Below, piece by piece: positions 1 to 64,000 of a stretch of DNA of 64,000 nt. Both the position numbers and the translations under genes were made by a program. The DNA comes from Minisyncoccota bacterium (GTDB lineage: Bacteria; Patescibacteriota; Minisyncoccia; Phycocordibacterales; UBA9973). The stretch lies in assembly GCA_021734995.1 (NCBI GenBank), contig JAIPHX010000003.1, positions 11,969 through 75,968 of the forward strand, read 5' to 3'. How positions within the stretch are numbered: the stretch's first letter is position 1; the number at the start of each line of letters is the position of its first letter. The notes under the pieces were generated by a model, which did no database searches, was not told the origin of the DNA, and worked only from the letters and a program-made list of their open reading frames with translations.

Positions 1-618
1 TCCAACTCCTACAGAAAGATTTTTTGCATGTAAATCTTTTTTTAGAAATGATATGATCTCTGCTCCAGCTTGAATATTTTCTTTGACAGTAGGGAAGTCA
101 GGTACAAGCATATATTCTTGTATATCTAAGCCACTATCCGCGTGCTTTCCTCCGTTGATAACATTTAGCATCAATGTCGGCATCTTTTTAAGATCAGAAT
201 TATTTTCAGCAAGCTCAGCAATATGTTCAAAAAGTTCTTTTCCTTTGGCTATCGCTTCTGCTTTAGCAAAGGCCATCGATACGCCGAGAATAGCATTTCC
301 TCCAAGGCGGGATTTATTGGTAGTACCATCTAGAGCAATGAGAGTGTCGTCTAGGCTTTTTTGATTAAATTTTTTTCCTATAATTGTATCCTTTATTTCT
401 TTTTGTGTATTTTGGATTGCTTTTAAAACCCCTTTTCCTCCATAGCGTAGAGGGTCATTGTCTCTGAGCTCTACTACTTCATTGATACCTGTACTAGCTC
501 CTGAAGGAACCGAAAAAACACCCAGTGCTCCATTTTGAAGCTCACAGGTCACTTCTAAAGTAGGATTACCTCGTGAGTCCAAAATTTCTAAAGCATTGAT
601 GTTTTTGATTATTTGCAT
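1..618 (-). CDS. eno: Enolase (phosphopyruvate hydratase), 5' portion; gene continues beyond window start
   Basis: Minus-strand translation from the ATG at 616-618 gives MQIIKNINALEILDSRGNPTLEVTCELQNGALGVFSVPSGASTGINE. This matches the conserved enolase N-terminus (ILDSRGNPTVEV...VPSGASTG). The listed + ORF 83..364 is antisense to it. Confidence 0.85.
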   Translation of the reverse strand, partial: MQIIKNINALEILDSRGNPTLEVTCELQNGALGVFSVPSGASTGINEVVELRDNDPLRYGGKGVLKAIQNTQKEIKDTIIGKKFNQKSLDDTLIALDGTTNKSRLGGNAILGVSMAFAKAEAIAKGKELFEHIAELAENNSDLKKMPTLMLNVINGGKHADSGLDIQEYMLVPDFPTVKENIQAGAEIISFLKKDLHAKNLSVGVG

Positions 619-628
619 TTTGTTTTTT

Positions 629-1432
629 TTATAAATTATTAAAAATTATTTTACCGCGTAGATTTTTTTCTGCTTCTACTGCGATTTTTTCCATAAACAT
701 AATTGCTTGAATAGGGTATTTACCGACGGTAGTCTCGTTGGAAAGCATCACTGCATCTGCGCCTGTCAATACAGCATTTGCAATATCAGTCACCTCTGCT
801 CTAGTAGGTCTTGGATTACTAATCATAGAGGTAAGCATTTCAGTAGCTACGATCACAGGCTTGCCCGCCTTTTTACATTCTTTAATAATCTTGTATTGGG
901 CAAAAGGAACTTTTTCCATTGGAATTTCATCTCCAAGATCACCTCTGGCTACCATCACTGCATCTGCTTTAGAAATTATTCTTTTCAAATTATCTATCGC
1001 TTCTTGTCTTTCTATCTTTGCAATAATTTTTTGGTTACCACCTGCATCTTTGATGACTTGTCTGCATTTGTCTATGTCTTTTGCGCTACCAACATAAGAA
1101 ACTGCAATGTATTCTATATTGTGTTTTACTCCGAATTTTATAAATTCTTCATCTTTTTTGGTAATAGCAGAGATTGCTTCCATATCTCTACCATGTCCTT
1201 CTTTCTTTGTAATCCTTGGTCCTGGAAGGTCTATCATAATCGGAATTCTTTTATTCATTTCTTTTGCGACCTTCTGTATCATCTTGATTGTCTTTTCTTT
1301 TTCTTCTAGGGTTCCCCAAGAGAAATTTAATCTAGCGACATCCATTTGATGCTCTATCATACTTTTTAAAACTTTTGGCTTATCAGAAACAGGTCCGATG
1401 GTAGCCACAATCTGTGCTTTTGAATACTTCAT
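629..1432 (-). CDS. pyk: Pyruvate kinase, minimal form (267 aa; lacks B-domain insertion and C-terminal regulatory domain)
   Basis: N-terminus IVATIGPVS...MDVARLNFSWGT and C-terminal MLSNETTVGKYP match PK motifs (TIGP, ARLNFSHG, MLSGETAKGKYP). Only about 35 aa follow the last motif. The gene overlaps gpmA by 4 nt. Confidence 0.75.
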   Translation of the reverse strand: MKYSKAQIVATIGPVSDKPKVLKSMIEHQMDVARLNFSWGTLEEKEKTIKMIQKVAKEMNKRIPIMIDLPGPRITKKEGHGRDMEAISAITKKDEEFIKFGVKHNIEYIAVSYVGSAKDIDKCRQVIKDAGGNQKIIAKIERQEAIDNLKRIISKADAVMVARGDLGDEIPMEKVPFAQYKIIKECKKAGKPVIVATEMLTSMISNPRPTRAEVTDIANAVLTGADAVMLSNETTVGKYPIQAIMFMEKIAVEAEKNLRGKIIFNNL

Positions 1433-2061
1433 GCGTTTACTTTTGATTCTATTATTCTTAATTGTTTGTCGACTTTCTTCCCATTAACGTCTATATCATA
1501 TATCATTACTGCTCCAAAAGGAAATTCTACTTCTGCCATCTTGTCATCCGTTATATCTTCAAGATATTTTAAAAGAGCACGGAGAGAATTTCCATGAGCA
1601 ACTATTAAAATATTTTTACCTTCTAATATTTTAGGTAAAACACTTTCGGTGAAAAATGGAATAACTCTTTCATATACCATTTTTAGAGATTCTCCATTTG
1701 GGATTGGGTAATCCCAAGAACGACGAAGTTTGTTGAATTCTTCTTCTCCGAGCAATTCTTTCATATCCCATTTATTTTTCCCTGTATAGTCTCCATAATC
1801 TCTTTCATCGAGGGCAGGGGAATGAATAGTCGGGACAGAATGCCATTCACATGTATTAAACATACAAGTGAGAGTTTCAATAGTGCGAACTCTAGTAGAG
1901 GTAAATGCTTCATCTACAGGAATATCTTGTATTAGAGCTCCCATCTCTCCTGCTTTTTCAAAACCATATTCAGTAAGGTGTTTGTCTACTTTACCAGTCC
2001 AAAGACCAAGTTTGTTCCATTCGGACTCATGATGTCTTGCTAGTAATAATTTTCCAAGCAT
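1429..2061 (-). CDS. gpmA: 2,3-bisphosphoglycerate-dependent phosphoglycerate mutase
   Basis: The RHHESEWN motif (histidine phosphatase RHGESxWN) is present. Length is 210 aa and the gene sits in a glycolytic context. Confidence 0.8.
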   Translation of the reverse strand: MLGKLLLARHHESEWNKLGLWTGKVDKHLTEYGFEKAGEMGALIQDIPVDEAFTSTRVRTIETLTCMFNTCEWHSVPTIHSPALDERDYGDYTGKNKWDMKELLGEEEFNKLRRSWDYPIPNGESLKMVYERVIPFFTESVLPKILEGKNILIVAHGNSLRALLKYLEDITDDKMAEVEFPFGAVMIYDIDVNGKKVDKQLRIIESKVNA

Positions 2062-2070
2062 AAAATTTAT

Positions 2071-3048
2071 TTAATTTATAATATATTTTGGGGTGCGACC
2101 TTCGAGACAGTCTATAATATTTTGAGCAGAAATTTCAGCCATTTGATTTCGGACACTTACAGAAGCAGAAGCAATATGAGGAGTAAGGATAGTATTTGGT
2201 AATTTTTTTAATCGTGAGTTTACTTTTGGTTCAAATTCAAATACATCCAATCCTGCTCCAGCAATTGTTTTTGATTCAAGAGCTTTTACTAAAGCCACTT
2301 CATCTATCACGGCTCCTCTTGCTGTGTTGATAAGATAAGCGGTAGGTTTCATTAGAGCAAAAGTTTTTTCATTCATTAAATGAGTAGTAGATGGTAAAAG
2401 AGGAACATGTAGACTAACAAAATCAGAAAGAGAAAGAAGTTTCTCAATAGAATCTACATATTCTGCTTTGTAGTTATTTTCTAAATTTTCATTTCTTTTG
2501 ATATCTGTGTAAATAATTTTTAAACCAAGAGCAGATGCCATTTGGGCAGTTTTTTCACCAATACGTCCACCACCTACTAGACCAAGAGTTTTGTTTTGTA
2601 GATCAGATCCCAAAAAAAGCATTGGTACCCAGCCTTTATATTTTCCATCTCGGATAAATCTATCTCCATCTACAATTTTTTTACCAAGAGCAAACATGAA
2701 TGCGATTACTTGTTCGGCTACCGCATCAGGGGTCAGTGGAGCAGGGGAGTTGGCTACCATAATCCCCATTTTTTTTGCTTCCTCTATGTTTATATTATCA
2801 AAACCCGTTGCATAGTTGGAAAAGATTTTCACACCTTTGCTTGCTTCACATACATCTTGATCAATTTGGTCTGTTAGCAAACTAAGCACTGCTGTGTATT
2901 CTCCTTTTTTTAATATTTTAATTAATTTTCTTTTTGAAAGATTTTCATCTTTTGGATTTACTTCTACGATATATCCTTTAGCTTTTAGCATTTGTTCGGC
3001 TATTTCAGGAATTTTTCTGGTAATATAGATTTTATGCTGATTGTTCAT
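2071..3048 (-). CDS. D-isomer-specific 2-hydroxyacid dehydrogenase (glycerate/phosphoglycerate dehydrogenase-like)
   Basis: Rossmann motif GLVGGGRIGEKTA is present. The catalytic region HVPLLPSTTHLMNEK...INTARGAVIDEVALVKAL matches the D-2-hydroxyacid dehydrogenase family. Confidence 0.7.
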   Translation of the reverse strand: MNNQHKIYITRKIPEIAEQMLKAKGYIVEVNPKDENLSKRKLIKILKKGEYTAVLSLLTDQIDQDVCEASKGVKIFSNYATGFDNINIEEAKKMGIMVANSPAPLTPDAVAEQVIAFMFALGKKIVDGDRFIRDGKYKGWVPMLFLGSDLQNKTLGLVGGGRIGEKTAQMASALGLKIIYTDIKRNENLENNYKAEYVDSIEKLLSLSDFVSLHVPLLPSTTHLMNEKTFALMKPTAYLINTARGAVIDEVALVKALESKTIAGAGLDVFEFEPKVNSRLKKLPNTILTPHIASASVSVRNQMAEISAQNIIDCLEGRTPKYIIN

Positions 3049-3088
3049 TTATTATTTCATTAATTTTTAAATATTTTATATCTCGACT

Positions 3089-4231
3089 TTATATATGTTC
3101 TACTCCAACTGCTTCTTCTATGTTTTTAAATCCATCTCTTTTTAAAAGTTTTACTAATCCTTGATTGATCTCACTGATCACTTGAGGTCCTTCAAAAATC
3201 ATTCCTGTAATCATTTGTAGAAGAGAAGAGCCAAGTCGAATTTTTCTATATGCATCTTCCGCGTTAAATATTCCACCTGAGCCGATGATAACAAAATCTT
3301 TCCCTTCTTTTTTCATTGGTAAGACTAAATTTTTGTACATATAGCTGATCATTTTGTCTGAGGAAGCGTCCACTGCTTTGCCGGACAATCCACCTTTTAT
3401 TGGGGTGTTTTTCCCTAGTTCCATTATTTTTTCCTTTCGCTTGGTTAAGTTTGTGCAGATGACGCCATCTACTTTGTGCTTTTTGATTATGGTTATGATG
3501 TTTTGCATATCTTCAAAAGACATATCAGGAGAAAGTTTTAGAAATACTGGCTTGGTAGGATTAGTGGTATCTATAACATCCAAAAGATAATCTAGATTGT
3601 GGGGGATTATGAATGGCTGACCACCAGAGGTGTTGGGACAAGAAATATTGATAGTCATATACTGACTATATGGATACATTGTTTTGAAAGCATGCAAATA
3701 ATCCAGCACTGCATTTTTTATATTTATATTTTCTTGGCAATTTGTCATTGCTACACTCATACCTATTGGAATTTCAAATTTTTGTCCTTCCAGTCTTTTG
3801 GCAATTTTGTCACATCCTTCATTTTTGAGACCATAATATACTGCTAGACTCTTTGCCTCTTTTAGTCTCCAAAGTCTTGGTTTTGGATTACCTTGGCAAG
3901 CTTTTCCTGTAATGGATCCTACTTCTGCAAAACCAAAGCCAACGAAAGGCAAAATACCAGTAAGCTTTGCGTCTTTATCAAAACCCGCAGAGAGTCCGAC
4001 TGGGTTTTCAAAATGTATATTAAATATTTTTTGTGAAAGGATTGGATTTTGATAATCAAAAAGTGCCTCGGTCATTTTTTTACCAAAAGAATATCTAGAA
4101 AGAAAAATGCCCATATCGGTCATTTTATCGTGCACTTTTTCTGGGTCTTCTAAAAAAAACATAGGCTTCAAAATATGCTTATACAACCCATGCGTTATTA
4201 TGTTTCTATATTCTACACTTTTTTCACTCAT
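3089..4231 (-). CDS. pyrD: Dihydroorotate dehydrogenase (quinone), class 2
   Basis: GFDKDAKL...GFGFAEVGSITGKACQGNPKPRLWRL matches DHODH family 2 signature motifs. Confidence 0.8.
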   Translation of the reverse strand: MSEKSVEYRNIITHGLYKHILKPMFFLEDPEKVHDKMTDMGIFLSRYSFGKKMTEALFDYQNPILSQKIFNIHFENPVGLSAGFDKDAKLTGILPFVGFGFAEVGSITGKACQGNPKPRLWRLKEAKSLAVYYGLKNEGCDKIAKRLEGQKFEIPIGMSVAMTNCQENINIKNAVLDYLHAFKTMYPYSQYMTINISCPNTSGGQPFIIPHNLDYLLDVIDTTNPTKPVFLKLSPDMSFEDMQNIITIIKKHKVDGVICTNLTKRKEKIMELGKNTPIKGGLSGKAVDASSDKMISYMYKNLVLPMKKEGKDFVIIGSGGIFNAEDAYRKIRLGSSLLQMITGMIFEGPQVISEINQGLVKLLKRDGFKNIEEAVGVEHI

Positions 4232-4243
4232 ATATTTTTAAAA

Positions 4244-4624
4244 TTAATGATGTTCGTGCTCATCTGCTTCTGCCTCGGCCTTTGTCTTGTGAATAGTTCC
4301 CTCAGGGTGATTTGATGGAGCATAGATAGTATATAGCTTCATTTTTTCGGTAGCGGATGTGTTTATAATATTGTGAGTTGTGCCAGAAGGGACAATCACT
4401 GCACTACCATCTGCTAAAGCAAACTCTTCTCCATTTAGTATTGCTTTACCATTACCTTTTTCTACTCTGATAAATTGGTCTAGATGATGTACTTCTTCAC
4501 CAATATCTTCTAGGGGAAGCAAACTCATCACTACGAGTTGCATGTTGCCTGAAGTATGTAGTACTTCACGGAAGTTATCATTTTTAATAGATTGCTCTTC
4601 TAAGTTGTTTGTATAGTATTTCAT
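4244..4624 (-). CDS. Cupin domain protein with His/Glu-rich C-terminal tail
   Basis: Size of 126 aa with a two-His beta-barrel-like core. The C-terminus EAEADEHEHH is a metal-binding-like tail. Confidence 0.5.
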   Translation of the reverse strand: MKYYTNNLEEQSIKNDNFREVLHTSGNMQLVVMSLLPLEDIGEEVHHLDQFIRVEKGNGKAILNGEEFALADGSAVIVPSGTTHNIINTSATEKMKLYTIYAPSNHPEGTIHKTKAEAEADEHEHH

Positions 4625-4649
4625 ACTTATATTATATCACTTTTTTAAT

Positions 4650-4690
4650 AAATACAAAAAAACACCCTTTTGGGGTGCTTTTTGTGTACT
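4650..4690 (-). terminator. Rho-independent terminator (hairpin caccc-N5-gggtg flanked by T/A runs; potentially bidirectional)
   Basis: The sequence aaaaaaacacccttttggggtgctttttg reads as GC stem plus U-run on the minus strand, just downstream of the small ORF. Confidence 0.5.
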
Positions 4691-4704
4691 TTAATTCGGT
4701 AGGT

Positions 4705-4824
4705 TTATTGAGCAGTAGCTTCTCCTTCAACAGGAGCTGCTGCTGTGCCCATATCTGCGCCTTCATTAGCTGGAACATCAGATGCTGGAACATCAGATGC
4801 TGGAACATTTGTGTTTTCGTCCAT
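4705..4824 (-). CDS. Candidate small acidic peptide (39 aa) with VPASD tandem repeats
   Basis: An internal Met of the 60-aa ORF gives MDENTNVPASDVPASDVPANEGADMGTAAAPVEGEATAQ. A 15-bp DNA tandem repeat (about 4768-4810) encodes the VPASD units. A hairpin terminator follows on the minus strand (4650-4690). Confidence 0.3.
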   Translation of the reverse strand: MDENTNVPASDVPASDVPANEGADMGTAAAPVEGEATAQ

Positions 4825-4966
4825 AAAAATATTTTTTAAATTAAACTGACAATAGACGACCTTTAGACACCATAACAAAATTAGCAAGATATGGCAAGCT
4901 TTTTTTGCAAATTTGCTTAAAAAATAAAGGGATTATGGAATTTTTGGTCTTTAAGTGGGGTCTAGG

Positions 4967-5878
4967 CTAGATCCAATTTCTGAGCTTAAAGAAGGTAAAT
5001 AGCCCCAAAGCTACTGCTAGCATGAAGCTAATAATTTCAAAAAAACCATTACTACTTTCGGCAAAAGGAAGATGGATTAAATTCATACCATAAATACCTG
5101 CGATAAGGTTGAGGGGGAGGAAAATAACAGAGAAAACAGTCAGGACGGAGATGATGCTGTTCATTCTGTGATTGATAAACATTTCATGAGCTTTGGATAG
5201 GGTTTTTAAAAGGTTGTGATAATCTTCCAAAGTATCTCTTTGGCTGAAGATTTTGTCGGCGATATCTCCCCAATATTCTTTCATGGAAATTCCATTAAAT
5301 GTGATATCTTTTTTTTCTAGCTCATTGAAGTGTGGAGCCGAGGTGACTAGGGAAGTGATGAAATAAATAATATTTCTTTGAAGGACGGCTGTCTCTCGGA
5401 TGATGTTTGGGGATTTGATACTTAAAATAGTGTCATCTATTCTTTGGATAGATCGAGCGATACGCATAATAGTATGATCTGACATTTCAAATATTTTTTC
5501 CAAGAAACGATACATCAGTAGCCCAGGAGTTTCTGGTAAAGAAATATCTGCGATTTCTCCTTCTTGGGATTGCTCAATAGTAAAGATGTTGGTCTTTTGG
5601 TGTGTGATAGTGATCACATCGTCTTTGGTCAAGAAAAAAGAAACTTCAAAATTGGTTGCTTTTTTTGCTGGCTCTATGCCCGTAGGAAGGGTCTCAGACA
5701 AGAAAAGGTATTTGTCTGTGATGTCCATTTTGGAGTGAGTAACTCTTTCCATGGAGTCTTCAAGGTTGGTGGGGTGAATGAAAGGGAATTCTTTTTTTAA
5801 AAATTCTATATCGTCTTGATTGGGCTCTTGGATATCAATCCATCTTCCTTCTTGTAGTTTGTGAATAGTATATGACAT
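4967..5878 (-). CDS. corA: Magnesium/cobalt transporter CorA
   Basis: The YGMNLIHLP (GMN) motif is followed by two C-terminal TM helices. Length 303 aa. Confidence 0.8.
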   Translation of the reverse strand: MSYTIHKLQEGRWIDIQEPNQDDIEFLKKEFPFIHPTNLEDSMERVTHSKMDITDKYLFLSETLPTGIEPAKKATNFEVSFFLTKDDVITITHQKTNIFTIEQSQEGEIADISLPETPGLLMYRFLEKIFEMSDHTIMRIARSIQRIDDTILSIKSPNIIRETAVLQRNIIYFITSLVTSAPHFNELEKKDITFNGISMKEYWGDIADKIFSQRDTLEDYHNLLKTLSKAHEMFINHRMNSIISVLTVFSVIFLPLNLIAGIYGMNLIHLPFAESSNGFFEIISFMLAVALGLFTFFKLRNWI

Positions 5879-5899
5879 AACGAGTTTGATTATACCATT

Positions 5900-6166
5900 T
5901 TAATTTGTTATTTCAATGGTTTTTTGTTTATTTTTTTCTCCACGTAATATTTTTATATTACTTTTTGGAACTTTAAAATACTTAGAAAGAATTTTAAAAA
6001 TTTCTTCGTTCGCTTTGTTTTTTACAGGAAGAGCTTTGACGCTGACTAAATATTCTTCAATGTCTTTGTCTTGAGGAGTACTTTTGTGGAGGTTGTTTTC
6101 TGTATCTTGCACTTTCTCTATTTTGTTTGTTTTAGCTCTAGTTTTTACTTTTATTTTTATAAGCAT
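5900..6166 (-). CDS. YggU/DUF167-like small protein
   Basis: An 88-aa lysine-rich protein with a C-terminal ILRGEKNKQK-like segment typical of DUF167. Confidence 0.4.
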   Translation of the reverse strand: MLIKIKVKTRAKTNKIEKVQDTENNLHKSTPQDKDIEEYLVSVKALPVKNKANEEIFKILSKYFKVPKSNIKILRGEKNKQKTIEITN

Positions 6167-6260
6167 AGGTCCATTGTAGCAAAAGATTGATTAAAGGGTT
6201 ATTTTGTATTAGAGTTAAAATACTTGTAGAGGCAATTATTAATATAACTGCCAAAGTCAT

Positions 6261-6332
6261 TGCGAGATCGTCTAATGGTAGGACAACGGTTTCTGGAACC
6301 GTCTATCTAGGTTCGAATCCTAGTCTCGCAGC
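6261..6332 (+). tRNA. tRNA-Gln (anticodon CUG)
   Basis: Manually folded cloverleaf. Acceptor tgcgaga/tctcgca, D-stem gtct/ggac, anticodon stem acggt/accgt with loop ttCTGga, T-arm ctagg-ttcgaat-cctag. No encoded CCA. Confidence 0.8.
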
Positions 6333-6401
6333 AGTCTAGTTTTTCGTACCTAGTGACCAAGATGGGTGTTCTGTGTTAATTTTTTAATATAATTCTAACT
6401 T

Positions 6402-9113
6402 ATGAATAAACTGGATAAAGAAATACTAACCATCGATAAGGCCATTTGTAAAAATATCGATAAATACCACGCATCAGAAAGAGGTCTTTTGGCGCAGAAT
6501 ATCCTTTCTCAGCTCAGAAATTTTATAGAACGCGTCGCTCTTAAAGAAGAAACCAACGGACAAGATATTGATTTTAATTTCGAGGATTTAAAAAGAGCTC
6601 CAAATAGACTACAGCCAAATGGGTCACTATGGTTTATTAGAAGGTTCCATAATTTTCTGCAAGGTGTTGCAGGTCACGATACTCAAACCGAAGAAAATTC
6701 TGAGCGCTTGATGTTAAAATATTATGAATATTTACTAAGAGTCAAAGCCTACCTAAAAAATACTCACGGTTTAGATGTTCTAGATAATATTGATAAATTT
6801 CCAATAAATACTGACCCTGCGTTGCAACAGTATTATGAAAAGATAGCTGAAAGAATTGAGCGTCCAACTAAAACAAGAATAATCAATTCTTATAATGGAC
6901 GCTATTACATTCAAAAGATTAAACCATTTTTTGTTAATCACGAAATATACTATGAAGTCACTTTTACAATTGCCAGTGCTCAAGTTAGTAAATTTGATAG
7001 AGTTATTGCTTTTACGAAATTGAATATCCCTGATAATTACGCTGTTAAATTTTCTTTAATTCATGACGACATAGAGGTCTTAAGCAAAAAAATGCCCATA
7101 CAAATTATCGATAAATTTGAAGTTTCTATAAGGCCTTGCGAACTCAACAATTTTGGTCGCATTTTAGGTGAGAATGTAAAGATCGAGACAAAAAATGCAG
7201 AGTATAAAAATCTAATGGGTTTTCTAACAGACACAAAGCTAAGCCTCGTTGAGCTTATTGACCTTCCAGATGATTATTATGATGCTATAAAAACACGAAT
7301 CGTTCAGGGTCTTCAGGTTGTATACTTTTTGCCAATCTTAGACAAAGTGAGGACTCTAGTTAAGAACAATGAAGTTGGCATCAACGTAGTTAGATACTTA
7401 CTCCATTGTTTAAATAATAGAATTATAAAGTTACAGAATAGTTATTATGGCGGGTATAAACTTCGCACAGACTTCAATCTAAATCTTGGATGTAAGCCGT
7501 TCGACACAATGCCCGTTAACTCATCTTTAATAGGACATAATCCCGAAATTTCAACCGTTTTTGAATGTATTGATGCAACAGATCGAGAACACGAACTATT
7601 TGGAAGACTTATAAAAAACAATACAGAGAATAAGGGAAAGCTGTACACACCTCTAACAGGTTTGATCAAGACAAAGAAAGAAATTGAATCTCTTGTTAAG
7701 ACTTATAATAGTAAGTTGTATCTCCCCAAACATAACCATCGCAAGCTGGAGAATTTTAATGATTTTATTTATATAAATGGATATGAAAAAGATACTTTAG
7801 ACATTATCAAAAAATTTAAAGAATTGACCTTAAATGGTATAAGCAACTACTCAAATTCGGTGGACTCATGGTTAAGATCATCTGCGTACAAAATTGATTG
7901 CAAGGATAAAGAAAAAATACTCAGACAGTTATTTGCTGATTCAGAGATAGCCTTGGTATATGGGGCAGCGGGAACAGGAAAATCGACATTAATAAATCAC
8001 ATATCAAACTTTTTCAACGATAATAAAAAGCTCTATTTAGCAAATACCTATCCAGCACTTGATAATTTAAAGAGAAAAGTAACCGCAGCAAATTGCAAGT
8101 TTCAGACAATCGCAAAGTTTCTATCACCTAAAAACACTGAAGTCGACTTTGATATTCTCATCATTGATGAGTGTAGTACTGTCAGCAACATACATATGGT
8201 TAATGTCTTGAGTAAGGTAAAATTCAAATCATTGATACTAGTTGGCGATGTGTTTCAAATTGAACCTATCATATTTGGAAACTGGTTTAATATCGCGCGA
8301 TATTTTATACCCAAGACTGCTGTCTCAGAATTAACCGTTCCTTATCGCACTACCAACAAAGAATTGATTGAATTCTGGAATAGGGTCAGAAACTTACAAG
8401 ACAACATTCTTGAAAGTATGACTAGAAACGATTATACCACTGTTTTGAATGAATCAATTTTTAAGAACCTTGAAGATGATGAAATTATTCTTTGTTTAAA
8501 CTATGATGGCCTGTATGGCATCAATAACTTAAACAGGTTTCTTCAGAATAGTAACGAAAACGCACCTGTTGATTGGGATATACAAACCTACAAGACTGGA
8601 GATCCAATACTTTTTAATGAAACCGAAAGATTCGCGCCACTAATATACAATAACCTTAAAGGTAGGATTGTTGACATAAATAAAGCCGAGAAGCAAATTC
8701 AATTTGATATTGAAATTGACAAGGCCATAAACGAACTACAAGCATCTGACTATGATTTTAAGTTAGTTGGAAGTGCTGAAAATGGAAACTCAATCATTAG
8801 ATTCATTGTTAATGAGCGAGGCAACACGGATGAAGATGATGATCCTTTAGATTCCGTAGTTCCATTTCAGGTTGCTTATGCTATTTCTATTCATAAAGCT
8901 CAAGGTCTAGAGTATAATTCAGTAAAGATTGTTATCTCAAGTGAGACTGAAGAAATGATAACTCATAACATTTTCTATACAGCCATAACTAGAGCCAAGG
9001 AGAAACTAAAAATATATTGGACACCTGAAGCAGAGAAAAAAGTTTTGGCTGGTTTTCAAAAACTTGATAGTACTGAAGATGTAGAGATTTTATTTTCAAG
9101 GTTAAGTCCATAG
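6402..9113 (+). CDS. SF1 RecD/Dda-like helicase (AAA_30 + UvrD_C-like) with about 500-aa unknown N-terminal region
   Basis: Walker A ALVYGAAGTGKST, Walker B LIIDECS, and C-terminal motifs VAYAISIHKAQGLEYNSVKIV and IFYTAITRAKEKL are typical of RecD/TraA-like helicases. Confidence 0.7.
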   Translation: MNKLDKEILTIDKAICKNIDKYHASERGLLAQNILSQLRNFIERVALKEETNGQDIDFNFEDLKRAPNRLQPNGSLWFIRRFHNFLQGVAGHDTQTEENSERLMLKYYEYLLRVKAYLKNTHGLDVLDNIDKFPINTDPALQQYYEKIAERIERPTKTRIINSYNGRYYIQKIKPFFVNHEIYYEVTFTIASAQVSKFDRVIAFTKLNIPDNYAVKFSLIHDDIEVLSKKMPIQIIDKFEVSIRPCELNNFGRILGENVKIETKNAEYKNLMGFLTDTKLSLVELIDLPDDYYDAIKTRIVQGLQVVYFLPILDKVRTLVKNNEVGINVVRYLLHCLNNRIIKLQNSYYGGYKLRTDFNLNLGCKPFDTMPVNSSLIGHNPEISTVFECIDATDREHELFGRLIKNNTENKGKLYTPLTGLIKTKKEIESLVKTYNSKLYLPKHNHRKLENFNDFIYINGYEKDTLDIIKKFKELTLNGISNYSNSVDSWLRSSAYKIDCKDKEKILRQLFADSEIALVYGAAGTGKSTLINHISNFFNDNKKLYLANTYPALDNLKRKVTAANCKFQTIAKFLSPKNTEVDFDILIIDECSTVSNIHMVNVLSKVKFKSLILVGDVFQIEPIIFGNWFNIARYFIPKTAVSELTVPYRTTNKELIEFWNRVRNLQDNILESMTRNDYTTVLNESIFKNLEDDEIILCLNYDGLYGINNLNRFLQNSNENAPVDWDIQTYKTGDPILFNETERFAPLIYNNLKGRIVDINKAEKQIQFDIEIDKAINELQASDYDFKLVGSAENGNSIIRFIVNERGNTDEDDDPLDSVVPFQVAYAISIHKAQGLEYNSVKIVISSETEEMITHNIFYTAITRAKEKLKIYWTPEAEKKVLAGFQKLDSTEDVEILFSRLSP

Positions 9114-9121
9114 TAACTAAT

Positions 9122-10387
9122 TTATTCAATTACTACACGCTTATTGATGAGTATCAATTTACTCGTAAACGATTGCATCAAATCTCTCTTTTCTTGAAGA
9201 GTTCCTTCTTTAAGAAGATATTTCATATAGTTTCTAACATCTAGTTTTGTCTTTGCTATTTTTTCGTCATTGGTTAGGTCTAATACTTTATTTCTAAACT
9301 CACTATATCTTTCAATTTCTTTTTCAAGTTTTTCTTTTATTCCAACATTATTTATATCTATCCGGTCAATGATTTCAAGTAGTTGGGAAATTAATTCTTC
9401 TTCGCGAATGTAAGTATTTTTACATTGTTTATCATTAAATTTAGTACAACCATAATAAATATATTTTGCTACACTTCCATTCGCTAGATTTTTATGTTTT
9501 TCATCAGCGGTAACTCCCGATTTACACATCCCACATTTTATTAGCCTAGTGAAAGCAAATTCTTTTTCAATTTTTTTGTCATTCTTTTTGGTGTCCAATC
9601 TTTCTTGAACCCTTTGAAATATTTCCTTACTAACTATTGGATCATGTCTTCCTAAGTACCATTTACCTGATTGTCTAGGATATTCAATCATTCCCATGTA
9701 AAAATTATTTCTTAGAATAACTTGGATATTACTAAGAGTTAAAGGTTTTCCGTTTCTAGTTGTAAATTTTACATCTTCTTTTGCCCATTTATATAATTTT
9801 CTTATACTTAAATTTTCATTTAAAGCTTTTTCAAATAATAAACGTACCACATGAGATCTTAATGGGTCTGGTATCACATGACATTTCATAGTCCTATCTG
9901 GATGATTAAGATATCCAGTAGGGGCGACGCTTGGCCAGAGCCCACTCTCTACTCTTGTTCTTAATCCTCGTTTTACATTTATACTTTTATTATCATTTTC
10001 TAATTTTGCTTGTGATCCAAGAATCATTAATAAAAATTTTTCATTTGGGTTGTTTGTGAATCGCTGACTATAAGTTCTGATTTCAATTAATTTCTTTTGA
10101 TCTAGTAAATCAACTATTGCTCCAAGGTCCCCAGCATTTCTGGCGAGACGATCTGGATGCCACACTAGAATTGCATTAAATTTCCCAATACGAATATCAT
10201 TTAGAAGTTGATTGTATACAGGTCTTTGTCCACAATCTTTTGCTGAGTGTGATTCTTTATATATTTCAACAATATTTAAGTTTTCTCTCTGAGATAAGGT
10301 GAGCATCTCCTTTATCTGAGAATCTATAGATAAAGCTTGTTTTTCCTCTGCCTCGCTCGATTTGCGGGCATATAAGCAGTATTTCAT
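9122..10387 (-). CDS. Large serine recombinase (resolvase/invertase catalytic domain + recombinase domain + zinc ribbon)
   Basis: YARKSSEAEEKQALSIDSQ (catalytic Ser) and LVWHPDRLARN motifs, with a Cys-rich C-terminal region (CGMCKS...YYGCTKF...C). The ORF could start 33 codons upstream at 10486. Confidence 0.75.
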   Translation of the reverse strand: MKYCLYARKSSEAEEKQALSIDSQIKEMLTLSQRENLNIVEIYKESHSAKDCGQRPVYNQLLNDIRIGKFNAILVWHPDRLARNAGDLGAIVDLLDQKKLIEIRTYSQRFTNNPNEKFLLMILGSQAKLENDNKSINVKRGLRTRVESGLWPSVAPTGYLNHPDRTMKCHVIPDPLRSHVVRLLFEKALNENLSIRKLYKWAKEDVKFTTRNGKPLTLSNIQVILRNNFYMGMIEYPRQSGKWYLGRHDPIVSKEIFQRVQERLDTKKNDKKIEKEFAFTRLIKCGMCKSGVTADEKHKNLANGSVAKYIYYGCTKFNDKQCKNTYIREEELISQLLEIIDRIDINNVGIKEKLEKEIERYSEFRNKVLDLTNDEKIAKTKLDVRNYMKYLLKEGTLQEKRDLMQSFTSKLILINKRVVIE

Positions 10388-10546
10388 AGTAATGGCTTCT
10401 GTTAGCTTGGGATTTATTAGGATGTTTGTCGCATATGTTTCCATACACACAACATACCGCGAACGTTTATTAAGTCTAGTAAACACATCGAAATGGAGCA
10501 GAAATTTTATAAAGTCAAATATAAAGATGTGATATAATCAACTTAT

Positions 10547-12160
10547 ATGAAAATCTCTAAAATTGAAGTTGAAAATTTTAAATCTATTGAAAAATATGAT
10601 TTTGACTTAAAAGACATTAATATTTTTATTGGTAAAAATAATCACGGTAAAACAAATCTTTTTGATGCATTAGATTGGTTTGATTCTGGAAAAACAGAAC
10701 CTTCTAATTATAGAAACAATGATAGGGCTTTGCTAATAAAAGTGAGATTACATTTCGTCGGAGCTCAGGTAGCAGTTAATGCACTTGAGGATGGTGCATA
10801 TAAAACAGCAATGATAAATGCCCTAGAAGGAACAGATGAGTTTATTGTTGAAAAAGACAGCGAAAACGATAAAAGAGTTTTGATTGTTAACGGCACTACA
10901 AGACCAAATCCAAGAGGTTTTGATTCTGCTCTAAATTATTTTTTACCAAAAATAATTTATGTAACAACAAAACAGCGTTTGTCTGATATTGCTGGTTATA
11001 AATCAAAATCTCCAATCGCAGAAATGTTAGGAGATGTCCTGAAAGATATGGTTGATAATGAACCAAAATATAAGCAATTTCTCGAACTTTTTGATGATCT
11101 TTTTAATGAGAGTGATTCTGTGTTTAGACAATCAGTGAACAACCTACAAGACAGAGTAGAATTTTATCTCGCAAAACAATTTGATGAAGCAGCTGAGGTT
11201 AAATTTCGAATTGAGAATCCTGCTATCGAAGATATGCTTAAGAAATTTGAAACAGAGGTTGATGACGGAATTAAAACAAAAGCTGAACATAAGGGGGATG
11301 GAATGCAACGAGCAGTAATGCTTGCAATTGTTCAAGCATATGCGGATTTTCGAAAAGAAAAAGGTATCGCTAGAACATTTACTTTTCTTATTGATGAAGC
11401 TGAATTACACTTACACCCAACAGCTCAGAGAGCTTTAAAAAATGCCCTCCGTGAGATTGTGGAAAATGAAGGACAAGTACTTATAAATTCACATTCCCCA
11501 ATCTTTGCAAACGAGCTTTTTACAAATCAAAAGATTTATAAAGTAGAAAAGGAAACAGGAGTTTCTCAAGTTAATGAAATTATCACTGAGCAAGAGCAAT
11601 TAGACTCTATTTACCAACTTCTTGGAGGTAGTCCGCAAGACATTTTATTACCAAGTAATTTTATAATTGTTGAAGGACAATCTGAATTCCATCTATTAAA
11701 AAAGCTCATTGAAAAACTATATTTTGATAACAAAAAATGTTCAGCCATTAAAATACTTTTCGCTCGGGGTGATCATGAAAAACATAAAGATATTTATCAT
11801 TGCATTCATCAATGTTATACTCCATTACTTACAAACGGTATTTATAAAAATAAGGTAGTATTTCTCATGGATAGTACAGATCCATCAAAACAAGCCTCTT
11901 TTGATACCTTCAAGGCAACACATAGTTGGCTTATTGAAGGAGAACAACTACATGTTCTAACTGTTCCAGCTATTGAAATGATTTACCCTGATTCATTTAA
12001 AAAAACAAAACTAGAAGTTGATAAAATGACCAATCCAAAAGAAAAAATAAATATTGCTTTAGGTGTAGCAAATTCAATCAACACCAAACAAGAGCTTCAA
12101 GATAAAATGCCAGCAATTTTTAACATGTTAGAGAAAGCAATAGAATTTGCTTATGAATAA
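10547..12160 (+). CDS. OLD-family nuclease (ABC-type ATPase + C-terminal Toprim), solitary class-1-like
   Basis: Walker A GKNNHGKTN. Walker B/D-loop LIDEAELHLHP. H-loop LINSHSPIF. A Toprim-like IIVEGQSEF glutamate is followed by an MDSTD acidic motif. Confidence 0.65.
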   Translation: MKISKIEVENFKSIEKYDFDLKDINIFIGKNNHGKTNLFDALDWFDSGKTEPSNYRNNDRALLIKVRLHFVGAQVAVNALEDGAYKTAMINALEGTDEFIVEKDSENDKRVLIVNGTTRPNPRGFDSALNYFLPKIIYVTTKQRLSDIAGYKSKSPIAEMLGDVLKDMVDNEPKYKQFLELFDDLFNESDSVFRQSVNNLQDRVEFYLAKQFDEAAEVKFRIENPAIEDMLKKFETEVDDGIKTKAEHKGDGMQRAVMLAIVQAYADFRKEKGIARTFTFLIDEAELHLHPTAQRALKNALREIVENEGQVLINSHSPIFANELFTNQKIYKVEKETGVSQVNEIITEQEQLDSIYQLLGGSPQDILLPSNFIIVEGQSEFHLLKKLIEKLYFDNKKCSAIKILFARGDHEKHKDIYHCIHQCYTPLLTNGIYKNKVVFLMDSTDPSKQASFDTFKATHSWLIEGEQLHVLTVPAIEMIYPDSFKKTKLEVDKMTNPKEKINIALGVANSINTKQELQDKMPAIFNMLEKAIEFAYE

Positions 12161-12202
12161 TTAATACTAGCTTATTTCCTACTTTTTATATATATTTATG
12201 TT

Positions 12203-13006
12203 ATGAATGTACTTACATTTTTACCCAAAAAAGATATAGAGAAATTTATAGATAAAGATGCTTACCTTGTTATTGAATATTTATTAAGGAAAGTAGCCTT
12301 TTCTCAACCAGAGGTAAGGAATAAATCTGAACTTTCTGGTATCCAAATAACAAAAGAGTTTTTGGAGGATTGGATAGCTCAAGCATGTAATTTAACAAAA
12401 GTAGGAGCTGGTAATTATCCTATTGATGTATATAGTCAAAATAAGTATGGAATAGATGTTAAATTTTTGACAGCAAAAATAAATAAGAGTGGTGATTATA
12501 CAAATAGCTATTCAAATGAAACTTCACTTAGCCAAAACTTTAAAATTGCCGGATTAGATTTAGATCAAATGTTTGCCAGTAAGAGATACGAAAATATATT
12601 ATCAGCTTGGATAAAAATTCTTGAAACTAAAATAAACATACCTATCAAAGATTTTAAACTGAAAAAAATTTATTATTTTATTTTTATTAGAGCTGGAAAT
12701 AAAGTTTCCTTAGCAATAGCTGATGTTAACAATAAAGAAATAAAAAAACTTACTACAAATAGATCAACAGATTCTTCTGTTTTTGTTCAGAATTTCATTG
12801 AAGATAAATATGGTAATGTAAAAATATATAAAAGTAAAAAAAGAATGGAACTTAGAGTTTTTCCTAAAAAATTAGAAGAGGATAAAAAAATGATCTCTTG
12901 GAATTTTAAAGATTTATATCCAGATATAATTTCACTTAGAGACGTAATTAAACATGAAGAGATAAAAGAGCACACTAAAAAACAGTTCAAAAAATTCTTT
13001 TCTTAG
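12203..13006 (+). CDS. Putative Type II restriction endonuclease (PD-(D/E)xK candidate)
   Basis: Convergent with, and 1 bp from the stop of, the C5-MTase gene. Candidate motif NYPID...GIDVKFLTAK (PD-x12-DVK). No other recognisable domain. Confidence 0.4.
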   Translation: MNVLTFLPKKDIEKFIDKDAYLVIEYLLRKVAFSQPEVRNKSELSGIQITKEFLEDWIAQACNLTKVGAGNYPIDVYSQNKYGIDVKFLTAKINKSGDYTNSYSNETSLSQNFKIAGLDLDQMFASKRYENILSAWIKILETKINIPIKDFKLKKIYYFIFIRAGNKVSLAIADVNNKEIKKLTTNRSTDSSVFVQNFIEDKYGNVKIYKSKKRMELRVFPKKLEEDKKMISWNFKDLYPDIISLRDVIKHEEIKEHTKKQFKKFFS

Positions 13007-13007
13007 A

Positions 13008-14585
13008 TTACTCCATCGCTTTCATCATCTGTTTAGCAACAGCTTCAACAACCGGAACACTAACTGAGTTCCCAAATTGTTTATAAAGTGCTGAATCTGC
13101 TAGATTTGGTAATTTAAAGTTATCAGGAAATCCTTGAATTCTAGCACATTCTCTTGGTGTTAATTTTCTTATCCCTTTTTTATCTTTTATTATCGGCACA
13201 TTGTGTCCACCCATACCCATATTAGCTGTTAGTGTGGGGCAAACACCGCTTTTATTTTCCCTGACATATTGTCTTCTCCATTGATATACCTTTCCTACTT
13301 CTTTTACGTCTTTTTTAAGTTTTTCAAAAAGAGGTTTACCATTATAGTAATATTTCTCAGGAACATTTTTCTCCAATAAATCCGTAATCTTTTTTGTTAA
13401 TTTAACTGGTTGTGGAAATTCAAATTTATCATAATAATCTTTGTTTTTAAACCCGACTATATAGATACGTTCACGATTCTGGGGGACATTACCATACTCC
13501 ATGGTATTTAATACTTTTGCTTTAACATGATAACCCAAGTCGTGTAAGGTTTCTTCGATTACTTTGAAAGTATTGCCTCCATCATGACTTTTTAAATTTT
13601 TTACATTCTCAAGCATAAAACCTTCTGGATTTTTTGCCCTAATAATTTTTGCTATATCAAAGAATAGATTTCCTCTATTTTTTGGATCATCAAATCCTTT
13701 GCGATATCCTGCAATTGAAAATGCCTGACAAGGGAAACCTCCCAAAATGAAATCAAATTCAGGTAAGTCATCAATTCCTAGTTTTCTTATATCTTCAACT
13801 ACAAGTTTTGAGTCTTTGAAGTTAATATCATATGTTTGTTTACATGGAGCATCAAAATCATTTGCAAAGACTGTTTTAAATCCTGCATTTTCAAACCCCA
13901 TTCTTATTCCTCCTATACCAGCAAATAAATCTATTGTTTTAAATCCATGCTTAGTTTTCTTTTGAGACTTCTTCTCTTCTTCCTGTTTTGGGCTACTGAT
14001 TATTTGAACAACCACACCTCTAACCTCAACTTCTTTTCTGTAAAAAGGAAGCATCGATTGATTTCTAGGTTCTAGTCTAAATTTGTTTTTTTCTCTGTAT
14101 AATTTTTTTAATGTTGCTTCATTATCATCAATAATAGCAACAACCGTTTGTCCATTTTCAGCTACTGACTGTTTTTTAATCACCACGATGTCTCCATCAA
14201 ATATTCCTTCTTCAGTCATACTGTCTCCTTGAACCCTGAGAGCATAGTATTCTTTTGGGTTCTTAATACTAGAATTTATTATTGAAATAGTCTCTGTTCT
14301 ATCCTCAATAGCTTCTATTGGCTGTCCAGCGGCGATACTTCCCATTACTGGTATTTCTAAAACTTTAAATGTTTCGATTTTGGGTTCTATACTTCTAGAT
14401 AAATTCTCTGATTTACTTATGTATCCTTTTTCTTTTAATGCGTTTACATGTTCGTGAACAGTAGAGATAGCCTTGAGTTTGAATTTCTTACGTATCTCAT
14501 CATTCGTGGGGGATATGCCATTTTCGGCTATGTATGAGTTAATAAAATCCAATATTAGTTTTTGTTTTTTTGTTAATGATTGCAT
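13008..14585 (-). CDS. LexA-like repressor (HTH + S24 autopeptidase) fused to DNA (cytosine-5)-methyltransferase
   Basis: The N-terminal 200 aa include a winged HTH, cleavage-site-like IAAGQP, the Ser nucleophile GDSM and NGQTVVAIIDDNEATLKKL (LexA Lys region). The C-terminal 325 aa carry MTase motif I DLFAGIGG, motif IV GGFPCQAFS, motif VI ENVKNL, QNRERIYIVGF and motif X GNSVSVPV. The ORF is continuous. Confidence 0.8.
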   Translation of the reverse strand: MQSLTKKQKLILDFINSYIAENGISPTNDEIRKKFKLKAISTVHEHVNALKEKGYISKSENLSRSIEPKIETFKVLEIPVMGSIAAGQPIEAIEDRTETISIINSSIKNPKEYYALRVQGDSMTEEGIFDGDIVVIKKQSVAENGQTVVAIIDDNEATLKKLYREKNKFRLEPRNQSMLPFYRKEVEVRGVVVQIISSPKQEEEKKSQKKTKHGFKTIDLFAGIGGIRMGFENAGFKTVFANDFDAPCKQTYDINFKDSKLVVEDIRKLGIDDLPEFDFILGGFPCQAFSIAGYRKGFDDPKNRGNLFFDIAKIIRAKNPEGFMLENVKNLKSHDGGNTFKVIEETLHDLGYHVKAKVLNTMEYGNVPQNRERIYIVGFKNKDYYDKFEFPQPVKLTKKITDLLEKNVPEKYYYNGKPLFEKLKKDVKEVGKVYQWRRQYVRENKSGVCPTLTANMGMGGHNVPIIKDKKGIRKLTPRECARIQGFPDNFKLPNLADSALYKQFGNSVSVPVVEAVAKQMMKAME

Positions 14586-14671
14586 ATTGATTAAATTATT
14601 TGATTGCGCTACAATTCTATTATAACCGAATATATACCGAAAGTCTAGGCAATATAGGTATAAATAATTAA

Positions 14672-16180
14672 ATGGCTAAACCTAAAATAACAAGAACATA
14701 TGGACCAATACACTTCGAAGATTTAGACCCGAAGCGCTTTGAGGATTTAGCTAGAGAATTAATATATGACTTTAAAGATTGGCAGACAATAGAAGCAACT
14801 GGTAGAGGTGGTAATGATGGGGGTTTTGATGTTAGGGCGTATGAAAAAACTTCTGACATTTCTAATGAAGAAGATAGCGAAGAAAATGAAGAAAAAGTTG
14901 CCCATCCCATGGATGGTAATTTATGGATGATTCAGGGAAAAAGAGAGAAGGAAATTGGTCCTAAAAGAATAAAAGAGATACTAAAAGATGTAGATTCAAA
15001 AAATCCCCCATATGGATATATGTTAGTCGCCTCGGCAAATTTTTCTAAAGATTCTTACGATTCTTTTAGAAAAGAATTAAAAAAGAAAGGAGTAATGGAA
15101 TTTTATCTCTGGGGTAAAGCGGAGTTAGAAGATATGTTACATCTTCCAAAAAATGATCGCATACTATTTACCTTCTTTGGTATTTCGTTGGTAAGCAGAA
15201 GACGGTCTAAATCTGCTGAAGTTAGATCTAAGTTAGTTATTAAGAATAAAATTTATAAAACTCTTGGTGGTAGTTGGGAGTCTTTAAATGACACCTCTGT
15301 TTTAGTCAGAGATATAGATGATATCCATTATCCGTATAAAAATAAATATAAAGATTTTGATAAAAAGCCAAAATGGAAAGAGTATTTTGCTTATGACTAT
15401 CATCCCTTAGGTGTATGGTTCCATACACGCAAATACTACGCTTACGTTGATTTGGCAAAAAAAGAATGGGACTACACTTCTGAAGTAGATTTATTATATC
15501 GACAGGTAAAAAGTGAGAAAGAAAAGGAATTAGAACTTAATAAACGCAATGAAATAAAAACTATATGGGAATTTTTCCCTAATTCTCACAAAGGATATTT
15601 TAACCTAGATGGATTAATAGATTTTGAAAACATACTTTTAGTTGATGATAAGGGAGATAGTTTACACACATTCCCTCACTTCTACGCTGAATATAAAGAT
15701 AAATCTGGACCTTTTGTTGGAGGTTGGGAAAGTTTTACTTTTGAAAACAAAGAGAGAAATATTACTTTAACAAAAGATTGGAAAAGAATAGAGATGTTTC
15801 CAAAAAAGATAAAGAAAATTCCCAATGGTAAAATCCATACAAAGAAAAAAATTATCTTCGATGAAGTTACATTAAAAAATCTAAAGGATTACGACCAAAA
15901 CCTTTTTGCCTTATATGACACAGATGATAAATATAAATTTTTGAATCAAAGAGATATAATCTCGGTGGAAGGTGCAGGAGATGAAGAATATAGTAAAACT
16001 TTTTTACAAATAACTCATAAGTTTAAAGTTAAGGTTAAAGATTATTTAGATCAAAGTAGATTTGGTTGGTTACATAATAGAATAAAAGAACAGCTTGGAA
16101 GGGACTTTGATGAAAACGAAGAAATAAATGTTTATGAATTCAAGAGGGTCTACAAGCGAGAATTTGATGTAAGTGGATAA
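14672..16180 (+). CDS. Mrr-cat-like restriction endonuclease domain protein (N-terminal nuclease + about 340-aa uncharacterised C-terminal region)
   Basis: TGRGGNDGGFDVRA, IQGKR, MLVASANFSKDS and YLWGKAELEDML align with the Mrr_cat consensus (tgrsgDgGiD...VQcK...vTtssFt...LidgeeL). Confidence 0.65.
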   Translation: MAKPKITRTYGPIHFEDLDPKRFEDLARELIYDFKDWQTIEATGRGGNDGGFDVRAYEKTSDISNEEDSEENEEKVAHPMDGNLWMIQGKREKEIGPKRIKEILKDVDSKNPPYGYMLVASANFSKDSYDSFRKELKKKGVMEFYLWGKAELEDMLHLPKNDRILFTFFGISLVSRRRSKSAEVRSKLVIKNKIYKTLGGSWESLNDTSVLVRDIDDIHYPYKNKYKDFDKKPKWKEYFAYDYHPLGVWFHTRKYYAYVDLAKKEWDYTSEVDLLYRQVKSEKEKELELNKRNEIKTIWEFFPNSHKGYFNLDGLIDFENILLVDDKGDSLHTFPHFYAEYKDKSGPFVGGWESFTFENKERNITLTKDWKRIEMFPKKIKKIPNGKIHTKKKIIFDEVTLKNLKDYDQNLFALYDTDDKYKFLNQRDIISVEGAGDEEYSKTFLQITHKFKVKVKDYLDQSRFGWLHNRIKEQLGRDFDENEEINVYEFKRVYKREFDVSG

Positions 16181-16448
16181 CTTAACTACACAATAATTTA
16201 AATTCAAGCTAAGCTTTTAATACCTCTAAAAATGAGGTATAATTTTAGTACAAGTGAATATGAGTAGCCTAAACCATTGAGAAATTGGTGGCATGGTGAA
16301 TAAGTCGCGTTCAACATAAAAACCCTATCATTAGGGCGTTGAACGCGCTGTATGAGGAAACTCATATATGAGACTTCGGTCTCTACCTAGTGGTAGGATT
16401 TTTGCGTCTTATCATAGGATTTATTACTAAAACGCAAAAATAATTTTT

Positions 16449-16919
16449 ATGGAAGAAAAATCAAAGAAAAAGTTTTATAAGAAGTGGTGGTTCTGGGTTA
16501 TTGTTGTAATTGTAGTATTAGCAATTGCTGGTTCATCATCTGATAATAATCAGCCAGTTTCAGTTAAGACTCCAGCGCAAAGTCAATCTGAACAAAAAGT
16601 TGAAGCAATTAAATTGAGTCCGGAAACTTTAAGACAAGCATACAAAGCAAATGAAGTTAATGGTGATAATTTGTACAAAGGAAAACTTGTAGAAATTTCT
16701 GGGACTGTAGACACTATTGGAAAGGATGTAATGAAAGAAGCATATATTACTTTTGAAACACCTGAATCTGTTTCTTTTGATAAGGTTCAATGCATGTTTA
16801 ACCAAACAGAAGAAGCTGGACTAGCTCAGTTAAAGAAAGGGCAAGCTATAAAAGTACAAGGAACAGTATCTGGAGCAACTATAGGAAGTGTAATAGTAAG
16901 AAACTGTAAAATTCAGTAA
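16449..16919 (+). CDS. Membrane-anchored OB-fold (tRNA_anti-like/BOF-type) protein
   Basis: N-terminal TM WWFWVIVVIVVLAIAG. C-terminal KGKLVEISGTV...KVQGTV is an OB-fold-like pattern typical of PF12869. Confidence 0.45.
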   Translation: MEEKSKKKFYKKWWFWVIVVIVVLAIAGSSSDNNQPVSVKTPAQSQSEQKVEAIKLSPETLRQAYKANEVNGDNLYKGKLVEISGTVDTIGKDVMKEAYITFETPESVSFDKVQCMFNQTEEAGLAQLKKGQAIKVQGTVSGATIGSVIVRNCKIQ

Positions 16920-16954
16920 AAATAGTTATTACATAAACATAGCCGATAAATATT

Positions 16955-16992
16955 AAAAGCAATAAGTGGATAACTTATTGCTTTTAATATTT
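16955..16992 (+). terminator. Rho-independent terminator
   Basis: Perfect 12-bp hairpin aaaagcaataag-tggataa-cttattgctttt, followed by an AT-rich run. Confidence 0.6.
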
Positions 16993-17161
16993 TAGATTAT
17001 GAGTTACAATATAAATATATAAGTATGCTTTTTGTTTAAGCGGAGAGCAAACCCTTAAAAGAACTGATTCTAATTTTTAAAGAAGAAGTTTAACCCTAAC
17101 ACTAATCTGGTTCGGGTTTTTTATTTTTAGTCGATTATTATAACTTAATAAATAAAATTTT

Positions 17162-17590
17162 ATGGAAGAAGAAAACAATAAAATAAATAATCAGACAAAG
17201 GATTCATCAGCAATTAGAAAAATATTAATGAGTCGAATGGATAAAAAATACGAAGTATTAGAATATCAAAAAAATCAACAGTCTCGAACTTTTAAAAAGA
17301 AATTGGAGTTTGTTGCTAATCTCCAAAGAACTCATGGAAATATATCTGCTGCTTGTGAACTAAGTGGAATTAAAAGCAGAAAGACAGCTTATAATTGGTT
17401 AGAAAAGGATCCAGAATTGAGATCTATAGTAGATGAATTGATTACAATACAAAATGACGAAATGAATGATGTGGTTTTACACTTAGCGCTTGTAAAACAC
17501 GATGGTCCAACTATAAGACACTATTTAGATCATAATCATCCAGATTATATGAAGCCTAAAAGAATCACAAGGCCCCCATATAATCATTAG
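17162..17590 (+). CDS. Phage terminase small subunit-like / HTH DNA-binding protein
   Basis: HTH NISAACELSGIKSRKTAYNWLEKDPEL resembles terS/transposase-type HTH domains. Length 142 aa. Confidence 0.4.
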   Translation: MEEENNKINNQTKDSSAIRKILMSRMDKKYEVLEYQKNQQSRTFKKKLEFVANLQRTHGNISAACELSGIKSRKTAYNWLEKDPELRSIVDELITIQNDEMNDVVLHLALVKHDGPTIRHYLDHNHPDYMKPKRITRPPYNH

Positions 17591-17617
17591 GGCCAGTGTG
17601 TAATTTTGTTCGCTAAT

Positions 17618-17752
17618 AGCCTGCAAAGTGTGTAAAAATGTATAATTTGTACAGAAAATAACCCGACCTAGACGGGTTATTTTCTGTACCCTATAAATGC
17701 TACAATACCCTTACACACCCGTCTTGGTCTGGTACTAGACCAGACCTTGCAG
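17618..17752. other. Nested inverted-repeat element (17-bp perfect hairpin, 8-bp hairpin, closed by two long-range helices)
   Basis: gtacagaaaataacccg/cgggttattttctgtac (17651-17697). ggtctggt/accagacc (17727-17747). gtgtgtaa/ttacacac and ctgcaa/ttgcag close the structure. Confidence 0.5.
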
Positions 17753-17819
17753 CCATGTTGTGTGTAGCCCGAGATACGTCACATTCTGATATTTTTATCA
17801 TATTATATATAATATAATC

Positions 17820-18350
17820 ATGGAAGAAAAAACAATTAATGCATTAAGATGGATAATTTCAATTTTAAATAAACATAATATTCCATATGGAATAGGAGGA
17901 GGTTTTGCTGCTCACATGTACGGTTCAAATCGTAAAGTAAATGATATAGATTTTTCTTTATCTGGAAAATATTTCCCTATTATTGTTTCAGAAACTAAAG
18001 ATTATATCACCTCTGGTCCTAAACATTATTCAAATGCTAAATGGGATTGTGATACACTCTCACTTAAATATAATGATCAGGAAATAGATATTACTGATAT
18101 CGACACCTTAAGGATGAGCAATAAAGAACAAGATAAATGGTTTAAAACAAAAGATTATTTTCGTAAATATGAAACGGTGCCTATTGAGTTTCAAGGAATG
18201 ATAATTCAATTTATTGACCCTCGTGATTTGGTTGCTTATAAAAAAGAACTGGCTGATCAAAACCATTTATATCAAGCTTCTGATGTTGAAGCAGTAGAAA
18301 AATATATTAAAGCAAAAATCATTCCAGAAAATTTACTTATGTTACAGTAG
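17820..18350 (+). CDS. Aminoglycoside 2''-nucleotidyltransferase ANT(2'')-like protein (PF10706 family)
   Basis: IPYGIGGGFAAHMYGSNRKVNDIDF parallels AadB LPLWIGGGWAIDARLGRVTRKHDDIDL (NTase fold G..D.D). Length 176 aa versus 177 aa for ANT(2'')-Ia. Confidence 0.6.
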   Translation: MEEKTINALRWIISILNKHNIPYGIGGGFAAHMYGSNRKVNDIDFSLSGKYFPIIVSETKDYITSGPKHYSNAKWDCDTLSLKYNDQEIDITDIDTLRMSNKEQDKWFKTKDYFRKYETVPIEFQGMIIQFIDPRDLVAYKKELADQNHLYQASDVEAVEKYIKAKIIPENLLMLQ

Positions 18351-18387
18351 TTGGAGGGCATGTTCTTGTTATAATTTAAAAGATTAT

Positions 18388-18987
18388 ATGAAAAATACAT
18401 TTAATAATATAGAAAATAATAATATAAAAATTGGTTTTCCAAAGGTTTCAGAGATTGATCAGGTTTTAAATATACAAAAATTAGTTTTATTGAAAAATAA
18501 AAATTTAGGATTCAAAGAATCTTTAGAGATGGAAGGTTTTCTTGTAAATGAAATAACTAAAAATGATCTTGATTATGCAATAGAACATAATCAAAAAGAA
18601 TCTTTTTTCATAGTTTCAAGAAATAAAGATACTAAAATTAATGGTTATTTTCTTGCTTATGATATGGAATATTTTCTTGCAAATCATCCTGGTTGGTTTA
18701 TTGAATCTGGGGTTAGTCCTGAAACAATTAAAAACAAAAAAGTGCTATACGGCAAACATCTAGCTTCTGATGGAACTATCAGTGGAGTAGGAAAATCTTT
18801 AAATATGAAGATGTTTAATTTAGTAAAAAAACAAGAATATTCTCTCTATTTAGGAGAAATATGTGAGGGTCCAGTAAAAAACGATAAATCTTTAAATTTA
18901 CATTTAAACAAATTTGGAATGAAGAAGATAAGTGAGTATAAAGATTCAAATAATTTTGTTTGGGGTGTGTATGTTAAAGAAATTTAA
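18388..18987 (+). CDS. Putative GNAT-family N-acetyltransferase
   Basis: ISGVGKSLNMKMF resembles GNAT motif A (R/Q-x-x-G-x-G/A). Size 199 aa. Adjacent to the ANT-like gene. Confidence 0.35.
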   Translation: MKNTFNNIENNNIKIGFPKVSEIDQVLNIQKLVLLKNKNLGFKESLEMEGFLVNEITKNDLDYAIEHNQKESFFIVSRNKDTKINGYFLAYDMEYFLANHPGWFIESGVSPETIKNKKVLYGKHLASDGTISGVGKSLNMKMFNLVKKQEYSLYLGEICEGPVKNDKSLNLHLNKFGMKKISEYKDSNNFVWGVYVKEI

Positions 18988-19128
18988 AGAGTTATTAGTT
19001 TGGTATGAAGTATGCTATATTTCAAAAATATCATATGTAATTATCTACAAAATATTCCATGCAGGAAAAACTAAAAAATGATACAATTTATGTATTGAAA
19101 ATAATGTATATTAAAGAGAATTAAAATT

Positions 19129-19500
19129 ATGAAAAAGAAAGAAATGGCACCAAAAATAAACATTAAAACTTTAACTGAGCGTATAATAGATTTTCGTGAT
19201 GCTAGGGATTGGAAGCAATTTCACAACCCAAAAGATATTGCGTTATCTCTTGTTTTAGAGGCAACTGAAGTGATGGAACATTTTCAATGGAAAAGTAAAG
19301 AAGAAATGGAAAAATATATTGTCACTAATAAAGCTGATATAGCTGAAGAACTTGCAGATGTTCTGTATTGGGTTTTGCTCATGAGCAGTGATTTAAAGAT
19401 TGATGTACTCAAGGCTCTCGATAAGAAAATTTTAAAAAATGAAGGGAAATATCCGGTGCACAAAGCTAAAGGGAAACATACTAAGTATACTAAATTATAA
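19129..19500 (+). CDS. MazG-like nucleotide pyrophosphohydrolase
   Basis: EATEVMEHF...AEELADVLYWVL is the MazG EExxE/D metal-binding pattern. Length 123 aa. Confidence 0.6.
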   Translation: MKKKEMAPKINIKTLTERIIDFRDARDWKQFHNPKDIALSLVLEATEVMEHFQWKSKEEMEKYIVTNKADIAEELADVLYWVLLMSSDLKIDVLKALDKKILKNEGKYPVHKAKGKHTKYTKL

Positions 19501-19501
19501 A

Positions 19502-21535
19502 ATGTCTAATATTGTAACTTTTAAATATAAAAAGGAAAATTTTTATGAAATAAAACAATTTAATTTTGGGAGAAATTGGCCAGTAGTCTATTTAATTGAA
19601 GACAAAAAAGAGATTTATATTGGGCAAACAATTAATGCATATTACAGAAGTAAGCAACATTATGAAAATCCAGACAGAAGAAAACTGAGTGAAGTGCATA
19701 TTATAACAGATGAAGAATTTAATGTTTCTGCCACGTTAGATATTGAGTCTTGGCTCATTCAATATATTTCTGCTGATGGTAAATATATATTACAGAATGG
19801 AAATAGCGGGCTTAAAAATCATAATTATTATGATCGTATAAAATACAAAACCAAATTTGAAATAGCATGGAACGAGTTGAGAAAGATGGGATTAGTTAAA
19901 AATTCTTTAGAAGATTTAAAAAATAGTGATTTGTTTAAATATTCGCCATATAAATCTCTTACAGAAGATCAATTTTTTATTGCAAGAAAGATTTTTAGAG
20001 ATATTAAAAGAAACAAAAACAATACTTTTGTTATAAATGGTAAACCTGGTACAGGTAAAACAATTTTAGCTACATACCTTTTTAAATATTTAAAAGAACA
20101 AGATGAAACAAAAAATATGAAAATTGGTCTTGTTATTCCGATGACTTCATTGCGTACAACTTTAAAAAGAGTTTTTAGTAAAATAAAAGGATTGAAATCA
20201 AATATGGTTATTGGGCCGAACGGTGTTGTTCAAGAACAATATGATCTATTGATAGTCGACGAAGCACATAGATTACAACGAAGGAAAGGTATTATGGGTT
20301 TTGGTGCCTTTGATAATATAAATCGTCGGCTTGATTTAGGAAACAATGGTACACAGCTTGATTGGGTTATGAAATCTTCTAAACATCAAGTTTTCTTTTA
20401 TGATGAAAATCAAAGCATAAAACCTGCTGATATTAGATCTGATGATTTTAAAAATCTTAAAACAAAGAGATATGAATTAAAATCTCAGATGCGAGTGGAA
20501 GCAGGAGAAGAATATATCAAATCTATTGAAGATTTTTTTGATTTAAAAATTCCTCAAAATACAAGTTTTCTAAATTATGATTTAAAAATTTTTGATGAGG
20601 TAAAAGAAATGATTACTTTGATTAAAGAGAAAGACAAAAATTATAAATTATCTCGTGTAGTTGCTGGTTACGCATGGCCATGGCATACAAAGCCAAAAAG
20701 TAAATCAACTAAAAAACATGATATTGAGATAAGTGATTTAAAACTTGTTTGGAATTCTACAGCTCAAGATTGGGTTAATTCCCATAATGCTATAAATGAA
20801 GTTGGTTGTATCCATACTGTGCAAGGTTATGATTTAAATTATGTTGGAGTTATCATTGGACCAGAGTTTTATTATGACCCAATCAAGAAAAAATTTGGAG
20901 TAAATCGTGAACAATATTTTGATGTCAATGGAAGAAATGGTATTACAGATCCGAATGAATTAGAAAGATATATTATTAATATTTACAAAACACTTCTTAC
21001 TAGGGGGATTAAAGGAACTTATATTTATGTTGTAGATGAAAATTTAAGGGATTATTTTAAAAAACAATTTAAACAAAAAGTTTCCGAAACAGGTCTAAAG
21101 GAATTTTATAATACAGAAATGATAACCTCTCCTTTCACAATGGAAATGATTAGAATTCCATTAGTTGGTTCTGCTCCATGCGGAAATCCTTTTCTTGGTG
21201 AAGAAAACATAGAGCAGTATATTGAAGTTGAAAAAAATAAAATTAAACCTGGAACAAAATATTTCATAGTTAAAGCAAATGGAGATTCAATGAATAAAGC
21301 AGGTATTAATGATCAAGATTTAGTACTTTGTCGTTACTCTGAAAAAGGTGAAACGGGTGATAAGGTTATTGCATTACTTGATGGTGAAAATGTTACCATA
21401 AAATATTACGATAAAAAAAATGGGCGTAGAATTTTGTTGCCAAAAAGTACAAATATAACACATCAACCAATTTTCCCTAAAGAAGGTGATATAGTTCAGG
21501 GGATTGTTCAAGAAGTTTTGAATAAAAAATCTTAA
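19502..21535 (+). CDS. Tri-domain protein: GIY-YIG nuclease + DUF2075/Schlafen-like DEAH ATPase + UmuD/LexA-like S24 autopeptidase
   Basis: GIY-YIG: VVYLIEDKKEIYIGQT..R.KQH..E..N. ATPase: Walker A INGKPGTGKT and LLIVDEAHRL. C-terminus: cleavage-site-like APCGNP (UmuD Cys-Gly), GDSM Ser and VTIKYY Lys. The start sits 1 nt after the MazG stop (MSNIVTF); the listed ORF start at 19439 overlaps MazG. Confidence 0.7.
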   Translation: MSNIVTFKYKKENFYEIKQFNFGRNWPVVYLIEDKKEIYIGQTINAYYRSKQHYENPDRRKLSEVHIITDEEFNVSATLDIESWLIQYISADGKYILQNGNSGLKNHNYYDRIKYKTKFEIAWNELRKMGLVKNSLEDLKNSDLFKYSPYKSLTEDQFFIARKIFRDIKRNKNNTFVINGKPGTGKTILATYLFKYLKEQDETKNMKIGLVIPMTSLRTTLKRVFSKIKGLKSNMVIGPNGVVQEQYDLLIVDEAHRLQRRKGIMGFGAFDNINRRLDLGNNGTQLDWVMKSSKHQVFFYDENQSIKPADIRSDDFKNLKTKRYELKSQMRVEAGEEYIKSIEDFFDLKIPQNTSFLNYDLKIFDEVKEMITLIKEKDKNYKLSRVVAGYAWPWHTKPKSKSTKKHDIEISDLKLVWNSTAQDWVNSHNAINEVGCIHTVQGYDLNYVGVIIGPEFYYDPIKKKFGVNREQYFDVNGRNGITDPNELERYIINIYKTLLTRGIKGTYIYVVDENLRDYFKKQFKQKVSETGLKEFYNTEMITSPFTMEMIRIPLVGSAPCGNPFLGEENIEQYIEVEKNKIKPGTKYFIVKANGDSMNKAGINDQDLVLCRYSEKGETGDKVIALLDGENVTIKYYDKKNGRRILLPKSTNITHQPIFPKEGDIVQGIVQEVLNKKS

Positions 21536-21550
21536 ATTATTTATTAATAA

Positions 21551-22054
21551 TTGTTCAAAACAATATTATATAGAATGAATAAAACCACAAACTCTCAAGA
21601 ATCTAAAGGACGTGTACGTTTAAAAAAACTTGAAAAAGAAGGGAAGTGGGTTTTTCATGGTTCTGGATTAAAAATAAATATATTAGAGCCCCATCAAGCT
21701 TACAATTATCCAAAGAGTTCAGGGACAAAAGGGGTACCAGATGACAAGCCTGCAGTGTTTGCTTCTGTTTTTGCTGATGTTGCGATTTTTATGGCTGTGG
21801 TTAATAAATTAAATGCTCCATATAATTTTCGAAGTGGTTTTAGTGTGCATGGTGATAATACTTTTGAGTTTAGAGCGACAAAAGAAACAATGGAGCAAAT
21901 TCAGAACGTGAAAGGATATGTGTATGTGTTTGATAAATCAAAATTTAAAAATCGTTCTACGAGTGAATTACTGTCTTATAAAGCTGTCATACCAGATGAA
22001 ATGATTGTGGTTAATGAAAAAGATTTACCAAAAAATATTACTAGCATAAATTAA
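21551..22054 (+). CDS. Hypothetical protein
   Basis: A 167-aa ORF 15 nt downstream of the tri-domain gene. No recognisable motif. Confidence 0.4.
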   Translation: MFKTILYRMNKTTNSQESKGRVRLKKLEKEGKWVFHGSGLKINILEPHQAYNYPKSSGTKGVPDDKPAVFASVFADVAIFMAVVNKLNAPYNFRSGFSVHGDNTFEFRATKETMEQIQNVKGYVYVFDKSKFKNRSTSELLSYKAVIPDEMIVVNEKDLPKNITSIN

Positions 22055-22083
22055 TAGATTTTAGAAATATAATATTAAATTTT

Positions 22084-22587
22084 ATGAAAATAACAGAAGA
22101 CTATTTAGAACAACATACTGGGCATAAATATATTTTTGAATATGAAGAAGTGGATTCTTTTGATGATTTACCGTATGAAAAATGCAGACAATGTTATGGT
22201 GTTTGTTTTTATGATGACAAGATAATAATAGTTTATAACAAGGAAAAAAATGTTTGGGGGATTATAGGGGGTACAATTGAGAAAGGGGAAACATTTGAGG
22301 AAACTCTTAAAAGAGAAGTAAAAGAAGAATCAAATATGGAAATCATAAAAGCTATCCCTATAGGATATCAAAAAGTTACTGATCCAAAAGATAAAGATTT
22401 TGTTCTTTACCAACTTCGTTATGCATGTGCTGTCCGACCATATGGTCCTTTTGTTGCTGATCCAACGGGTTCTGTAACAGAAATCAAGATAATTAACCCG
22501 AAAGACTACAAAAAGTATTTTTATTGGGGGAAAATAGGAGAAAGTATATTTAAGAGAGCTTTAGAGCTAAAAGCTGTTCTTTATTAA
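22084..22587 (+). CDS. NUDIX hydrolase
   Basis: Nudix box GGTIEKGETFEETLKREVKEESNMEI (Gx5Ex7REVxEExN). Confidence 0.7.
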   Translation: MKITEDYLEQHTGHKYIFEYEEVDSFDDLPYEKCRQCYGVCFYDDKIIIVYNKEKNVWGIIGGTIEKGETFEETLKREVKEESNMEIIKAIPIGYQKVTDPKDKDFVLYQLRYACAVRPYGPFVADPTGSVTEIKIINPKDYKKYFYWGKIGESIFKRALELKAVLY

Positions 22588-22701
22588 ATCGATTAAATCC
22601 ATAATACCTCATCTATTGTTTTAGTAAAAAGTTCGGTTTTTGTTTAAGAGACACAGTTTGAATTTTATTTTGTATAAATAAATTATTAGCGATATAATAA
22701 A

Positions 22702-23475
22702 GTGATGAGTGAATATAAAAAAGAATTAGAGATTGCAAAAAATATTGCAAGGGATGCAGGGTTAATTATGCTGAAGTATTTTGATGGAGATCAACATGTA
22801 GAAATCAAAGAAGACAATTCTCAAGTAACCATTGCAGACAAACTTATTAATTCTCTAGTAATAGAAAGATTGAAGGTTGTATTTCCAGAGGATGGGGTAG
22901 TAGGGGAAGAAGAAAGTAATACCGAGTATGGTACTGGAAGAAAATGGTTTTGTGATCCAATAGATGGAACAATGGCTTTTATTTGGGGCACACCTACTTC
23001 AATGTTTTCTTTGGCTCTAGTGGTTGACGGTATTCCTGTCCTTGGAGTTGTTTATGATCCGTTTCTTGATAAATTATATGAAGCAGTAGTAAACCAAGGA
23101 AGTTTTTGTAATGGGCATCCTTTAAAAGTTTCTAACAAAGAATTAAACGATGGACTTGTGGTTACTACAAGTAGTATAAATAAAATAATGAAAAGACCAA
23201 ATCATTTAGTTCGTCTGTCAGAGATGGGAGTGCGTTTTGCTACTTTTAGTGGAGCTGTGTATAAAGCTTGTCTTGTGGCTAAAGGAAAAGCAGAGGCTTA
23301 TTTTGAAGATGGTGTGAACGCTTATGATATTGCTGCAGTGCAAGTGATTGTTGAGGAAAGTGGCGGGAAAGTTACAAATATTAAAGGAGAAAAACTTGAC
23401 TATACGAAACCATTTAAGGGAGCTGTTATTTCAAACAAGACTTCCCATGATGAAATGGTTAAGTGTTGCTCTTAA
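22702..23475 (+). CDS. Inositol monophosphatase family protein (SuhB/CysQ-like)
   Basis: Motifs GEEES and WFCDPIDGT (DPIDGT) are characteristic of the IMPase family. Confidence 0.7.
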   Translation: MMSEYKKELEIAKNIARDAGLIMLKYFDGDQHVEIKEDNSQVTIADKLINSLVIERLKVVFPEDGVVGEEESNTEYGTGRKWFCDPIDGTMAFIWGTPTSMFSLALVVDGIPVLGVVYDPFLDKLYEAVVNQGSFCNGHPLKVSNKELNDGLVVTTSSINKIMKRPNHLVRLSEMGVRFATFSGAVYKACLVAKGKAEAYFEDGVNAYDIAAVQVIVEESGGKVTNIKGEKLDYTKPFKGAVISNKTSHDEMVKCCS

Positions 23476-23605
23476 ATGAAAAAGTGTTAAATAGCATAAA
23501 ATAAAAATTTACAAAAACGTAAAAACGGACAGATGTGTTATAATTTATAGATTACAAGAAAGGGTGAAGTTATAAGAAAATTATAATACCAAATAAGAGA
23601 CAAAA

Positions 23606-24148
23606 ATGGCTTACGAAATAGAAACAAAGGTTTTAGACATAGACTCACTTGATATAAAACAAAAACTCATTGATTTGGGAGCAAAAAAAATTCAAGAAAC
23701 ACGGCTTGTTGTTGATTGGTATAGAATATTGGGGATAAAAGAAGGAGAAGATCCGTGGTTTTTAAGAATAAGATCAAATTCAAGTGGGGGACACGAGGTC
23801 ACATGGAAGGCAAAGTCAGATATTTTAGGGGTGGCAAGAAAACATAAAGAAATTAATTTTGAAATTAATGAGCCAGAAAAATTAGCTGATTTGTTTGAAG
23901 AATTAGGGCTTGAAAAATATGGACATCAAGAGAAAGACAGAACCTCTTTTGTTTATAAAGACTGGCAGTTTGATATAGACCAATATCCTAAAATGCCTGC
24001 ATTCCTTGAGATAGAAGGTAAAAGCGAAGAGTCGGTAAGAGAGGCGATGAAAATTCTTGGGATAGAGAAGAATCCTACTTGGGCAAAAGGAGAAAGGATT
24101 TTAATTCAGGATACTTACGGTTTAGATTGGTATGATATGAGATTTTAA
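23606..24148 (+). CDS. CYTH-domain triphosphate tunnel metalloenzyme
   Basis: N-terminal YEIETKVL (the ExExK CYTH signature). About 180 aa. Confidence 0.55.
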   Translation: MAYEIETKVLDIDSLDIKQKLIDLGAKKIQETRLVVDWYRILGIKEGEDPWFLRIRSNSSGGHEVTWKAKSDILGVARKHKEINFEINEPEKLADLFEELGLEKYGHQEKDRTSFVYKDWQFDIDQYPKMPAFLEIEGKSEESVREAMKILGIEKNPTWAKGERILIQDTYGLDWYDMRF

Positions 24149-24202
24149 TAAATATTTTAAAAAGATAATAAAAAAACACTCAAAGTAAAATAATATCCCC
24201 AA

Positions 24203-25462
24203 ATGAAAAAACTCAAAAACTTCTTAAAAAAGCTTGGTCCAGGATTTATCACAGGAGCAGCGGATGATGATCCTTCGGGAATGATTACTTATGCTCAGAC
24301 AGGAGCTAAGTTTGGTTACAATCAGCTCTGGACATCTCTTTTTAGTTTTCCTTTTATGACTGTCATTCAAGAGATATGTGGAAGGATCGGTATGGTTACA
24401 GGAAAAGGTCTAGCTAGTATTATTAGACATCACTATTCTAAAAAAGTTCTTTTCTTTTCTGTCATCCTTTTGTTTATTGCCAATACAATAAATGTGGGGG
24501 CGGATCTTGGAGCAATGGCTGCTTCTGGTAGGTTGCTTTTTGATATTCCTTTTGGGGTATGGCTTTTGATTATTACTATTTTTTCTGTTGTGTTGCAGAT
24601 ATATGTACCGTATCCTACTTATGCAAAATTTTTAAAATATCTCACCATCTCTTTGTTTGCTTATGTGATAGTAGCTTTTATGGTAAAGCAACCGTGGGAT
24701 CAGATTTTTTTGAAAACATTTATCCCGAGTTTTTCTTGGTCAAAAGAATATCTTTTCAATATTGTTGCAATTTTAGGAACTACCATTTCCCCATATCTTT
24801 TTTTCTGGGAGACAGATCAAGAAGCAGAGGAGGATTTTACCCAACATCGTGTGCGGTCTTATGGTAAGGGAATTCCAAAAGTCACAAAGAAAGATATAAA
24901 AGATATGAGAATGGATACATTTATTGGAATGTTTTTCTCACAGCTTATTATGTTTTTTATTATTATTACCACTGCTTCTACCTTGCATCTAAATGGAATT
25001 ACAAATATAGAGACAGCCGATCAAGCAATTCTCGCCTTGCGTCCTTTGGCAGGGGAGTTTGCTTATATTCTTTTTGCTTTTGCTATTATTGGGACAGGCC
25101 TACTTGCAGTGCCAATTCTTGCAGGATCAGCAGGATATGCTTTATCTGAAGCGCTTGGATGGAAAGCAGGATTGAATTACAAGTTTAAGCAGGCTCATTC
25201 TTTTTATTTAGTGATTGCTATTTCTACCTTGATAGGTGCCTTGATTAATTTTATTGGTATTCCTCCTTTCAAAATGCTTTATTACACTGCTATTTTTAAT
25301 GGAGTGATTTCACCACCTCTAATGGTAATGCTTATGCTTATTTCTAGTAACAAAAAGATATTAGGGGAATATACCAATGGTAGATTTTCTAATATCGCTG
25401 GGTGGATTATTACTATTGTAATGTCTATCACCGCTCTAGCCCTTTTGGTTAGTTTGTTTTAA
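24203..25462 (+). CDS. NRAMP-family divalent metal cation transporter (MntH-like)
   Basis: LGPGFITGAADDDPSGMITYAQTGAKFGYNQLW aligns with the NRAMP N-terminal motif (GPGF...DPGN...AGAQFGYxLLW). Multi-TM, 419 aa. Confidence 0.7.
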   Translation: MKKLKNFLKKLGPGFITGAADDDPSGMITYAQTGAKFGYNQLWTSLFSFPFMTVIQEICGRIGMVTGKGLASIIRHHYSKKVLFFSVILLFIANTINVGADLGAMAASGRLLFDIPFGVWLLIITIFSVVLQIYVPYPTYAKFLKYLTISLFAYVIVAFMVKQPWDQIFLKTFIPSFSWSKEYLFNIVAILGTTISPYLFFWETDQEAEEDFTQHRVRSYGKGIPKVTKKDIKDMRMDTFIGMFFSQLIMFFIIITTASTLHLNGITNIETADQAILALRPLAGEFAYILFAFAIIGTGLLAVPILAGSAGYALSEALGWKAGLNYKFKQAHSFYLVIAISTLIGALINFIGIPPFKMLYYTAIFNGVISPPLMVMLMLISSNKKILGEYTNGRFSNIAGWIITIVMSITALALLVSLF

Positions 25463-25510
25463 TGTGTATAATATAGTAGTGAGAGATTAATAGTTAATCA
25501 TTTAAATAAC

Positions 25511-26056
25511 ATGAATAAAAATATTGTAATTGGGGTAGTGTTGGTGTTGGTGCTTGTGGGGGGTGTATATTATTTTTCTTCTGAAAAAAATGAAGAATCA
25601 ATGATGCAAAATGAATCAGCCGAATTGGTAGAAGAAAATACAGGAGAGGTAATGGAAGAAAAAGAAGCCGTAATGCAAGAAGAAAATGTAACAGAAGGAA
25701 GTGAAGATGAATCTGTGTCTAGCGAAGTGGTAGAAGTAATGAAGAAAGCGGGCTCTTATGAATTATATAGTGCAGAAAAAATAGCTTTAGCTTCTGACAA
25801 TAATGTAGTGCTATTTTTTAGAGCAAGCTGGTGTCCTACCTGTAAAGCGGTAGACAAAGATATTCGAGCAAATCTTGATGAAATACCAAGCGATTTAGTT
25901 TTACTTGATGTAGATTATGATAAATCTTCCGAGTTAAAAAAGAAATATGGTGTCACATATCAGCATACCTTTGTGCAAGTAGATAAAGAAGGGAATATGC
26001 TTAAAAAATGGAGTGGTAGTTCGACACTAGCTTCTATTTTGAAAGAAATAAAATAA
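25511..26056 (+). CDS. Membrane-anchored thioredoxin-family protein
   Basis: N-terminal TM, acidic linker and WCPTCK CxxC active site. Confidence 0.65.
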   Translation: MNKNIVIGVVLVLVLVGGVYYFSSEKNEESMMQNESAELVEENTGEVMEEKEAVMQEENVTEGSEDESVSSEVVEVMKKAGSYELYSAEKIALASDNNVVLFFRASWCPTCKAVDKDIRANLDEIPSDLVLLDVDYDKSSELKKKYGVTYQHTFVQVDKEGNMLKKWSGSSTLASILKEIK

Positions 26057-27804
26057 TGTTTTTGCTTCTGATTTCTTTTTTGGGTGGCGTATTGACTGTC
26101 TTGGCCCCCTGTATTTTACCACTTTTACCTGTGATTGTTGGAGGTTCTTTTGATGATACAAATGTAAACAAAAAGAAAGCATTGACTATTGTATTGTCTT
26201 TGGGTGTATCTGTAATTTTGTTTACTTTTATTTTAAAAGTTAGTACAGCTTTTATTGATATACCAGAATATACTTGGAAATTAATTTCAGGAAGTATTGT
26301 TTTGTTTTTAGGTATTACTACACTGTTTCCATCTTTATGGGAAAATAAATTCTTGGCTAAGTTGAGTGCTAGATCAAACATTCTTCTGGGAAAAGGTAAT
26401 CAAAAAAATAATTTTTGGGGAGATGTCATTGTAGGAGCTTCTCTTGGTCCGATATTTTCTACTTGTAGTCCTACATATTTTATCGTCTTAGCAACAGTGC
26501 TTCCGGTCAGTTTCTTTTTAGGTACTATTTACCTACTTGCTTACGTATTAGGTCTTTGCCTTTCTTTGTTTTTGATTGCTATTTTGGGGCAAAAGCTTGT
26601 ACAAAAGCTTGGCTTTAGTGCTGATCCAAATGGAATCTTCAAAAAAGTATTGGCTGTACTATTTATCTTAGTAGGTATTAGTATTTTGACTGGATTGGAT
26701 AAAAAGATTGAAACAAGTATTTTGAATGGTAATTATTTTGATGTCACCAAAATAGAGCAAGCTCTTTTGGAAAAGAAAAATGAAATGGAGGTAAATCAGT
26801 CTAATGAAGAGATAAACTCAGAAATAGAAAATAAAGCTGGGCTAGAAGCATTAGAAAAAATAGATGAGCCAACAATTATAAAAAAGAAAGGAGAGCGACC
26901 TCTGAAAGCTCCAGAGTTTAGCTCTATTGACGGGTATATCAATACAGAAGGTAAAATTGTTACATTAGAAAGTCTAAAAGGCAAGATTGTGCTTTTAGAT
27001 ATATGGACGTATAGCTGTATAAATTGTCAAAGAACTTTGCCGTATTTGAATTCTTGGTATGAAAAATATAGAGAAAATGGATTAGAGATAGTAGGGTTGC
27101 ATACTCCAGAATTTAGTTTTGAAAAAAATAAAAGCAATGTAGAAAATGCAGTGAAAAAATTTGGTATAAAATATCCTGTCTTTATGGATAATGATTATTC
27201 CACTTGGCGAGCATTAGGTAATCAATACTGGCCTAGAAAATATTTGATTGATGCTCAAGGATACATTATATATGACCATATAGGAGAAGGAGCTTATGAG
27301 GAAACAGAAAAAGCTATTCAAGAAGCATTGTCAGAGATAAATACAGAAAAAATAGTTGCTAAAAAAGTTCAGGCACCAAATATTGTAGATGTGAATTCTC
27401 GTAAAATAAAAAGTCATGAGACATATTTTGGTTATTCTCGTAATGAATATCTTTCCAATGGTGTAGCTTCTAAGTCTGGCGAACAAAATCTTTATTTACC
27501 AGAAAACATCTTACCAAATAAATTATATTTAGATGGGACTTGGTTTTTTAGTTCTGAATATGCTGAAAATCTTAGTAATGCCCTTATTGTATTCAACTTT
27601 GAAGCAAAGAATGTATATATGACAGCAGAATCCGAAAAGGGAGTAGATATAGAGATATACAAAGATAATGTTTTTGTGAAAAAAATAAACATTAAAAATG
27701 CTGGTCTTTATGATCTTATCTCAGGAGAAGATTATAATCAGCATACTTTGAAAATAAAGGCATTAGGTAATGGGTTAAAGGCCTTTACTTTTACTTTTGG
27801 ATAA
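26056..27804 (+). CDS. CcdA/DsbD-type transmembrane thiol-disulfide transfer domain fused to TlpA/ResA-like thioredoxin and an extra C-terminal domain
   Basis: LAPCILPLLPV (CcdA CxxP motif region). WTYSCINCQRTLPYL redoxin CxxC. About 170 aa of beta-rich C-terminal extension. Confidence 0.65.
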   Translation: MFLLLISFLGGVLTVLAPCILPLLPVIVGGSFDDTNVNKKKALTIVLSLGVSVILFTFILKVSTAFIDIPEYTWKLISGSIVLFLGITTLFPSLWENKFLAKLSARSNILLGKGNQKNNFWGDVIVGASLGPIFSTCSPTYFIVLATVLPVSFFLGTIYLLAYVLGLCLSLFLIAILGQKLVQKLGFSADPNGIFKKVLAVLFILVGISILTGLDKKIETSILNGNYFDVTKIEQALLEKKNEMEVNQSNEEINSEIENKAGLEALEKIDEPTIIKKKGERPLKAPEFSSIDGYINTEGKIVTLESLKGKIVLLDIWTYSCINCQRTLPYLNSWYEKYRENGLEIVGLHTPEFSFEKNKSNVENAVKKFGIKYPVFMDNDYSTWRALGNQYWPRKYLIDAQGYIIYDHIGEGAYEETEKAIQEALSEINTEKIVAKKVQAPNIVDVNSRKIKSHETYFGYSRNEYLSNGVASKSGEQNLYLPENILPNKLYLDGTWFFSSEYAENLSNALIVFNFEAKNVYMTAESEKGVDIEIYKDNVFVKKINIKNAGLYDLISGEDYNQHTLKIKALGNGLKAFTFTFG

Positions 27805-27832
27805 ATATTAGATTAAGCTATAATATTTAGAT

Positions 27833-28741
27833 ATGGAAGGAAATATCAAACCAAATGTAGAAAATTTATATAAGCCAAACAAAGAGAAGATTGATAAATT
27901 TATTGACCAATTTTTGTTAGAAGAAAAAAGGATAAACGAAGTTTTATTTGGTTTTTTTGGTTTAGATGCAGACGTATTATCTGAAGAAGAAAAAGAAAAT
28001 TTTATTTCCTATGCTGGATACGCTTTGAAAAGAGTTGTAAATAATGCTTTGCATGAAGAAGGTTTTGATGTTCGTGAATCAGGAAATTATCTTGATAACA
28101 ACCGTTTAAAACGTAAATATAAAGATATTTTTATGCATGATCTTGCTCATACTGTTGTCACACAATATTTGACCAATACTAAAGAATTTAACTCATCTTT
28201 TTTTAAGGGTGAAAATAATAATGTTATTCTAATAAAAGAAGAATTAATGTCTTTGCTTTTTTTTAATCCATTATCCAATAGACCGATACCATTAATGTTG
28301 TTAAAAGAAAAAACTAAAACTATATTAAAAAATATTTTAGCAAAGAATTATTTCCATGCAGATATGCTTTTAAACAAAGAATCACTTTTTCTTAGAATGA
28401 AAGAATTTGATCCTGCTAAAGATTCTCTGGAAACATTTAAAGATATTTACAAAGATATTGTCTATATTTTGGTTGCAAATATTGATGTGGAATATATTCC
28501 TGCAATTAAGGAATTAAAAAAGGTATCAAAAGAAAACAATGATGATGTTTTTATAAAATTTACGGATGATCTTTTAGAAAAAATATTTAATGAATATAAA
28601 GAAAATGAATTATTGTATTCTGAAAAAGAAACATATTCAACAAGATTATTGTATAATACTTTTATACAGATTTGTGGACCATCAATAAAAAAGGCTAGAA
28701 TAATCAAATCAAGAGTAAAAAAAGAAGAAAACAATGATTAA
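27833..28741 (+). CDS. Hypothetical protein
   Basis: A 302-aa ORF with no recognised motif. Confidence 0.4.
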   Translation: MEGNIKPNVENLYKPNKEKIDKFIDQFLLEEKRINEVLFGFFGLDADVLSEEEKENFISYAGYALKRVVNNALHEEGFDVRESGNYLDNNRLKRKYKDIFMHDLAHTVVTQYLTNTKEFNSSFFKGENNNVILIKEELMSLLFFNPLSNRPIPLMLLKEKTKTILKNILAKNYFHADMLLNKESLFLRMKEFDPAKDSLETFKDIYKDIVYILVANIDVEYIPAIKELKKVSKENNDDVFIKFTDDLLEKIFNEYKENELLYSEKETYSTRLLYNTFIQICGPSIKKARIIKSRVKKEENND

Positions 28742-29201
28742 TTTATCAAACATTCTTATACTAGATATTGTCGGGTTGTTCATTTTGTTGGCTGGTTTTA
28801 TCATTGGCCTCGGTGCTGTGACAGTGATAGACATTCATGGTTTTTTGGGTCGCAAATCTTCGTACTGGACTGTCGCTACTACTCGCACACATAAAGTCAC
28901 TAAGCCACTTATTTGGTGTGGTATATTTTTAGTTATAATAGGTGGTTTGATTTTCTATAGAAATGATACTGTTTCTGTAATACCATTCATTCATTTAGGA
29001 TGTTCCATTTTGCTGATTTTAAATGGATTATTTTTGTCATTCAGAGTAAGCCCTTTTTTACTGCAGAGAGAAAAAGATAGTAGAGATGGAGAATTATTAC
29101 CAACTTCATGGCAAACAAAAATCATATTTAGTTTGATTTTATCTGATATTCTTTGGTGGGGAAGTTTGTTGCTTTTGGTTATTTATGTATTACAAAAATA
29201 A
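28734..29201 (+). CDS. Hypothetical membrane protein (4 TM)
   Basis: Hydrophobic segments throughout. Overlaps the upstream gene by 8 nt. Confidence 0.4.
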   Translation: MINLSNILILDIVGLFILLAGFIIGLGAVTVIDIHGFLGRKSSYWTVATTRTHKVTKPLIWCGIFLVIIGGLIFYRNDTVSVIPFIHLGCSILLILNGLFLSFRVSPFLLQREKDSRDGELLPTSWQTKIIFSLILSDILWWGSLLLLVIYVLQK

Positions 29202-29241
29202 TATCTGGCCCATGTATTTGTACTTTTTTAGTTTATAAAAA

Positions 29242-29754
29242 ATGAAAAATAAAACAGTAAAGGTGAACGACAAAATGCAAAAAAGTTATTCTTATGTTTT
29301 GTCTGAACCAATAGGTAAAAACTTTCATCCAGATTTCAAGCCAGATCTTTCTCCAAAGCAAATGCTTGCATTGGGAGTATTCGGTGGAAAATATATGAAT
29401 GATTGCAAAAAAGAGTTTCCAAGTAGTTGGTTTCAAAAAGCAAAATTGTCTCTTTTAAAATCTGACCCAAAATTAAACTTTTTTAAAATTTCTGCTAGTC
29501 AATCTTTAACTGAATGGAAAAAAAATGGGTGGATAAATAGAGAGCATGATCCAAGGGGATGGTTTCAATGGTATTGTAGATATTATATGGGGAGACGTAT
29601 CCCAAAAGAAGATGAAAGGCAAATTAAAAGATGGAGAATGATCGCAAGACACATTGCTCAAATTAAAAAAAATTGCAGAGTGGGTGATATATTTTGTCGC
29701 AGAAGGCAAAGACAGGCAGTTCTTCATTGGGCTTATGATTCTAGAAAGATTTAA
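29242..29754 (+). CDS. Hypothetical basic Trp/Arg-rich protein
   Basis: A 170-aa ORF. GWFQWYCRYYMGRRIP...RWRMIARH. No confident family. Confidence 0.35.
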   Translation: MKNKTVKVNDKMQKSYSYVLSEPIGKNFHPDFKPDLSPKQMLALGVFGGKYMNDCKKEFPSSWFQKAKLSLLKSDPKLNFFKISASQSLTEWKKNGWINREHDPRGWFQWYCRYYMGRRIPKEDERQIKRWRMIARHIAQIKKNCRVGDIFCRRRQRQAVLHWAYDSRKI

Positions 29755-29857
29755 ATATAGACGAAGGTGTTCATTAAATATATTCTATGTTTAGATTTTT
29801 AGGGTTGTTTTTTTTGCGTGTGCTTTGCTATTTTTTTGAATGTGGTAAAATGTATAT

Positions 29858-30661
29858 ATGCATATAAAACATAAACTTCTCATTACTTTTGGGATATTAG
29901 CTTTCTTGGCTATAAATGTTCTTGTTTTTAACTATATTTATATTGACAAAGTGCAGGAGGTAGAAGCTCCATCTTTCGCTTTTGATTATTATTTAGAAGA
30001 AGTAGAAGATGAGTATTTTACCGGATCTTATCCTGTGGTTTCTGGGTATGCTTTGGTGTCAAAAGAAGCATTTACTTATGTAAAAAATACCATAGAAAAT
30101 TTCCGCAAGGAAGCATATGATTCATCTTCTATTATAAAAGAAGAAGCTGATGACACAGAAGTGAAAGAAGGAGAAGTGAAAGAATCTAAAACAGAAAATA
30201 CTGAAACAGAAAACACTACACCTATTTCAAATTATTCAATAAACATGGGAGCTAATTATTTTGCAGGAAATGTGATTGAGACTGTTGTGATTGGTACAGG
30301 GATATATACAGGTGGAGCAAACGGTACTAGTTTTTACAAAACTTTCTCTTCTTTCAAAAATGGTGAAGTGTTGCTTTCTATAGAAGATATTATAAAAAAA
30401 GACAAGCAAAATGATTTTGTAAATTTAGTAAAAAATAAATTAGCAGTATGGAATCCAGAAGATTTTCCTGTAGAAGATGGAGAATCTCCTCTTTTTGAAG
30501 ATGCTGTCGATTCTCTTTCTCTTGGCGATCTTACCTCTTGGGCAATAGATAAAGATGAGTTTGTTTTATATTTTGATGAATACCAGATAGGCCCAGGAGC
30601 TCTTGGGGCTATCTCATTTCCAATACCACTTTCGGAGGTATCAAATTTTTTGAGTTTTTAA
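29858..30661 (+). CDS. Hypothetical membrane-anchored extracytoplasmic protein
   Basis: N-terminal TM/signal anchor and an acidic T/E-rich linker. Confidence 0.4.
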   Translation: MHIKHKLLITFGILAFLAINVLVFNYIYIDKVQEVEAPSFAFDYYLEEVEDEYFTGSYPVVSGYALVSKEAFTYVKNTIENFRKEAYDSSSIIKEEADDTEVKEGEVKESKTENTETENTTPISNYSINMGANYFAGNVIETVVIGTGIYTGGANGTSFYKTFSSFKNGEVLLSIEDIIKKDKQNDFVNLVKNKLAVWNPEDFPVEDGESPLFEDAVDSLSLGDLTSWAIDKDEFVLYFDEYQIGPGALGAISFPIPLSEVSNFLSF

Positions 30662-30670
30662 TTCACAATA

Positions 30671-31873
30671 ATGCCTTCGCAAAAAAATAGCCATTCTAAA
30701 ATAAAAAGAGTGACCAGAAGTTTTCACTTTTGGATTTTTGTGATTGTATTATCTTTTGTTTTCATAATTATCTCTATTTTCCCTCAGCTTCTTGGTCTGA
30801 AGGCCTATTATAAAAATGAAAACTTTTTTGTGGCTTCAAATAAAAAAGAAGAGCCAATAGTGCCAAAAATACCACCGCTTGATAAAGCTCTGTATGATCA
30901 GAAGTTGGAAGCTCTCGCCAACAATCCTATACCTGAGCCAGTAGTAGAACCTACAACACAAACATCAAATACAGATACAAATCAAAATGTTCAAAAAAAA
31001 GTAGAATTAGATAAAAATACAGAAGTGCAAAATGTTCCGATAAAAAAACCAAACCTTTGGCCCGTGAAGACTGTCTATCCAAAAGATGGAGCAATCCTAC
31101 CTTTCAAAAGAATAATTGCATATTATGGAAATCTGTATTCTACGAGAATGGGGGTATTGGGAGAATATAAAGAAGAAGAAATGTTTGCTCTTTTACAAAA
31201 AGAGCTAGACAAGTGGAATATTGCTGATCCCTCTACTCCTGCTATACCAGCCCTGCATTATATAGTGACCACTGCTCAGCTTAGTGCTGGTAAAGATGGA
31301 AAGTATCGTTTACGCATGCCTGATAGTGAAATTCAAAAAGTTTTGACTATGGCACAAAAAATAGATGCGATTGTTTTTCTTGATGTTCAAGTGGGTTTTT
31401 CTACTTTACAAGAGGAGCTTCCTTTGCTTGAAAAATATTTAAAACTGCCTAATGTGCACCTAGGTATAGATCCTGAGTTTTCTATGAAGGGGGATATAAG
31501 ACCAGGAAAAATTGTAGGTACTTTTGATGCGATGGATATCAATTACGCAATAGATTTCTTGGCAAAGATTGTACAGGAAAATGATCTTACTCCAAAAGTT
31601 TTAGTTATTCATAGATATACCCAAAAAATGGTGACAAACTACAAAACAATAAAAACATTACCTGAAGTGCAGATTGTCATGCATATGGATGGTTGGGGGC
31701 CGAAAGCAAAAAAGTTGAATACTTATAAACAATTTGTTTATAAAGAACCAGTACAATTTGCTGGATTTAAAATATTTTATAAAAATGATCTTTTGGAACC
31801 AAGCAAATCTTTGATAACTCCAGAAGAATTAATGCAGATTACCCCAATTCCGATATATATTCAGTATCAGTAG
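30671..31873 (+). CDS. Hypothetical membrane-anchored extracytoplasmic protein
   Basis: N-terminal TM and a 400-aa extracytoplasmic-looking domain. Confidence 0.4.
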   Translation: MPSQKNSHSKIKRVTRSFHFWIFVIVLSFVFIIISIFPQLLGLKAYYKNENFFVASNKKEEPIVPKIPPLDKALYDQKLEALANNPIPEPVVEPTTQTSNTDTNQNVQKKVELDKNTEVQNVPIKKPNLWPVKTVYPKDGAILPFKRIIAYYGNLYSTRMGVLGEYKEEEMFALLQKELDKWNIADPSTPAIPALHYIVTTAQLSAGKDGKYRLRMPDSEIQKVLTMAQKIDAIVFLDVQVGFSTLQEELPLLEKYLKLPNVHLGIDPEFSMKGDIRPGKIVGTFDAMDINYAIDFLAKIVQENDLTPKVLVIHRYTQKMVTNYKTIKTLPEVQIVMHMDGWGPKAKKLNTYKQFVYKEPVQFAGFKIFYKNDLLEPSKSLITPEELMQITPIPIYIQYQ

Positions 31874-31963
31874 TTTTATTATGATATAATACTTGATAGT
31901 TTATTAGTATGTTTTAATAGATGCTTGGATATTTTGATATATTAAAATATTTAATTAAATTTT

Positions 31964-32365
31964 ATGTCGTCATTAGAATTTTCAAAAAGTGAAAAGAAAA
32001 GATTTTCTCTAATAGCTAGAATTAAAAGTGCCAATCACGCATGGAGAGGCGTTAAGATTATGTTTTCTGCTGGGCATAATGTACGTTTGTATATGTTATT
32101 CCTAATCGCAGTAATTTATCTGGGTTATGCTCTATGTATTTCTTCTTTAGAGTGGGTTGCGTTGGTTATTGTTATTGGTCTAGTATTTGTTACTGAAGCA
32201 ATCAATACTGCTATTGAGATACACATGGATCTTACTTCACCTGAATTTCATCCCCACGCTAGAGATACAAAAGATGTATCTGCAGGAGCTTCACTTTTGG
32301 CGGTCTTTACAGCTGTGATTGTTGGCCTTATTATTTTTTTACCAAAAGTTATTGTTTTATTATAA
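31964..32365 (+). CDS. dgkA: Diacylglycerol kinase / undecaprenol kinase family (DgkA)
   Basis: A 133-aa three-TM protein with EAINTAIE and SAGAS motifs of prokaryotic DAGK. Confidence 0.7.
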   Translation: MSSLEFSKSEKKRFSLIARIKSANHAWRGVKIMFSAGHNVRLYMLFLIAVIYLGYALCISSLEWVALVIVIGLVFVTEAINTAIEIHMDLTSPEFHPHARDTKDVSAGASLLAVFTAVIVGLIIFLPKVIVLL

Positions 32366-32383
32366 TTTTAAATTTATTAAAAA

Positions 32384-32731
32384 ATGTTCAAATTAAATAG
32401 AGGAAATGTTTTGGGTTTGTTTTTGGGTTTTGTAGTAATTTGGTTTGGGATCCAAGAAGTGTCTGATCCAAAAGGTTGGGTATCTTTCGTCCCTTCTTTT
32501 ATTGATGTGGGAGTAAGTGCGACCAATCTTGTGATGATCCATGGAGTAGTGTTGATAATAGCCGGAGCATCTTTGATACTAAATTGGTACAGAAAATGGT
32601 CATCCTTGGTAGTTTTTGTCTTGCTGGTAAATATTGTAGTTACTATTGTTCAATCTAAAGGCTTAAATGCAATAGCTGTGAGAGATATTGGGCTTATGGG
32701 TATGGCGCTTGCTTTGTTTTTGAGAGATTAA
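32384..32731 (+). CDS. Small membrane protein (DoxX-like?)
   Basis: A 115-aa protein with 3-4 TM helices. Confidence 0.35.
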   Translation: MFKLNRGNVLGLFLGFVVIWFGIQEVSDPKGWVSFVPSFIDVGVSATNLVMIHGVVLIIAGASLILNWYRKWSSLVVFVLLVNIVVTIVQSKGLNAIAVRDIGLMGMALALFLRD

Positions 32732-32753
32732 AAAATATGTTATAATCCTTACT

Positions 32754-33155
32754 ATGAATACACAAGTTAAAATTTTTTTGGGAGTTATTGCAGTCCTTGT
32801 GCTTGGCACAGTTGTGACTGTCTTTGTGCGTGGTGGGGCGGAAAATGTTGCCAGTTCTAAACCTTCTGGTTATTACGATCAATTTGCTCAATGTCTGACT
32901 GATCAAGGAGCTGTCTTTTATGGAACTTTTTGGTGTCCTCATTGTCAAAATCAAAAAAGAATGTTTGGAAGTTCTGTAAAATTTGTAAATTATGTAGAAT
33001 GTTCTACACCTGATGCTCAGAAGACTACACCTATTTGTATTGAAAAAGAAATAAAAGGATATCCTACTTGGGAATTTGCAGATGGTTCTAGATTGAGTGG
33101 AGAGATTCCATTAGCAACTTTAGCAGAAAAGACATCTTGTGAATTACCGCTATGA
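32754..33155 (+). CDS. Secreted thioredoxin-like disulfide oxidoreductase (DsbA/BdbD-like partner of DsbB)
   Basis: N-terminal TM and FWCPHCQNQ CxxC. Immediately upstream of, and overlapping, the DsbB-like gene. Confidence 0.6.
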   Translation: MNTQVKIFLGVIAVLVLGTVVTVFVRGGAENVASSKPSGYYDQFAQCLTDQGAVFYGTFWCPHCQNQKRMFGSSVKFVNYVECSTPDAQKTTPICIEKEIKGYPTWEFADGSRLSGEIPLATLAEKTSCELPL

Positions 33156-33709
33156 TGAGTTTTGAAGCAGTACACAATCTAAATGTTTTTCTTGGTATTG
33201 GAATTATTATTATCCAGTTTTTTTCTGTTCTAGCTTTATTTATTTTATTTTTTGGTCCAAAGAAAAATTCTTTTCTTGATTTTATAGACAAACATTTTTT
33301 GATTTTAGGTTTTCTGATATCTTTGTTTTCAGCATTGTTCTCTATGGTATATTCTGAGATTGTCGGTTTTTTGCCTTGTATGTTGTGTTGGTATCAAAGA
33401 ATCTTTATTTTTCCACAAGTATTTTTGTTTGGAATGGCTTTGTGGAACAAAGATCGTAAAGTAATCCACTATTCAATTCCATTACTTTTGGTAGGATTCG
33501 TGATTAGTGCATATCAAGTGCTGGTGTATTATTTTACAGAAAGTTCTACATTACCTTGCGATGCTTCAGGAGTATCCTGTTATCAGCATTTAGTATCTGA
33601 ATTTGGTGGATATATATCAATACCAATGATGGGGCTTACTGTATTCATATCAATGCTTGCACTCGTGTCTGTGGTGCACTTTTACGGTAAAAGAAAGTTA
33701 CTAGATTAA
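33152..33709 (+). CDS. Disulfide bond formation protein B (DsbB/BdbC family)
   Basis: LPCMLCWYQR CxxC in the first periplasmic loop. A second Cys pair (PCDASGVSCY). 4 TM helices. Confidence 0.6.
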   Translation: MMSFEAVHNLNVFLGIGIIIIQFFSVLALFILFFGPKKNSFLDFIDKHFLILGFLISLFSALFSMVYSEIVGFLPCMLCWYQRIFIFPQVFLFGMALWNKDRKVIHYSIPLLLVGFVISAYQVLVYYFTESSTLPCDASGVSCYQHLVSEFGGYISIPMMGLTVFISMLALVSVVHFYGKRKLLD

Positions 33710-33719
33710 TCTCAACAAT

Positions 33720-33986
33720 ATGAAAGATTTAATTCCAGCAAAAAAAGAAGATATTTCTCGTTTCAAGAGTGTTTTGTCTGAGCAAGCCAAAGGTTATGTG
33801 CTTGGAGGGCTTGGGGTAGTAGCAGGTCTAGCGTGGAACGAAGCAATTAAATCTTTGATTGATATGCTTTTTAATTTCTCTCGAGATAGTGTGTGGGCAA
33901 AATTTATTTATGCAGTGATGATTACTGTGGTAGTTATTATTGTTGGGAAATATATTTTTAGGGCTTCTAAAGACGATAAAAAATAA
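33720..33986 (+). CDS. Small hypothetical membrane protein
   Basis: An 88-aa ORF with 2 TM segments. Confidence 0.3.
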   Translation: MKDLIPAKKEDISRFKSVLSEQAKGYVLGGLGVVAGLAWNEAIKSLIDMLFNFSRDSVWAKFIYAVMITVVVIIVGKYIFRASKDDKK

Positions 33987-35531
33987 ATGGACAAAAAAGA
34001 GTGGCAGATTTTGATAATAGATTTGGGTTCTCAATATACTGAGATAATTAGAAGGAGCTTGCGGTATCTTGGAGTTCACTCTGTAGTTATTTCCGCAGAA
34101 AATACTTTAGAATATATAAATGATTTTAAACCTAAAGGAATAATTCTTTCAGGTGGAAGCGCAAGCGTTTACGAACCAGAAGCCCCTCAAATACCTAGTG
34201 AGATTTTGAATAGTGGTATTCCTATTTTAGGAATATGTTTTGGTATGCAGTGGATTGCTTATATGAGTGACAAAGATTCTGTGCATAGAGTACAGTCTGG
34301 TAAGTCTTATGGTCCTGTGGAGATAAATTTTTCTAATAAAATAACAAGTCCTTTAATTAACGAGCTTGAAAATACCATTAAAGCTTGGGCAAGTCATGGA
34401 GATTCTGTCAAAAAAGCACCAAATGATTTTGAGGTTTTTGCTACTTCTGAAAATGGACAAGTGATAGAAGGAATGCAAAATCTAGATAAAAATATATTTG
34501 GCGTCCAATTTCATCCAGAGGTAGAGCAGACTGAAGATAACAACAAGATCTTAGCTAATTTTATATTTAATGTATGCGAAGTTGTTAAAGATTATTCCAA
34601 AAAAGAAATTGTAGATGAGATAAGAACAAAAACCTTAAAAGAACTTGGTGACGGGGTAGCAATTATTGGGGTATCAGGAGGAGTAGATTCTACTACCTTA
34701 GCAGCTATTCTTGCCCCCACTTTAGGAGATAGGATAAAAGCTTTTATGATAGATACTGGAGGAATGAGAGAAGGTGAAATTCAAAAAGTACAAAATATGT
34801 GTCAAAAAGCAGGTATTGATATACTTATTATTGATAAGTATGTAGATAAATTTATAAATGAGGTTGGGCAGACTATTGATGCAGAAGAAAAAAGAGCAAA
34901 GTTCAGAAAAGTATATGGTGAGGTTTTTAAAGAAGTGGCAAAAGAATATAATGCAACACACATGATACAGGGGACTCTTGCTACTGATCTTATAGAGTCT
35001 GGTAGTAAAGGAAACTCTGCGATGATTAAAACACATCATAATGTAAATTTAGACCTTGGGCTAAAAGAGATTATGCCATTGGAAGACTTTTTTAAATTTG
35101 AAGTTAGAGATCTTGCTTTTGAATTTGGTCTTGAAGAATTGGTTGTAAAAAGACAGCCTTTCCCTGGCCCTGGTTTATTTTTGAGAATAGTAGGGGTACC
35201 TGTGAATAAGGAACTTTTGGAAATAGTGCGTGAAGCAGATGTAGAAGTTTCTAAAATTTTAGAAAAATATTCTGTTTATGAAAAAATATCTCAAGTAGTA
35301 GTAGCCCTTTTAGGAGTTAAAACAGTAGGGGTAAAAGGAGATGGTAGAGTATATGAATACAGTATAGTGGTGCGTCCAGTGGAAACTACAGATTTTATGA
35401 CAGTAAAAGGATTTTATTTAAGAGAAGAGATTTGCCAGGAGATTATCGCCGTACTTACAAGACATCCAAAAATCGCGAGAGTGTTTTTTGATTTTACTCC
35501 CAAACCTCCTGCTACAACAGAATTTGAATAG
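33987..35531 (+). CDS. guaA: GMP synthase (glutamine-hydrolysing)
   Basis: GATase GICFGMQ...HPE. ATP-PPase P-loop SGGVDS. C-terminal dimerisation domain. Confidence 0.85.
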   Translation: MDKKEWQILIIDLGSQYTEIIRRSLRYLGVHSVVISAENTLEYINDFKPKGIILSGGSASVYEPEAPQIPSEILNSGIPILGICFGMQWIAYMSDKDSVHRVQSGKSYGPVEINFSNKITSPLINELENTIKAWASHGDSVKKAPNDFEVFATSENGQVIEGMQNLDKNIFGVQFHPEVEQTEDNNKILANFIFNVCEVVKDYSKKEIVDEIRTKTLKELGDGVAIIGVSGGVDSTTLAAILAPTLGDRIKAFMIDTGGMREGEIQKVQNMCQKAGIDILIIDKYVDKFINEVGQTIDAEEKRAKFRKVYGEVFKEVAKEYNATHMIQGTLATDLIESGSKGNSAMIKTHHNVNLDLGLKEIMPLEDFFKFEVRDLAFEFGLEELVVKRQPFPGPGLFLRIVGVPVNKELLEIVREADVEVSKILEKYSVYEKISQVVVALLGVKTVGVKGDGRVYEYSIVVRPVETTDFMTVKGFYLREEICQEIIAVLTRHPKIARVFFDFTPKPPATTEFE

Positions 35532-35543
35532 ATATATAATCAT

Positions 35544-36269
35544 ATGCAAGAATTTTCTCTAAAAAGTATTGAAAAAGATATCTTAGCTAAAGGTGATAAA
35601 AATAAAGCTCAAGTTTTTCAGAGATTTTTTAAAACTGGGAAAGGGGAATATGGCTATGGAGATGTTTTTATTGGTATTACCGTTCCTGAATCTAGAAAAA
35701 TTGCGTCAAAATACATGGGGGTCTCTTTGAAAACAGTAGAAGGACTTTTGAAAAACAAAATTCATGAAGTACGACTGATTGCATTAATAATATTGGTCAA
35801 TCAATATAAAAAAGGAGATGCTTTTCAAAAAGAAAAAATAAAAGATTTTTATTTAAAAAACACAAAACATGTCAATAATTGGGATTTGGTAGATACTTCA
35901 GCATACAATATCTTGGGTAAATATTTAACTGAAACAAAAAATAAAACAAAAGATGGATTTGATGTTTTACTACATCTATCAGACTCCAAAAATTTATGGG
36001 AACAAAGAATTGCAGTCGTGGCTACTTTTGCTTTTATTAAGAATAATGATTTGAAACACATTTTTGTACTAGCTGAGAAATTTTTGAATCATAAGCATGA
36101 TTTGATACATAAGGCGGTGGGTTGGATGTTGCGAGAAGCAGGGAAAAGAGACTTGGATAAACTTTTGAAGTTTTTGAATAAAAATGTAAAAAAGATGCCT
36201 CGCACTATGCTTCGATATTCAATAGAAAAGTTACCAGAAAAACAAAGATTGGATTATTTAAAAAAATAA
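35544..36269 (+). CDS. DNA alkylation repair protein (AlkD/AlkC-like HEAT-repeat glycosylase family)
   Basis: QRFFKTGKGEYGYGDVFIGITVP...WDLVD...IAVVATF matches the DNA_alkylation (PF08713) pattern. Confidence 0.6.
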   Translation: MQEFSLKSIEKDILAKGDKNKAQVFQRFFKTGKGEYGYGDVFIGITVPESRKIASKYMGVSLKTVEGLLKNKIHEVRLIALIILVNQYKKGDAFQKEKIKDFYLKNTKHVNNWDLVDTSAYNILGKYLTETKNKTKDGFDVLLHLSDSKNLWEQRIAVVATFAFIKNNDLKHIFVLAEKFLNHKHDLIHKAVGWMLREAGKRDLDKLLKFLNKNVKKMPRTMLRYSIEKLPEKQRLDYLKK

Positions 36270-36293
36270 AATTTTATAAAAAATATTAAAAAA

Positions 36294-36953
36294 ATGTCTA
36301 AAGTTTTAAAAAATAATATACAAAATACTTGGAAAAAAAAAGAATTTTCTTTTTTAAAAAGATTGAATACTCCAGCCAAGATTCAAGATTTTTTAGAAAA
36401 GATACCTTTTAATTTTGAAAAAAATGGAATAGATACTATAAAATCACCCATTAGGACTTTCAGAGAAAATAATGCGCATTGTTTTGAAGGAGCCTTGCTT
36501 GGTGCTTATATTTTATCCTTGCATGGTTTTCCATCTCTTTTGTTGCATTTAAAAGTCACAGGCGGAGATATGGATCATGTTATCGCCCCTTTTAAAATAA
36601 ATGGATATTGGGGAGCTTTATCTAAGACCAATCATGCTGTGTTACGTTACCGTGAGCCAGTGTATAAAAACATAAGGGAGCTTGTGATGTCTTATTTCCA
36701 CGAATATTTTTTGGATAATGGACAAAAAACTTTAAGACAATATTCTAAAGTACTTAATCTAAATATTTTTGAAAAAGATTGGGTGACTGACTCAGAAGAT
36801 TTGTGGGGGATTGATGAAGAACTTGATAATATAGCGCATTATGATGTTTTACCAAAAAATCTTGTTTCAAAAAAAGTTTCAAAAAAAATATCTTTGCGTA
36901 AAGCGGATAGGGTAGAGATCTTAGCTAGTAGAATTGAACAATATAAAAAATAG
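36294..36953 (+). CDS. Hypothetical protein (possible Cys-His-Asp transglutaminase/protease-like fold)
   Basis: A 219-aa ORF. The conserved-looking residues CFEGALLGAY...DMDHVIAP are weak evidence. Confidence 0.35.
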   Translation: MSKVLKNNIQNTWKKKEFSFLKRLNTPAKIQDFLEKIPFNFEKNGIDTIKSPIRTFRENNAHCFEGALLGAYILSLHGFPSLLLHLKVTGGDMDHVIAPFKINGYWGALSKTNHAVLRYREPVYKNIRELVMSYFHEYFLDNGQKTLRQYSKVLNLNIFEKDWVTDSEDLWGIDEELDNIAHYDVLPKNLVSKKVSKKISLRKADRVEILASRIEQYKK

Positions 36954-37014
36954 CTTTGGTTTTAGAATAGCTTTTTTTGTGTTAAGGTATGTTATTTAAA
37001 AAGTTTTAAGATTT

Positions 37015-38298
37015 TTAAATAAATTGATTTTTTATTTTTTCTTCTATGAGAATTTTTGGACTGCTATATAAAAGATGATTGATATCTTTTATTATTCCCA
37101 TATTTGCAGAGGTATTTGCCTGCTCTGCCTCTGGTTGGATACCTTTTCCAGAGAAAGCAGAACTTGTTTTTCCATCTATCATAAGCTTAATATAGAAATG
37201 AAATCTAGGGAGATTGATGAAATCTTCTGGAGTAATGGGATCAAATTCTTTCGCTAAGATTTCTGCATCTTCTGCTCCGACTTCAAAAGCAATTATTGTA
37301 CCTACGTTACCAAGTACCGCGTCTTTGATTTCATCAGGTAACTGCGCTAGGTATTGATTGGTAAGATGTACACCTAGGCCATATTTTCTGGATTCACTCA
37401 AAAGACTGACGAATGTATCAGTGGTAAAATTTTGAAACTCATCTACATAGAGATAAAAAGGAACTCTTTGATTGGTAACCTGATATGCTCTACGCATAAT
37501 AGATGCTTGCAGTTTAGACAAAATAATGAGTCCAAGCATGTGTGCATTAATCTCACCAATTTTACCTTTTGAAAGATTTACAAGTAGTATTTTGTTTTCA
37601 TCCATTACTTGATCAAAATTAAAACTACTCTTGTATTGTCCGATTATATTACGCATTAGACTATTACTCATAAAAGATCCAAATTTTGACATGAAGTAAT
37701 TGAGCATTTCACTTTTGTGAAAGTCTGCTGTTTTTGCCATTTGCTTTGACCAAAACTCTAAGACTAGAGGATCTGTCACATGAGAAATTTTTTCTTTTTG
37801 AAATTCTGTATCTACAAAGAGTTTGGGAATTTCTATAAGACTTCCACCTTTTGGATCTGCCATAATGGTCAATCCTGCATTTCTAAGCCAGTGTTCAAAT
37901 TGTGGACCGATAATACCAGTCTTGTTGGGGTCAAATAATTTATAAAATATTTGAATACATTCGTTTATCAAAAAACTCCTTTCTTTGTCGTCTTTTGCTT
38001 CTAGTAAGTTCATCCCAAAAGGAAATTCTGTATCGCTTGGATCAAAGAGTATTACATCCTCTCTACGATGAGCAGGGATATGTTCTAGAAGCCAATCAAT
38101 AGATTCTCCATGAGGGTCAATAAAGCAGGTTCCTTGCCCATTTTTAATGTCTTCTAGACACATATTCTGGAAGATGGTAGATTTTCCTACTCCAGTCTTA
38201 CCAATCATATAAGTATGTCGTAGACGGTCATTTCCTCCACATTTTATGGGGGTTTGCTTTCCTCTGTATTCATTTATTCCAATAGTGACGTATTCCAT
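37015..38298 (-). CDS. VirD4/TraD/HerA-like AAA ATPase (type IV secretion/DNA-translocation coupling-protein-like)
   Basis: Walker A GKTGVGKST. Walker B region LYVDEFQNF. 427 aa. Confidence 0.55.
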   Translation of the reverse strand: MEYVTIGINEYRGKQTPIKCGGNDRLRHTYMIGKTGVGKSTIFQNMCLEDIKNGQGTCFIDPHGESIDWLLEHIPAHRREDVILFDPSDTEFPFGMNLLEAKDDKERSFLINECIQIFYKLFDPNKTGIIGPQFEHWLRNAGLTIMADPKGGSLIEIPKLFVDTEFQKEKISHVTDPLVLEFWSKQMAKTADFHKSEMLNYFMSKFGSFMSNSLMRNIIGQYKSSFNFDQVMDENKILLVNLSKGKIGEINAHMLGLIILSKLQASIMRRAYQVTNQRVPFYLYVDEFQNFTTDTFVSLLSESRKYGLGVHLTNQYLAQLPDEIKDAVLGNVGTIIAFEVGAEDAEILAKEFDPITPEDFINLPRFHFYIKLMIDGKTSSAFSGKGIQPEAEQANTSANMGIIKDINHLLYSSPKILIEEKIKNQFI

Positions 38299-38302
38299 AT
38301 AT

Positions 38303-38572
38303 TTATATATTTAAACTTTTCTTAGTAAAATAATTCTCATCTAAATCTTCTTTTTTGTTTTTGGTTTCTTCTTTCTTAATAGTCAAATTATTACTTTGTA
38401 TTCTTTGTTCAGTATTATCAAAAGTCTCTATCAAACTATCTTTTTCTTGTTCTAGTTTATTTTTTATTTTTTCACTAAGCCATGGCGAAACAATATCTTT
38501 AATCTTATTAAACAAAGATATTCTTTCTTGGTATATTTTTTCTGCTAATTCTTTTGATAATATTGTGTTCAT
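38303..38572 (-). CDS. Small coiled-coil hypothetical protein
   Basis: An 89-aa charged helical ORF, 5 nt from the neighbouring gene. Confidence 0.3.
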   Translation of the reverse strand: MNTILSKELAEKIYQERISLFNKIKDIVSPWLSEKIKNKLEQEKDSLIETFDNTEQRIQSNNLTIKKEETKNKKEDLDENYFTKKSLNI

Positions 38573-38632
38573 TTTATTAAGACTTCAGTTTAATTTTTAT
38601 TGGTAATTTTGTTTTTAATGTAATAATTTCCG

Positions 38633-40306
38633 TTATTTCTTTTCATTTAATAATGATTGGACCATCAGAGATTCACAAGTCTCTTCAATAAATCTTTTTA
38701 CTGGCCTTGCTCCAAATCTTGGGTCCGCAAGCCCTTTTATTTTTTCTTCTAGTGTGTTGGTATCAATATCAAATTTTACTTTATGTTTTATCAGTCTTTT
38801 TTCAATCTTTTCTATTTCAAGCTTGGCTATTTGTAATAGACTTTCTTGGGTTAGGGGATTGAATACCAATAGATTATCAAAACGATTTATAAACTCAAGA
38901 CGGAATGATTTTTCTAAAGCAGGTATTATTCTTTCTTTAACAAAGTCTTCAGGGATTTTTCCTTCATTTTCAAAAAACTCTTTGAGGATTTCTTTTACTC
39001 CAGCATTAGAAGTAGCCATCACAATGCAGTTTTTGGCATCTACTGTTTCATTTTGTCCAGAGGTAATTCTACCATCATCAAGTAATTGTAAAAATATATC
39101 AAAGACTTTTGGGTGAGCTTTTTCTATTTCATCTAGTAGTATAAGACAATGAGGTTCTTTTTTTAGAGCATTAGTCAGAGCGCCACCACTTTCATAGCCA
39201 CTATATCCTGCAGGAGCGCCGATCAGTCTCTGTACTGTATGTTCTTGTCCAAATTCAGACATATCAAATCTTATAAAACTTTCACTCTTACCAAACATAT
39301 ATTCAGCTATTAGTTTGGCTGTTTCAGTTTTCCCAACTCCAGATGGACCCATCATCAAGAATGAACCCAATGGTTTGTTGGGGTTACGAAGCCCTAGCTT
39401 GGCTCTTTGGAGTGTTTTTGAAATTAATTGAATAGAGCTTTCTTGATTTATAATTTTTTTATTTAATACTTCTTCTAGATTTTTTAAAATTTCTATTTCA
39501 TCAGCATTTAGTTGATTTATCGGAATACCAGTTTTGCTTGATATCACTTCGGAAATAGTTTCTTCAAAAAGTGCTTTCTTTCCATTTGCAGAAGCTAGAG
39601 CGATACTTTCATCTAGTAGCGAAATAGCAGATTGAGGAAGTTGCCCAAGATTTGGGAATCTTTCTGTGTAGGATACTATATCTTCTAAAGAAATGGTTGG
39701 TATAATCACTCTGTGTTTCTGATTAATCTTTGGTAAAGTATTTCTAAGTATTTTTACATAGTCATCTTTCGTTTGATTTTTTAATTGAATAGTTTCAAAA
39801 AGCTCTACAAAAGCAGGGTATTCTTTTTCTAGCCATGAGTATTCTCTACTCTCTAAACATAATACAATAGAAGGGTTTTGATTTTTTAGTAGGTTGTTGT
39901 AGACTCGCTCAATATTTTGGATTAAATAATTATTTTTATATACAGCTTTACCAAAATTATCTATGAAAATTACAGAATGGGGGATACGTTCTAGTATTTT
40001 TGTGATAGTTATTCTTTGATCTTCGTTATTTTCTAAATCATATAAATGTTCAGTATCAAACTGGATGTATTGAGTATTTTCATTTTTTTTATTTTGTATT
40101 GCATTTTTAACCCAACCATAAAAAAGAGTAGTCTTTCCAATTCCTCTTGGACCTATAATCATGATGTTGTTTCTTAAGCTTCTGTTGGTCACTCTAGATA
40201 TACGGTGGACTTCTTCTTGCCGACCAATGAGCTCAAGTATTTTACCTCGTTCTACTTCTTCTCTAAGATCATAATATTCTATTTTTTTAATGGTTTTGGT
40301 GGTCAT
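38633..40306 (-). CDS. Compact ClpA/ClpB-family two-AAA+ ATPase (no N-domain, no M-domain)
   Basis: D1: LIGRQEEVHRISRV, GPRGIGKTTL, VIFIDNF. D2: MMGPSGVGKTETAKLIAEY, IRFDMSEF, LLDEIEKAHPKVF, ATSNAGV. Only 557 aa. Confidence 0.7.
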   Translation of the reverse strand: MTTKTIKKIEYYDLREEVERGKILELIGRQEEVHRISRVTNRSLRNNIMIIGPRGIGKTTLFYGWVKNAIQNKKNENTQYIQFDTEHLYDLENNEDQRITITKILERIPHSVIFIDNFGKAVYKNNYLIQNIERVYNNLLKNQNPSIVLCLESREYSWLEKEYPAFVELFETIQLKNQTKDDYVKILRNTLPKINQKHRVIIPTISLEDIVSYTERFPNLGQLPQSAISLLDESIALASANGKKALFEETISEVISSKTGIPINQLNADEIEILKNLEEVLNKKIINQESSIQLISKTLQRAKLGLRNPNKPLGSFLMMGPSGVGKTETAKLIAEYMFGKSESFIRFDMSEFGQEHTVQRLIGAPAGYSGYESGGALTNALKKEPHCLILLDEIEKAHPKVFDIFLQLLDDGRITSGQNETVDAKNCIVMATSNAGVKEILKEFFENEGKIPEDFVKERIIPALEKSFRLEFINRFDNLLVFNPLTQESLLQIAKLEIEKIEKRLIKHKVKFDIDTNTLEEKIKGLADPRFGARPVKRFIEETCESLMVQSLLNEKK

Positions 40307-40328
40307 TTTTTTGAACTTCTATATGTTT

Positions 40329-42473
40329 TTAAGATGCTCTTCTTAGAGTAATACCGTTGGAAGATTGTGTTTTTGGTGTTTCTACTTGGATTGGTTGGAT
40401 ATTAACAGGATTGTTTATAATATTTGGGTCGTCGCTTGCTCTATTGAATTGATTTGGGTTATTTCCTTCTTCAGATAAAAAATTTAATGGATCAGCTACT
40501 TGGTCTTTTTTTGTTGGGGCGGTAGAATATATTTTTTGCATATCTTCTATGAATTTTTCAGGAAGACCTAGAGCTCTATATGGTGTCTCATTAAAAATAG
40601 TAGGATTAGCAGGGGTGAGAATTTTTTTTTCATTTGCTGTTGTTGGGTTAGTAATTGTCGTGGTTTCGACTGTTTTAGGTTGTCCGATTGTATCTAAAGT
40701 AGGATTCTCTGTTTTTTGGATTTCTATTTTTGGAGTTTCTGCTCTTTCTGTTTGTTTTATCGCAGGGGCTACTTCCTTTGTTGTATTTGTTGTGGGTTCT
40801 TCTTTTGTTGGTTTTTCTGGTGCTTTTGTTGTTGTTTTTTCCTGTATTTTTACCTGCACTTCTGTTGTGTCTTTTTCTGTAGGTACTTTTACATCTATTG
40901 TTTTTGTTGTGTTTTGTTCTTTTGTTGTGTCTGGGTTTACAATTTTTCCCCGCATTTGATCAATCAAAAAGTCTAGAGATGTTTTTTCTGTTTGATTTAT
41001 GGCTACATCTTGTTCTGTTGTTTTTGTCTTATTATTTTCGGTACTTTTAGTATTTTTCGCTGTGTTGTGTTCTGTATTATTAGTTGTTACTTCTTCAGTG
41101 TTGATTATTTCTTTTCCATCTTCAATCTTAAAAATTTTGGTATGAATTTGTTCATTCTCTGTATTGTTTGTTTCTTGTGGGTTTTCTATTGGTTGTTCTT
41201 TCCCAACTTCCTGTGTTTCTGTTTGTATTATTTCTGTGGGAGTTTCATTTTCTACTTTGTCCGTAATTGTATCATCTTGTATGTTTTCAAAACCACCACT
41301 CAAATCTCCAGCTAGTTTTTCAATAGGGGATTCTTGTGGTTGTACATTGTCTGGTGCATTATTTTCTACCACTTCTATATCACTGACTACTTTTTCGGTA
41401 TCTATTATCTCTGCACCATCTTTGATATCAAAAATTTTAGTATCAATTTGTTTATCTTCTTTGTTCTGTATTTCTTTTAGATCTATATTTTGTTCTATTA
41501 TAGTTTCTGCTTCGCTTGTAATTTCTTCGCTTGGTTTTATCGTCTCATCTTGTGTATCTTCAAAATCACCACTCAAATCTCCAGCTAGTTTTTCAATAGG
41601 GGATTCTTGTGGGCTTTCCATTGCTATATTGTCTGGTGCATTGTTTTCTGCTAGTTCTGTATCAATGACTACTTTTTTGGCATCTATTATCTCTGCACCA
41701 TCTTTGATATCAAAAATTTTAGTATCAATTTGTCCTTCCTCTGTATTGTTTGTTTCTTGTGGGTTTTCTATTAGTTGTTCTTTCCCAACTTCCTGTATCT
41801 CTATTTGTGGTGCTTCTACTGGAGTTTCATTTTCTATTGTTTGAGTGAGTTCTGGATTTTTTAAATCATTAATATCTTCTGGGTTGTTTCTGTCCACTAC
41901 CTTTTCTTCGGTTTCTTTTTTTTCTTCCTTATATTTTTTATTTTCGTAAAGAACATCTTTGTTTTCATCTAGTATACAGAAGATTAAAAGTATCTCTTTT
42001 GTTCCATCAGGGTTTGTCTTCACATTTTCTGTTATTTGGTATGGTTCATTGGGGGTTTTTTGTACATGGTCTAAAAGTTTTAAATGTTCTTCCCATACTT
42101 TTGGTTGATTATTTTTTTCTGCCCATTCTTTAATAAGGGCGGTGATTGATTCTCCGTTTTTGTCAAACATTTCTCCGTTCTCTATTTTCCCTGTACCTTT
42201 TATACTTTCTGTTGTCCAATCACCTTTTTCTCCGTAATATTTTCCATCTATAATCTTATCAGCATATGTTTTTAAGATTTGTGCTGGGGCTTGTTTTTCT
42301 GTTTCATCTTTTTGTATATTTTTTTCTGCCTCCTCTTCTTTATCTGTATCTTTATCTCCTTCTTTTTCTTCTTCTTTTGGTTTTATTTCTGTTTTAACAC
42401 TAACATCAAAAGGATCTTTAAGATCTTCTACATGATCATCTATTTCATATACTTGTGGTGATTCTTGTTCCAT
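40329..42473 (-). CDS. Large acidic low-complexity protein with roughly 90-100-aa tandem repeats
   Basis: A 714-aa E/T/K/N/P-rich ORF. The unit ...QEVGKEQxIENPQETNNTE.GQIDTKIFDIKDGAEIID...ENNAPDN...ESPIEKLAGDLSG.FE... is repeated about 3 times. No signal peptide. Confidence 0.55.
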   Translation of the reverse strand: MEQESPQVYEIDDHVEDLKDPFDVSVKTEIKPKEEEKEGDKDTDKEEEAEKNIQKDETEKQAPAQILKTYADKIIDGKYYGEKGDWTTESIKGTGKIENGEMFDKNGESITALIKEWAEKNNQPKVWEEHLKLLDHVQKTPNEPYQITENVKTNPDGTKEILLIFCILDENKDVLYENKKYKEEKKETEEKVVDRNNPEDINDLKNPELTQTIENETPVEAPQIEIQEVGKEQLIENPQETNNTEEGQIDTKIFDIKDGAEIIDAKKVVIDTELAENNAPDNIAMESPQESPIEKLAGDLSGDFEDTQDETIKPSEEITSEAETIIEQNIDLKEIQNKEDKQIDTKIFDIKDGAEIIDTEKVVSDIEVVENNAPDNVQPQESPIEKLAGDLSGGFENIQDDTITDKVENETPTEIIQTETQEVGKEQPIENPQETNNTENEQIHTKIFKIEDGKEIINTEEVTTNNTEHNTAKNTKSTENNKTKTTEQDVAINQTEKTSLDFLIDQMRGKIVNPDTTKEQNTTKTIDVKVPTEKDTTEVQVKIQEKTTTKAPEKPTKEEPTTNTTKEVAPAIKQTERAETPKIEIQKTENPTLDTIGQPKTVETTTITNPTTANEKKILTPANPTIFNETPYRALGLPEKFIEDMQKIYSTAPTKKDQVADPLNFLSEEGNNPNQFNRASDDPNIINNPVNIQPIQVETPKTQSSNGITLRRAS
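41150..41850. repeat. Approx. 277-bp DNA tandem repeat (about 2.5 copies) inside the acidic-protein gene
   Basis: Near-identical 40-45-bp blocks at 41300-41340/41575-41615 and 41413-41455/41690-41735. Confidence 0.6.
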
Positions 42474-42480
42474 AAAAATG

Positions 42481-42510
42481 ATATAAAAAAATTCTGCTTT
42501 TGGGCAGAAT
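42481..42510 (-). terminator. Rho-independent terminator on minus strand (ttctgc-N6-gcagaa followed by U7)
   Basis: Minus-strand reading: attctgcccaaaagcagaatttttttatat. Confidence 0.5.
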
Positions 42511-42820
42511 GTGTGTTTTTGGAGTTATATAAAAATACCCCAAAAATTATCCTGCTCGGGAAAACATAAAAATAATTGGCAGTCGGACTTGTTCTCTTTA
42601 GTTTTCAAGAAACTAGAGACTTACCGTAGCGGCACTGTACCGGATTCTCACCGGTTTCCCCCATTATTTTTCTTAATTTTTAAACGACTTACATATACAT
42701 TGTACCTTTATTGGATTGCGTATGTCAACCTTGTGTTTTGTACCCCAAATTTGTAGGTGTGACGCTTGCAGTTATCTTATATCTAAAGCATTTTTACTTT
42801 AAATATGTATAATATGAAAG

Positions 42821-43270
42821 ATGAAAAAAACAAGAATTATGGCCTTTGGAACTTTTGATGGTTTACACAAAGGACATCTTGATCTTTTTAAACAAAGCAG
42901 AGCTCTTGCTCTAAACCCATATTTGATTGTTTCAATTGCTAGAGATTCAAACGTAGAAAGAATAAAAGGGGAGAAGCCTTTGTTTAACGAAGATACTAGA
43001 ATGAAAATAGTAAAAAAATCTAGTTTGGTAGACAAGGTGGTGTTAGGAGCAAAAAAAGATTATCTTTCTCATATTGTAAAAGAAAAACCAGCCATTATTG
43101 CTCTTGGTTATGATCAAAAATATTATGTAGCAAATCTAAAAAATAACCTTTTGGTTTTGGGGTTAAAGGTAAAAATTTACAGATTGAAATCTTTTAAAGC
43201 TTATATTTATAAAAACAGGTTGATTAAGCTTAAGAAACTAAAACCTAGACGTTCAAAATCACAGGGATAA
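42821..43270 (+). CDS. Cytidylyltransferase-like nucleotidyltransferase (archaeal RibL-type FAD synthetase / FMN adenylyltransferase-like)
   Basis: GTFDGLHKGH (HxGH). 149 aa with overall similarity to 149-aa RibL. Its 3' end overlaps the convergent rnj by 26 nt. Confidence 0.55.
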   Translation: MKKTRIMAFGTFDGLHKGHLDLFKQSRALALNPYLIVSIARDSNVERIKGEKPLFNEDTRMKIVKKSSLVDKVVLGAKKDYLSHIVKEKPAIIALGYDQKYYVANLKNNLLVLGLKVKIYRLKSFKAYIYKNRLIKLKKLKPRRSKSQG

Positions 43271-45161
43271 CCAAAGGTCTTTTTGCTGTTTTTTGATACA
43301 AGAATTTTGAAATATTTTCTCCCAAGTTTGCTTTTAAATATTCAAAGTCTACAGGACGAGTTTTGGTAGTAATATCTTCTACACTCTTGCGAATGATTAT
43401 TCTGACTTGTCTTAGTAACTCTTGATTTTCTTTTAAGTAAACAAAACCACGAGAGATTAGATCTGGAGATTTTTTTAGTTTGCCAGTGTTTTGGTCTACG
43501 ACAGCAATAATTACAAACATTCCGTCTTGAGCAAGCATTACTCTATCTCTTATTACCACATCTTGATCATCTCCTACAGAAATACCATCTACCATCATGA
43601 GTCCAGCTGGAGCTTTTTCTTTTCGAACATTTATTTTTTCTCCATCAGGAGATATTTCTATAATGCTTCCATTATCTGGGACGACGACATTTTCTTCAGG
43701 CATTCCGAGTTCCATTGCGAGTTGTTTGTGCAGTTGGAGTCTGTAGTGATTTCCATGGATAGGGATGAAGAATTTTGGATGAGTTTTTCGGTGTAACCAC
43801 TTTACGTCTTCTTGATTACCATGTCCTGTAGCGTGCACAAAATCTTCTCCAGGGGTTCGATAACTGATGATTTTTACCCCTTGGCGAGCTATACCGTCTT
43901 TCATTTTTTCTACAGCTCTTTCATTTCCAGGAATAACAGAAGCAGAAAGAATAATAGTATCACCTTTATGAAGAGCAAATTTAGCATGTGACTTATTCGC
44001 CGCTCTATTCAAGGCAGCAAACTCTTCTCCCTGTGCTCCTGTCATCAATATTACTATTTTATTTGGTGGATATTTATCTACTTCTTCTAGGGGAATTATT
44101 GTATCTTTTTTAGGGACAAAATAGTTTGCTTCAATAGCTACATCAATATTTGTTTTCATCGATCTTCCGTCAAGAGCTATTTTTTTACCAAGTTCTTCTG
44201 CTGTTTTTACTACATTAGCAAGTCTTGTGATGTGAGAAGCAAAAGCTGCGATAATAATTCTACCATTTATTTTTTTGAGCAAGTTTGCTAGTCCAGCATG
44301 CACTTTTTCTTCAGGGAGAGAATACCCTTCGTTCTCAACATTAGTGGAATCAGTAAGTAGAAGTAATACTTTTTCTTTATCAAAAATAGAATATTCTTTT
44401 TCTTCTTCTTTACTTGCTACACCATCTTTGTGATCTAGTTTGTAATCTCCAGGAGTTACAATCCAACCGTGCTTGGTATCTATCATAATACCTATAGCAT
44501 CTGGGATAGTATGAGTTACTCCAAAGAATTTTATTTTAATTTTTCCAAGAGTAATAGTCTCATTTTTTTCAACTATATTTTCTTTCATTTTTGGTAGGTG
44601 AGGGAACTCAGCAGCTCTTTTACGCATAAGCAAAATAGAAAGGTTACGAGAATATACAGGAGGGTTTCCAATACGTGAAAGGACCAACGGTACACCCCCG
44701 ATATGGTCTAAGTGGCCATGAGTAATCACAAGTCCACGAATCTTATCTTTCCTTTCTTCTAAGTAAGTAGTGTTTGGAATAACATAATCTACTCCAGGAG
44801 TTTCTTCGGTGGAAAAGTGCATACCAGCATCAACTACGATAATATCGTCGCCAATCTCAATAGCAGTCATGTTTTTACCGATTTCTTCCACTCCTCCCAA
44901 TGGGATAATTCTAATCACCCCTTCTTCGATTGGTGGAATTTTTTGGTCTATGTTATTTCTCCCTCTACTTTTGTTTTGAGAAGAAGAGTTTCTTCGGTCT
45001 TTAAAACCTTTTTTTGCATATTGAAAAGTGGAAGTTTTTCTAATTTTCTTATGAGAAGAACTATCAGTATTACTTTTATTATCTGTGTTTTCTTTTTGTT
45101 CTAACTTTTTTGCCTCTTCAAAGCTGACTGCGCTGAATGACAATATATTTTTTTTCTTCAT
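43245..45161 (-). CDS. rnj: Ribonuclease J (MBL/beta-CASP) with about 85-aa basic Ser-rich N-terminal extension
   Basis: RIIPLGGVEEIGKNM and HGHLDHIGG (HxHxDH) are present. beta-CASP and C-terminal domains give 638 aa. Confidence 0.8.
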   Translation of the reverse strand: MKKKNILSFSAVSFEEAKKLEQKENTDNKSNTDSSSHKKIRKTSTFQYAKKGFKDRRNSSSQNKSRGRNNIDQKIPPIEEGVIRIIPLGGVEEIGKNMTAIEIGDDIIVVDAGMHFSTEETPGVDYVIPNTTYLEERKDKIRGLVITHGHLDHIGGVPLVLSRIGNPPVYSRNLSILLMRKRAAEFPHLPKMKENIVEKNETITLGKIKIKFFGVTHTIPDAIGIMIDTKHGWIVTPGDYKLDHKDGVASKEEEKEYSIFDKEKVLLLLTDSTNVENEGYSLPEEKVHAGLANLLKKINGRIIIAAFASHITRLANVVKTAEELGKKIALDGRSMKTNIDVAIEANYFVPKKDTIIPLEEVDKYPPNKIVILMTGAQGEEFAALNRAANKSHAKFALHKGDTIILSASVIPGNERAVEKMKDGIARQGVKIISYRTPGEDFVHATGHGNQEDVKWLHRKTHPKFFIPIHGNHYRLQLHKQLAMELGMPEENVVVPDNGSIIEISPDGEKINVRKEKAPAGLMMVDGISVGDDQDVVIRDRVMLAQDGMFVIIAVVDQNTGKLKKSPDLISRGFVYLKENQELLRQVRIIIRKSVEDITTKTRPVDFEYLKANLGENISKFLYQKTAKRPLVIPVILNV

Positions 45162-45180
45162 TTGGTTGTTATATTAATTT

Positions 45181-46902
45181 TTAATTATTTGGAGTAAATA
45201 TTTTCCATACACTATCGGTCTCTGTATACCAATTGTATACTTCATTAAACCTATCTTTAGAAGAGGGAATATCCATATTTGAGATTCCTTCTAATTTATC
45301 TTTTACGACATAGATAAATTCTGGGCTATAGATAAAGACAGCAGGATTTTCTTTTTTGATTTCATTTTCAAATTCTAAATATTTTGCTTCTCTTTTCTCT
45401 TTGTCATGGATGGATAATGCTTCTTCTAAAATTTTATCTACTTTTACGTTTGTATACATTGCTACGTTTAGGCCAGGTTCTTTTCTTTGGGAGGAATGCC
45501 AGAAAGCAAACAAGTCAGATTGACGATTGATGATTTCTCCAAAAAGCAATGCGTCATATTTTCTTGGTTTGATGACGGATTGATTTAGATCTCCAAGTTC
45601 AAAAGTCTTCACTTCTACTTTCATACCTATTTCCATAAGATTTTTTTGAATTAACTCAGCTGTTTTTTTTAAATCTTCAGAGTTACTTGTAGATATTGAG
45701 AAGGACAGGATAGCTTCTTTTTTTGCAAAAAAACCATCTTCATTTTTTTTCCATCCTGCTTTTGTTAAAATATTTTCTGCAAGATCTTTTTTCTCTTCTC
45801 GTGTTAGTAATTTTTCATCTTCTTGTGCATTTTTATTTGGCATAGGACTGTCTATTATTTGCCCATAGCCATACAATACTTCCTCCAGTATTCTTTTTTT
45901 GTCTAGATAAGTATTGATTGCAGAAACGATACTTTTGTCTATAAATAATTGGTTTTCATTGTGATTGAAAAACATTCCAAAAATTCTTGGTAAGACATAT
46001 GACTCTATTTTGTATCCTTTTTCTTTTAATTTTTCAGCATTTTCGGGTGATATTTGACTTATCTGATCTACTTCACCTTTTTCTAAAGCAGAAATTAGGT
46101 CACTTTCGTTATTGTAGAATTTTAAGTTAATACTTTTTACATAGGGTTTTCCAAGGGTGAATTTTTTGAATGGTACCAATCCATAGGATTTCACTATCCC
46201 TTGTGCTTCTTTTGTGGAATTTTTTATCATAAAAGGACCAGACCCGACAGGAGAAGTGTTTCTATCATTTAGTTCCATTGGGAATCCTTTCCATAAGTGT
46301 GCAGGCATAATTCCTAAAGTAGTATTTTCCAAGAATCCTGCATCTTGTGTTCTTAGATTAAAACGTACAGTTTTCTCATCTATTTTTTCTACAGAAACTC
46401 TTTCCCAGTTGCCAGCATTGGATACTCTGAGTACAGGATTTTTTGCTTCTTGAATAGTAAATATTATATCGTCTATGGTTACAGGTTCTCCATCTTGGAA
46501 ATAGATTTTATCTTTTAGTGTGAATGTATAAGAAAGATGGTTTGGGGCAACTTCATAACTTTCAGCAAGATCTAGTATTAGATTTCCATCTTTGTCTTTT
46601 CGCATTAGTCCTGAATAGATAAGATTTACCAAATCTTTATCTACATCAGAAAAAGCAAGAAGAGGGTTAACAAATCTAGGTGTACCAATAATACCTTCAG
46701 TTATATTTCCACCTTTCATTGGAACTTTTATCATAAAAGATTGATTGACATAATGAAGCACAATCAAAGTGCTCAATATAAATACAAAAACAAGAGAACC
46801 AAAAATTGCCCATTCTTTTTTAGAGAAGGCCTTAAAAGTTAGAAGTATTTCATTCTTCTTTGGCAATTTAAAATTGCTTATAGATATATATTTATTTTTC
46901 AT
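45181..46902 (-). CDS. ABC transporter substrate-binding protein, family 5 (oligopeptide/nickel type), membrane-anchored
   Basis: N-terminal TM and a 570-aa SBP_bac_5-like architecture. Confidence 0.6.
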   Translation of the reverse strand: MKNKYISISNFKLPKKNEILLTFKAFSKKEWAIFGSLVFVFILSTLIVLHYVNQSFMIKVPMKGGNITEGIIGTPRFVNPLLAFSDVDKDLVNLIYSGLMRKDKDGNLILDLAESYEVAPNHLSYTFTLKDKIYFQDGEPVTIDDIIFTIQEAKNPVLRVSNAGNWERVSVEKIDEKTVRFNLRTQDAGFLENTTLGIMPAHLWKGFPMELNDRNTSPVGSGPFMIKNSTKEAQGIVKSYGLVPFKKFTLGKPYVKSINLKFYNNESDLISALEKGEVDQISQISPENAEKLKEKGYKIESYVLPRIFGMFFNHNENQLFIDKSIVSAINTYLDKKRILEEVLYGYGQIIDSPMPNKNAQEDEKLLTREEKKDLAENILTKAGWKKNEDGFFAKKEAILSFSISTSNSEDLKKTAELIQKNLMEIGMKVEVKTFELGDLNQSVIKPRKYDALLFGEIINRQSDLFAFWHSSQRKEPGLNVAMYTNVKVDKILEEALSIHDKEKREAKYLEFENEIKKENPAVFIYSPEFIYVVKDKLEGISNMDIPSSKDRFNEVYNWYTETDSVWKIFTPNN

Positions 46903-46982
46903 AAAAAGAATATTTCTTTAAAAGTTTTTTAAAAGAGTAAAAGAAAAAACTTTTGTTTTGTATATTTGTAAAAAACAAAAAT

Positions 46983-47222
46983 TTAAACCCCTGCTCTTAT
47001 GATTATTGTAAGAATTGCAGATAAGGCAAAAAGAATACCACAGATGATAGATAATATAAAAAGAAATTTTTCAAAACCACGTCGAGTACTGTGAAAAGAA
47101 TTATCACTACCACCTAAAGCACCACCCACACTAGCACCGGATTGCTGGAGCAATATGGAGGTTATTAATATTACTGAAAAGATTATCTGCGCATAGGGCA
47201 GAATGTTAGCCAATAACTGCAT
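46983..47222 (-). CDS. secG: Preprotein translocase subunit SecG
   Basis: A 79-aa protein with two TM helices and LLQQSGASVGGALGG, the SecG Gly-rich loop. Confidence 0.7.
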   Translation of the reverse strand: MQLLANILPYAQIIFSVILITSILLQQSGASVGGALGGSDNSFHSTRRGFEKFLFILSIICGILFALSAILTIIIRAGV

Positions 47223-47293
47223 TCCGGTAGTATCTCATAAAAGCAAAGAAAATGCAATATTGCGTATTTGGAGCTTTAATATACAATATATAG

Positions 47294-47908
47294 ATGAACA
47301 CTTTAAGTAAAACAATTAAAAAGAATCGCGGTTTTTTTGATTTGAAATTAATCATAATAATAATCCTAGTTTTAGGTATTGGTACTTATTTTGTTTGGTC
47401 AAATAATCAAAATACACAAAATATTGATCAGATGAACACTCAAGAAAATGCCTCTATAGATACTTCTAGTCCAGAGCTAGCTTTTGGAGAAGATATAAAA
47501 GAAAATATTACAGAAGCAGAGTATTATCCTCCAGTAAATTCAAAACCTTCCAACGAAGATAGAGATAGATTGTGGAAAAAATCTTCATTATTTAACATTT
47601 GGTATTTGGATGGTATGAACATAAAAGAATATTACCAAGAATCAAGCAATCCTTATGGAGCAAAAGTAAAAGCAGAAACTTTTGAAGCGGTAGATTCTTC
47701 TGCTCGGTTTGTCATTAGATGGGGAGGACATTATTGGGCAATGGTAGATGGTACCGGCTCAGCTTGTGATCAAAATACTTTTAAAGGTGAGCAATATGAT
47801 GATACTAGAGTAGCTTGTATAAAAGGAATAGTTGCGCAAATCACAGGAGAAAATCTTAAAATAAATGATTTAGAATTATTTAGAGAGTTTGTATCTAGAA
47901 ACAAATAA
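47294..47908 (+). CDS. Hypothetical membrane-anchored secreted protein
   Basis: N-terminal TM. 204 aa. Confidence 0.4.
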   Translation: MNTLSKTIKKNRGFFDLKLIIIIILVLGIGTYFVWSNNQNTQNIDQMNTQENASIDTSSPELAFGEDIKENITEAEYYPPVNSKPSNEDRDRLWKKSSLFNIWYLDGMNIKEYYQESSNPYGAKVKAETFEAVDSSARFVIRWGGHYWAMVDGTGSACDQNTFKGEQYDDTRVACIKGIVAQITGENLKINDLELFREFVSRNK

Positions 47909-48481
47909 ATGTTCAAATATTTACTAGCTACTGTTTTACTTTCTTTGGTATCAGTGCCAGGATTTGTAGAATGGAATGGTAAAGATCCCTATCCCGCAGT
48001 GGATTGGAGTGGAGCAGTACCAGAACTCTATGATCTCGTGATTGATTTTGAAAAAAAATGGGGAGAACCTCTTGTTGTTTTGCAAGTCTATAGACCATCT
48101 GAATATGGAGCACATTTGCGTTCTGTGTGGGAACTATGGAGGCATATGAATGGACAATCTTTTACAGAAGGATATAAATGTGAAGAATACAATCATATAG
48201 ACATTTCCAAAATAAAATCTTTTTCATATTTAGAAAAAAAGATAATTGAAAGTGAAGCAAAGAAGCATGCCTTTTGGAATGGGGGTACTCCACCTGCGTG
48301 TCAGTCTGATCACGCTTTGGGTATTGCTGTAGATATAGTGCCACCAATCAATACAAAGATTTACAAAAGATGGATAGAAGCAGGTGCTTCTGTGGGACTT
48401 TGTCATTATATTGCAGGAGATAAGCCACACTGGGCTATTGCTTCATATTTACCAAAAGGGACAAATTGCAAAGCTCTTTGA
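47909..48481 (+). CDS. Peptidase M15 (VanY/D-Ala-D-Ala carboxypeptidase-like, LAS metallopeptidase)
   Basis: SDHALGIAVDI matches the M15 SxHxxGxAxD zinc-ligand motif. Signal anchor present. Confidence 0.6.
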   Translation: MFKYLLATVLLSLVSVPGFVEWNGKDPYPAVDWSGAVPELYDLVIDFEKKWGEPLVVLQVYRPSEYGAHLRSVWELWRHMNGQSFTEGYKCEEYNHIDISKIKSFSYLEKKIIESEAKKHAFWNGGTPPACQSDHALGIAVDIVPPINTKIYKRWIEAGASVGLCHYIAGDKPHWAIASYLPKGTNCKAL

Positions 48482-48580
48482 TTTTTATGTGGATATCTAG
48501 TTGTTATTTATATTTACTATAATATTCATTTATTCAAATAATTATTTTTTAATAAATTATAAATAAAACATTTTACCTAA

Positions 48581-48612
48581 AACACCCTTCTAAACAAAGG
48601 GTGTTTTAATAT
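48581..48612 (+). terminator. Rho-independent terminator after the M15 peptidase gene
   Basis: aacaccctt-ctaaaca-aagggtgtt followed by ttaatatt. Confidence 0.5.
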
Positions 48613-48622
48613 TGGGTTTTGC

Positions 48623-48651
48623 TTGACTTTGCTAGAATGATGATATATACT
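48623..48651 (+). promoter_or_regulatory. Putative sigma70-type rRNA promoter TTGACT-N17-TATACT
   Basis: Near-consensus -35 and -10 elements with a 17-nt spacer, about 250 nt upstream of the 16S. Confidence 0.55.
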
Positions 48652-48893
48652 CCTAGGGCAAGACGTCAATGTAATTGGCGTTTTTGTTTAAGTGATTCTT
48701 TGACAATTCAAGTTGAATAAAAAAATTGAGAACCCCGATTTTTCAATCGGGAGCAAGTCTCATATATTTCGTAAATAATTTTTAGAGAGCAAAGTTCAAA
48801 TTTCTTAAAACACAAACGCAAACCAAACATGCTATTTTTTGTTTTGTTTCGTTCTAGTTTTATTCGTGATTTTTCGCAAATAAAACAAATAAC

Positions 48894-50470
<1,577 letters not shown>

Positions 50471-50631
50471 TTTGAAACTCTCTAGATTTATCTAGATTAT
50501 AGAGTCGATATTATGTCGCTCAATTGACGACATAATGCCTTTTGTAAGGGCTAATTACAAGGACTATTATTCTAGTCTTTAAAAGAATATGACACATTGG
50601 AAAGACTTGAAGTTATACGTCGCAAGACGGA

Positions 50632-50657
50632 GAACGAAACAAAACAAAGGATAGCAT
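50632..50657 (+). promoter_or_regulatory. 16S trailer half of leader/trailer processing helix (pairs with leader 48829-48854)
   Basis: Trailer gaacgaaacaaaacaaaggatagcat is complementary (24/26) to leader atgctattttttgttttgtttcgttc. This is a classic RNase III-type processing stem bracketing the 16S. Confidence 0.6.
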
Positions 50658-50673
50658 TTCTTTGTTTTAAGAA

Positions 50674-50706
50674 AAACACCTCGCACAAGCGGGGTGTTTT
50701 TTGTTA
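50674..50706 (+). terminator. Rho-independent terminator after the 16S transcription unit
   Basis: aaacacctcgc-acaa-gcggggtgttt followed by tttttg. Confidence 0.55.
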
Positions 50707-50718
50707 TAATATACACAA

Positions 50719-51665
50719 TGGAAAAAATTAGAGTTGGAGTGATTAGAGGAGGGGAACATGACTATGAAGATTCTTTACAAAAAGGAGGAAAGCTTCTTTC
50801 TGTTTTGTCTGATAATCTTTATGACAAATGGAAACCTCTAGATATATTTATAGATAAAAAAGGTGTATGGCATTTGTATGGTATTCCTGTATTACCATCT
50901 GAATTAAAAGATAAGATAGATATATTTTGGAATACTTCTCACCCTGCTTTTTCTTCTGTACTTGAAAGTTCTGGAGTTTCTTCTCCTATCATTGGTCATA
51001 GTTCTTTTTCTCATGCTGTTTCAGAAAATAGAAGAATGTTTGAGCAACACCTAAAAACAAATAGTATTAATGTACAAAAATCCTTTATTATACCTGCTTA
51101 CAAAAAAGAATTAGATGGTCCTATTGAAGAGTGTTCATTAAACAGAGCTAAAGAAACACATCTAAAGTTTGCTCCACCTTGGATTGTAAAAGTTTTTCCT
51201 TCTGGGGTGATGAGTGGTCACCGTGTGGCAAAGAATTTTAACGAATTAATAAATTTAATTTATGAAGGACTTCAGACAGGAGAGAGTCTATTGGTTCAAG
51301 AATTTATGACTGGCAAAAATATACAAGTACATTCTGTCAAAGGTTTTAGAGGGCAAGATATATATATGTTTCCAAATGCCTCATTGCATAAAGATGAAAA
51401 AGAAAAGATTGTTTCTTTGGTAAAAGATTTACACAAACATTTGGATACAGATCATTATTTACATTCAGAGTTTGTTGTTACTCCTCGCAAAAGAGTATAT
51501 ATATCTGGGTTCTCTGTTTTCCCAATTTTAGAAGAAGAATCCAGCTTTCATAAAGCTTGTGTATCTGTTGGGGCAAAAATGCATGATGTTTTAAAACATA
51601 TAATGGAACATAAACTCGAAAAGCATCATGATTTGGAAAGACGTTTTCAACAGGAAGTTTTTTGA
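50719..51665 (+). CDS. ddl: D-alanine--D-alanine ligase-family ATP-grasp enzyme
   Basis: N-terminal KIRVGVIRGGEHDYEDSLQKG (compare KIAVLFGGRSAEHEVSL). ATP-grasp segment VKVFPSGVMSGHRV. The start was chosen at MEKIRVG; the listed ORF begins 25 nt earlier. Confidence 0.55.
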
Positions 51666-51789
51666 TATAATAAAAGTGTAGTATAATATTACAAGGTCGT
51701 CTTATTAAGGAATAAAAGAAAAATATCATGTCCTTAGGAGGTCACTAAAAATAAAAAGACAGCGTTAGCTGTCTTTTTATTTTAAATAT

Positions 51790-52965
51790 ATGTCTGAAAA
51801 AAATAAATTAAAATGTGAGTATTGTGGAGATGCATATGTAAACCATGGTTTTGTTTTGTTTGGAGGATATTTATCTGCTCTCATTGATCCAATGTTTCAA
51901 AAAATGAATAAGCTTTTACCGGATTGTATGATTCGTTTTGTGGATATATTCTTGAAGTTTCTTTTTAATATACATTTATTTTTAAGAGTGATTAAACTCT
52001 CAGAGAATGTAGAAAAAGCCAATACCCTTCGTTCTAAGGTTATTTGGGAGGAAGCAATCAAAAGAGGTATAAAAATGTCTCAAGTTGTATTTATGGGCAT
52101 CTATACAGATAATTATAGAGCAAAAATAAATGGGGAATATGTTTATTTTGATAGTTTGCCAATACCAGATAGTATGAATACTTTGAGAAAAAATTGGGAT
52201 AATAAATATTATTTTAAAAAACATTTCATGACTCAAGATTTGCCAGTCCCAAAATATTTTAAAGTTTCTCTTTTTAAAAATAAAAGAAAGCAACTTTTTG
52301 ATAAAATAGACAAACCTTTTATTGTAAAACCCCAAGAAGGATCAAGAGGAAGACATACTACTACTCATATATATAATATTGAAGATTTTGAAAAAGCATA
52401 CAAGATTGCTAGACAACTTTCTCCTGCAATAGTAATGGAAGAGCAACTTATGGGATACGTGTGTAGAGCTACCTGTGTGAATGGTAAACTTGCTGGTTTC
52501 TACCGAGCTGAACCTGCTTCTGTGATAGGTGATGGTATTCATACAATAGAAGAACTAGTGGTTTTAAAAAATGAGAACAAACCAGAAAGAGTATCTGCTG
52601 TAGAAATAAACACAGAGATAAAAGAACACATAGGAAGACTCGGTCTTAAGATTGATGATGTTTTGCCTAAAGATAAAAAAATATTTTTGTCTTACCGTAT
52701 TGGTAGATTGTTTGGTGGTGTCACTAGAGAAATGCTAGATGAGTTACATCCTTCCTTTGTCCCTGTGTTGGAAAAAGCATCACAGTTTACCAAACTTCCT
52801 GTAGTAGGACTTGATTGTATCATTATAGATCCTGAATCTGATGAAAAAACTCAAAAATGGGGGATCATAGAATGCAACACTTTACCTTTTATTGACTTAC
52901 ATTATTTTGCTTTATTTGGGAAGCCAAAAAATATCGCAGGGATGGTATGGGATCTGTGGAAATAG
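51790..52965 (+). CDS. ATP-grasp domain protein (second ligase; N-terminal about 120-aa extension with CxxC)
   Basis: IVKPQEGSRGRHTT (ATP-grasp KPxxGSxGxGV-like), followed by a B-loop and C-terminal lobe. The start is uncertain. Confidence 0.5.
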   Translation: MSEKNKLKCEYCGDAYVNHGFVLFGGYLSALIDPMFQKMNKLLPDCMIRFVDIFLKFLFNIHLFLRVIKLSENVEKANTLRSKVIWEEAIKRGIKMSQVVFMGIYTDNYRAKINGEYVYFDSLPIPDSMNTLRKNWDNKYYFKKHFMTQDLPVPKYFKVSLFKNKRKQLFDKIDKPFIVKPQEGSRGRHTTTHIYNIEDFEKAYKIARQLSPAIVMEEQLMGYVCRATCVNGKLAGFYRAEPASVIGDGIHTIEELVVLKNENKPERVSAVEINTEIKEHIGRLGLKIDDVLPKDKKIFLSYRIGRLFGGVTREMLDELHPSFVPVLEKASQFTKLPVVGLDCIIIDPESDEKTQKWGIIECNTLPFIDLHYFALFGKPKNIAGMVWDLWK

Positions 52966-53093
52966 CATTTTAAAAGCCTTATGTTATAATATATATAAAT
53001 GAATTGTTTTTTCCTGTAGCGAGTGGTCGCACTCACATAGGCACATATGTTGGAGTTTCGCCATCACTCGCTTCAAGTGAAAATAATTTTGTA

Positions 53094-53121
53094 AAAAAAC
53101 CGCTCTGTGCGGTTTTTTTTA
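53094..53121 (+). terminator. Rho-independent terminator (aaaaaccgc-tctgt-gcggttttttttt)
   Basis: GC stem plus a U9 run. Closes a candidate sRNA or the upstream operon. Confidence 0.6.
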
Positions 53122-53426
53122 TTGATTTTGTGCGCAAAAAATTTATATTTGTAATTTTTTTTAAATCTAAAAATATTTTTAACAAATTTTATTCTTTTTT
53201 ATATAATTTTCATTTGTAAATTAAAAAAATATTTTTTTTGAAATTAATTTTTTTAAAAGTTATCCACAGATTTTTCAAAAAAGTATTGTATTTGTTTTCA
53301 ATATGCGAGATAATTAAATTGTCCTTAGCAATAATTTTTCAAAAATATTTTCTTGAATTAAAAAAATATTTTCGGGTCGAAATTATTGCAGACTAAATTA
53401 AAAATTTAATTTTTAAAAAAAATATT

Positions 53427-53507
53427 ATGGCAGCAAAAAAGAAAGCTTCAAAAGCAAAAAAGACAACAAAGAAAGTTGCAAAGAAGACAGCTAAGAAAAG
53501 AGCATAG
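53427..53507 (+). CDS. Candidate 26-aa lysine/alanine-rich basic peptide
   Basis: MAAKKKASKAKKTTKKVAKKTAKKRA. Sits just upstream of secA. Very small, so uncertain. Confidence 0.25.
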   Translation: MAAKKKASKAKKTTKKVAKKTAKKRA

Positions 53508-53596
53508 TCTTTGTTCAATCTTTGACAAAACTAAAAACTTTCGGTACACCTTTGGTGAATCGGAAGTTTTTTGTTTTTATGGTAGAATCATATGGT

Positions 53597-56101
53597 ATGG
53601 GAATTTTCAATAACATGTTTGGTAATGCGAGCTCTAGATTTTTGAGCCAAGCAAAGCCTATATTAGAAAAGGTTAATCTTTTAGAAAAAGACTTTTTAGA
53701 ATTGCCTGATGAAGATTTTACTAAAAAGACCTTAGAATTTAAAGATAGATTACAAAAAGGAGAGACTTTGGAAGATATATTGCCAGAAGCTTTTGCTTTG
53801 GTTCGTGAGGCTTCAAAGAGACAACTCGGCGAGAGGCATTATGATGTACAGATTTTGGGAGGTATTGCTTTGCATCAAGGGAATATTTCAGAAATGAAAA
53901 CAGGTGAAGGAAAGACTCTAGTAGCTACTTTGCCTGCCTATCTTAATGCACTTTCTGGTAAAGGAGTACACATCATCACTGTAAACGATTACTTGGCTCG
54001 TAGAGATGCTGTACTTATGGGACAGATTTATAATTTCCTTGGTCTTTCTGTGGGAGTAATAAATTCTCAAAATGTTTCTTATATGTATGATCCAAAACAC
54101 ACAGACGCAGATGAAAAAAGAGACGAAGTTGGAGAATTTAAAATTATCTATGAATTTTTAAAGCAAGCATCTAGAAGAGAAGCATATTCCGCTGATATTA
54201 CTTATGGAACCAATCATGAGTATGGTTTTGATTATCTAAGAGACAACCTAGCTACTTCTTTAGATGGGATTACTCAAAGAGAACACAATTTTGCGATTGT
54301 GGATGAGGTAGACTCTATTCTTATAGATGAAGCTCGTACTCCTTTGATTATTTCTTCTCAAGGAAATGAATCTGAAGATTTTTACATAAAGTTTTACCAA
54401 ATTGCACGACAGCTAAAAAAAGAGACTGATTATAAAGTAGATGAAAAGCTAAAAGCTATTTCTCTTACTGATGAGGGTATTAATAAAGCTGAAGGTTTGT
54501 TGGGAATTGAAAATATTTATACAGAAAAAGGGATAAAATACGTACACCACCTAGAAACTGCTGTAAAAGCACAAGCTCTTTTTGAACGAGACAAAGACTA
54601 TGTAGTAAAAGAAGGGGAAGTCATAATAGTAGACCCATTTACTGGTAGATTACAACCTGGACGAAGATGGTCAGAGGGCATTCACCAAGCCATTGAAGCA
54701 AAAGAAGGAGTAAAAATTGAAAAAGAAAGTAGAACATCTGGTTCTATTACTTTTCAAAATTATTTTAAATTTTATAAAAAATTATCAGGTATGACAGGTA
54801 CAGCCGAGACTTCTGCTGAAGAATTTTTGAAAGTTTACGGATTGGAAGTAATAGTTATTCCTACCAATCGCCCAATGGTTCGTTTGGACAGATCTGATCT
54901 TATTTATCAGACTGAAAAAGGAAAATTCCAAGCTATTGCCAAAAAAGTAAAAGATATAAATCAAAAAGGGCAACCTGTCCTTATCGGTACTATTTCTATT
55001 GAAAAAAACGAGCTTCTGTCTACATATTTAAAACAAGAAGGAGTGCCACATACTATTTTGAATGCAAAGAATCATGAAAAAGAAGGAGAGATTATCGCAC
55101 AAGCTGGTAAAAAAGGAGCCGTGACGATAGCTACAAATATGGCGGGTCGTGGTATCGATATTAAGCTTGGCGGAAACCCACACACTGAAAAAGATTATGA
55201 AGAAGTGAAAAATCTAGGTGGACTTTTTGTGCTTGGAACAGAGCGCCATGAAGCTAGGCGTATAGACAATCAGCTTCGTGGAAGATCTGGAAGACAAGGA
55301 GATCCAGGAGAAACTCAATTTTTTGTTTCTTTAGAAGATGATTTGATGCGTATTTTTGGATCTGAAAAAATACAGGCGATGATGGGAAGATTTGGTATTC
55401 CTGAAGATGTACCTATTGAGAATTCTTTTATTGGCAGACAGCTTGAGGGGGCTCAAGCAAAAATAGAGGGCTTCCATTTTGATTCACGTAAGCATACTTT
55501 AGAATATGATAACGTGATGACTCATCAGAGAAATATTATATATAACAGAAGAAAGAAAATGCTTATGGCCGATAGAGATGGGATAGAAGAATTACTGGAA
55601 AGTATAAAAAATACTAGAGAAGATTCAGAAAAGATTATTCAAGAAAAAAGAGAAAAAGCAGGGGAAGAAGCATTTTTTGAGACAGTTCGTAGAATTGCTC
55701 TTTATACTACCGATACTCTATGGATGGAGCATTTAGAAGCAATGGATTATTTACGAAGTTCTGTAAATTTGCGTGCTTATGGACAAAGAGAGCCAATTGT
55801 AGAATACAAGAAAGAAGGACTAAGCATGTTTAAAGAAATGGAAGAAGTATTCAAAGATCAAGTGCTTTCTTTGATTGAGAGCATGGATACAGAGAGTTTA
55901 AATGTATCAAAAGAAGAAAATCCTAGTAATACAATAGTCCTTACAAGTCATAGTGAGCCGGTTGAGTTTTCTGACTTAGACAAAACCACCCAGATATCAG
56001 GTAGTTCAAATCCTACAGCAAATAATTCAAAAGATTTAGGAAGAAATGACCCTTGCTGGTGTGGTTCTGAAAAAAAGTTTAAAAAGTGTCATGGAAAGTA
56101 A
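53597..56101 (+). CDS. secA: Preprotein translocase ATPase SecA
   Basis: SecA motifs (TGEGKT...). C-terminal zinc finger CWCGSEKKFKKCHG. The start was chosen at MGIFNNMFGN; the ORF could begin at 53522 or 53582. Confidence 0.85.
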   Translation: MGIFNNMFGNASSRFLSQAKPILEKVNLLEKDFLELPDEDFTKKTLEFKDRLQKGETLEDILPEAFALVREASKRQLGERHYDVQILGGIALHQGNISEMKTGEGKTLVATLPAYLNALSGKGVHIITVNDYLARRDAVLMGQIYNFLGLSVGVINSQNVSYMYDPKHTDADEKRDEVGEFKIIYEFLKQASRREAYSADITYGTNHEYGFDYLRDNLATSLDGITQREHNFAIVDEVDSILIDEARTPLIISSQGNESEDFYIKFYQIARQLKKETDYKVDEKLKAISLTDEGINKAEGLLGIENIYTEKGIKYVHHLETAVKAQALFERDKDYVVKEGEVIIVDPFTGRLQPGRRWSEGIHQAIEAKEGVKIEKESRTSGSITFQNYFKFYKKLSGMTGTAETSAEEFLKVYGLEVIVIPTNRPMVRLDRSDLIYQTEKGKFQAIAKKVKDINQKGQPVLIGTISIEKNELLSTYLKQEGVPHTILNAKNHEKEGEIIAQAGKKGAVTIATNMAGRGIDIKLGGNPHTEKDYEEVKNLGGLFVLGTERHEARRIDNQLRGRSGRQGDPGETQFFVSLEDDLMRIFGSEKIQAMMGRFGIPEDVPIENSFIGRQLEGAQAKIEGFHFDSRKHTLEYDNVMTHQRNIIYNRRKKMLMADRDGIEELLESIKNTREDSEKIIQEKREKAGEEAFFETVRRIALYTTDTLWMEHLEAMDYLRSSVNLRAYGQREPIVEYKKEGLSMFKEMEEVFKDQVLSLIESMDTESLNVSKEENPSNTIVLTSHSEPVEFSDLDKTTQISGSSNPTANNSKDLGRNDPCWCGSEKKFKKCHGK

Positions 56102-56157
56102 AAATATAATAGATTTTTATATTTGTTTCTGTGATTGTTTGTTGGTATAATTTGCTT

Positions 56158-56895
56158 ATGAGTTATTCATATTATGTTGTAAAAAACCACGATATATTAT
56201 TGGACAGTAAGGATAAACCTTACTATTTAAAAGTGCGTGATTTGCCCGAAGAAGAAAAACCAAGAGAAAAATTGTTGAAACATGGTCCTACAGCTTTATC
56301 TATCTCTGAGTTGCTTGCGGTCATTTTAAATACAGGTACAAAAAAAGAAGGTCTTTTGGAAATGTCCCATAGAATAATTAAAAATTACGGAGAAGGTGGG
56401 ATTATGAGTGAAAAAAGTCCAAAAAATATGGCAGAAAATTTAGACATACCACTAGGTAAAGCTACTCAAATAGTAGCCTGTGCAGAGCTGGGCAGAAGAT
56501 TTTTTCAAAAGAATGAATCTACTTTACCAGTAGTTAGGACGGCTCGAGAAGTATATGAGTATGTACAAGACATGCACCATCTTTCCAAAGAGCATTTAAG
56601 AGGTATTTATCTTAATGCACATTACAAAGTGATACACGATGAAGTCATATCTATCGGGACAGTAGATGGAAGTATTATTCATCCAAGAGAAGTGTTTAAG
56701 CCAGCTATTGAGCGTTCTGCTGTAGCTTTGATTTTGGTGCACAACCATCCCTCAGGAGAGACTACTCCATCAGAAGCTGACATTGCAGTGACCAAGCAAC
56801 TCGTAGAAGCAGGGAAGCTTCTTGGTGTAGATTTGATAGATCACATAATAGTGACCAAAAATGCTTTTGCTAGTATTTCAGCAAATTATCAATAA
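56158..56895 (+). CDS. radC: RadC-like JAB/MPN domain protein
   Basis: HNHPSG JAMM motif. HhH-like N-terminal ELLAVIL. The start is uncertain; the ORF opens at 56131. Confidence 0.7.
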   Translation: MSYSYYVVKNHDILLDSKDKPYYLKVRDLPEEEKPREKLLKHGPTALSISELLAVILNTGTKKEGLLEMSHRIIKNYGEGGIMSEKSPKNMAENLDIPLGKATQIVACAELGRRFFQKNESTLPVVRTAREVYEYVQDMHHLSKEHLRGIYLNAHYKVIHDEVISIGTVDGSIIHPREVFKPAIERSAVALILVHNHPSGETTPSEADIAVTKQLVEAGKLLGVDLIDHIIVTKNAFASISANYQ

Positions 56896-56905
56896 AAAAG
56901 CTAAA

Positions 56906-57196
56906 ATGGTTACTAAAGAATTAAAACAATACAAAATTATTTTTCCAAAATATTGGTGGGTAGAAGATAGATCAAAAGAAAAATATAAATCTACAAGGGA
57001 AGAAAACCTTCTTTTTCATGTATCTCAAAATGATTATTTTGGTACTTTGGCAACTGTTTTGCAATTGGTCCAAGAGGATCTTCCAGAAGTGACTCAAAAA
57101 TCAAAATATCATAAAATGATTTTAAAAAATTCCACAAAAGATTTAATGTTTTTGCAAAAAAATTACAAGATTTCACCTAAAAACTTTAAAGAATAA
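56906..57196 (+). CDS. Hypothetical small protein
   Basis: The 111-aa ORF overlaps the radC end, so an internal Met start was chosen. No motif. Confidence 0.25.
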   Translation: MVTKELKQYKIIFPKYWWVEDRSKEKYKSTREENLLFHVSQNDYFGTLATVLQLVQEDLPEVTQKSKYHKMILKNSTKDLMFLQKNYKISPKNFKE

Positions 57197-57244
57197 ACAT
57201 GGAGGTTTAGATATATTGGAAATAATTATTTAAATACATATACG

Positions 57245-58492
57245 ATGAAAAATATTTTTAAAAATTTAAAATTAAAAAGAAGAGGAATTACTTGGCTTGC
57301 TAGGATGGGTTTTCTGGGAAATGCTTCTTCAAAAATGAAAATCATTGGAGTTACTGGCACTAATGGAAAGACTACTGTGACTACTTTGTTGTATAAAGTT
57401 GCTACAGAGCTTGGATGCAAAGCAGGGCTTGTTGGTACAGTAGAAAATATTATCGCAGGAGAAAGATTTTCAGCTACTCATACTACTCCTGATCCTGTAT
57501 CATTGCATAAGCTTTTAAGTGAAATGGAACAGAAAGGTTGCCAATACGTCTTTATGGAGGTTTCTTCTCATGCCTTAGATCAAAGTCGCACTGCGGGAGT
57601 GCGTTTTTCTGGAGCTGTATTTACCAATCTTACGCATGACCATTTGGATTATCATGGTAATTTTGAAGATTATTTTAAAGCAAAACGAAAGCTCTTTGAT
57701 GGCTTATCTCAAGAAGCTTTTGCTCTTTCTAATACTGATAATGAATGGGGAGAAAAGATTTTGGAAAAAACTAAAGCACGCAAATTTTTATATGGTTTTA
57801 AAAAGAGAGCAGATTTTTTTGCTAACTTAGAAAAAAGTAATTTTGAAGGGACTGAATTGGAAATAAATGGAGATACTCTTAAATCAAAATTACTTGGTGA
57901 ATTTAATGCGTACAATATGCTAGCGGTGTGGAGTGTGTGTGAATTGCTTGGATTTTGTGAAGGTGAATCAAAACAAAAAGTCCTAGAAGCTTTTGAAAAG
58001 ATTACTCCACCAACAGGTAGATTTGACCATTTTTCTGCTCCAAATGGCGCTTTGGTGATAGTAGACTATGCACATACTCCAGATGCTCTAGAGAAGGTCA
58101 TAACGACTGCTAGAGGGATAAAATTAGAGGAAGGGAGAATTATCTCTGTATTTGGTTGTGGAGGAGACAGGGATCCAATGAAAAGGCCTGTGATGGGGGA
58201 AGTGGGATCTACTCTTTCTGATATTGCTATTTTTACTTCAGATAATCCTAGAAGTGAGAACCCAGAAAAAATAATTGAAGATATGAAAAATGGTTTGTCT
58301 GAAGATTTACTAAAAAAAGTTGTCACTATGCCTGACCGTAGAAAAGCTATACAAGAAAGTGTCCGTCTTTCCACCGCAGGAGATATTATTTTGTGTGCCG
58401 GAAAAGGACACGAGACATATCAAGAGATCAATGGTGTCAAAAATCACTTTGATGATTTTGAAGAATTTAGAAAGATTTTTGAAGGAAAATAA
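57245..58492 (+). CDS. murE: Mur ligase (UDP-N-acetylmuramoyl-tripeptide ligase MurE-like, short N-terminus)
   Basis: GVTGTNGKTT P-loop. DNPR motif near the C-terminus. Mur ligase middle and C-terminal domains. Confidence 0.7.
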   Translation: MKNIFKNLKLKRRGITWLARMGFLGNASSKMKIIGVTGTNGKTTVTTLLYKVATELGCKAGLVGTVENIIAGERFSATHTTPDPVSLHKLLSEMEQKGCQYVFMEVSSHALDQSRTAGVRFSGAVFTNLTHDHLDYHGNFEDYFKAKRKLFDGLSQEAFALSNTDNEWGEKILEKTKARKFLYGFKKRADFFANLEKSNFEGTELEINGDTLKSKLLGEFNAYNMLAVWSVCELLGFCEGESKQKVLEAFEKITPPTGRFDHFSAPNGALVIVDYAHTPDALEKVITTARGIKLEEGRIISVFGCGGDRDPMKRPVMGEVGSTLSDIAIFTSDNPRSENPEKIIEDMKNGLSEDLLKKVVTMPDRRKAIQESVRLSTAGDIILCAGKGHETYQEINGVKNHFDDFEEFRKIFEGK

Positions 58493-58544
58493 TTTTCTTA
58501 GAGATGATTTTTCTGAAAGCTTCTTTGGGGTAATATATCTAAAC

Positions 58545-59972
58545 TTATTTCTTTGGAAACTTAGTCTCCATTAGATTGGGCACAGACTTTGTGAGTCCTA
58601 GAAGTGGACCAGATGAGATGAGAGCTATAATATCATCTTTCTTTACTATTTTATTTAACACAGAAAGTACTTCTTTTTCATTTTTTCCAGCATATACTTC
58701 TTTTTTATATTTTTTTATCTCAGTAACTATTTCTTGAAAACTCATTTGTTGGTGCGTGGTAGCTCCGTGAGTAGGAGGTGGAAGCACTATTACTACTTCA
58801 CTTGTTTCAAAAATATCTTTGTACCAAGCAGATGCTTGCTTGTTGCGCCAAGAAAAAGTATGAGGTTCAAAAATGGTAATAAGTTTTTTGTTTGGAAAGT
58901 GTAATTTTAAAGCAGAAAATACTGACTGAGCTTTTGAATATGAAGAACCAAATCCTTCATATATTTGGACAGAAGTTTTATCACTTTTTAAGTCTAGTCT
59001 TCCAGAAATTCCTTTAAAGCTAGCAATACTTTTTTGGAGTTCAGTAGGAGATAATAATTTTTTTTCTAAAAGAAAAGCGCTGACACCAATAATATTTTCT
59101 ATATTATGCATGCCTAACATTTTTGTAGATAGATTGATTATCTTTTTATTATTTTTATATAAATCAAAAGTTGTTTTCTCTCCATATTTTATATTTTCTG
59201 GATGCCATGTGGAATCTTTTGAAATTCCATAATCCACCTTTTTACTTTTTGTTTTACTTGTAATAGAAGCGACATTTTTGCCGTTTTTAGAATATATCAA
59301 AAGACCTTTTGCAGGCAGTAAAGATATAAATTTTTGATATGGTTTTATATAATCTTTTTCAGTAGGGAATACATTTATATGGTCATGCTCTGCTGAGGTA
59401 AAGATTGCATTTGTTGGATTTAAATGAAGAAATTTAGCACGAGGATCCCAGCCGGCAGAAGGGTATTCATCTCCTTCAAAGATAAAATGCCTGCTTTTAC
59501 TTAGATGTGCATTTTTTTTCATTCCAAGAGGCATTGCTCCGATAAAATATGATGGATTTTTTTTACTTTTTTCTAGGCACCATGCAAGTAGAGCAGAAGT
59601 AGTAGATTTACCAAAGCTCCCCACAACAATGGTATTTTCTGTCTTATTGGCAAGTAAGGCAAGACCTTCTGGTAGAGATTGGATAGGGATTCCAGAAGAA
59701 AATGCCTTTGCTACTTCTTCATTGGTATTTTTGTTTAGTCCAGCGTGATTACCTATGATGATAGTATCGGCATCTTCTGGAATATTTTCTGCACTATATT
59801 TAGTGTTAAATTTTATATTATTTTTTTTCAATAAACCCAATATTGGTTCATAAAAACCTTCGTCTGTGCCTGTTACTCTGAACCCTTTTTCTTTTAGAAG
59901 AATAGCTAAAGCAGACATTCCTTTTCCACAAATGCCAATGAGATGAATTTTTTTTGTTTTGTTCTTAATCAT
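58545..59972 (-). CDS. Mur ligase family protein (MurC/Mpl-like)
   Basis: N-terminal HLIGICGKGMSALA resembles the MurC/Mpl motif (GIGGxGMSxxA). 475 aa. Confidence 0.6.
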   Translation of the reverse strand: MIKNKTKKIHLIGICGKGMSALAILLKEKGFRVTGTDEGFYEPILGLLKKNNIKFNTKYSAENIPEDADTIIIGNHAGLNKNTNEEVAKAFSSGIPIQSLPEGLALLANKTENTIVVGSFGKSTTSALLAWCLEKSKKNPSYFIGAMPLGMKKNAHLSKSRHFIFEGDEYPSAGWDPRAKFLHLNPTNAIFTSAEHDHINVFPTEKDYIKPYQKFISLLPAKGLLIYSKNGKNVASITSKTKSKKVDYGISKDSTWHPENIKYGEKTTFDLYKNNKKIINLSTKMLGMHNIENIIGVSAFLLEKKLLSPTELQKSIASFKGISGRLDLKSDKTSVQIYEGFGSSYSKAQSVFSALKLHFPNKKLITIFEPHTFSWRNKQASAWYKDIFETSEVVIVLPPPTHGATTHQQMSFQEIVTEIKKYKKEVYAGKNEKEVLSVLNKIVKKDDIIALISSGPLLGLTKSVPNLMETKFPKK

Positions 59973-61179
59973 TTTTTATTAAAATATCTTTTATTCCCAT
60001 GATTACCTCACCAAAAAGAATTTCTGAATTTGGACTAAAATCTTTTTCAAAAGAAATTAGATCTGCTGGGTATTCGTTCATTTCAGGAATAATCCCTGTG
60101 GTAAGATTGGCGGTCGGTATATTAAGAATATCGTATTTTTTAAAAATTTCCAATTGAGCCAGCTTTTCTTTGTATTCTGATAAATATTCTACTTGAATAA
60201 ATGAGCCAAAGCATTTAAAGCCATTTATGAAAGCAACTGTGATAAATACAAGTATAAGGGCAGGGCAGAGTTTGCCATCTGTGATTGCTTGGATTAAATC
60301 TTCTTTTTTTTCTGAATCTAAAGATAAAGAGAAGTTTTTTGAAACCAAAGAATCTTCTTTTAGATAGGCATTTTCCATTACTTCATATTTGCCTTTTGTT
60401 GTTTTAACATAAAACATAATCTCTTCTGGAAAAATACTTGTAAATTGGTCACGAGTGTTTTTGTCAAAAAGTATTTTATGTATTGGGTGGTCTTCTTTAT
60501 TTAAAATATTTTTTAAATATTCAGCAGTGATTTCATTTATATCCAAAAGAACAATATTTTCTTTTTTAAATATTTTTCTTTCAATATTCTCACAGCTATT
60601 CATTGCCCATTTTGTATAAGAAGCTCCAAGTTCTGCTTTTTCTAAAACATTTTTTAAATTTTCTGGTAAGGTCTTGATCATGTCTAAAAGTTTTTCAGGG
60701 ATAGTACTTCTGTATACAATAGCATCTTGTAAATTTGAATGAAAAAGATTCACAGAGTTTTCTTTTCGATTGATTCTGCCAGGTCTAGAAGAATTGGAGA
60801 AAGGGACACCTGAAAATACTGCTGATATATAATATTCATTTTCTGGTACAGCTAAAGAGCCAAGCCATTCTACGCATGACATTCTAGGGCTATAAGTGAC
60901 ACCCAAATGTGGAGCAGTTTGCAATACTCTTCTTTGGACTAGAGATTTTAAGGTAGCATCTTTTAGCACACTTTTTCCTGTTCGAACTAATTCTTTCTCA
61001 AAAGCTTCTTTTAATTCTTTTTCAATAGGTATGTCTGTATGCCAATCATTCAAATCCTTAGAATAGTCAATTGCTTTTTTGTCCCAATTTTTTTGTATAC
61101 ATTCAGCTAGATGGTGTTTGCCTTGTTTTTTTATGTTTTGAACTAAGTCCAATATTTCGCTTTCTAAATCTTTCTGCAT
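59965..61179 (-). CDS. Hypothetical protein (404 aa)
   Basis: Overlaps the upstream gene by 8 nt. No recognised motif. Confidence 0.4.
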   Translation of the reverse strand: MQKDLESEILDLVQNIKKQGKHHLAECIQKNWDKKAIDYSKDLNDWHTDIPIEKELKEAFEKELVRTGKSVLKDATLKSLVQRRVLQTAPHLGVTYSPRMSCVEWLGSLAVPENEYYISAVFSGVPFSNSSRPGRINRKENSVNLFHSNLQDAIVYRSTIPEKLLDMIKTLPENLKNVLEKAELGASYTKWAMNSCENIERKIFKKENIVLLDINEITAEYLKNILNKEDHPIHKILFDKNTRDQFTSIFPEEIMFYVKTTKGKYEVMENAYLKEDSLVSKNFSLSLDSEKKEDLIQAITDGKLCPALILVFITVAFINGFKCFGSFIQVEYLSEYKEKLAQLEIFKKYDILNIPTANLTTGIIPEMNEYPADLISFEKDFSPNSEILFGEVIMGIKDILIKND

Positions 61180-61257
61180 CTACATAATACTACTTTGATT
61201 GACGTTTATTTGCAAATTACCATAAAAGATATAATCTCTATACTTTTTGCTTAAATA

Positions 61258-62343
61258 TTGTATAATATTGCGGTAATGCGTTATAAACTATACACAAAAA
61301 CAGAAAAAGCTTGGGATGCAATGTTTCATACTATCAAACGCGCGCGACATTCTATTTTTTTAGAAATGTATATCTTTTCTGACGATACTAATTATGATTT
61401 TATAAATCTTTTGAAGCAAAAGTCCCAAGAAGGAGTAAGAGTAAAAATGATTTTAAATTCTTTCAAAAGTATTAGTTTTCTTACCCCAGCTACTTTAGAA
61501 AAATTACAAAGTGCTGGAGTGGAGATTCTTTTTTTTAAAGATTTATTAAGATATACACATAGAAAGATATTGATTGTAGATAAAAAGATTGCTTTTGTGG
61601 GTGGAATAAATATTTATAACTTTTTTAAAAAATGGGATGACTTGCAGATTAAGTTAGATGGAAGAATTGTTACTAGGATACTAAGCTCTTTTGCCAAGGT
61701 GTATCGTCTTTCCAGTGGGAAAGATGTAGATGTTTTAAAATATGAAAAAGAACATTATAAAGATAATAAAGGGAAGTTTGGATTTATAGAACACATACCA
61801 CCCAAAGATTCTTTTACTCTAAGTAAGTATTACAAAGACAAGATTGAATTTGCAAAAAAAAGTATTCTGATTACTACTCCGTATTTTATGCCAAGGGGTT
61901 GGATTCGTCGATCTCTGATAAGGGCTTCTAAGCGGGGAGTAAAAATAGATTTTATCATTCCTCAAGATGCCACAAGTCCAAAACTGGCAAATTTACCAAA
62001 TTATTTATATATGCGGAAATTGCATAAATATGGAATTAACTTTTTTTTAGTGGGAGATATGGTGCATAGCAAGATGATGCTTGTGGATGGGGTAGAGGGA
62101 ATTTTGGGATCGCAGAACATAGATATTCTTTCTTTTGATTTTAATATGGAGTCGGGTATATTTTTTTCAGATAAAAAAATAATGAAGGAGCTTACAGATA
62201 TTGCAGAAGTATGGAAAAGTAATTCTGTGATGTATGAGACTTCTATGGGTAATCATATTCTTTTTGATTATTTTTTGGATATTTGTTTTAGCTTGTTTGA
62301 GTATATTATTAGAGCCTTCAATCGTTTTACTAGGGCTTTTTAA
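61258..62343 (+). CDS. Phospholipase D-family protein (cardiolipin synthase-like, two HKD motifs)
   Basis: HKD1 is HRKILIVDKKIAFVGGIN. HKD2 is HSKMMLVDG. Confidence 0.7.
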   Translation: MYNIAVMRYKLYTKTEKAWDAMFHTIKRARHSIFLEMYIFSDDTNYDFINLLKQKSQEGVRVKMILNSFKSISFLTPATLEKLQSAGVEILFFKDLLRYTHRKILIVDKKIAFVGGINIYNFFKKWDDLQIKLDGRIVTRILSSFAKVYRLSSGKDVDVLKYEKEHYKDNKGKFGFIEHIPPKDSFTLSKYYKDKIEFAKKSILITTPYFMPRGWIRRSLIRASKRGVKIDFIIPQDATSPKLANLPNYLYMRKLHKYGINFFLVGDMVHSKMMLVDGVEGILGSQNIDILSFDFNMESGIFFSDKKIMKELTDIAEVWKSNSVMYETSMGNHILFDYFLDICFSLFEYIIRAFNRFTRAF

Positions 62344-62398
62344 TTTTCTATTTTAGAGAGAACTTTGGTTCTTGCTGGCACCAAACAAAAAGCCTTTG

Positions 62399-63448
62399 TT
62401 ATTGCTTGGTATTGATTAGTCGCAAGATATAAGCTAGACGATGAGATAAAGCACTGATACCTGCCCCCAAAATTAGCATAAAAATGATTTCCATTATTCC
62501 ATATTTAAAAATTGGATAAGTAAAGACGATTGCCCCAATGACAAAATCTATTTGATCCCAAGGAACAAAAGATTCTCCTGAGGGGATATTATTTTTCCGT
62601 TTAAAAAATGATTTTATTAGATCTCCAAAGATAGCTCCAAAACCAAGCAAGAATCCAGTCATTAAAATGTATTCTGTAGAGATGGCAAGAGTAGTATTGG
62701 TGCTATCTTGTATCGATAAAATTATAGTATCTAGCCATCCGATTTTGTATAAAATAAAAGTGGCGAGTGTGCCTGCTAGTATTGCTCCAATAAATCCACG
62801 CCAAGTTTTATTTTTACCAAACAATTTTTCATTGATGGGGGATTGAAGCCATGAAAATTTTAGAAGTACAGGAGTCATATTGGCGATCATTGCAGGAAGT
62901 AATATTAGTAAGATATTTATAAAAAAATTAAAATCAAGTGCAATCTTTTTAGAAAAGATTAGAATCACGACCATTAAAGCATAAGTATATAGGCCGGCCA
63001 CTACATCATCTAGAATGACATTCATAGATGTTTGATTTTGGTATTTATTGATAGTACTTATAGGTGGTACTTTTTTTGAAATATCAAAGATGCGAAATAA
63101 AACAAGAGCGACAAATAGGTACAAAAGAACTTCATTAAAAAGCAGGTTGGCTTCAAACAAAAAAAGACCAGCAATCCACATTCCAATCCATTCATCTATT
63201 ACAATCCATCCCCAGTCTTTTTGACCTGCATTTTTTTGAGTATGTCTAATAGAGAATACCCCGATTAAAATAGATAAAATTAAAATTAAGATGTATGTTT
63301 CTTTATTTAAAAAAATAAAAGAAAGCAAAACAAAAAAGGCAGTCACAATACTAGCTAATGTCCCAGGGAAGGAGCTAATCTTTCCAACCCCAAATAGGTG
63401 AGCAAACATATTTATGATGGAGAAACTTTTTTTAATCTTGTCCGACAT
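62399..63448 (-). CDS. Fusion-like membrane protein: PgpA-like phosphatidylglycerophosphatase N-domain + CdsA/CTP-transferase-like C-domain
   Basis: N-terminus FGVGKISSFPGTLASI (PgpA APGTxGSL-like). C-terminus NKTWRGFIGAILAG (CdsA KTxEGxxGG-like) and GDLIKSFFKR. Confidence 0.5.
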   Translation of the reverse strand: MSDKIKKSFSIINMFAHLFGVGKISSFPGTLASIVTAFFVLLSFIFLNKETYILILILSILIGVFSIRHTQKNAGQKDWGWIVIDEWIGMWIAGLFLFEANLLFNEVLLYLFVALVLFRIFDISKKVPPISTINKYQNQTSMNVILDDVVAGLYTYALMVVILIFSKKIALDFNFFINILLILLPAMIANMTPVLLKFSWLQSPINEKLFGKNKTWRGFIGAILAGTLATFILYKIGWLDTIILSIQDSTNTTLAISTEYILMTGFLLGFGAIFGDLIKSFFKRKNNIPSGESFVPWDQIDFVIGAIVFTYPIFKYGIMEIIFMLILGAGISALSHRLAYILRLINTKQ

Positions 63449-63953
63449 TTTTATATTTGAAAAAATGGTGATATGCCGACATAAAAGTAAATATAACAGT
63501 CAGCGTTAGATAGCTATACAAAAACATAGCAGGAATAAATGAAGTGGTAGAGTAAATAAGCAGGAACGGAATCAAGGTGATTTGGAGCACCATTTTGATT
63601 TTCCCTATTTTCTTTGCTTGAGTTTCAGGACCAACAGCAACCAAGGAATGATAGGCAAGTAAAGATTCTCCAAGGATGATAAGTATTGTAAATAGGTTGG
63701 AGCCGAAAGGAATAAGCAAAAAGATGATAAATATTTTGTCTGCAATTCTGTCCAATCTGCCACCAAAGAAAACATTGTGTTCACCTGTCTTTTGTAAATA
63801 TCTAGCTAAAACTCCATCCATGTAGTCTGTCAGAACAGCTATGAAATATAAAATTAAAAAAAGAATTAACAAAAAAGTGCTTTCATTTTTTAAAATACTC
63901 ATTGCTCCTAAGGCAAGCCATGGAGCAGAAAAAATCCTTGAATAAGAAAGCAT
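63432..63953 (-). CDS. pgsA: CDP-diacylglycerol--glycerol-3-phosphate 3-phosphatidyltransferase (CDP-alcohol phosphatidyltransferase)
   Basis: DYMDGVLAR...GGRLDRIADK is the CDP-OH P-transferase signature (Dx2DGx2AR...Gx3Dx3D). Confidence 0.7.
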   Translation of the reverse strand: MLSYSRIFSAPWLALGAMSILKNESTFLLILFLILYFIAVLTDYMDGVLARYLQKTGEHNVFFGGRLDRIADKIFIIFLLIPFGSNLFTILIILGESLLAYHSLVAVGPETQAKKIGKIKMVLQITLIPFLLIYSTTSFIPAMFLYSYLTLTVIFTFMSAYHHFFKYKNVGQD

Positions 63954-64000
63954 GTTTGGACTAATACCATATTCATTGTGAAGGTAAAGGGCTATTTTTT

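Follow-up and report, generated by a model that had tools for sequence, protein, structure and literature searches.

Known att sites of large serine recombinases (LSRs), such as those of phiC31, Bxb1 and A118/LI, are about 40–50 bp long and self-sufficient, with no accessory site. The res sites of Tn3/gamma-delta resolvase combine a serine-recombinase crossover site with accessory subsites. With regard to tRNA genes as targets, the Islander study stated that serine integrases are not known to target tDNAs (PMC4383910). Tycheposons of Prochlorococcus are cargo-carrying integrative elements at tRNA genes (Hackl et al., 10.1101/2020.12.28.424599); an LSR is present in a minority of them (27/937), and some carry terS, including PICI-like members.

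Here we analysed a hairpin-rich element located between a terS-like gene and an ANT-like gene in a 64,000-nucleotide stretch of DNA (hereafter the window, meaning the whole stretch). A sequence-only reading of the element had proposed an att site among several candidate roles, and this is the role favoured by our analysis, in which the element represents the terminal ~160 nt of an LSR island with the tRNA-Gln 3′ end and GCAGC-CA at its junctions. We consider it probable that the element is the attR-side terminus of this 11,421-bp island (6333–17753), inserted exactly at the tRNA-Gln 3′ end.

Island boundaries and cargo

An insert of 11,421 bp (6333–17753) separates the tRNA-Gln gene (6261–6332) from the host ANT-like gene. 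The features of the insert and its borders, in window coordinates, are as follows.

6261–6332, + strand: tRNA-Gln(CTG), found by ARAGORN and by the Rfam tRNA model (63 bits); its 3′ end GCAGC (6328–6332) is the left junction.
6333–6367, + strand: left terminal segment (proposed P′ arm), with AGTCTAG at 6333–6339, GTAC at 6346–6349 and motif M1, GACCAAGATGGGT, at 6355–6367.
9122–10486, − strand: LSR gene, presumed integrase, with the Pfam domains Resolvase (PF00239, 4e-24), Recombinase (PF07508, 1e-14) and Zn_ribbon_recom (PF13408, 3e-8).
16266–16384, + strand: LOOT RNA (RF03000; Rfam, 74.5 bits), a backbone component of the island family, outside the element.
17162–17590, + strand: last island gene, encoding a small (142-aa), terS-like HTH protein (Pfam HTH_28 below the curated cut-off; phrog_4044, E = 7.5e-4).
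17595–17635, + strand: two direct copies of AGTGTGTAA (17595–17603 and 17627–17635), lineage-specific.
17649–17689, no strand assigned: perfect hairpin of 17 bp, built around M2 and composed of an A-tract, a GC core and a U-tract; probable bidirectional intrinsic terminator after the HTH gene.
17665–17677, + strand: motif M2, GACCTAGACGGGT, 13 nt, at the apex of the 17-bp hairpin; conserved subterminal site and direct repeat of M1.
17699–17716, + strand: conserved box GCTACAATACCCTTACAC, consensus nnnAATA(C/G)(C/G)C..ACA, resembling a −10 element; A17704, A17707 and A17715 are invariant in nine islands.
17717–17729, − strand: motif M3, which repeats M in inverted orientation and reads ACCCGTCTTGGTC on the + strand; found in the window, L070 and L059.
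17726–17753, + strand: terminal segment (proposed P arm), with the 8-bp hairpin GGTCTGGT/ACCAGACC, GTAC at 17732–17735, TAGACCAGACCTT and GCAGC at 17749–17753.
17754–17819, + strand: flanking host DNA outside the island, containing the promoter region of the ANT-like gene, with a promoter-like CTGATA-16-TATAAT at 17786–17813.

We interpret the insert as a tRNA-gene integrative ‘defence island’ of 11.4 kb lying directly after tRNA-Gln; its cargo comprises Old, PDC-S53, an RM-type methylase, a Mrr-like nuclease and a Sie-like gene, and none of the 18 genes annotated within the island or beside it had a tyrosine recombinase domain. At the right junction, GCAGC(CA) occupies 17749–17755 and the host flank resumes right after GCAGC-CA. 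This flank (17754–17819) aligned with the sequence following tRNA-Gln at the unoccupied sites L005, L047 and L012, and also with L003 and L006. Unoccupied tRNA-Gln|ANT junctions were found in L005, L011, L012, L022 and L047, and in at least 14 of 40 other genomes a tRNA-Gln gene precedes the ANT-like gene on its strand, at a distance that can be as short as 40 nt in other Patescibacteria and extends up to 4 kb. Different inserts are present in the nearest ANT relatives, and a search for a circular or empty-site contig from a close relative found none.

The sequence directly after the tRNA was conserved among LSR loci with differing tRNAs, including an identical stretch of 20 nt in L066 and L070, and this left-end conservation spanned CTG and TTG isoacceptors (L087, L088, L095). 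On the right side, the terminal segment is degenerate and resembles the T-loop-to-3′-end portion of tRNA-Gln, but it does not copy the resident tRNA. Allowing ≤3 mismatches in 14 nt, nothing in it matched the tRNA 3′ end, and only GCAGC is shared exactly by both junctions. The tRNA-Gln/ANT hotspot gathers degenerate tRNA 3′ fragments, and layered remnants are common in it (L099, L059, L051, L006).

The recombinase family and the compared islands

The LSR has more than 562 relatives in metagenomes. Among 80 related loci, 37 exhibited the arrangement of the window, in which a tRNA-Gln gene lies downstream of the LSR and is encoded on the other strand; other loci of this set had tRNA-Ser, tRNA-Tyr or tRNA-Lys in its place. 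A right end was recognisable in only 9 of the 80, all belonging to one LSR subfamily, and counts of nine given here include the window. All eight compared islands, which range from 5.6 to 12.7 kb, have in common the LSR as the sole shared protein, plus the two end regions. LOOT RNA was detected by Rfam in seven of the eight other islands and in 18/24 LSR loci whose upstream sequence extended over 8 kb or more. Its conserved 5′ CCUAAAC resembles the core of M; inspection revealed no covariation between the LOOT 5′ segment and M that was consistent across islands. The HTH protein itself was seen only in this genome and had only two homologues among 5.8 billion proteins, and terS-like relatives are located near the right end of L063, L059 and L099.

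Hairpins and folding of the element

An identical 235 nt (100% identity) was recovered from an independent Logan assembly (L001, source run SRR12088350); the element is therefore not an assembly artefact. All four inverted repeats listed in the sequence-only reading were found, although only part of them is conserved in other islands. The arms of the 17-bp hairpin (17649–17665 and 17673–17689) are 100% complementary around a 7-nt loop, ACCTAGA; in the 8-bp hairpin, GGTCTGGT (17726–17733) is complementary to ACCAGACC (17739–17746); and in the long-range pair, GTGTGTAA, present at 17596 and 17628, is complementary to TTACACAC (17711–17718). The remaining pair, CTGCAA (17621) with TTGCAG (17747), is present as described, but a 6-bp match is at chance level, with ~3.5 expected per 170 nt. 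The nested architecture attributed to these repeats did not hold up as a conserved property: the outer partners, GTGTGTAA and CTGCAA, fall in stretches for which no alignment between islands is possible.

Folding of the element exceeded chance on both strands. The + strand had an MFE of −69.3 kcal/mol (z = −6.1; 0/200 shuffles as good) and the − strand one of −69.0 kcal/mol (z = −5.5). Most of the folding energy came from the 17-bp hairpin, which alone gave −24.6 kcal/mol, and removal of this hairpin left z at about −2.4. The GC content of the element is 42%, compared with ~28% nearby. GTGTGTA was clustered, with 4 of its 10 window copies inside the element and 3 expected in the whole window. 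The stretch containing the direct copies (17595–17635) could not be aligned with other islands, and L063 contained no repeats like GTGTGTA downstream of its terS-like gene. Apart from the two hairpin arms, the 17-mer arm occurred nowhere in the 64 kb with ≤3 mismatches allowed, which excludes, within the window, the REP-like repeat that had been named as an alternative. A BLAST search of the 235-nt spacer against phage and plasmid collections returned only chance matches to the AT-rich promoter part, and IMG/VR pattern scans with three element sequences found nothing relevant (L129–L131 were without LSR, LOOT or tRNA).

The structured non-coding RNA that had also been suggested received no support: Rfam gave no match, none of the proposed helices showed covariation, and RNAalifold yielded five pairs at −3.4 kcal/mol. 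The Rfam search of the element, at gathering and permissive thresholds, gave a best E of 0.17 (21–23 bits against gathering thresholds of 47–55), and the best sub-threshold matches were to terminator parts of leader models. ARAGORN, run for tRNA and tmRNA, reported only 6261–6332, and no tRNA match was obtained in 17400–17950 at E up to 10. A leader of the ANT-like gene was considered and rejected, as the homologue with 92% identity (L003) shares only the last ~75 nt before the ATG (from ~17745); none of 47 other ANT loci contained a match to the element. An attenuator, in which 17661–17677 would pair alternatively with 17717–17733, was likewise rejected, with no covariation and no downstream gene on the strand where the order works. 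Related islands thus keep sequence and spacing, not folding, which points to a DNA region for recombination and termination rather than a structured RNA.

Conserved motifs at the island ends

A comparison of the motif across related genomes and island junctions, the check suggested for the element, revealed right-end homologues in eight other islands with a fixed spacing of M2. The right end consists of four conserved blocks at fixed positions: the quasi-palindromic M2, a short A-rich box, TAC..ACC, and CAGC. M2 is an identical 13-mer in 5/9 islands, CGACCT (17664–17669) is invariant in all nine, and M2 starts 89–91 nt before the end of the terminal CAGC in every one of the nine. M1, a direct copy of M2, starts 20–22 nt inside the left junction (8/8 islands); in L106 the M1/M2 repeat reaches 41 nt, and 0/500 shuffles were as good. 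The shared motif, M, is a small palindrome (GACC..GGTC). Its strict form had 16 matches, each of them on the same strand, in the 853 kb from LSR loci, versus 1 in 456 kb of control loci. One locus, L010, was considered as a ‘solo’ M site left by excision; it is probably another decayed island and was excluded from the evidence.

In the terminal segment, AC (17734–17735), ACC (17739–17741) and CAGC (17750–17753) are invariant in nine islands, and the 8-bp hairpin is paired in only 54% of cells across islands. M3 is partly recognisable in L106 and absent from 5/9 islands. Terminal inverted repeats centred on GTAC (6346–6349 and 17732–17735) were appealing in the window but were rejected as not general, M3 being missing in those five. 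When attP was rebuilt around GCAGC, its dyad score exceeded 500/500 shuffles in the window and in L059, but not in six other islands. The GACCAAGA(T/C)GGGTGT match scored no better than 3.6% of background windows. For an outward promoter at the TAnAAT-like box, the promoter scan gave no call, and position 2 of the hexamer is not conserved.

The 17-bp hairpin as a candidate terminator

The 17-bp hairpin starts 59 nt past the HTH stop codon (17590). It had been reported that no U-tract follows it; this is literally true after the full 17-bp stem, but the 3′ arm itself reads CGGG-UUAUUUUCU, with a U-tract after the GC core that pairs with the A-tract in the 5′ arm (inner stem AACCCG/CGGGTT, then AUUUUCUG). 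The dismissal of a simple terminator is consequently doubtful, given that the A-tract/GC core/U-tract build is that of the genome's other terminators. Four gene-end hairpins in the window are built alike (16948–16992, 48578–48608, 51748–51783 and 53093–53119). The terminator scan tool did not call the 17-bp hairpin; it also missed two of these four, and its silence is therefore uninformative. We conclude from the resemblance to the other hairpins that this one probably also serves as an intrinsic terminator.

The pairing was not what had been conserved. Across the nine islands, 55% of the outer helix (outer 11 bp) and 74% of the inner helix were paired, no better than in shuffles, and no compensating changes that keep the 17-bp hairpin were found in its homologues. 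In homologues from GC-richer hosts (L070, L106, L059) the U-tract is absent.

Discussion

With the element as the attR-side terminus of the LSR island, the recombinase would bind the terminal segment, which is tRNA-3′-end-like and includes the 8-bp hairpin, and its partner would be the left-end AGTCTAG..GTAC..M1. Strand exchange would occur in or beside the shared GCAGC, the putative crossover position. Such a crossover would produce a circle reading ...CCAGACCTTGCAGC|AGTCTAG... (in longer form ...GACCAGACCTTGCAGC|AGTCTAGTTTTTCG...) and a chromosome, or empty site, reading ...TCTCGCAGC|CATGTTG... (in longer form ...CCTAGTCTCGCAGC|CATGTTGTGTGTAG...). M2, repeated directly as M1, would be a sequence-specific protein-binding site, putatively an accessory site by which the geometry or the direction of recombination is set. 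Because no other protein is common to the islands, M2 would most simply be read by the recombinase itself or by a host factor. In the AT-rich lineage, M2 may have gained A-rich and U-rich arms, the resulting 17-bp palindrome acting as a bidirectional terminator of the last island gene.

Several observations count against this explanation: the dyad symmetry of attP was significant in only 2/8 islands, M3 is missing in 5/9, and the recognisable right ends came from only 9 of the 80 loci and a single LSR subfamily. Moreover, since known LSR att sites span ~40–50 bp and have no accessory site, a motif 89 nt inside the island is unexplained by the standard model. A further-reaching proposal is that these islands represent a previously undescribed type of Patescibacteria mobile element, comprising an LSR that targets the 3′ end of tRNA-Gln and, in relatives, of other tRNAs, an M1/M2 accessory motif required at fixed spacing, and a constant LOOT RNA just upstream of a small membrane-protein gene, with LOOT or the terS-like protein taking part in mobility, for example in direction control, satellite-like packaging or RNA-assisted site recognition. 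We regard this proposal as unlikely.

Among the alternatives, the strongest retains the same island and places the crossover inside M, with M1 and M2 as attL and attR cores and the hairpin apex as the attR core; 17678–17752 (spacer, box, M3 and tRNA-like end) together with 6333–6354 would then lie outside the current island, as a resident ‘landing pad’ or as what is left of an older element. The circle would read ...AATAACCC-M-GTTCTGTG... (longer form ...GAAAATAACCC-GACC(T/A)AGA(C/T)GGGT-GTTCTGTGTT...) and the chromosome ...CCTAGT-M-TATTTTCTG... (longer form ...GTACCTAGT-GACC..GGGT-TATTTTCTGTAC...). Consistent with this, M1 and M2 flank the LSR and cargo as direct repeats in 8/8 islands, reaching 41 nt in L106; the M palindrome is like the middle of a site for a recombinase; in the window (TTCTGT) and in L106, M1 and M2 are followed on their right by similar sequence; and layered remnants are frequent at the hotspot. 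However, the 20 nt from tRNA to M1 are identical in L066 and L070 despite considerably different tRNA genes, which is hard to explain for host DNA, and the landing pad is absent from all five unoccupied tRNA-Gln|ANT junctions. The distance from M2 to CAGC also stays at 89–91 nt across hosts with differing flanks, which suggests one co-inherited unit. We consider a crossover within M rather unlikely.

It is improbable that the element consists merely of terminators and leftover debris of earlier insertions, with no present role in recombination. The A-tract/GC core/U-tract hairpin shortly after the stop codon and the accumulation of degenerate tRNA 3′ fragments at the hotspot fit this view, and cargo and LSR could be inactive. 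Nevertheless, conservation covers the loop and 3′ arm (CGACCTAGACGGGT), and changes in the 5′ arm are not compensated, the opposite of what is expected of a terminator; the motif keeps a constant distance from the junction and is restricted to one strand of LSR islands, and L070, L106 and L059 have no U-tract.

Still less credible is the idea that the neighbouring terS-like HTH protein reads the element as a pac or transfer signal, which would make the island a Patescibacteria phage satellite. A terS-like HTH gene adjoins the right end in the window and in L063, with homologues in L099 and L059, GTGTGTA repeats are clustered just downstream of this gene in the window, and the tycheposons, which also target tRNA genes, include PICI-like members with terS (10.1101/2020.12.28.424599). 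On the other hand, the terS similarity is weak, with E = 7.5e-4 to 5e-6 and limited to the HTH region, the protein does not occur in all islands and L063 lacks the repeats, nothing relevant came from BLAST against phages and plasmids or from the three IMG/VR DNA-pattern scans, and capsid, primase and large-terminase genes were not found among the annotated genes. The reading as a structured non-coding RNA, whether a tRNA-like molecule or a cis-regulatory leader for the ANT-like gene, deserves next to no credence: the strong folding of both strands, the raised GC content and terminal 40 nt that resemble a tRNA 3′ half and end in CCA are outweighed by the empty Rfam, ARAGORN and covariation results and by the lack of the element at the closest ANT-like homologue (L003).

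The attR-side reading gives base-level boundaries to a defence island in a phylum whose mobile elements are poorly mapped, and it marks the tRNA-Gln/ANT-like interval as a reused insertion hotspot. It also points to a large, widespread LSR family inserting at tRNA gene 3′ ends, a targeting that older reference work calls unknown for serine integrases; this family yields natural attL/attR pairs that can be mined for recombinase tools. A motif fixed at 89–91 nt from the junction hints at accessory-site control, outside the standard LSR model. The orphan LOOT RNA obtains its first genomic context, as far as searchable literature shows. For ncRNA screens there is a caution: in AT-rich genomes, a folding z of −6 can come from att regions and palindromic terminators that are not RNAs.

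Comparison with known systems

The island resembles the tDNA islands of Islander/TIGER in its intact tRNA gene at one end, the integrase aboard, the variable cargo, the tRNA-like fragment (..GCAGCCA) at the far end, the reused hotspot with tandem remnants and the unoccupied sites in relatives. It differs from them in that an LSR takes the place of a tyrosine recombinase, only ~5 nt (GCAGC) are exact between the junctions, and the far-end fragment is no copy of the resident tRNA. Tycheposons, compared by their published description, are likewise tRNA-gene integrative elements with cargo, a minority with an LSR and some with terS; they belong to another phylum, and that study describes no LOOT RNA or M-type subterminal repeats in them.

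The 17-bp hairpin shares with bidirectional intrinsic terminators a perfect palindrome, an A-tract and U-tract paired around a GC core, and a position after a stop codon. Unlike in these terminators, its loop and 3′ arm sequence are kept across islands regardless of pairing, and several of its homologues are without a U-tract. With the att sites of phiC31, Bxb1 and A118/LI, the system has in common the recombinase domain architecture, a short shared junction core and, in some members, partial dyad symmetry of the arms, whereas here a conserved motif occurs as direct copies 89–91 nt inside one end and 20–22 nt inside the opposite one, with a tRNA gene 3′ end as the target. The res sites of Tn3/gamma-delta offer a functional analogy only, with a crossover site plus small palindromic sites at fixed spacing, M2 being a putative LSR site of this kind; spacing, number of sites and enzyme subfamily are different.

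Structure and gene context of the element

The element at about 17595–17765 is flanked by a gene for a terS-like small HTH protein, with weak similarity to small terminase subunits, and by a host ANT-like nucleotidyltransferase gene.

Gene order around the element
6261–6332: tRNA-Gln(CTG), first in the gene order
After tRNA-Gln, before the LSR: PDC-S53 helicase
9122–10486, minus strand: large serine recombinase (LSR)
Between the LSR and the next fusion: Old nuclease
13008–14585, minus strand: unusual fusion of LexA DNA-binding domain, S24 peptidase and C5 cytosine methylase
Between this fusion and LOOT: Mrr-like nuclease
16266–16384, plus strand: LOOT RNA (Rfam RF03000)
16449–16919: Sie-like/tRNA_anti-like membrane protein, directly after LOOT
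17162–17590: terS-like small HTH protein, then the element
17820–18350: ANT-like nucleotidyltransferase, right of the element

The window derives from a Candidatus Pacebacteria (Patescibacteria/CPR) MAG. The terS-like protein had only two homologues among 5.8 billion proteins, and the ANT-like protein is common in Patescibacteria (243 matches). Outside the mapped island, a second unusual fusion (19439–21535, plus strand) has a GIY-YIG-like N-terminus, then a Schlafen-group-3/DUF2075 helicase, and ends in an S24 peptidase; the 16S rRNA gene (48895–50472) carries an insertion near model position 80 (about 65 nt vs 12 in the bacterial model), and an AdoCbl-II riboswitch match (42569–42679, minus strand) scored 37.9 bits, barely over the gathering threshold of 36.5.

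All four pairings described in the sequence-only reading were recovered: the perfect 17-bp hairpin (arms 17649–17665 and 17673–17689, fully complementary, loop ACCTAGA), the 8-bp hairpin (GGTCTGGT, 17726–17733, with ACCAGACC, 17739–17746), the outer pair of GTGTGTAA (17596 and 17628) with TTACACAC (17711–17718) and the 6-bp outer pair of CTGCAA (17621) with TTGCAG (17747). A 6-bp match of this kind is at chance level. The element folded far better than shuffled sequences on both strands (z = −6.1 and −5.5), with the 17-bp hairpin providing the bulk of the signal (−24.6 kcal/mol; z about −2.4 without it), and its GC content was 42%, compared with about 28% in the surroundings. An independent Logan assembly (L001; L-numbers denote compared loci from other assemblies) contained the element's 235 nt at 100% identity. 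Four of the window's 10 GTGTGTA copies lie in the element, within a span of 171 nt (17596, 17628, 17712 on the minus strand, and 17760), a cluster above chance given three expected for the whole window; the upstream two fall in island-specific sequence, one in a conserved A-rich box (17699–17716) and one in the host flank, and no such cluster was found in L063.

Boundaries of the island

The LSR had more than 562 relatives in metagenome contigs, 80 of which were examined as loci; 37 of these 80 share the window's exact arrangement, with tRNA-Gln on the other strand and downstream of the LSR. A few of the relatives adjoin another tRNA instead: in L100, L117 and L120, tRNA-Ser, tRNA-Tyr and tRNA-Lys lie 98–195 nt past the LSR stop codon in the same arrangement, which suggests that when members of the family switch target, they move from one tRNA 3' end to another. 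The stretch right after the tRNA GCAGC was conserved across loci with differing tRNAs; L066 and L070 were identical over the 20 nt after the tRNA and shared the motif described below, and in L087, L088 and L095 the conservation spanned CTG and TTG isoacceptors. Because this sequence is conserved while the tRNAs differ, the comparison sets the left edge of the mobile DNA at the 3' end of the tRNA. The left-end consensus of the window's LSR subfamily is AGTCTAG-N(4-6)-GTA(C/T)-N5-GACC.A.A..GGGT.

BLAST and an iterated nhmmer profile recovered homologous right ends in eight other loci (L070, L059, L106, L072, L066, L063, L127 and L099), all in the same orientation relative to the LSR as in the window; the nine right ends all come from one LSR subfamily.

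Invariant positions in the nine-island right-end alignment
17664–17669: CGACCT
17677: T
17704, 17707 and 17715: A
17734–17735: AC
17739–17741: ACC
17750–17753: CAGC

The right end shows fixed-spacing conservation of M2 (the right-end copy of a 13-nt motif, M), the box between M2 and the terminal segment, TAC..ACC and CAGC. Left of M2, where the two upstream GTGTGTAA copies and the CTGCAA arm lie, the sequence was not alignable between islands. Past the right GCAGC-CA, the window and L070 share a flank (consensus ACTTGAGCTAG...CGAGAC) that in the unoccupied loci L005, L047 and L012 comes after the 3' end of the genuine tRNA-Gln. Comparison with the unoccupied site defines an insert of 11,421 bp (6333–17753); seven other islands with both ends mapped measured 5.6–12.7 kb. 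In all-against-all BLAST of the islands, the LSR was the sole protein common to all, as is typical of a mobile backbone whose cargo varies. These comparisons establish both the island boundaries and membership in a family. The terminal 23 nt (GGTACTAGACCAGACCTTGCAGC) equal the tRNA's GGTTCGAATCCTAGTCTCGCAGC in length, with 14 of 23 positions identical. The segment is no copy of the resident tRNA, and segments from different islands resemble one another more than they resemble the tRNA of their respective hosts; it is therefore read as island DNA that mimics the target.

A repeated motif at the island ends

M2 (GACCTAGACGGGT) takes in the apex of the 17-bp hairpin together with its 3' arm, and the 13-mer is identical in five of nine islands. 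In all nine, M2 starts 89–91 nt before the end of CAGC, though most of the sequence between is unconserved. A direct copy, M1 (GACCAAGATGGGT, 6355–6367), lies 20–22 nt inside the left junction, and in all eight islands, local direct alignment of one end with the other scored best on M1/M2, at the same offsets; the L106 repeat reaches 41 nt, matched by 0 of 500 shuffles (shuffling in our own scripts kept mononucleotide but not dinucleotide composition). LSR loci (853 kb) contained the strict motif 16 times, always on one strand and near an island end, and 456 kb of ANT loci contained it once; no repeat of it was found elsewhere in the window. An inverted copy, M3 (17717–17729), explains the long-range complementarity with the hairpin apex and was recognisable in only about four of nine islands.

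A recombination (att) site had been among the proposed roles of the element. The island boundaries, family membership and conserved fixed-spaced blocks favour this role; the crossover point and the part played by the LSR are inferred. The LSR would be the island integrase, attB would consist of the tRNA-Gln 3' end plus flank and attP of the joined right and left ends, with strand exchange in or beside the common GCAGC. M1 and M2 would be accessory sites bound by a protein, in the simplest case the LSR or a host factor, because no other protein is common to the islands. The main alternative places strand exchange inside M, not at GCAGC. Around GCAGC, the exchange point that we favour, dyad symmetry of the reconstructed attP was significant in the window and L059 only.

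DNA site, terminator or RNA structure

The window has four other long perfect hairpins (16948–16992, right after the Sie-like gene; 48578–48608; 51748–51783; 53093–53119), all palindromes with an A-tract, GC core and U-tract. The first, a 20-bp perfect hairpin (AAATATTAAAAGCAATAAGT/ACTTATTGCTTTTAATATTT), is longer than the 17-bp one and has the same terminator-like build. The 17-bp hairpin matches this build (AGAAAAUAA-CCCG...CGGG-UUAUUUUCU) and starts 59 nt past the HTH stop codon. A simple terminator scan made no call on it and also missed two of the four comparators, since it seeks a U-tract after a complete stem. As right-end homologues in GC-richer hosts are without the U-tract, termination is regarded, by analogy, as a probable lineage-specific second use of the M2 palindrome.

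A structured ncRNA, also proposed for the element, found no support: Rfam gave no match for it, and the proposed hairpins were paired in 60.6% of alignment cells vs 58.3 ± 1.9% in shuffles (outer 11 bp, 55%; inner 6 bp, 74%; 8-bp hairpin, 54%). An alternative M2:M3 helix was no better (60.3% vs 57.3%), and RNAalifold kept just a 5-bp mini-palindrome inside M (−3.4 kcal/mol) with zero compensatory pairs. Across islands the 5' arm CCCG changes to AGCG, TGCG, GGCG or GCCG while the 3' arm CGGGT is constant, so sequence rather than fold is conserved, as expected of a protein-binding DNA site. A conserved leader of the ANT-like gene was ruled out, because the upstream sequence that the closest ANT homologue (L003, 92% identity) shares with the window starts only at about 17745 (CAGCCA...).

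LOOT RNA in the islands

LOOT was detected by Rfam in seven of the eight other islands (L072 2407–2533; L099 3601–3722; L127 4950–5071; L066 2315–2435; L063 2302–2419; L070 1812–1941; L059 5174–5301) and by an nhmmer profile in 18 of 24 LSR loci having at least 8 kb upstream of the LSR, nearly always directed towards the right end on the strand opposite the LSR. It is a recurrent backbone component of the LSR island family. In the window and the six other LOOT islands inspected (L072, L063, L099, L070, L066 and L059), a small ORF of 90–184 aa, hydrophobic with transmembrane-like segments, lies 15–80 nt downstream, with no detectable sequence similarity between these islands; the window's is the Sie-like/tRNA_anti-like protein (16449–16919). 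LOOT may serve these membrane-like ORFs as a leader or partner; the searchable literature holds no functional statement on it. Its 5' segment (16267–16276, GCCTAAACC) and the core of M (GACCTA(A/G)AC) have CCTAAAC in common, with no consistent co-variation across islands, and this likeness may be chance.

The tRNA-Gln/ANT-like interval

A survey of the ANT-like upstream context in 40 GTDB genomes and six metagenomic loci showed that tRNA-Gln often precedes the ANT-like gene on the same strand, with gaps from 40 nt (L005, L011, L012, L047 and L022) up to 4 kb. Degenerate tRNA 3' fragments are frequent within the gap (L006, L013, L016, L018, L009 and L003), and the interval is an insertion hotspot.

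Other arrangements were also seen here. A second island-end type (L013, L016, L018 and L010; for example, upstream of the ANT gene in L018 and at L010 420–505) reads ...TGTAAG.TTC.AGAA..GTAC|TCACGGTCCTAGTCTCCCAGCCA; behind the GTAC lies a true tRNA-Gln fragment made up of the T-stem 3' strand and the acceptor strand, which points to insertion inside the T-loop. Island ends also occur in tandem or layers (L051 4329–4440 and 10560–10640; L099 100–180; L059 2700–2760): L051 has a truncated tRNA-Gln 3' fragment, then a left-end segment, with a second island of another subfamily beyond, and in both L099 and L059 the decayed remnant of a second right end lies behind the first. In L006 (1975–2075), tRNA-Gln has a 37-nt GC-rich palindromic insertion in the D-loop region (...TCTAATGG[cccgcctcgcgtcgacgagcttgcgagtcgaggcggg]TAGGAC...); downstream, the tRNA 3' end TCCTAGTCTCCCAGC recurs at 2288, with a degenerate copy at 3930.

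Comparison with known systems

Classical LSR att sites are about 40–50 bp and are not known to need an accessory site, whereas here a conserved motif, M2, lies at fixed spacing; for such a motif, the res sites of small serine resolvases are the closer parallel in spirit. The arrangement agrees with the signature of tDNA islands, but the enzyme class differs, being a serine recombinase here. According to the Islander study, no serine integrase was known to target tDNAs (PMC4383910), and among tycheposons, an LSR was present in 27 of 937 tRNA-associated elements and terS in some (10.1101/2020.12.28.424599).

Follow-up and report, generated by a model that had tools for sequence, protein, structure and literature searches.

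Proteins in which a nuclease is joined to a DUF2075 helicase are known from bacterial anti-phage defence. Nhi of Staphylococcus epidermidis (SERP2475) and the 'Nhi-like' protein (Millman et al. 2022) are anti-phage proteins of this kind, with an N-terminal nuclease followed by a DUF2075/Schlafen-group-3 SF1B helicase. Anti-phage activity of Nhi requires both nuclease and helicase activities, the nuclease is of the PD-(D/E)XK type, and the S. epidermidis protein ends in a poorly conserved glyoxalase/bleomycin-resistance domain; Nhi was described as a single-gene system with neither a MazG partner nor an S24 domain. Its genes belong to the accessory genome, have spread horizontally, and are frequently found close to defence genes. 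Similarly, AbiO, an abortive infection protein of Lactococcus that is toxic at high copy, combines a PD-(D/E)XK nuclease with an SLFN-3-like SF1B helicase, without S24 and with no MazG partner described. The papers on bacterial Schlafen defence have as their subject the RNase domain, not the PF09848 helicase. In humans, this helicase is found in SLFN11, which responds to replication stress and is recruited to ssDNA at stressed forks. Two further protein types bear on the locus described here, namely DCTPP1-type enzymes, which are classically house-cleaning, and self-cleaving proteins such as LexA and phage CI, which lose their activity when cleavage cuts the functional domain off from the dimerisation core.

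The locus lies in a window (the whole stretch of 64,000 nucleotides that was analysed) and consists of a MazG-like gene directly followed by a gene for a GIY-YIG/SF1B helicase/S24 fusion protein (Table 1). The reading frames and coordinates of both genes agreed with the initial annotation, except that the fusion protein is 677 aa long (19502-21532, with the stop codon extending to 21535) rather than 678 aa. As had been noted, only one spacer base separates the TAA of the MazG-like gene (19498-19500) from the ATG of the fusion gene at 19502; a longer frame opens at 19439, but homologues begin at the 19502 Met instead. The terminator scan found no terminator between the two genes, and the promoter scan at the locus returned fewer promoter-like sites than were found in shuffles. 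An extended -10-like string, TGnTACAAT, was spotted by eye at 19079-19087. That the two genes are co-translated belongs to the explanation that we favour with moderate confidence. For the 167-aa ORF that follows them, the probable true start is the ATG at 21575.

Table 1. Features of the MazG/nuclease-helicase locus and of the nearby LexA fusion (positions in the window)
Feature	Position	Strand	Basis or remark
MazG-like NTP pyrophosphohydrolase gene, 123 aa	19129..19500	+	PF12643, PDB homology, metal motif
GIY-YIG/SF1B helicase/S24 fusion gene, 677 aa	19502..21535	+	Domain profiles, AF2 model
GIY-YIG nuclease domain, aa 1-150	19502..19951	+	Motifs, profile, predicted fold
SF1B helicase/ATPase core, aa 153-524	19958..21073	+	PF09848, structural matches
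Walker A GKPGTGKT, aa 180-187	20039-20062	+	Within helicase core
DEAH, aa 253-256	20258-20269	+	Within helicase core
Helicase-S24 linker, aa 525-546	21074..21139	+	pLDDT < 50, poor conservation, predicted disorder
LexA/UmuD-type S24 domain, aa 547-677	21140..21532	+	PF00717, TIGR00498, NF007621
Predicted cleavage bond Cys560-Gly561	21179-21184	+	S24 domain
Predicted nucleophile Ser596	21287-21289	+	S24 domain
Predicted general base Lys634	21401-21403	+	S24 domain
167-aa ORF, no family assignment	21551..22054	+	Outside conserved module
LexA::C5-methyltransferase fusion	13008-14585	-	LexA winged-helix, S24, and C5 MTase

The three modules that had been proposed for the fusion protein were borne out by domain searches, clearly for the helicase (PF09848) and S24 (PF00717) parts and through further evidence for the GIY-YIG part. 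Specifically, the protein scored 21.1 bits against PF01541 (GIY-YIG), which is under the Pfam cut-off of 22.6, and the assignment was accepted despite this score because 41 of the 49 homologues matched PF01541 (E ≤ 0.01; best 2e-5) and a profile search of PDB sequences with the N-terminus returned T4 EndoII, I-TevI, and UvrC at the top. The relative at locus L012 reached 25.5 bits against the same profile. All motifs named in the initial annotation were present, and the catalytic set (Y30 within VVY30, Y39-I-G41, R49, H53, E82, and N99) was invariant in 49 close homologues and 24 diverse relatives, with a GIY-YIG alpha/beta fold predicted for this region. Motifs, profile, and predicted fold together support the assignment of the N-terminus as a GIY-YIG nuclease.

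The helicase core matched PF09848 (SLFN-g3_helicase/DUF2075) at 9e-70 (236 bits, cut-off 24) over aa 175-512, and the match spans profile positions 3-354 of 354. Residues G180, G183, G185, K186, D253, E254, and H256, which belong to the GKPGTGKT and DEAH motifs, were invariant in the alignment of 49 homologues (A1), and the two motifs likewise in the 24 diverse relatives. The features of a Schlafen group 3/DUF2075 SF1B enzyme (full-length profile, Walker A, DEAH, and two RecA-like domains) were thus all found, in line with the DUF2075-type DEAH ATPase originally proposed. A full-length AF2 model (pLDDT 84.8) had as its top Foldseek matches human SLFN11, RecD2, RecD, Dda, Upf1, and the LexA C-terminal domain, with SLFN11, a PF09848 protein itself, in first place. 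Schlafen group III proteins carry an AlbA_2 RNase domain, whereas the fusion protein gave no Pfam match to a Schlafen/AlbA_2 RNase domain and has a predicted GIY-YIG DNase in its place.

Among PADLOC models, AbiO (3e-15) and Nhi (9.4e-15; aa 142-390 aligned to positions 173-387 of the 470 in the model) were matched by the fusion protein, in both cases over the helicase core only. Partial, weak matches linked the GIY-YIG region to PDC-S14 (2e-6) and the helicase C-terminus to PDC-S41 (2e-7), and PDC-S41 was matched better by relatives with an alternative N-terminal domain; both PDC entries are single-gene candidates with no validated function and without MazG or S24. The fusion protein shares with Nhi and AbiO the joining of a nuclease to this type of helicase, and differs from both in its nuclease fold (GIY-YIG rather than PD-(D/E)XK), in its MazG partner, and in its S24 domain. 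The earlier statement that the architecture could not be matched to a named system needs amending in that its nearest named kin are the Nhi/AbiO nuclease-DUF2075 proteins. In the literature on MazG with DUF2075, S24 with DUF2075, S24 with defence, and Schlafen with MazG, neither pairing was found described.

The C-terminal domain agreed with the UmuD-like S24 module of the initial annotation, with matches to PF00717 (2e-18, 66.7 bits, aa 553-659), TIGR00498 lexA (7e-19), UmuD NF007621 (2e-15), and LexA and UmuD PDB chains (1e-14 to 1e-10), and a Foldseek TM-score of 0.75-0.80 (target-normalised) against the LexA C-terminal domain. LexA and UmuD align end to end with the C-terminal 130 aa, including the GDSM serine and the lysine. 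The Ser-Lys dyad and the (C/A)-G bond N-terminal to the core, both expected of S24 proteins, were found intact: C560-G561, S596, and K634 were invariant in 49 homologues, and the Cys-Gly bond resembles Cys24-Gly25 of UmuD and aligns with A84-G85 of LexA. Among S24-bearing relatives, the site and dyad were retained in 41 of 44, which fall into at least three diverged groups (a Cys-Gly clade, an Ala-Gly clade, and a gut form with the alternative N-terminus), and the site was degenerate in the other three. In one protein, P0267, cleavage bond and lysine were both lost, as would be expected if the two form one catalytic unit. The helicase-S24 linker had no consensus in alignment A1, and relatives without S24 terminate at about this point; the cleavage loop (aa 557-565) also had low pLDDT in the AF2 model, and both segments are predicted to be flexible. 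Compared with LexA, the fusion protein has no winged-helix domain (no PF01726 match), so that S24 ends an enzyme rather than a regulator, and the predicted cleavage cargo is a 560-aa nuclease-helicase in place of a repressor domain (LexA) or a 24-aa arm (UmuD). The winged-helix domain is present in the neighbouring LexA-S24-C5 methyltransferase fusion, which, as first noted, provides another intact S24 module near that of the fusion protein.

The product of the upstream gene matched PF12643 (3e-15, 56.6 bits, cut-off 27), PDB 4qgp (2e-19), and, over its full length, DCTPP1/RS21-C6 (PDB 2a3q; 2e-18). The metal site of all-alpha NTP pyrophosphohydrolases (E44-x-x-E47...E74-x-x-D77) is intact, and across 73 MazG-like proteins associated with the module, conservation of each of its four residues was 97% or higher. 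By profile and by the ExxE...ExxD motif, it is a DCTPP1-type homologue of the MazG-like fold family. DCTPP1 is a stand-alone enzyme; its homologue here instead has a nuclease-helicase as partner, an association found in many phyla.

This pairing is widespread. Of the complete loci, about 75-90% have a MazG-like gene next to that for the nuclease-helicase, often with a 4-nt overlap or a spacing of 0-3 nt: in 21 of 23 loci with the GIY-YIG plus S24 architecture (gaps of -11 to +3 nt), in 25 of 35 with GIY-YIG only, in 9 of 13 with the alternative N-terminus, and in 2 of 2 with the alternative N-terminus plus S24. Three more GIY-YIG-only loci have a close MazG-like gene that fell outside the criterion, being either more than 100 nt (at most 175 nt) away or on the opposite strand, and some complete loci have no MazG, among them L016 with a glyoxalase/Ble-like gene in its place. 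Adjacency held at 27-40% partner identity and in either gene order. The almost constant association of the nuclease-helicase gene with MazG suggests a two-gene unit. The family ranges over CPR bacteria, Bacteroidota, Bacilli, gut metagenomes, and Bacillus megaplasmids, and annotated copies of the pair exist on megaplasmids of Bacillus cereus/thuringiensis (e.g., WP_080546736.1 with WP_000947885.1 on pIS56-233 of Bacillus thuringiensis). Its nuclease-helicases begin with either GIY-YIG or an alternative domain, and some of them also have S24, which is present in roughly 10% of the representatives at 50% identity. Judged from these sequences, the conserved core is MazG plus the nuclease-helicase, to which a minority of the family adds S24 as an optional domain. 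Under our favoured explanation, again at moderate confidence, S24 was gained independently in the CPR lineage and in a second, more divergent group, in which the only member assigned to a named organism is a Bacteroidota MAG. The L013 locus is a mosaic relative to the window, with 75% identity in MazG, 74% in S24, and 31% in the helicase, together with a different type of nuclease.

The co-occurrence of MazG, the tri-domain protein, and the 167-aa ORF that had been put forward for checking was found for the MazG pairing only: tblastn detected homologues of the ORF in none of 98 related loci, and it had no Pfam, NCBIfam, or PADLOC match, which rules out a three-gene system. The downstream Nudix, IMPase, and CYTH genes were likewise ruled out as conserved partners (two weak Nudix matches in 98 loci), as was any third partner in the flanks, where 144 ORFs fell into 104 Pfam families, none occurring more than four times. 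In the phage collection, only a few homologues were found, all of them partial and none with the architecture of the fusion protein.

The module is mobile and located in defence-rich contexts. In the window, a defence island with PDC-S53, Old, an MTase, and Mrr is located at a distance of about 3 kb; a tRNA-Gln, a serine recombinase, the PDC-S53 helicase, Old, the LexA-MTase, and Mrr are within 13 kb, and a Nudix hydrolase is also a neighbour. A search for island-bounding direct repeats around the tRNA-Gln gave nothing convincing. Flanks differ between relatives, several flanking genes are restriction-modification or other defence genes, and even the closest relative (82% identity) has no synteny with the window. 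For example, a UG13b defence-associated reverse transcriptase is located between the MazG and nuclease-helicase genes at L014, and the neighbours at L100 include an M78/HTH pair, Multi_ubiq-ThiF-BubE genes, and a pyrimidine-dimer glycosylase. Some loci, such as L015, have housekeeping-gene surroundings.

On this basis, we consider it moderately probable that the pair is an accessory, Nhi-like defence module with a MazG pyrophosphatase partner, here placed under RecA*-stimulated S24 self-cleavage. The helicase would load on DNA that is foreign or in replication, which the GIY-YIG domain would cut in the way that DNA cutting has been shown for Nhi, and MazG would act on the dNTP pool, either by hydrolysing dCTP or modified dNTPs or by clearing what DNA degradation leaves behind. 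When infection or DNA damage gives rise to RecA-ssDNA filaments, these may stimulate self-cleavage at Cys560-Gly561, which would detach the S24 core from the 1-560 fragment. We favour cleavage as an activating, licensing step because this fragment shares its architecture with many S24-less relatives. The defence reading in the initial annotation fits the AbiO/Nhi matches, the island, and the variable, defence-rich flanks; what we infer is the anti-phage role itself, that S24 cleavage depends on RecA*, which way this switch works, and what MazG acts on.

A role in DNA repair may also be considered, because DCTPP1-type enzymes are house-cleaning and S24 comes from the SOS repair toolkit. The GIY-YIG helicase would then work on stalled forks or damaged DNA, MazG would rid the pool of damaged or modified dNTPs, and S24 would couple this activity to RecA* in the SOS response. 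The homology of MazG to DCTPP1, the nearness of S24 to LexA and UmuD, and the GIY-YIG nuclease fold shared with UvrC are all in keeping with such SOS-linked damage tolerance, as are the Nudix, pyrimidine-dimer glycosylase, and glyoxalase/bleomycin-resistance-like neighbours, the housekeeping setting of L015, and the response of SLFN11, the top structural match, to replication stress. However, we regard it as unlikely, given the patchy distribution in varied, non-syntenic contexts, the homologues on plasmids, the frequency of defence genes in the flanks, a helicase core homologous to that of Nhi and AbiO (both validated against phages), and the swapping of nuclease domains between relatives, which is typical of conflict systems.

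Within the defence reading, the switch could also run the other way. RecA* arising from damage to the host's own DNA would, following LexA logic, remove the S24 dimerisation core and inactivate the nuclease-helicase, sparing the damaged chromosome. The S24 domain can be aligned along its full extent (about 125 residues) to the LexA C-terminal domain, the seat of the LexA dimer interface, LexA-style inactivation fits equally well, and a nuclease-helicase that works on ssDNA or on intermediates of replication could put an already damaged host genome at risk. Nevertheless, the 1-560 product resembles abundant S24-less relatives that are presumably active, which argues that function survives the loss of S24. 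We consider inactivation somewhat less plausible still than a repair role. It is quite improbable that the sole role of S24 is to dimerise or to dock onto RecA filaments or the clamp, with self-cleavage unused and MazG merely co-expressed without a common mechanism, since, although the three degenerate sites and the S24-less majority working with the same MazG partner would allow it, the cleavage bond, serine, and lysine are kept together across the diverged carrier groups, P0267 lost its bond and lysine jointly, and MazG adjacency persists despite low partner identity and changes in gene order.

Returning to the licensing model, we tentatively propose that MazG plus nuclease-DUF2075 constitutes a widespread undescribed anti-phage system and that, where S24 is present, the effector itself could be a RecA* co-protease substrate, licensed directly by proteolysis without a transcriptional step. 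Such an ssDNA-sensing add-on would parallel the recruitment of SLFN11 to ssDNA and form a bacterial counterpart of its replication-stress sensing. If true, a broadly distributed two-gene family would join the nuclease-helicase class of defences, and the predicted, unvalidated 'MazG defence domain' would gain a concrete partner. An SOS-type self-cleaving domain would then serve an effector enzyme, not a repressor or polymerase subunit, as a post-translational sensor, and the Schlafen-group-3 helicase lineage would be linked to bacterial DNA-damage sensing. The module is testable through its cultivable Bacillus homologues, and it is one of the rare defence candidates with high conservation in CPR/Patescibacteria.

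The conserved unit in this window, which comes from a CPR bacterium and is low in GC (about 31%), consists of two genes, one encoding a MazG-like pyrophosphohydrolase (gene 1) and the other a nuclease-helicase that here carries an S24 tail (gene 2). We compared 14 related loci from species-representative genomes, 80 from metagenomes, and several more found by exact look-up or on plasmids. In most of these, the MazG-like gene directly adjoins the nuclease-helicase gene, mostly on the same strand and either upstream or downstream, frequently with a 4-nt overlap or a 0–3 nt gap. Adjacent MazG was found in 21 of the 23 complete loci that share the architecture of gene 2 (GIY-YIG, helicase, and S24) and in 25/35 with GIY-YIG and helicase, where three further loci with a nearby MazG-like gene failed the criterion because of a gap above 100 nt (175 nt at most) or a location on the opposite strand. 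Similarly, it was present in 9/13 complete loci pairing the helicase with an alternative N-terminus (~265 aa, with a D...ExK-like motif by eye) and in both of those that add S24 to this combination. The pairing persists at 27–40% helicase identity and occurs in CPR bacteria, Bacteroidota, Bacilli, gut metagenomes, and Bacillus cereus/thuringiensis megaplasmids, on which RefSeq lists a “nucleotide pyrophosphohydrolase” adjoining a “DUF2075 domain-containing protein”. The initial annotation had also named a 167-aa ORF after the two genes; the architecture and MazG pairing it described were confirmed, whereas this ORF was found in 0/98 related loci. A run of nucleotide/phosphate-metabolism genes (Nudix, IMPase, and CYTH) lies 3' of the module and was likewise rejected as a source of partners (2/98 loci), and no recurrent third partner was found among 144 flanking ORFs of relatives (104 Pfam families), which include several RM methyltransferases/endonucleases and Mrr, PD-Lambda-5, PD-T4-1, Fic, and SocA matches.

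Several loci differ in detail. Two plasmid loci (L097, Bacillus thuringiensis pIS56-233; L098, a B. cereus plasmid) carry the MazG and GIY-YIG-DUF2075 pair on megaplasmids of cultivable hosts, useful for experiments, with genes for a zeta toxin, an HNH endonuclease, and a second (Nudix-type) dNTP pyrophosphohydrolase nearby. At L051 (2421-3917) and L064 (1960-3939), much larger proteins (498 and 659 aa) end in the MazG-like domain, and their N-terminal regions had no Pfam match. An S24-bearing CPR relative (L016, 5519-8022) has a glyoxalase/bleomycin-resistance (Ble)-like gene upstream and MazG is absent there; this association may recur, as such a domain also lies at the C-terminus of Staphylococcus epidermidis Nhi.

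Features of the window
Feature	Position	Strand	Details
tRNA-Gln	6261-6332		followed by the genes listed next, up to the Mrr-type endonuclease
PDC-S53 helicase	within 6261-12160		after tRNA-Gln; full-length PADLOC match, 1262 bits
Large serine recombinase	9122-10486	-
OLD-family nuclease	10547-12160		3e-55
Unannotated ORF	12203-13006		267 aa; after OLD-family nuclease
LexA-S24-C5-methyltransferase fusion	13008-14585	-	525 aa
Mrr-type (Mrr_cat) endonuclease	14672-16180	+	divergent from the fusion
LOOT RNA (Rfam)	16266-16384	+	74.5 bits (gathering score 46.4)
tRNA_anti-like protein gene	16449-16919
Gene 1, MazG-like	19129-19500	+	123 aa; TAA stop at 19498-19500
Gene 2, nuclease-helicase-S24	19502-21535	+	677 aa; ATG at 19502, single spacer base after gene 1 stop
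167-aa ORF	21551-22054
Nudix hydrolase, inositol-monophosphatase family, CYTH genes	22084-24148	+	run 3' of the module
714-aa ORF	40329-42473	-
AdoCbl-II riboswitch	42569-42679	-	upstream of 714-aa ORF
16S rRNA gene	48895-50472	+	complete, bacterial

Mechanical ORF calling places the start of gene 2 at 19439; homologues start at the Met of 19502, which agrees with the initially described start codon 1 nt past the MazG-like stop. The protein, given there as 678 aa, is one residue shorter, and all other observed features were as described. It is identical (100%) to an NCBI entry, [quoted passage not shown]. Gene 1 matched PF12643 (MazG-like, 3e-15), and is homologous over its full length to dCTP pyrophosphatase 1/RS21-C6 (2e-18) and an archaeal pyrophosphatase (2e-19). 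In 73 module-associated relatives, conservation of the ExxE...ExxD metal site (E44, E47, E74, D77) is 97% or higher, and the homology of gene 1 to DCTPP1 suggests dCTP or modified dCTP as a putative substrate.

All three proposed domains of gene 2 were borne out. The helicase matched SLFN-g3_helicase/DUF2075 (9e-70), with Walker A and DEAH invariant among the aligned homologues, and the tail matched Peptidase_S24 (2e-18), with LexA and UmuD as top NCBIfam and PDB matches. The GIY-YIG assignment, at first the weak point with a score of 21.1 bits for gene 2 itself (cut-off 22.6), is now secure: PF01541 was matched by 41/49 homologues, short proteins homologous to the N-terminal domain bear a GIY-YIG nuclease annotation, T4 EndoII, I-TevI, and UvrC rank top when PDB is searched with an N-terminal profile, and Y30, Y39, G41, R49, H53, E82, and N99 are invariant even in relatives at 35–48% identity. 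The full-length model (pLDDT 84.8) best matched human SLFN11, RecD2, RecD, Dda, and Upf1 in the core and LexA in the tail; disorder is predicted for the linker (aa 525-546), and model confidence drops to a low level in the loop around Cys560-Gly561.

The S24 domain is an optional C-terminal add-on to the nuclease-helicase: 134 of the best 150 representatives at 50% identity are GIY-YIG + helicase without a detected S24, 12 have a detectable one, and about 15 are long enough for one. Among S24 carriers, 41/44 retain the (Cys/Ala)-Gly bond, Ser, and Lys together, and one has lost both bond and Lys, which suggests selection on self-cleavage. The parts also behave as exchangeable modules, since L013 (350-3013) is a mosaic with 75% (MazG) and 74% (S24) identity to the window against 31% in the helicase core and another type of N-terminal nuclease (D...ExK-like motif), suggesting cassette exchange of the middle part.

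The module lies ~3 kb beyond the Mrr-type gene. Window positions 6261-12160 look like an integrated defence island; no att-like repeats were found. As initially reported, a second S24 module lies nearby, in a fusion protein that joins a LexA DNA-binding domain to an intact S24 (Ala-Gly, GDSM, Lys; 32% identity to that of gene 2) and a C5 cytosine methyltransferase; this protein might serve a restriction system as its SOS-cleavable methyltransferase/repressor. The LOOT RNA sits between the Mrr-type and tRNA_anti-like protein genes. Elsewhere, a CPR contig (L100, 11078-13850) has the module beside a Peptidase_M78 + HTH_3 pair and Multi_ubiq-ThiF-BubE genes, which look like a ubiquitin-like conjugation system. 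In a Bacilli MAG (L014, 3600-7089), a UG13b reverse transcriptase (PADLOC 1e-108), of a group predicted to be defensive, sits between the MazG-like gene and an alternative-N-terminus DUF2075 helicase gene; a putative HipA-like gene (from a sequence motif) and a serine recombinase are neighbours. Some module loci lie among housekeeping genes. Because the closest relative (82% identity) has no flanking genes in common with the window, and relatives at 67–83% identity form >120 clusters over several CPR lineages, the module is indicated to be an accessory, horizontally moving unit.

The helicase core of gene 2 is related to Nhi (PADLOC, 9e-15) and AbiO (PADLOC, 3e-15), the latter a PD-(D/E)XK nuclease with an SF1B helicase. 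Validated as an anti-phage protein, Nhi restricts phage DNA accumulation and requires both nuclease and helicase motifs, and an Nhi-like protein of the same domain plan is likewise protective; we therefore read gene 2 as a putative Nhi-type DNA-degrading effector with another nuclease head. The module probably works like Nhi and AbiO; it does not fit squarely into either family, as its nuclease has another fold, the two models match it in part, and the near-obligate MazG partner and, in the window, the S24 tail set it apart. Nor is gene 2 a Schlafen protein, as it has no RNase domain, or a LexA, as it has no DNA-binding domain. A full-text literature search found no paper describing MazG or S24 with DUF2075; a recent study that names MazG as a predicted defence domain states that not one entry on its list has been experimentally validated.

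The S24 tail, on a flexible linker, retains all the catalytic features seen in LexA and UmuD, and its simplest reading would be self-cleavage at Cys560-Gly561 stimulated by the RecA-ssDNA filament. As the resulting 1-560 fragment would resemble the many S24-less relatives, we favour cleavage as a licensing step; a safety shut-off, in which cleavage would act in the opposite direction, is a live rival. The gene 1 product would be a co-translated partner working on the nucleotide pool. Overall, the architecture, conservation, and pairing are established, and a defence role of this module is plausible.
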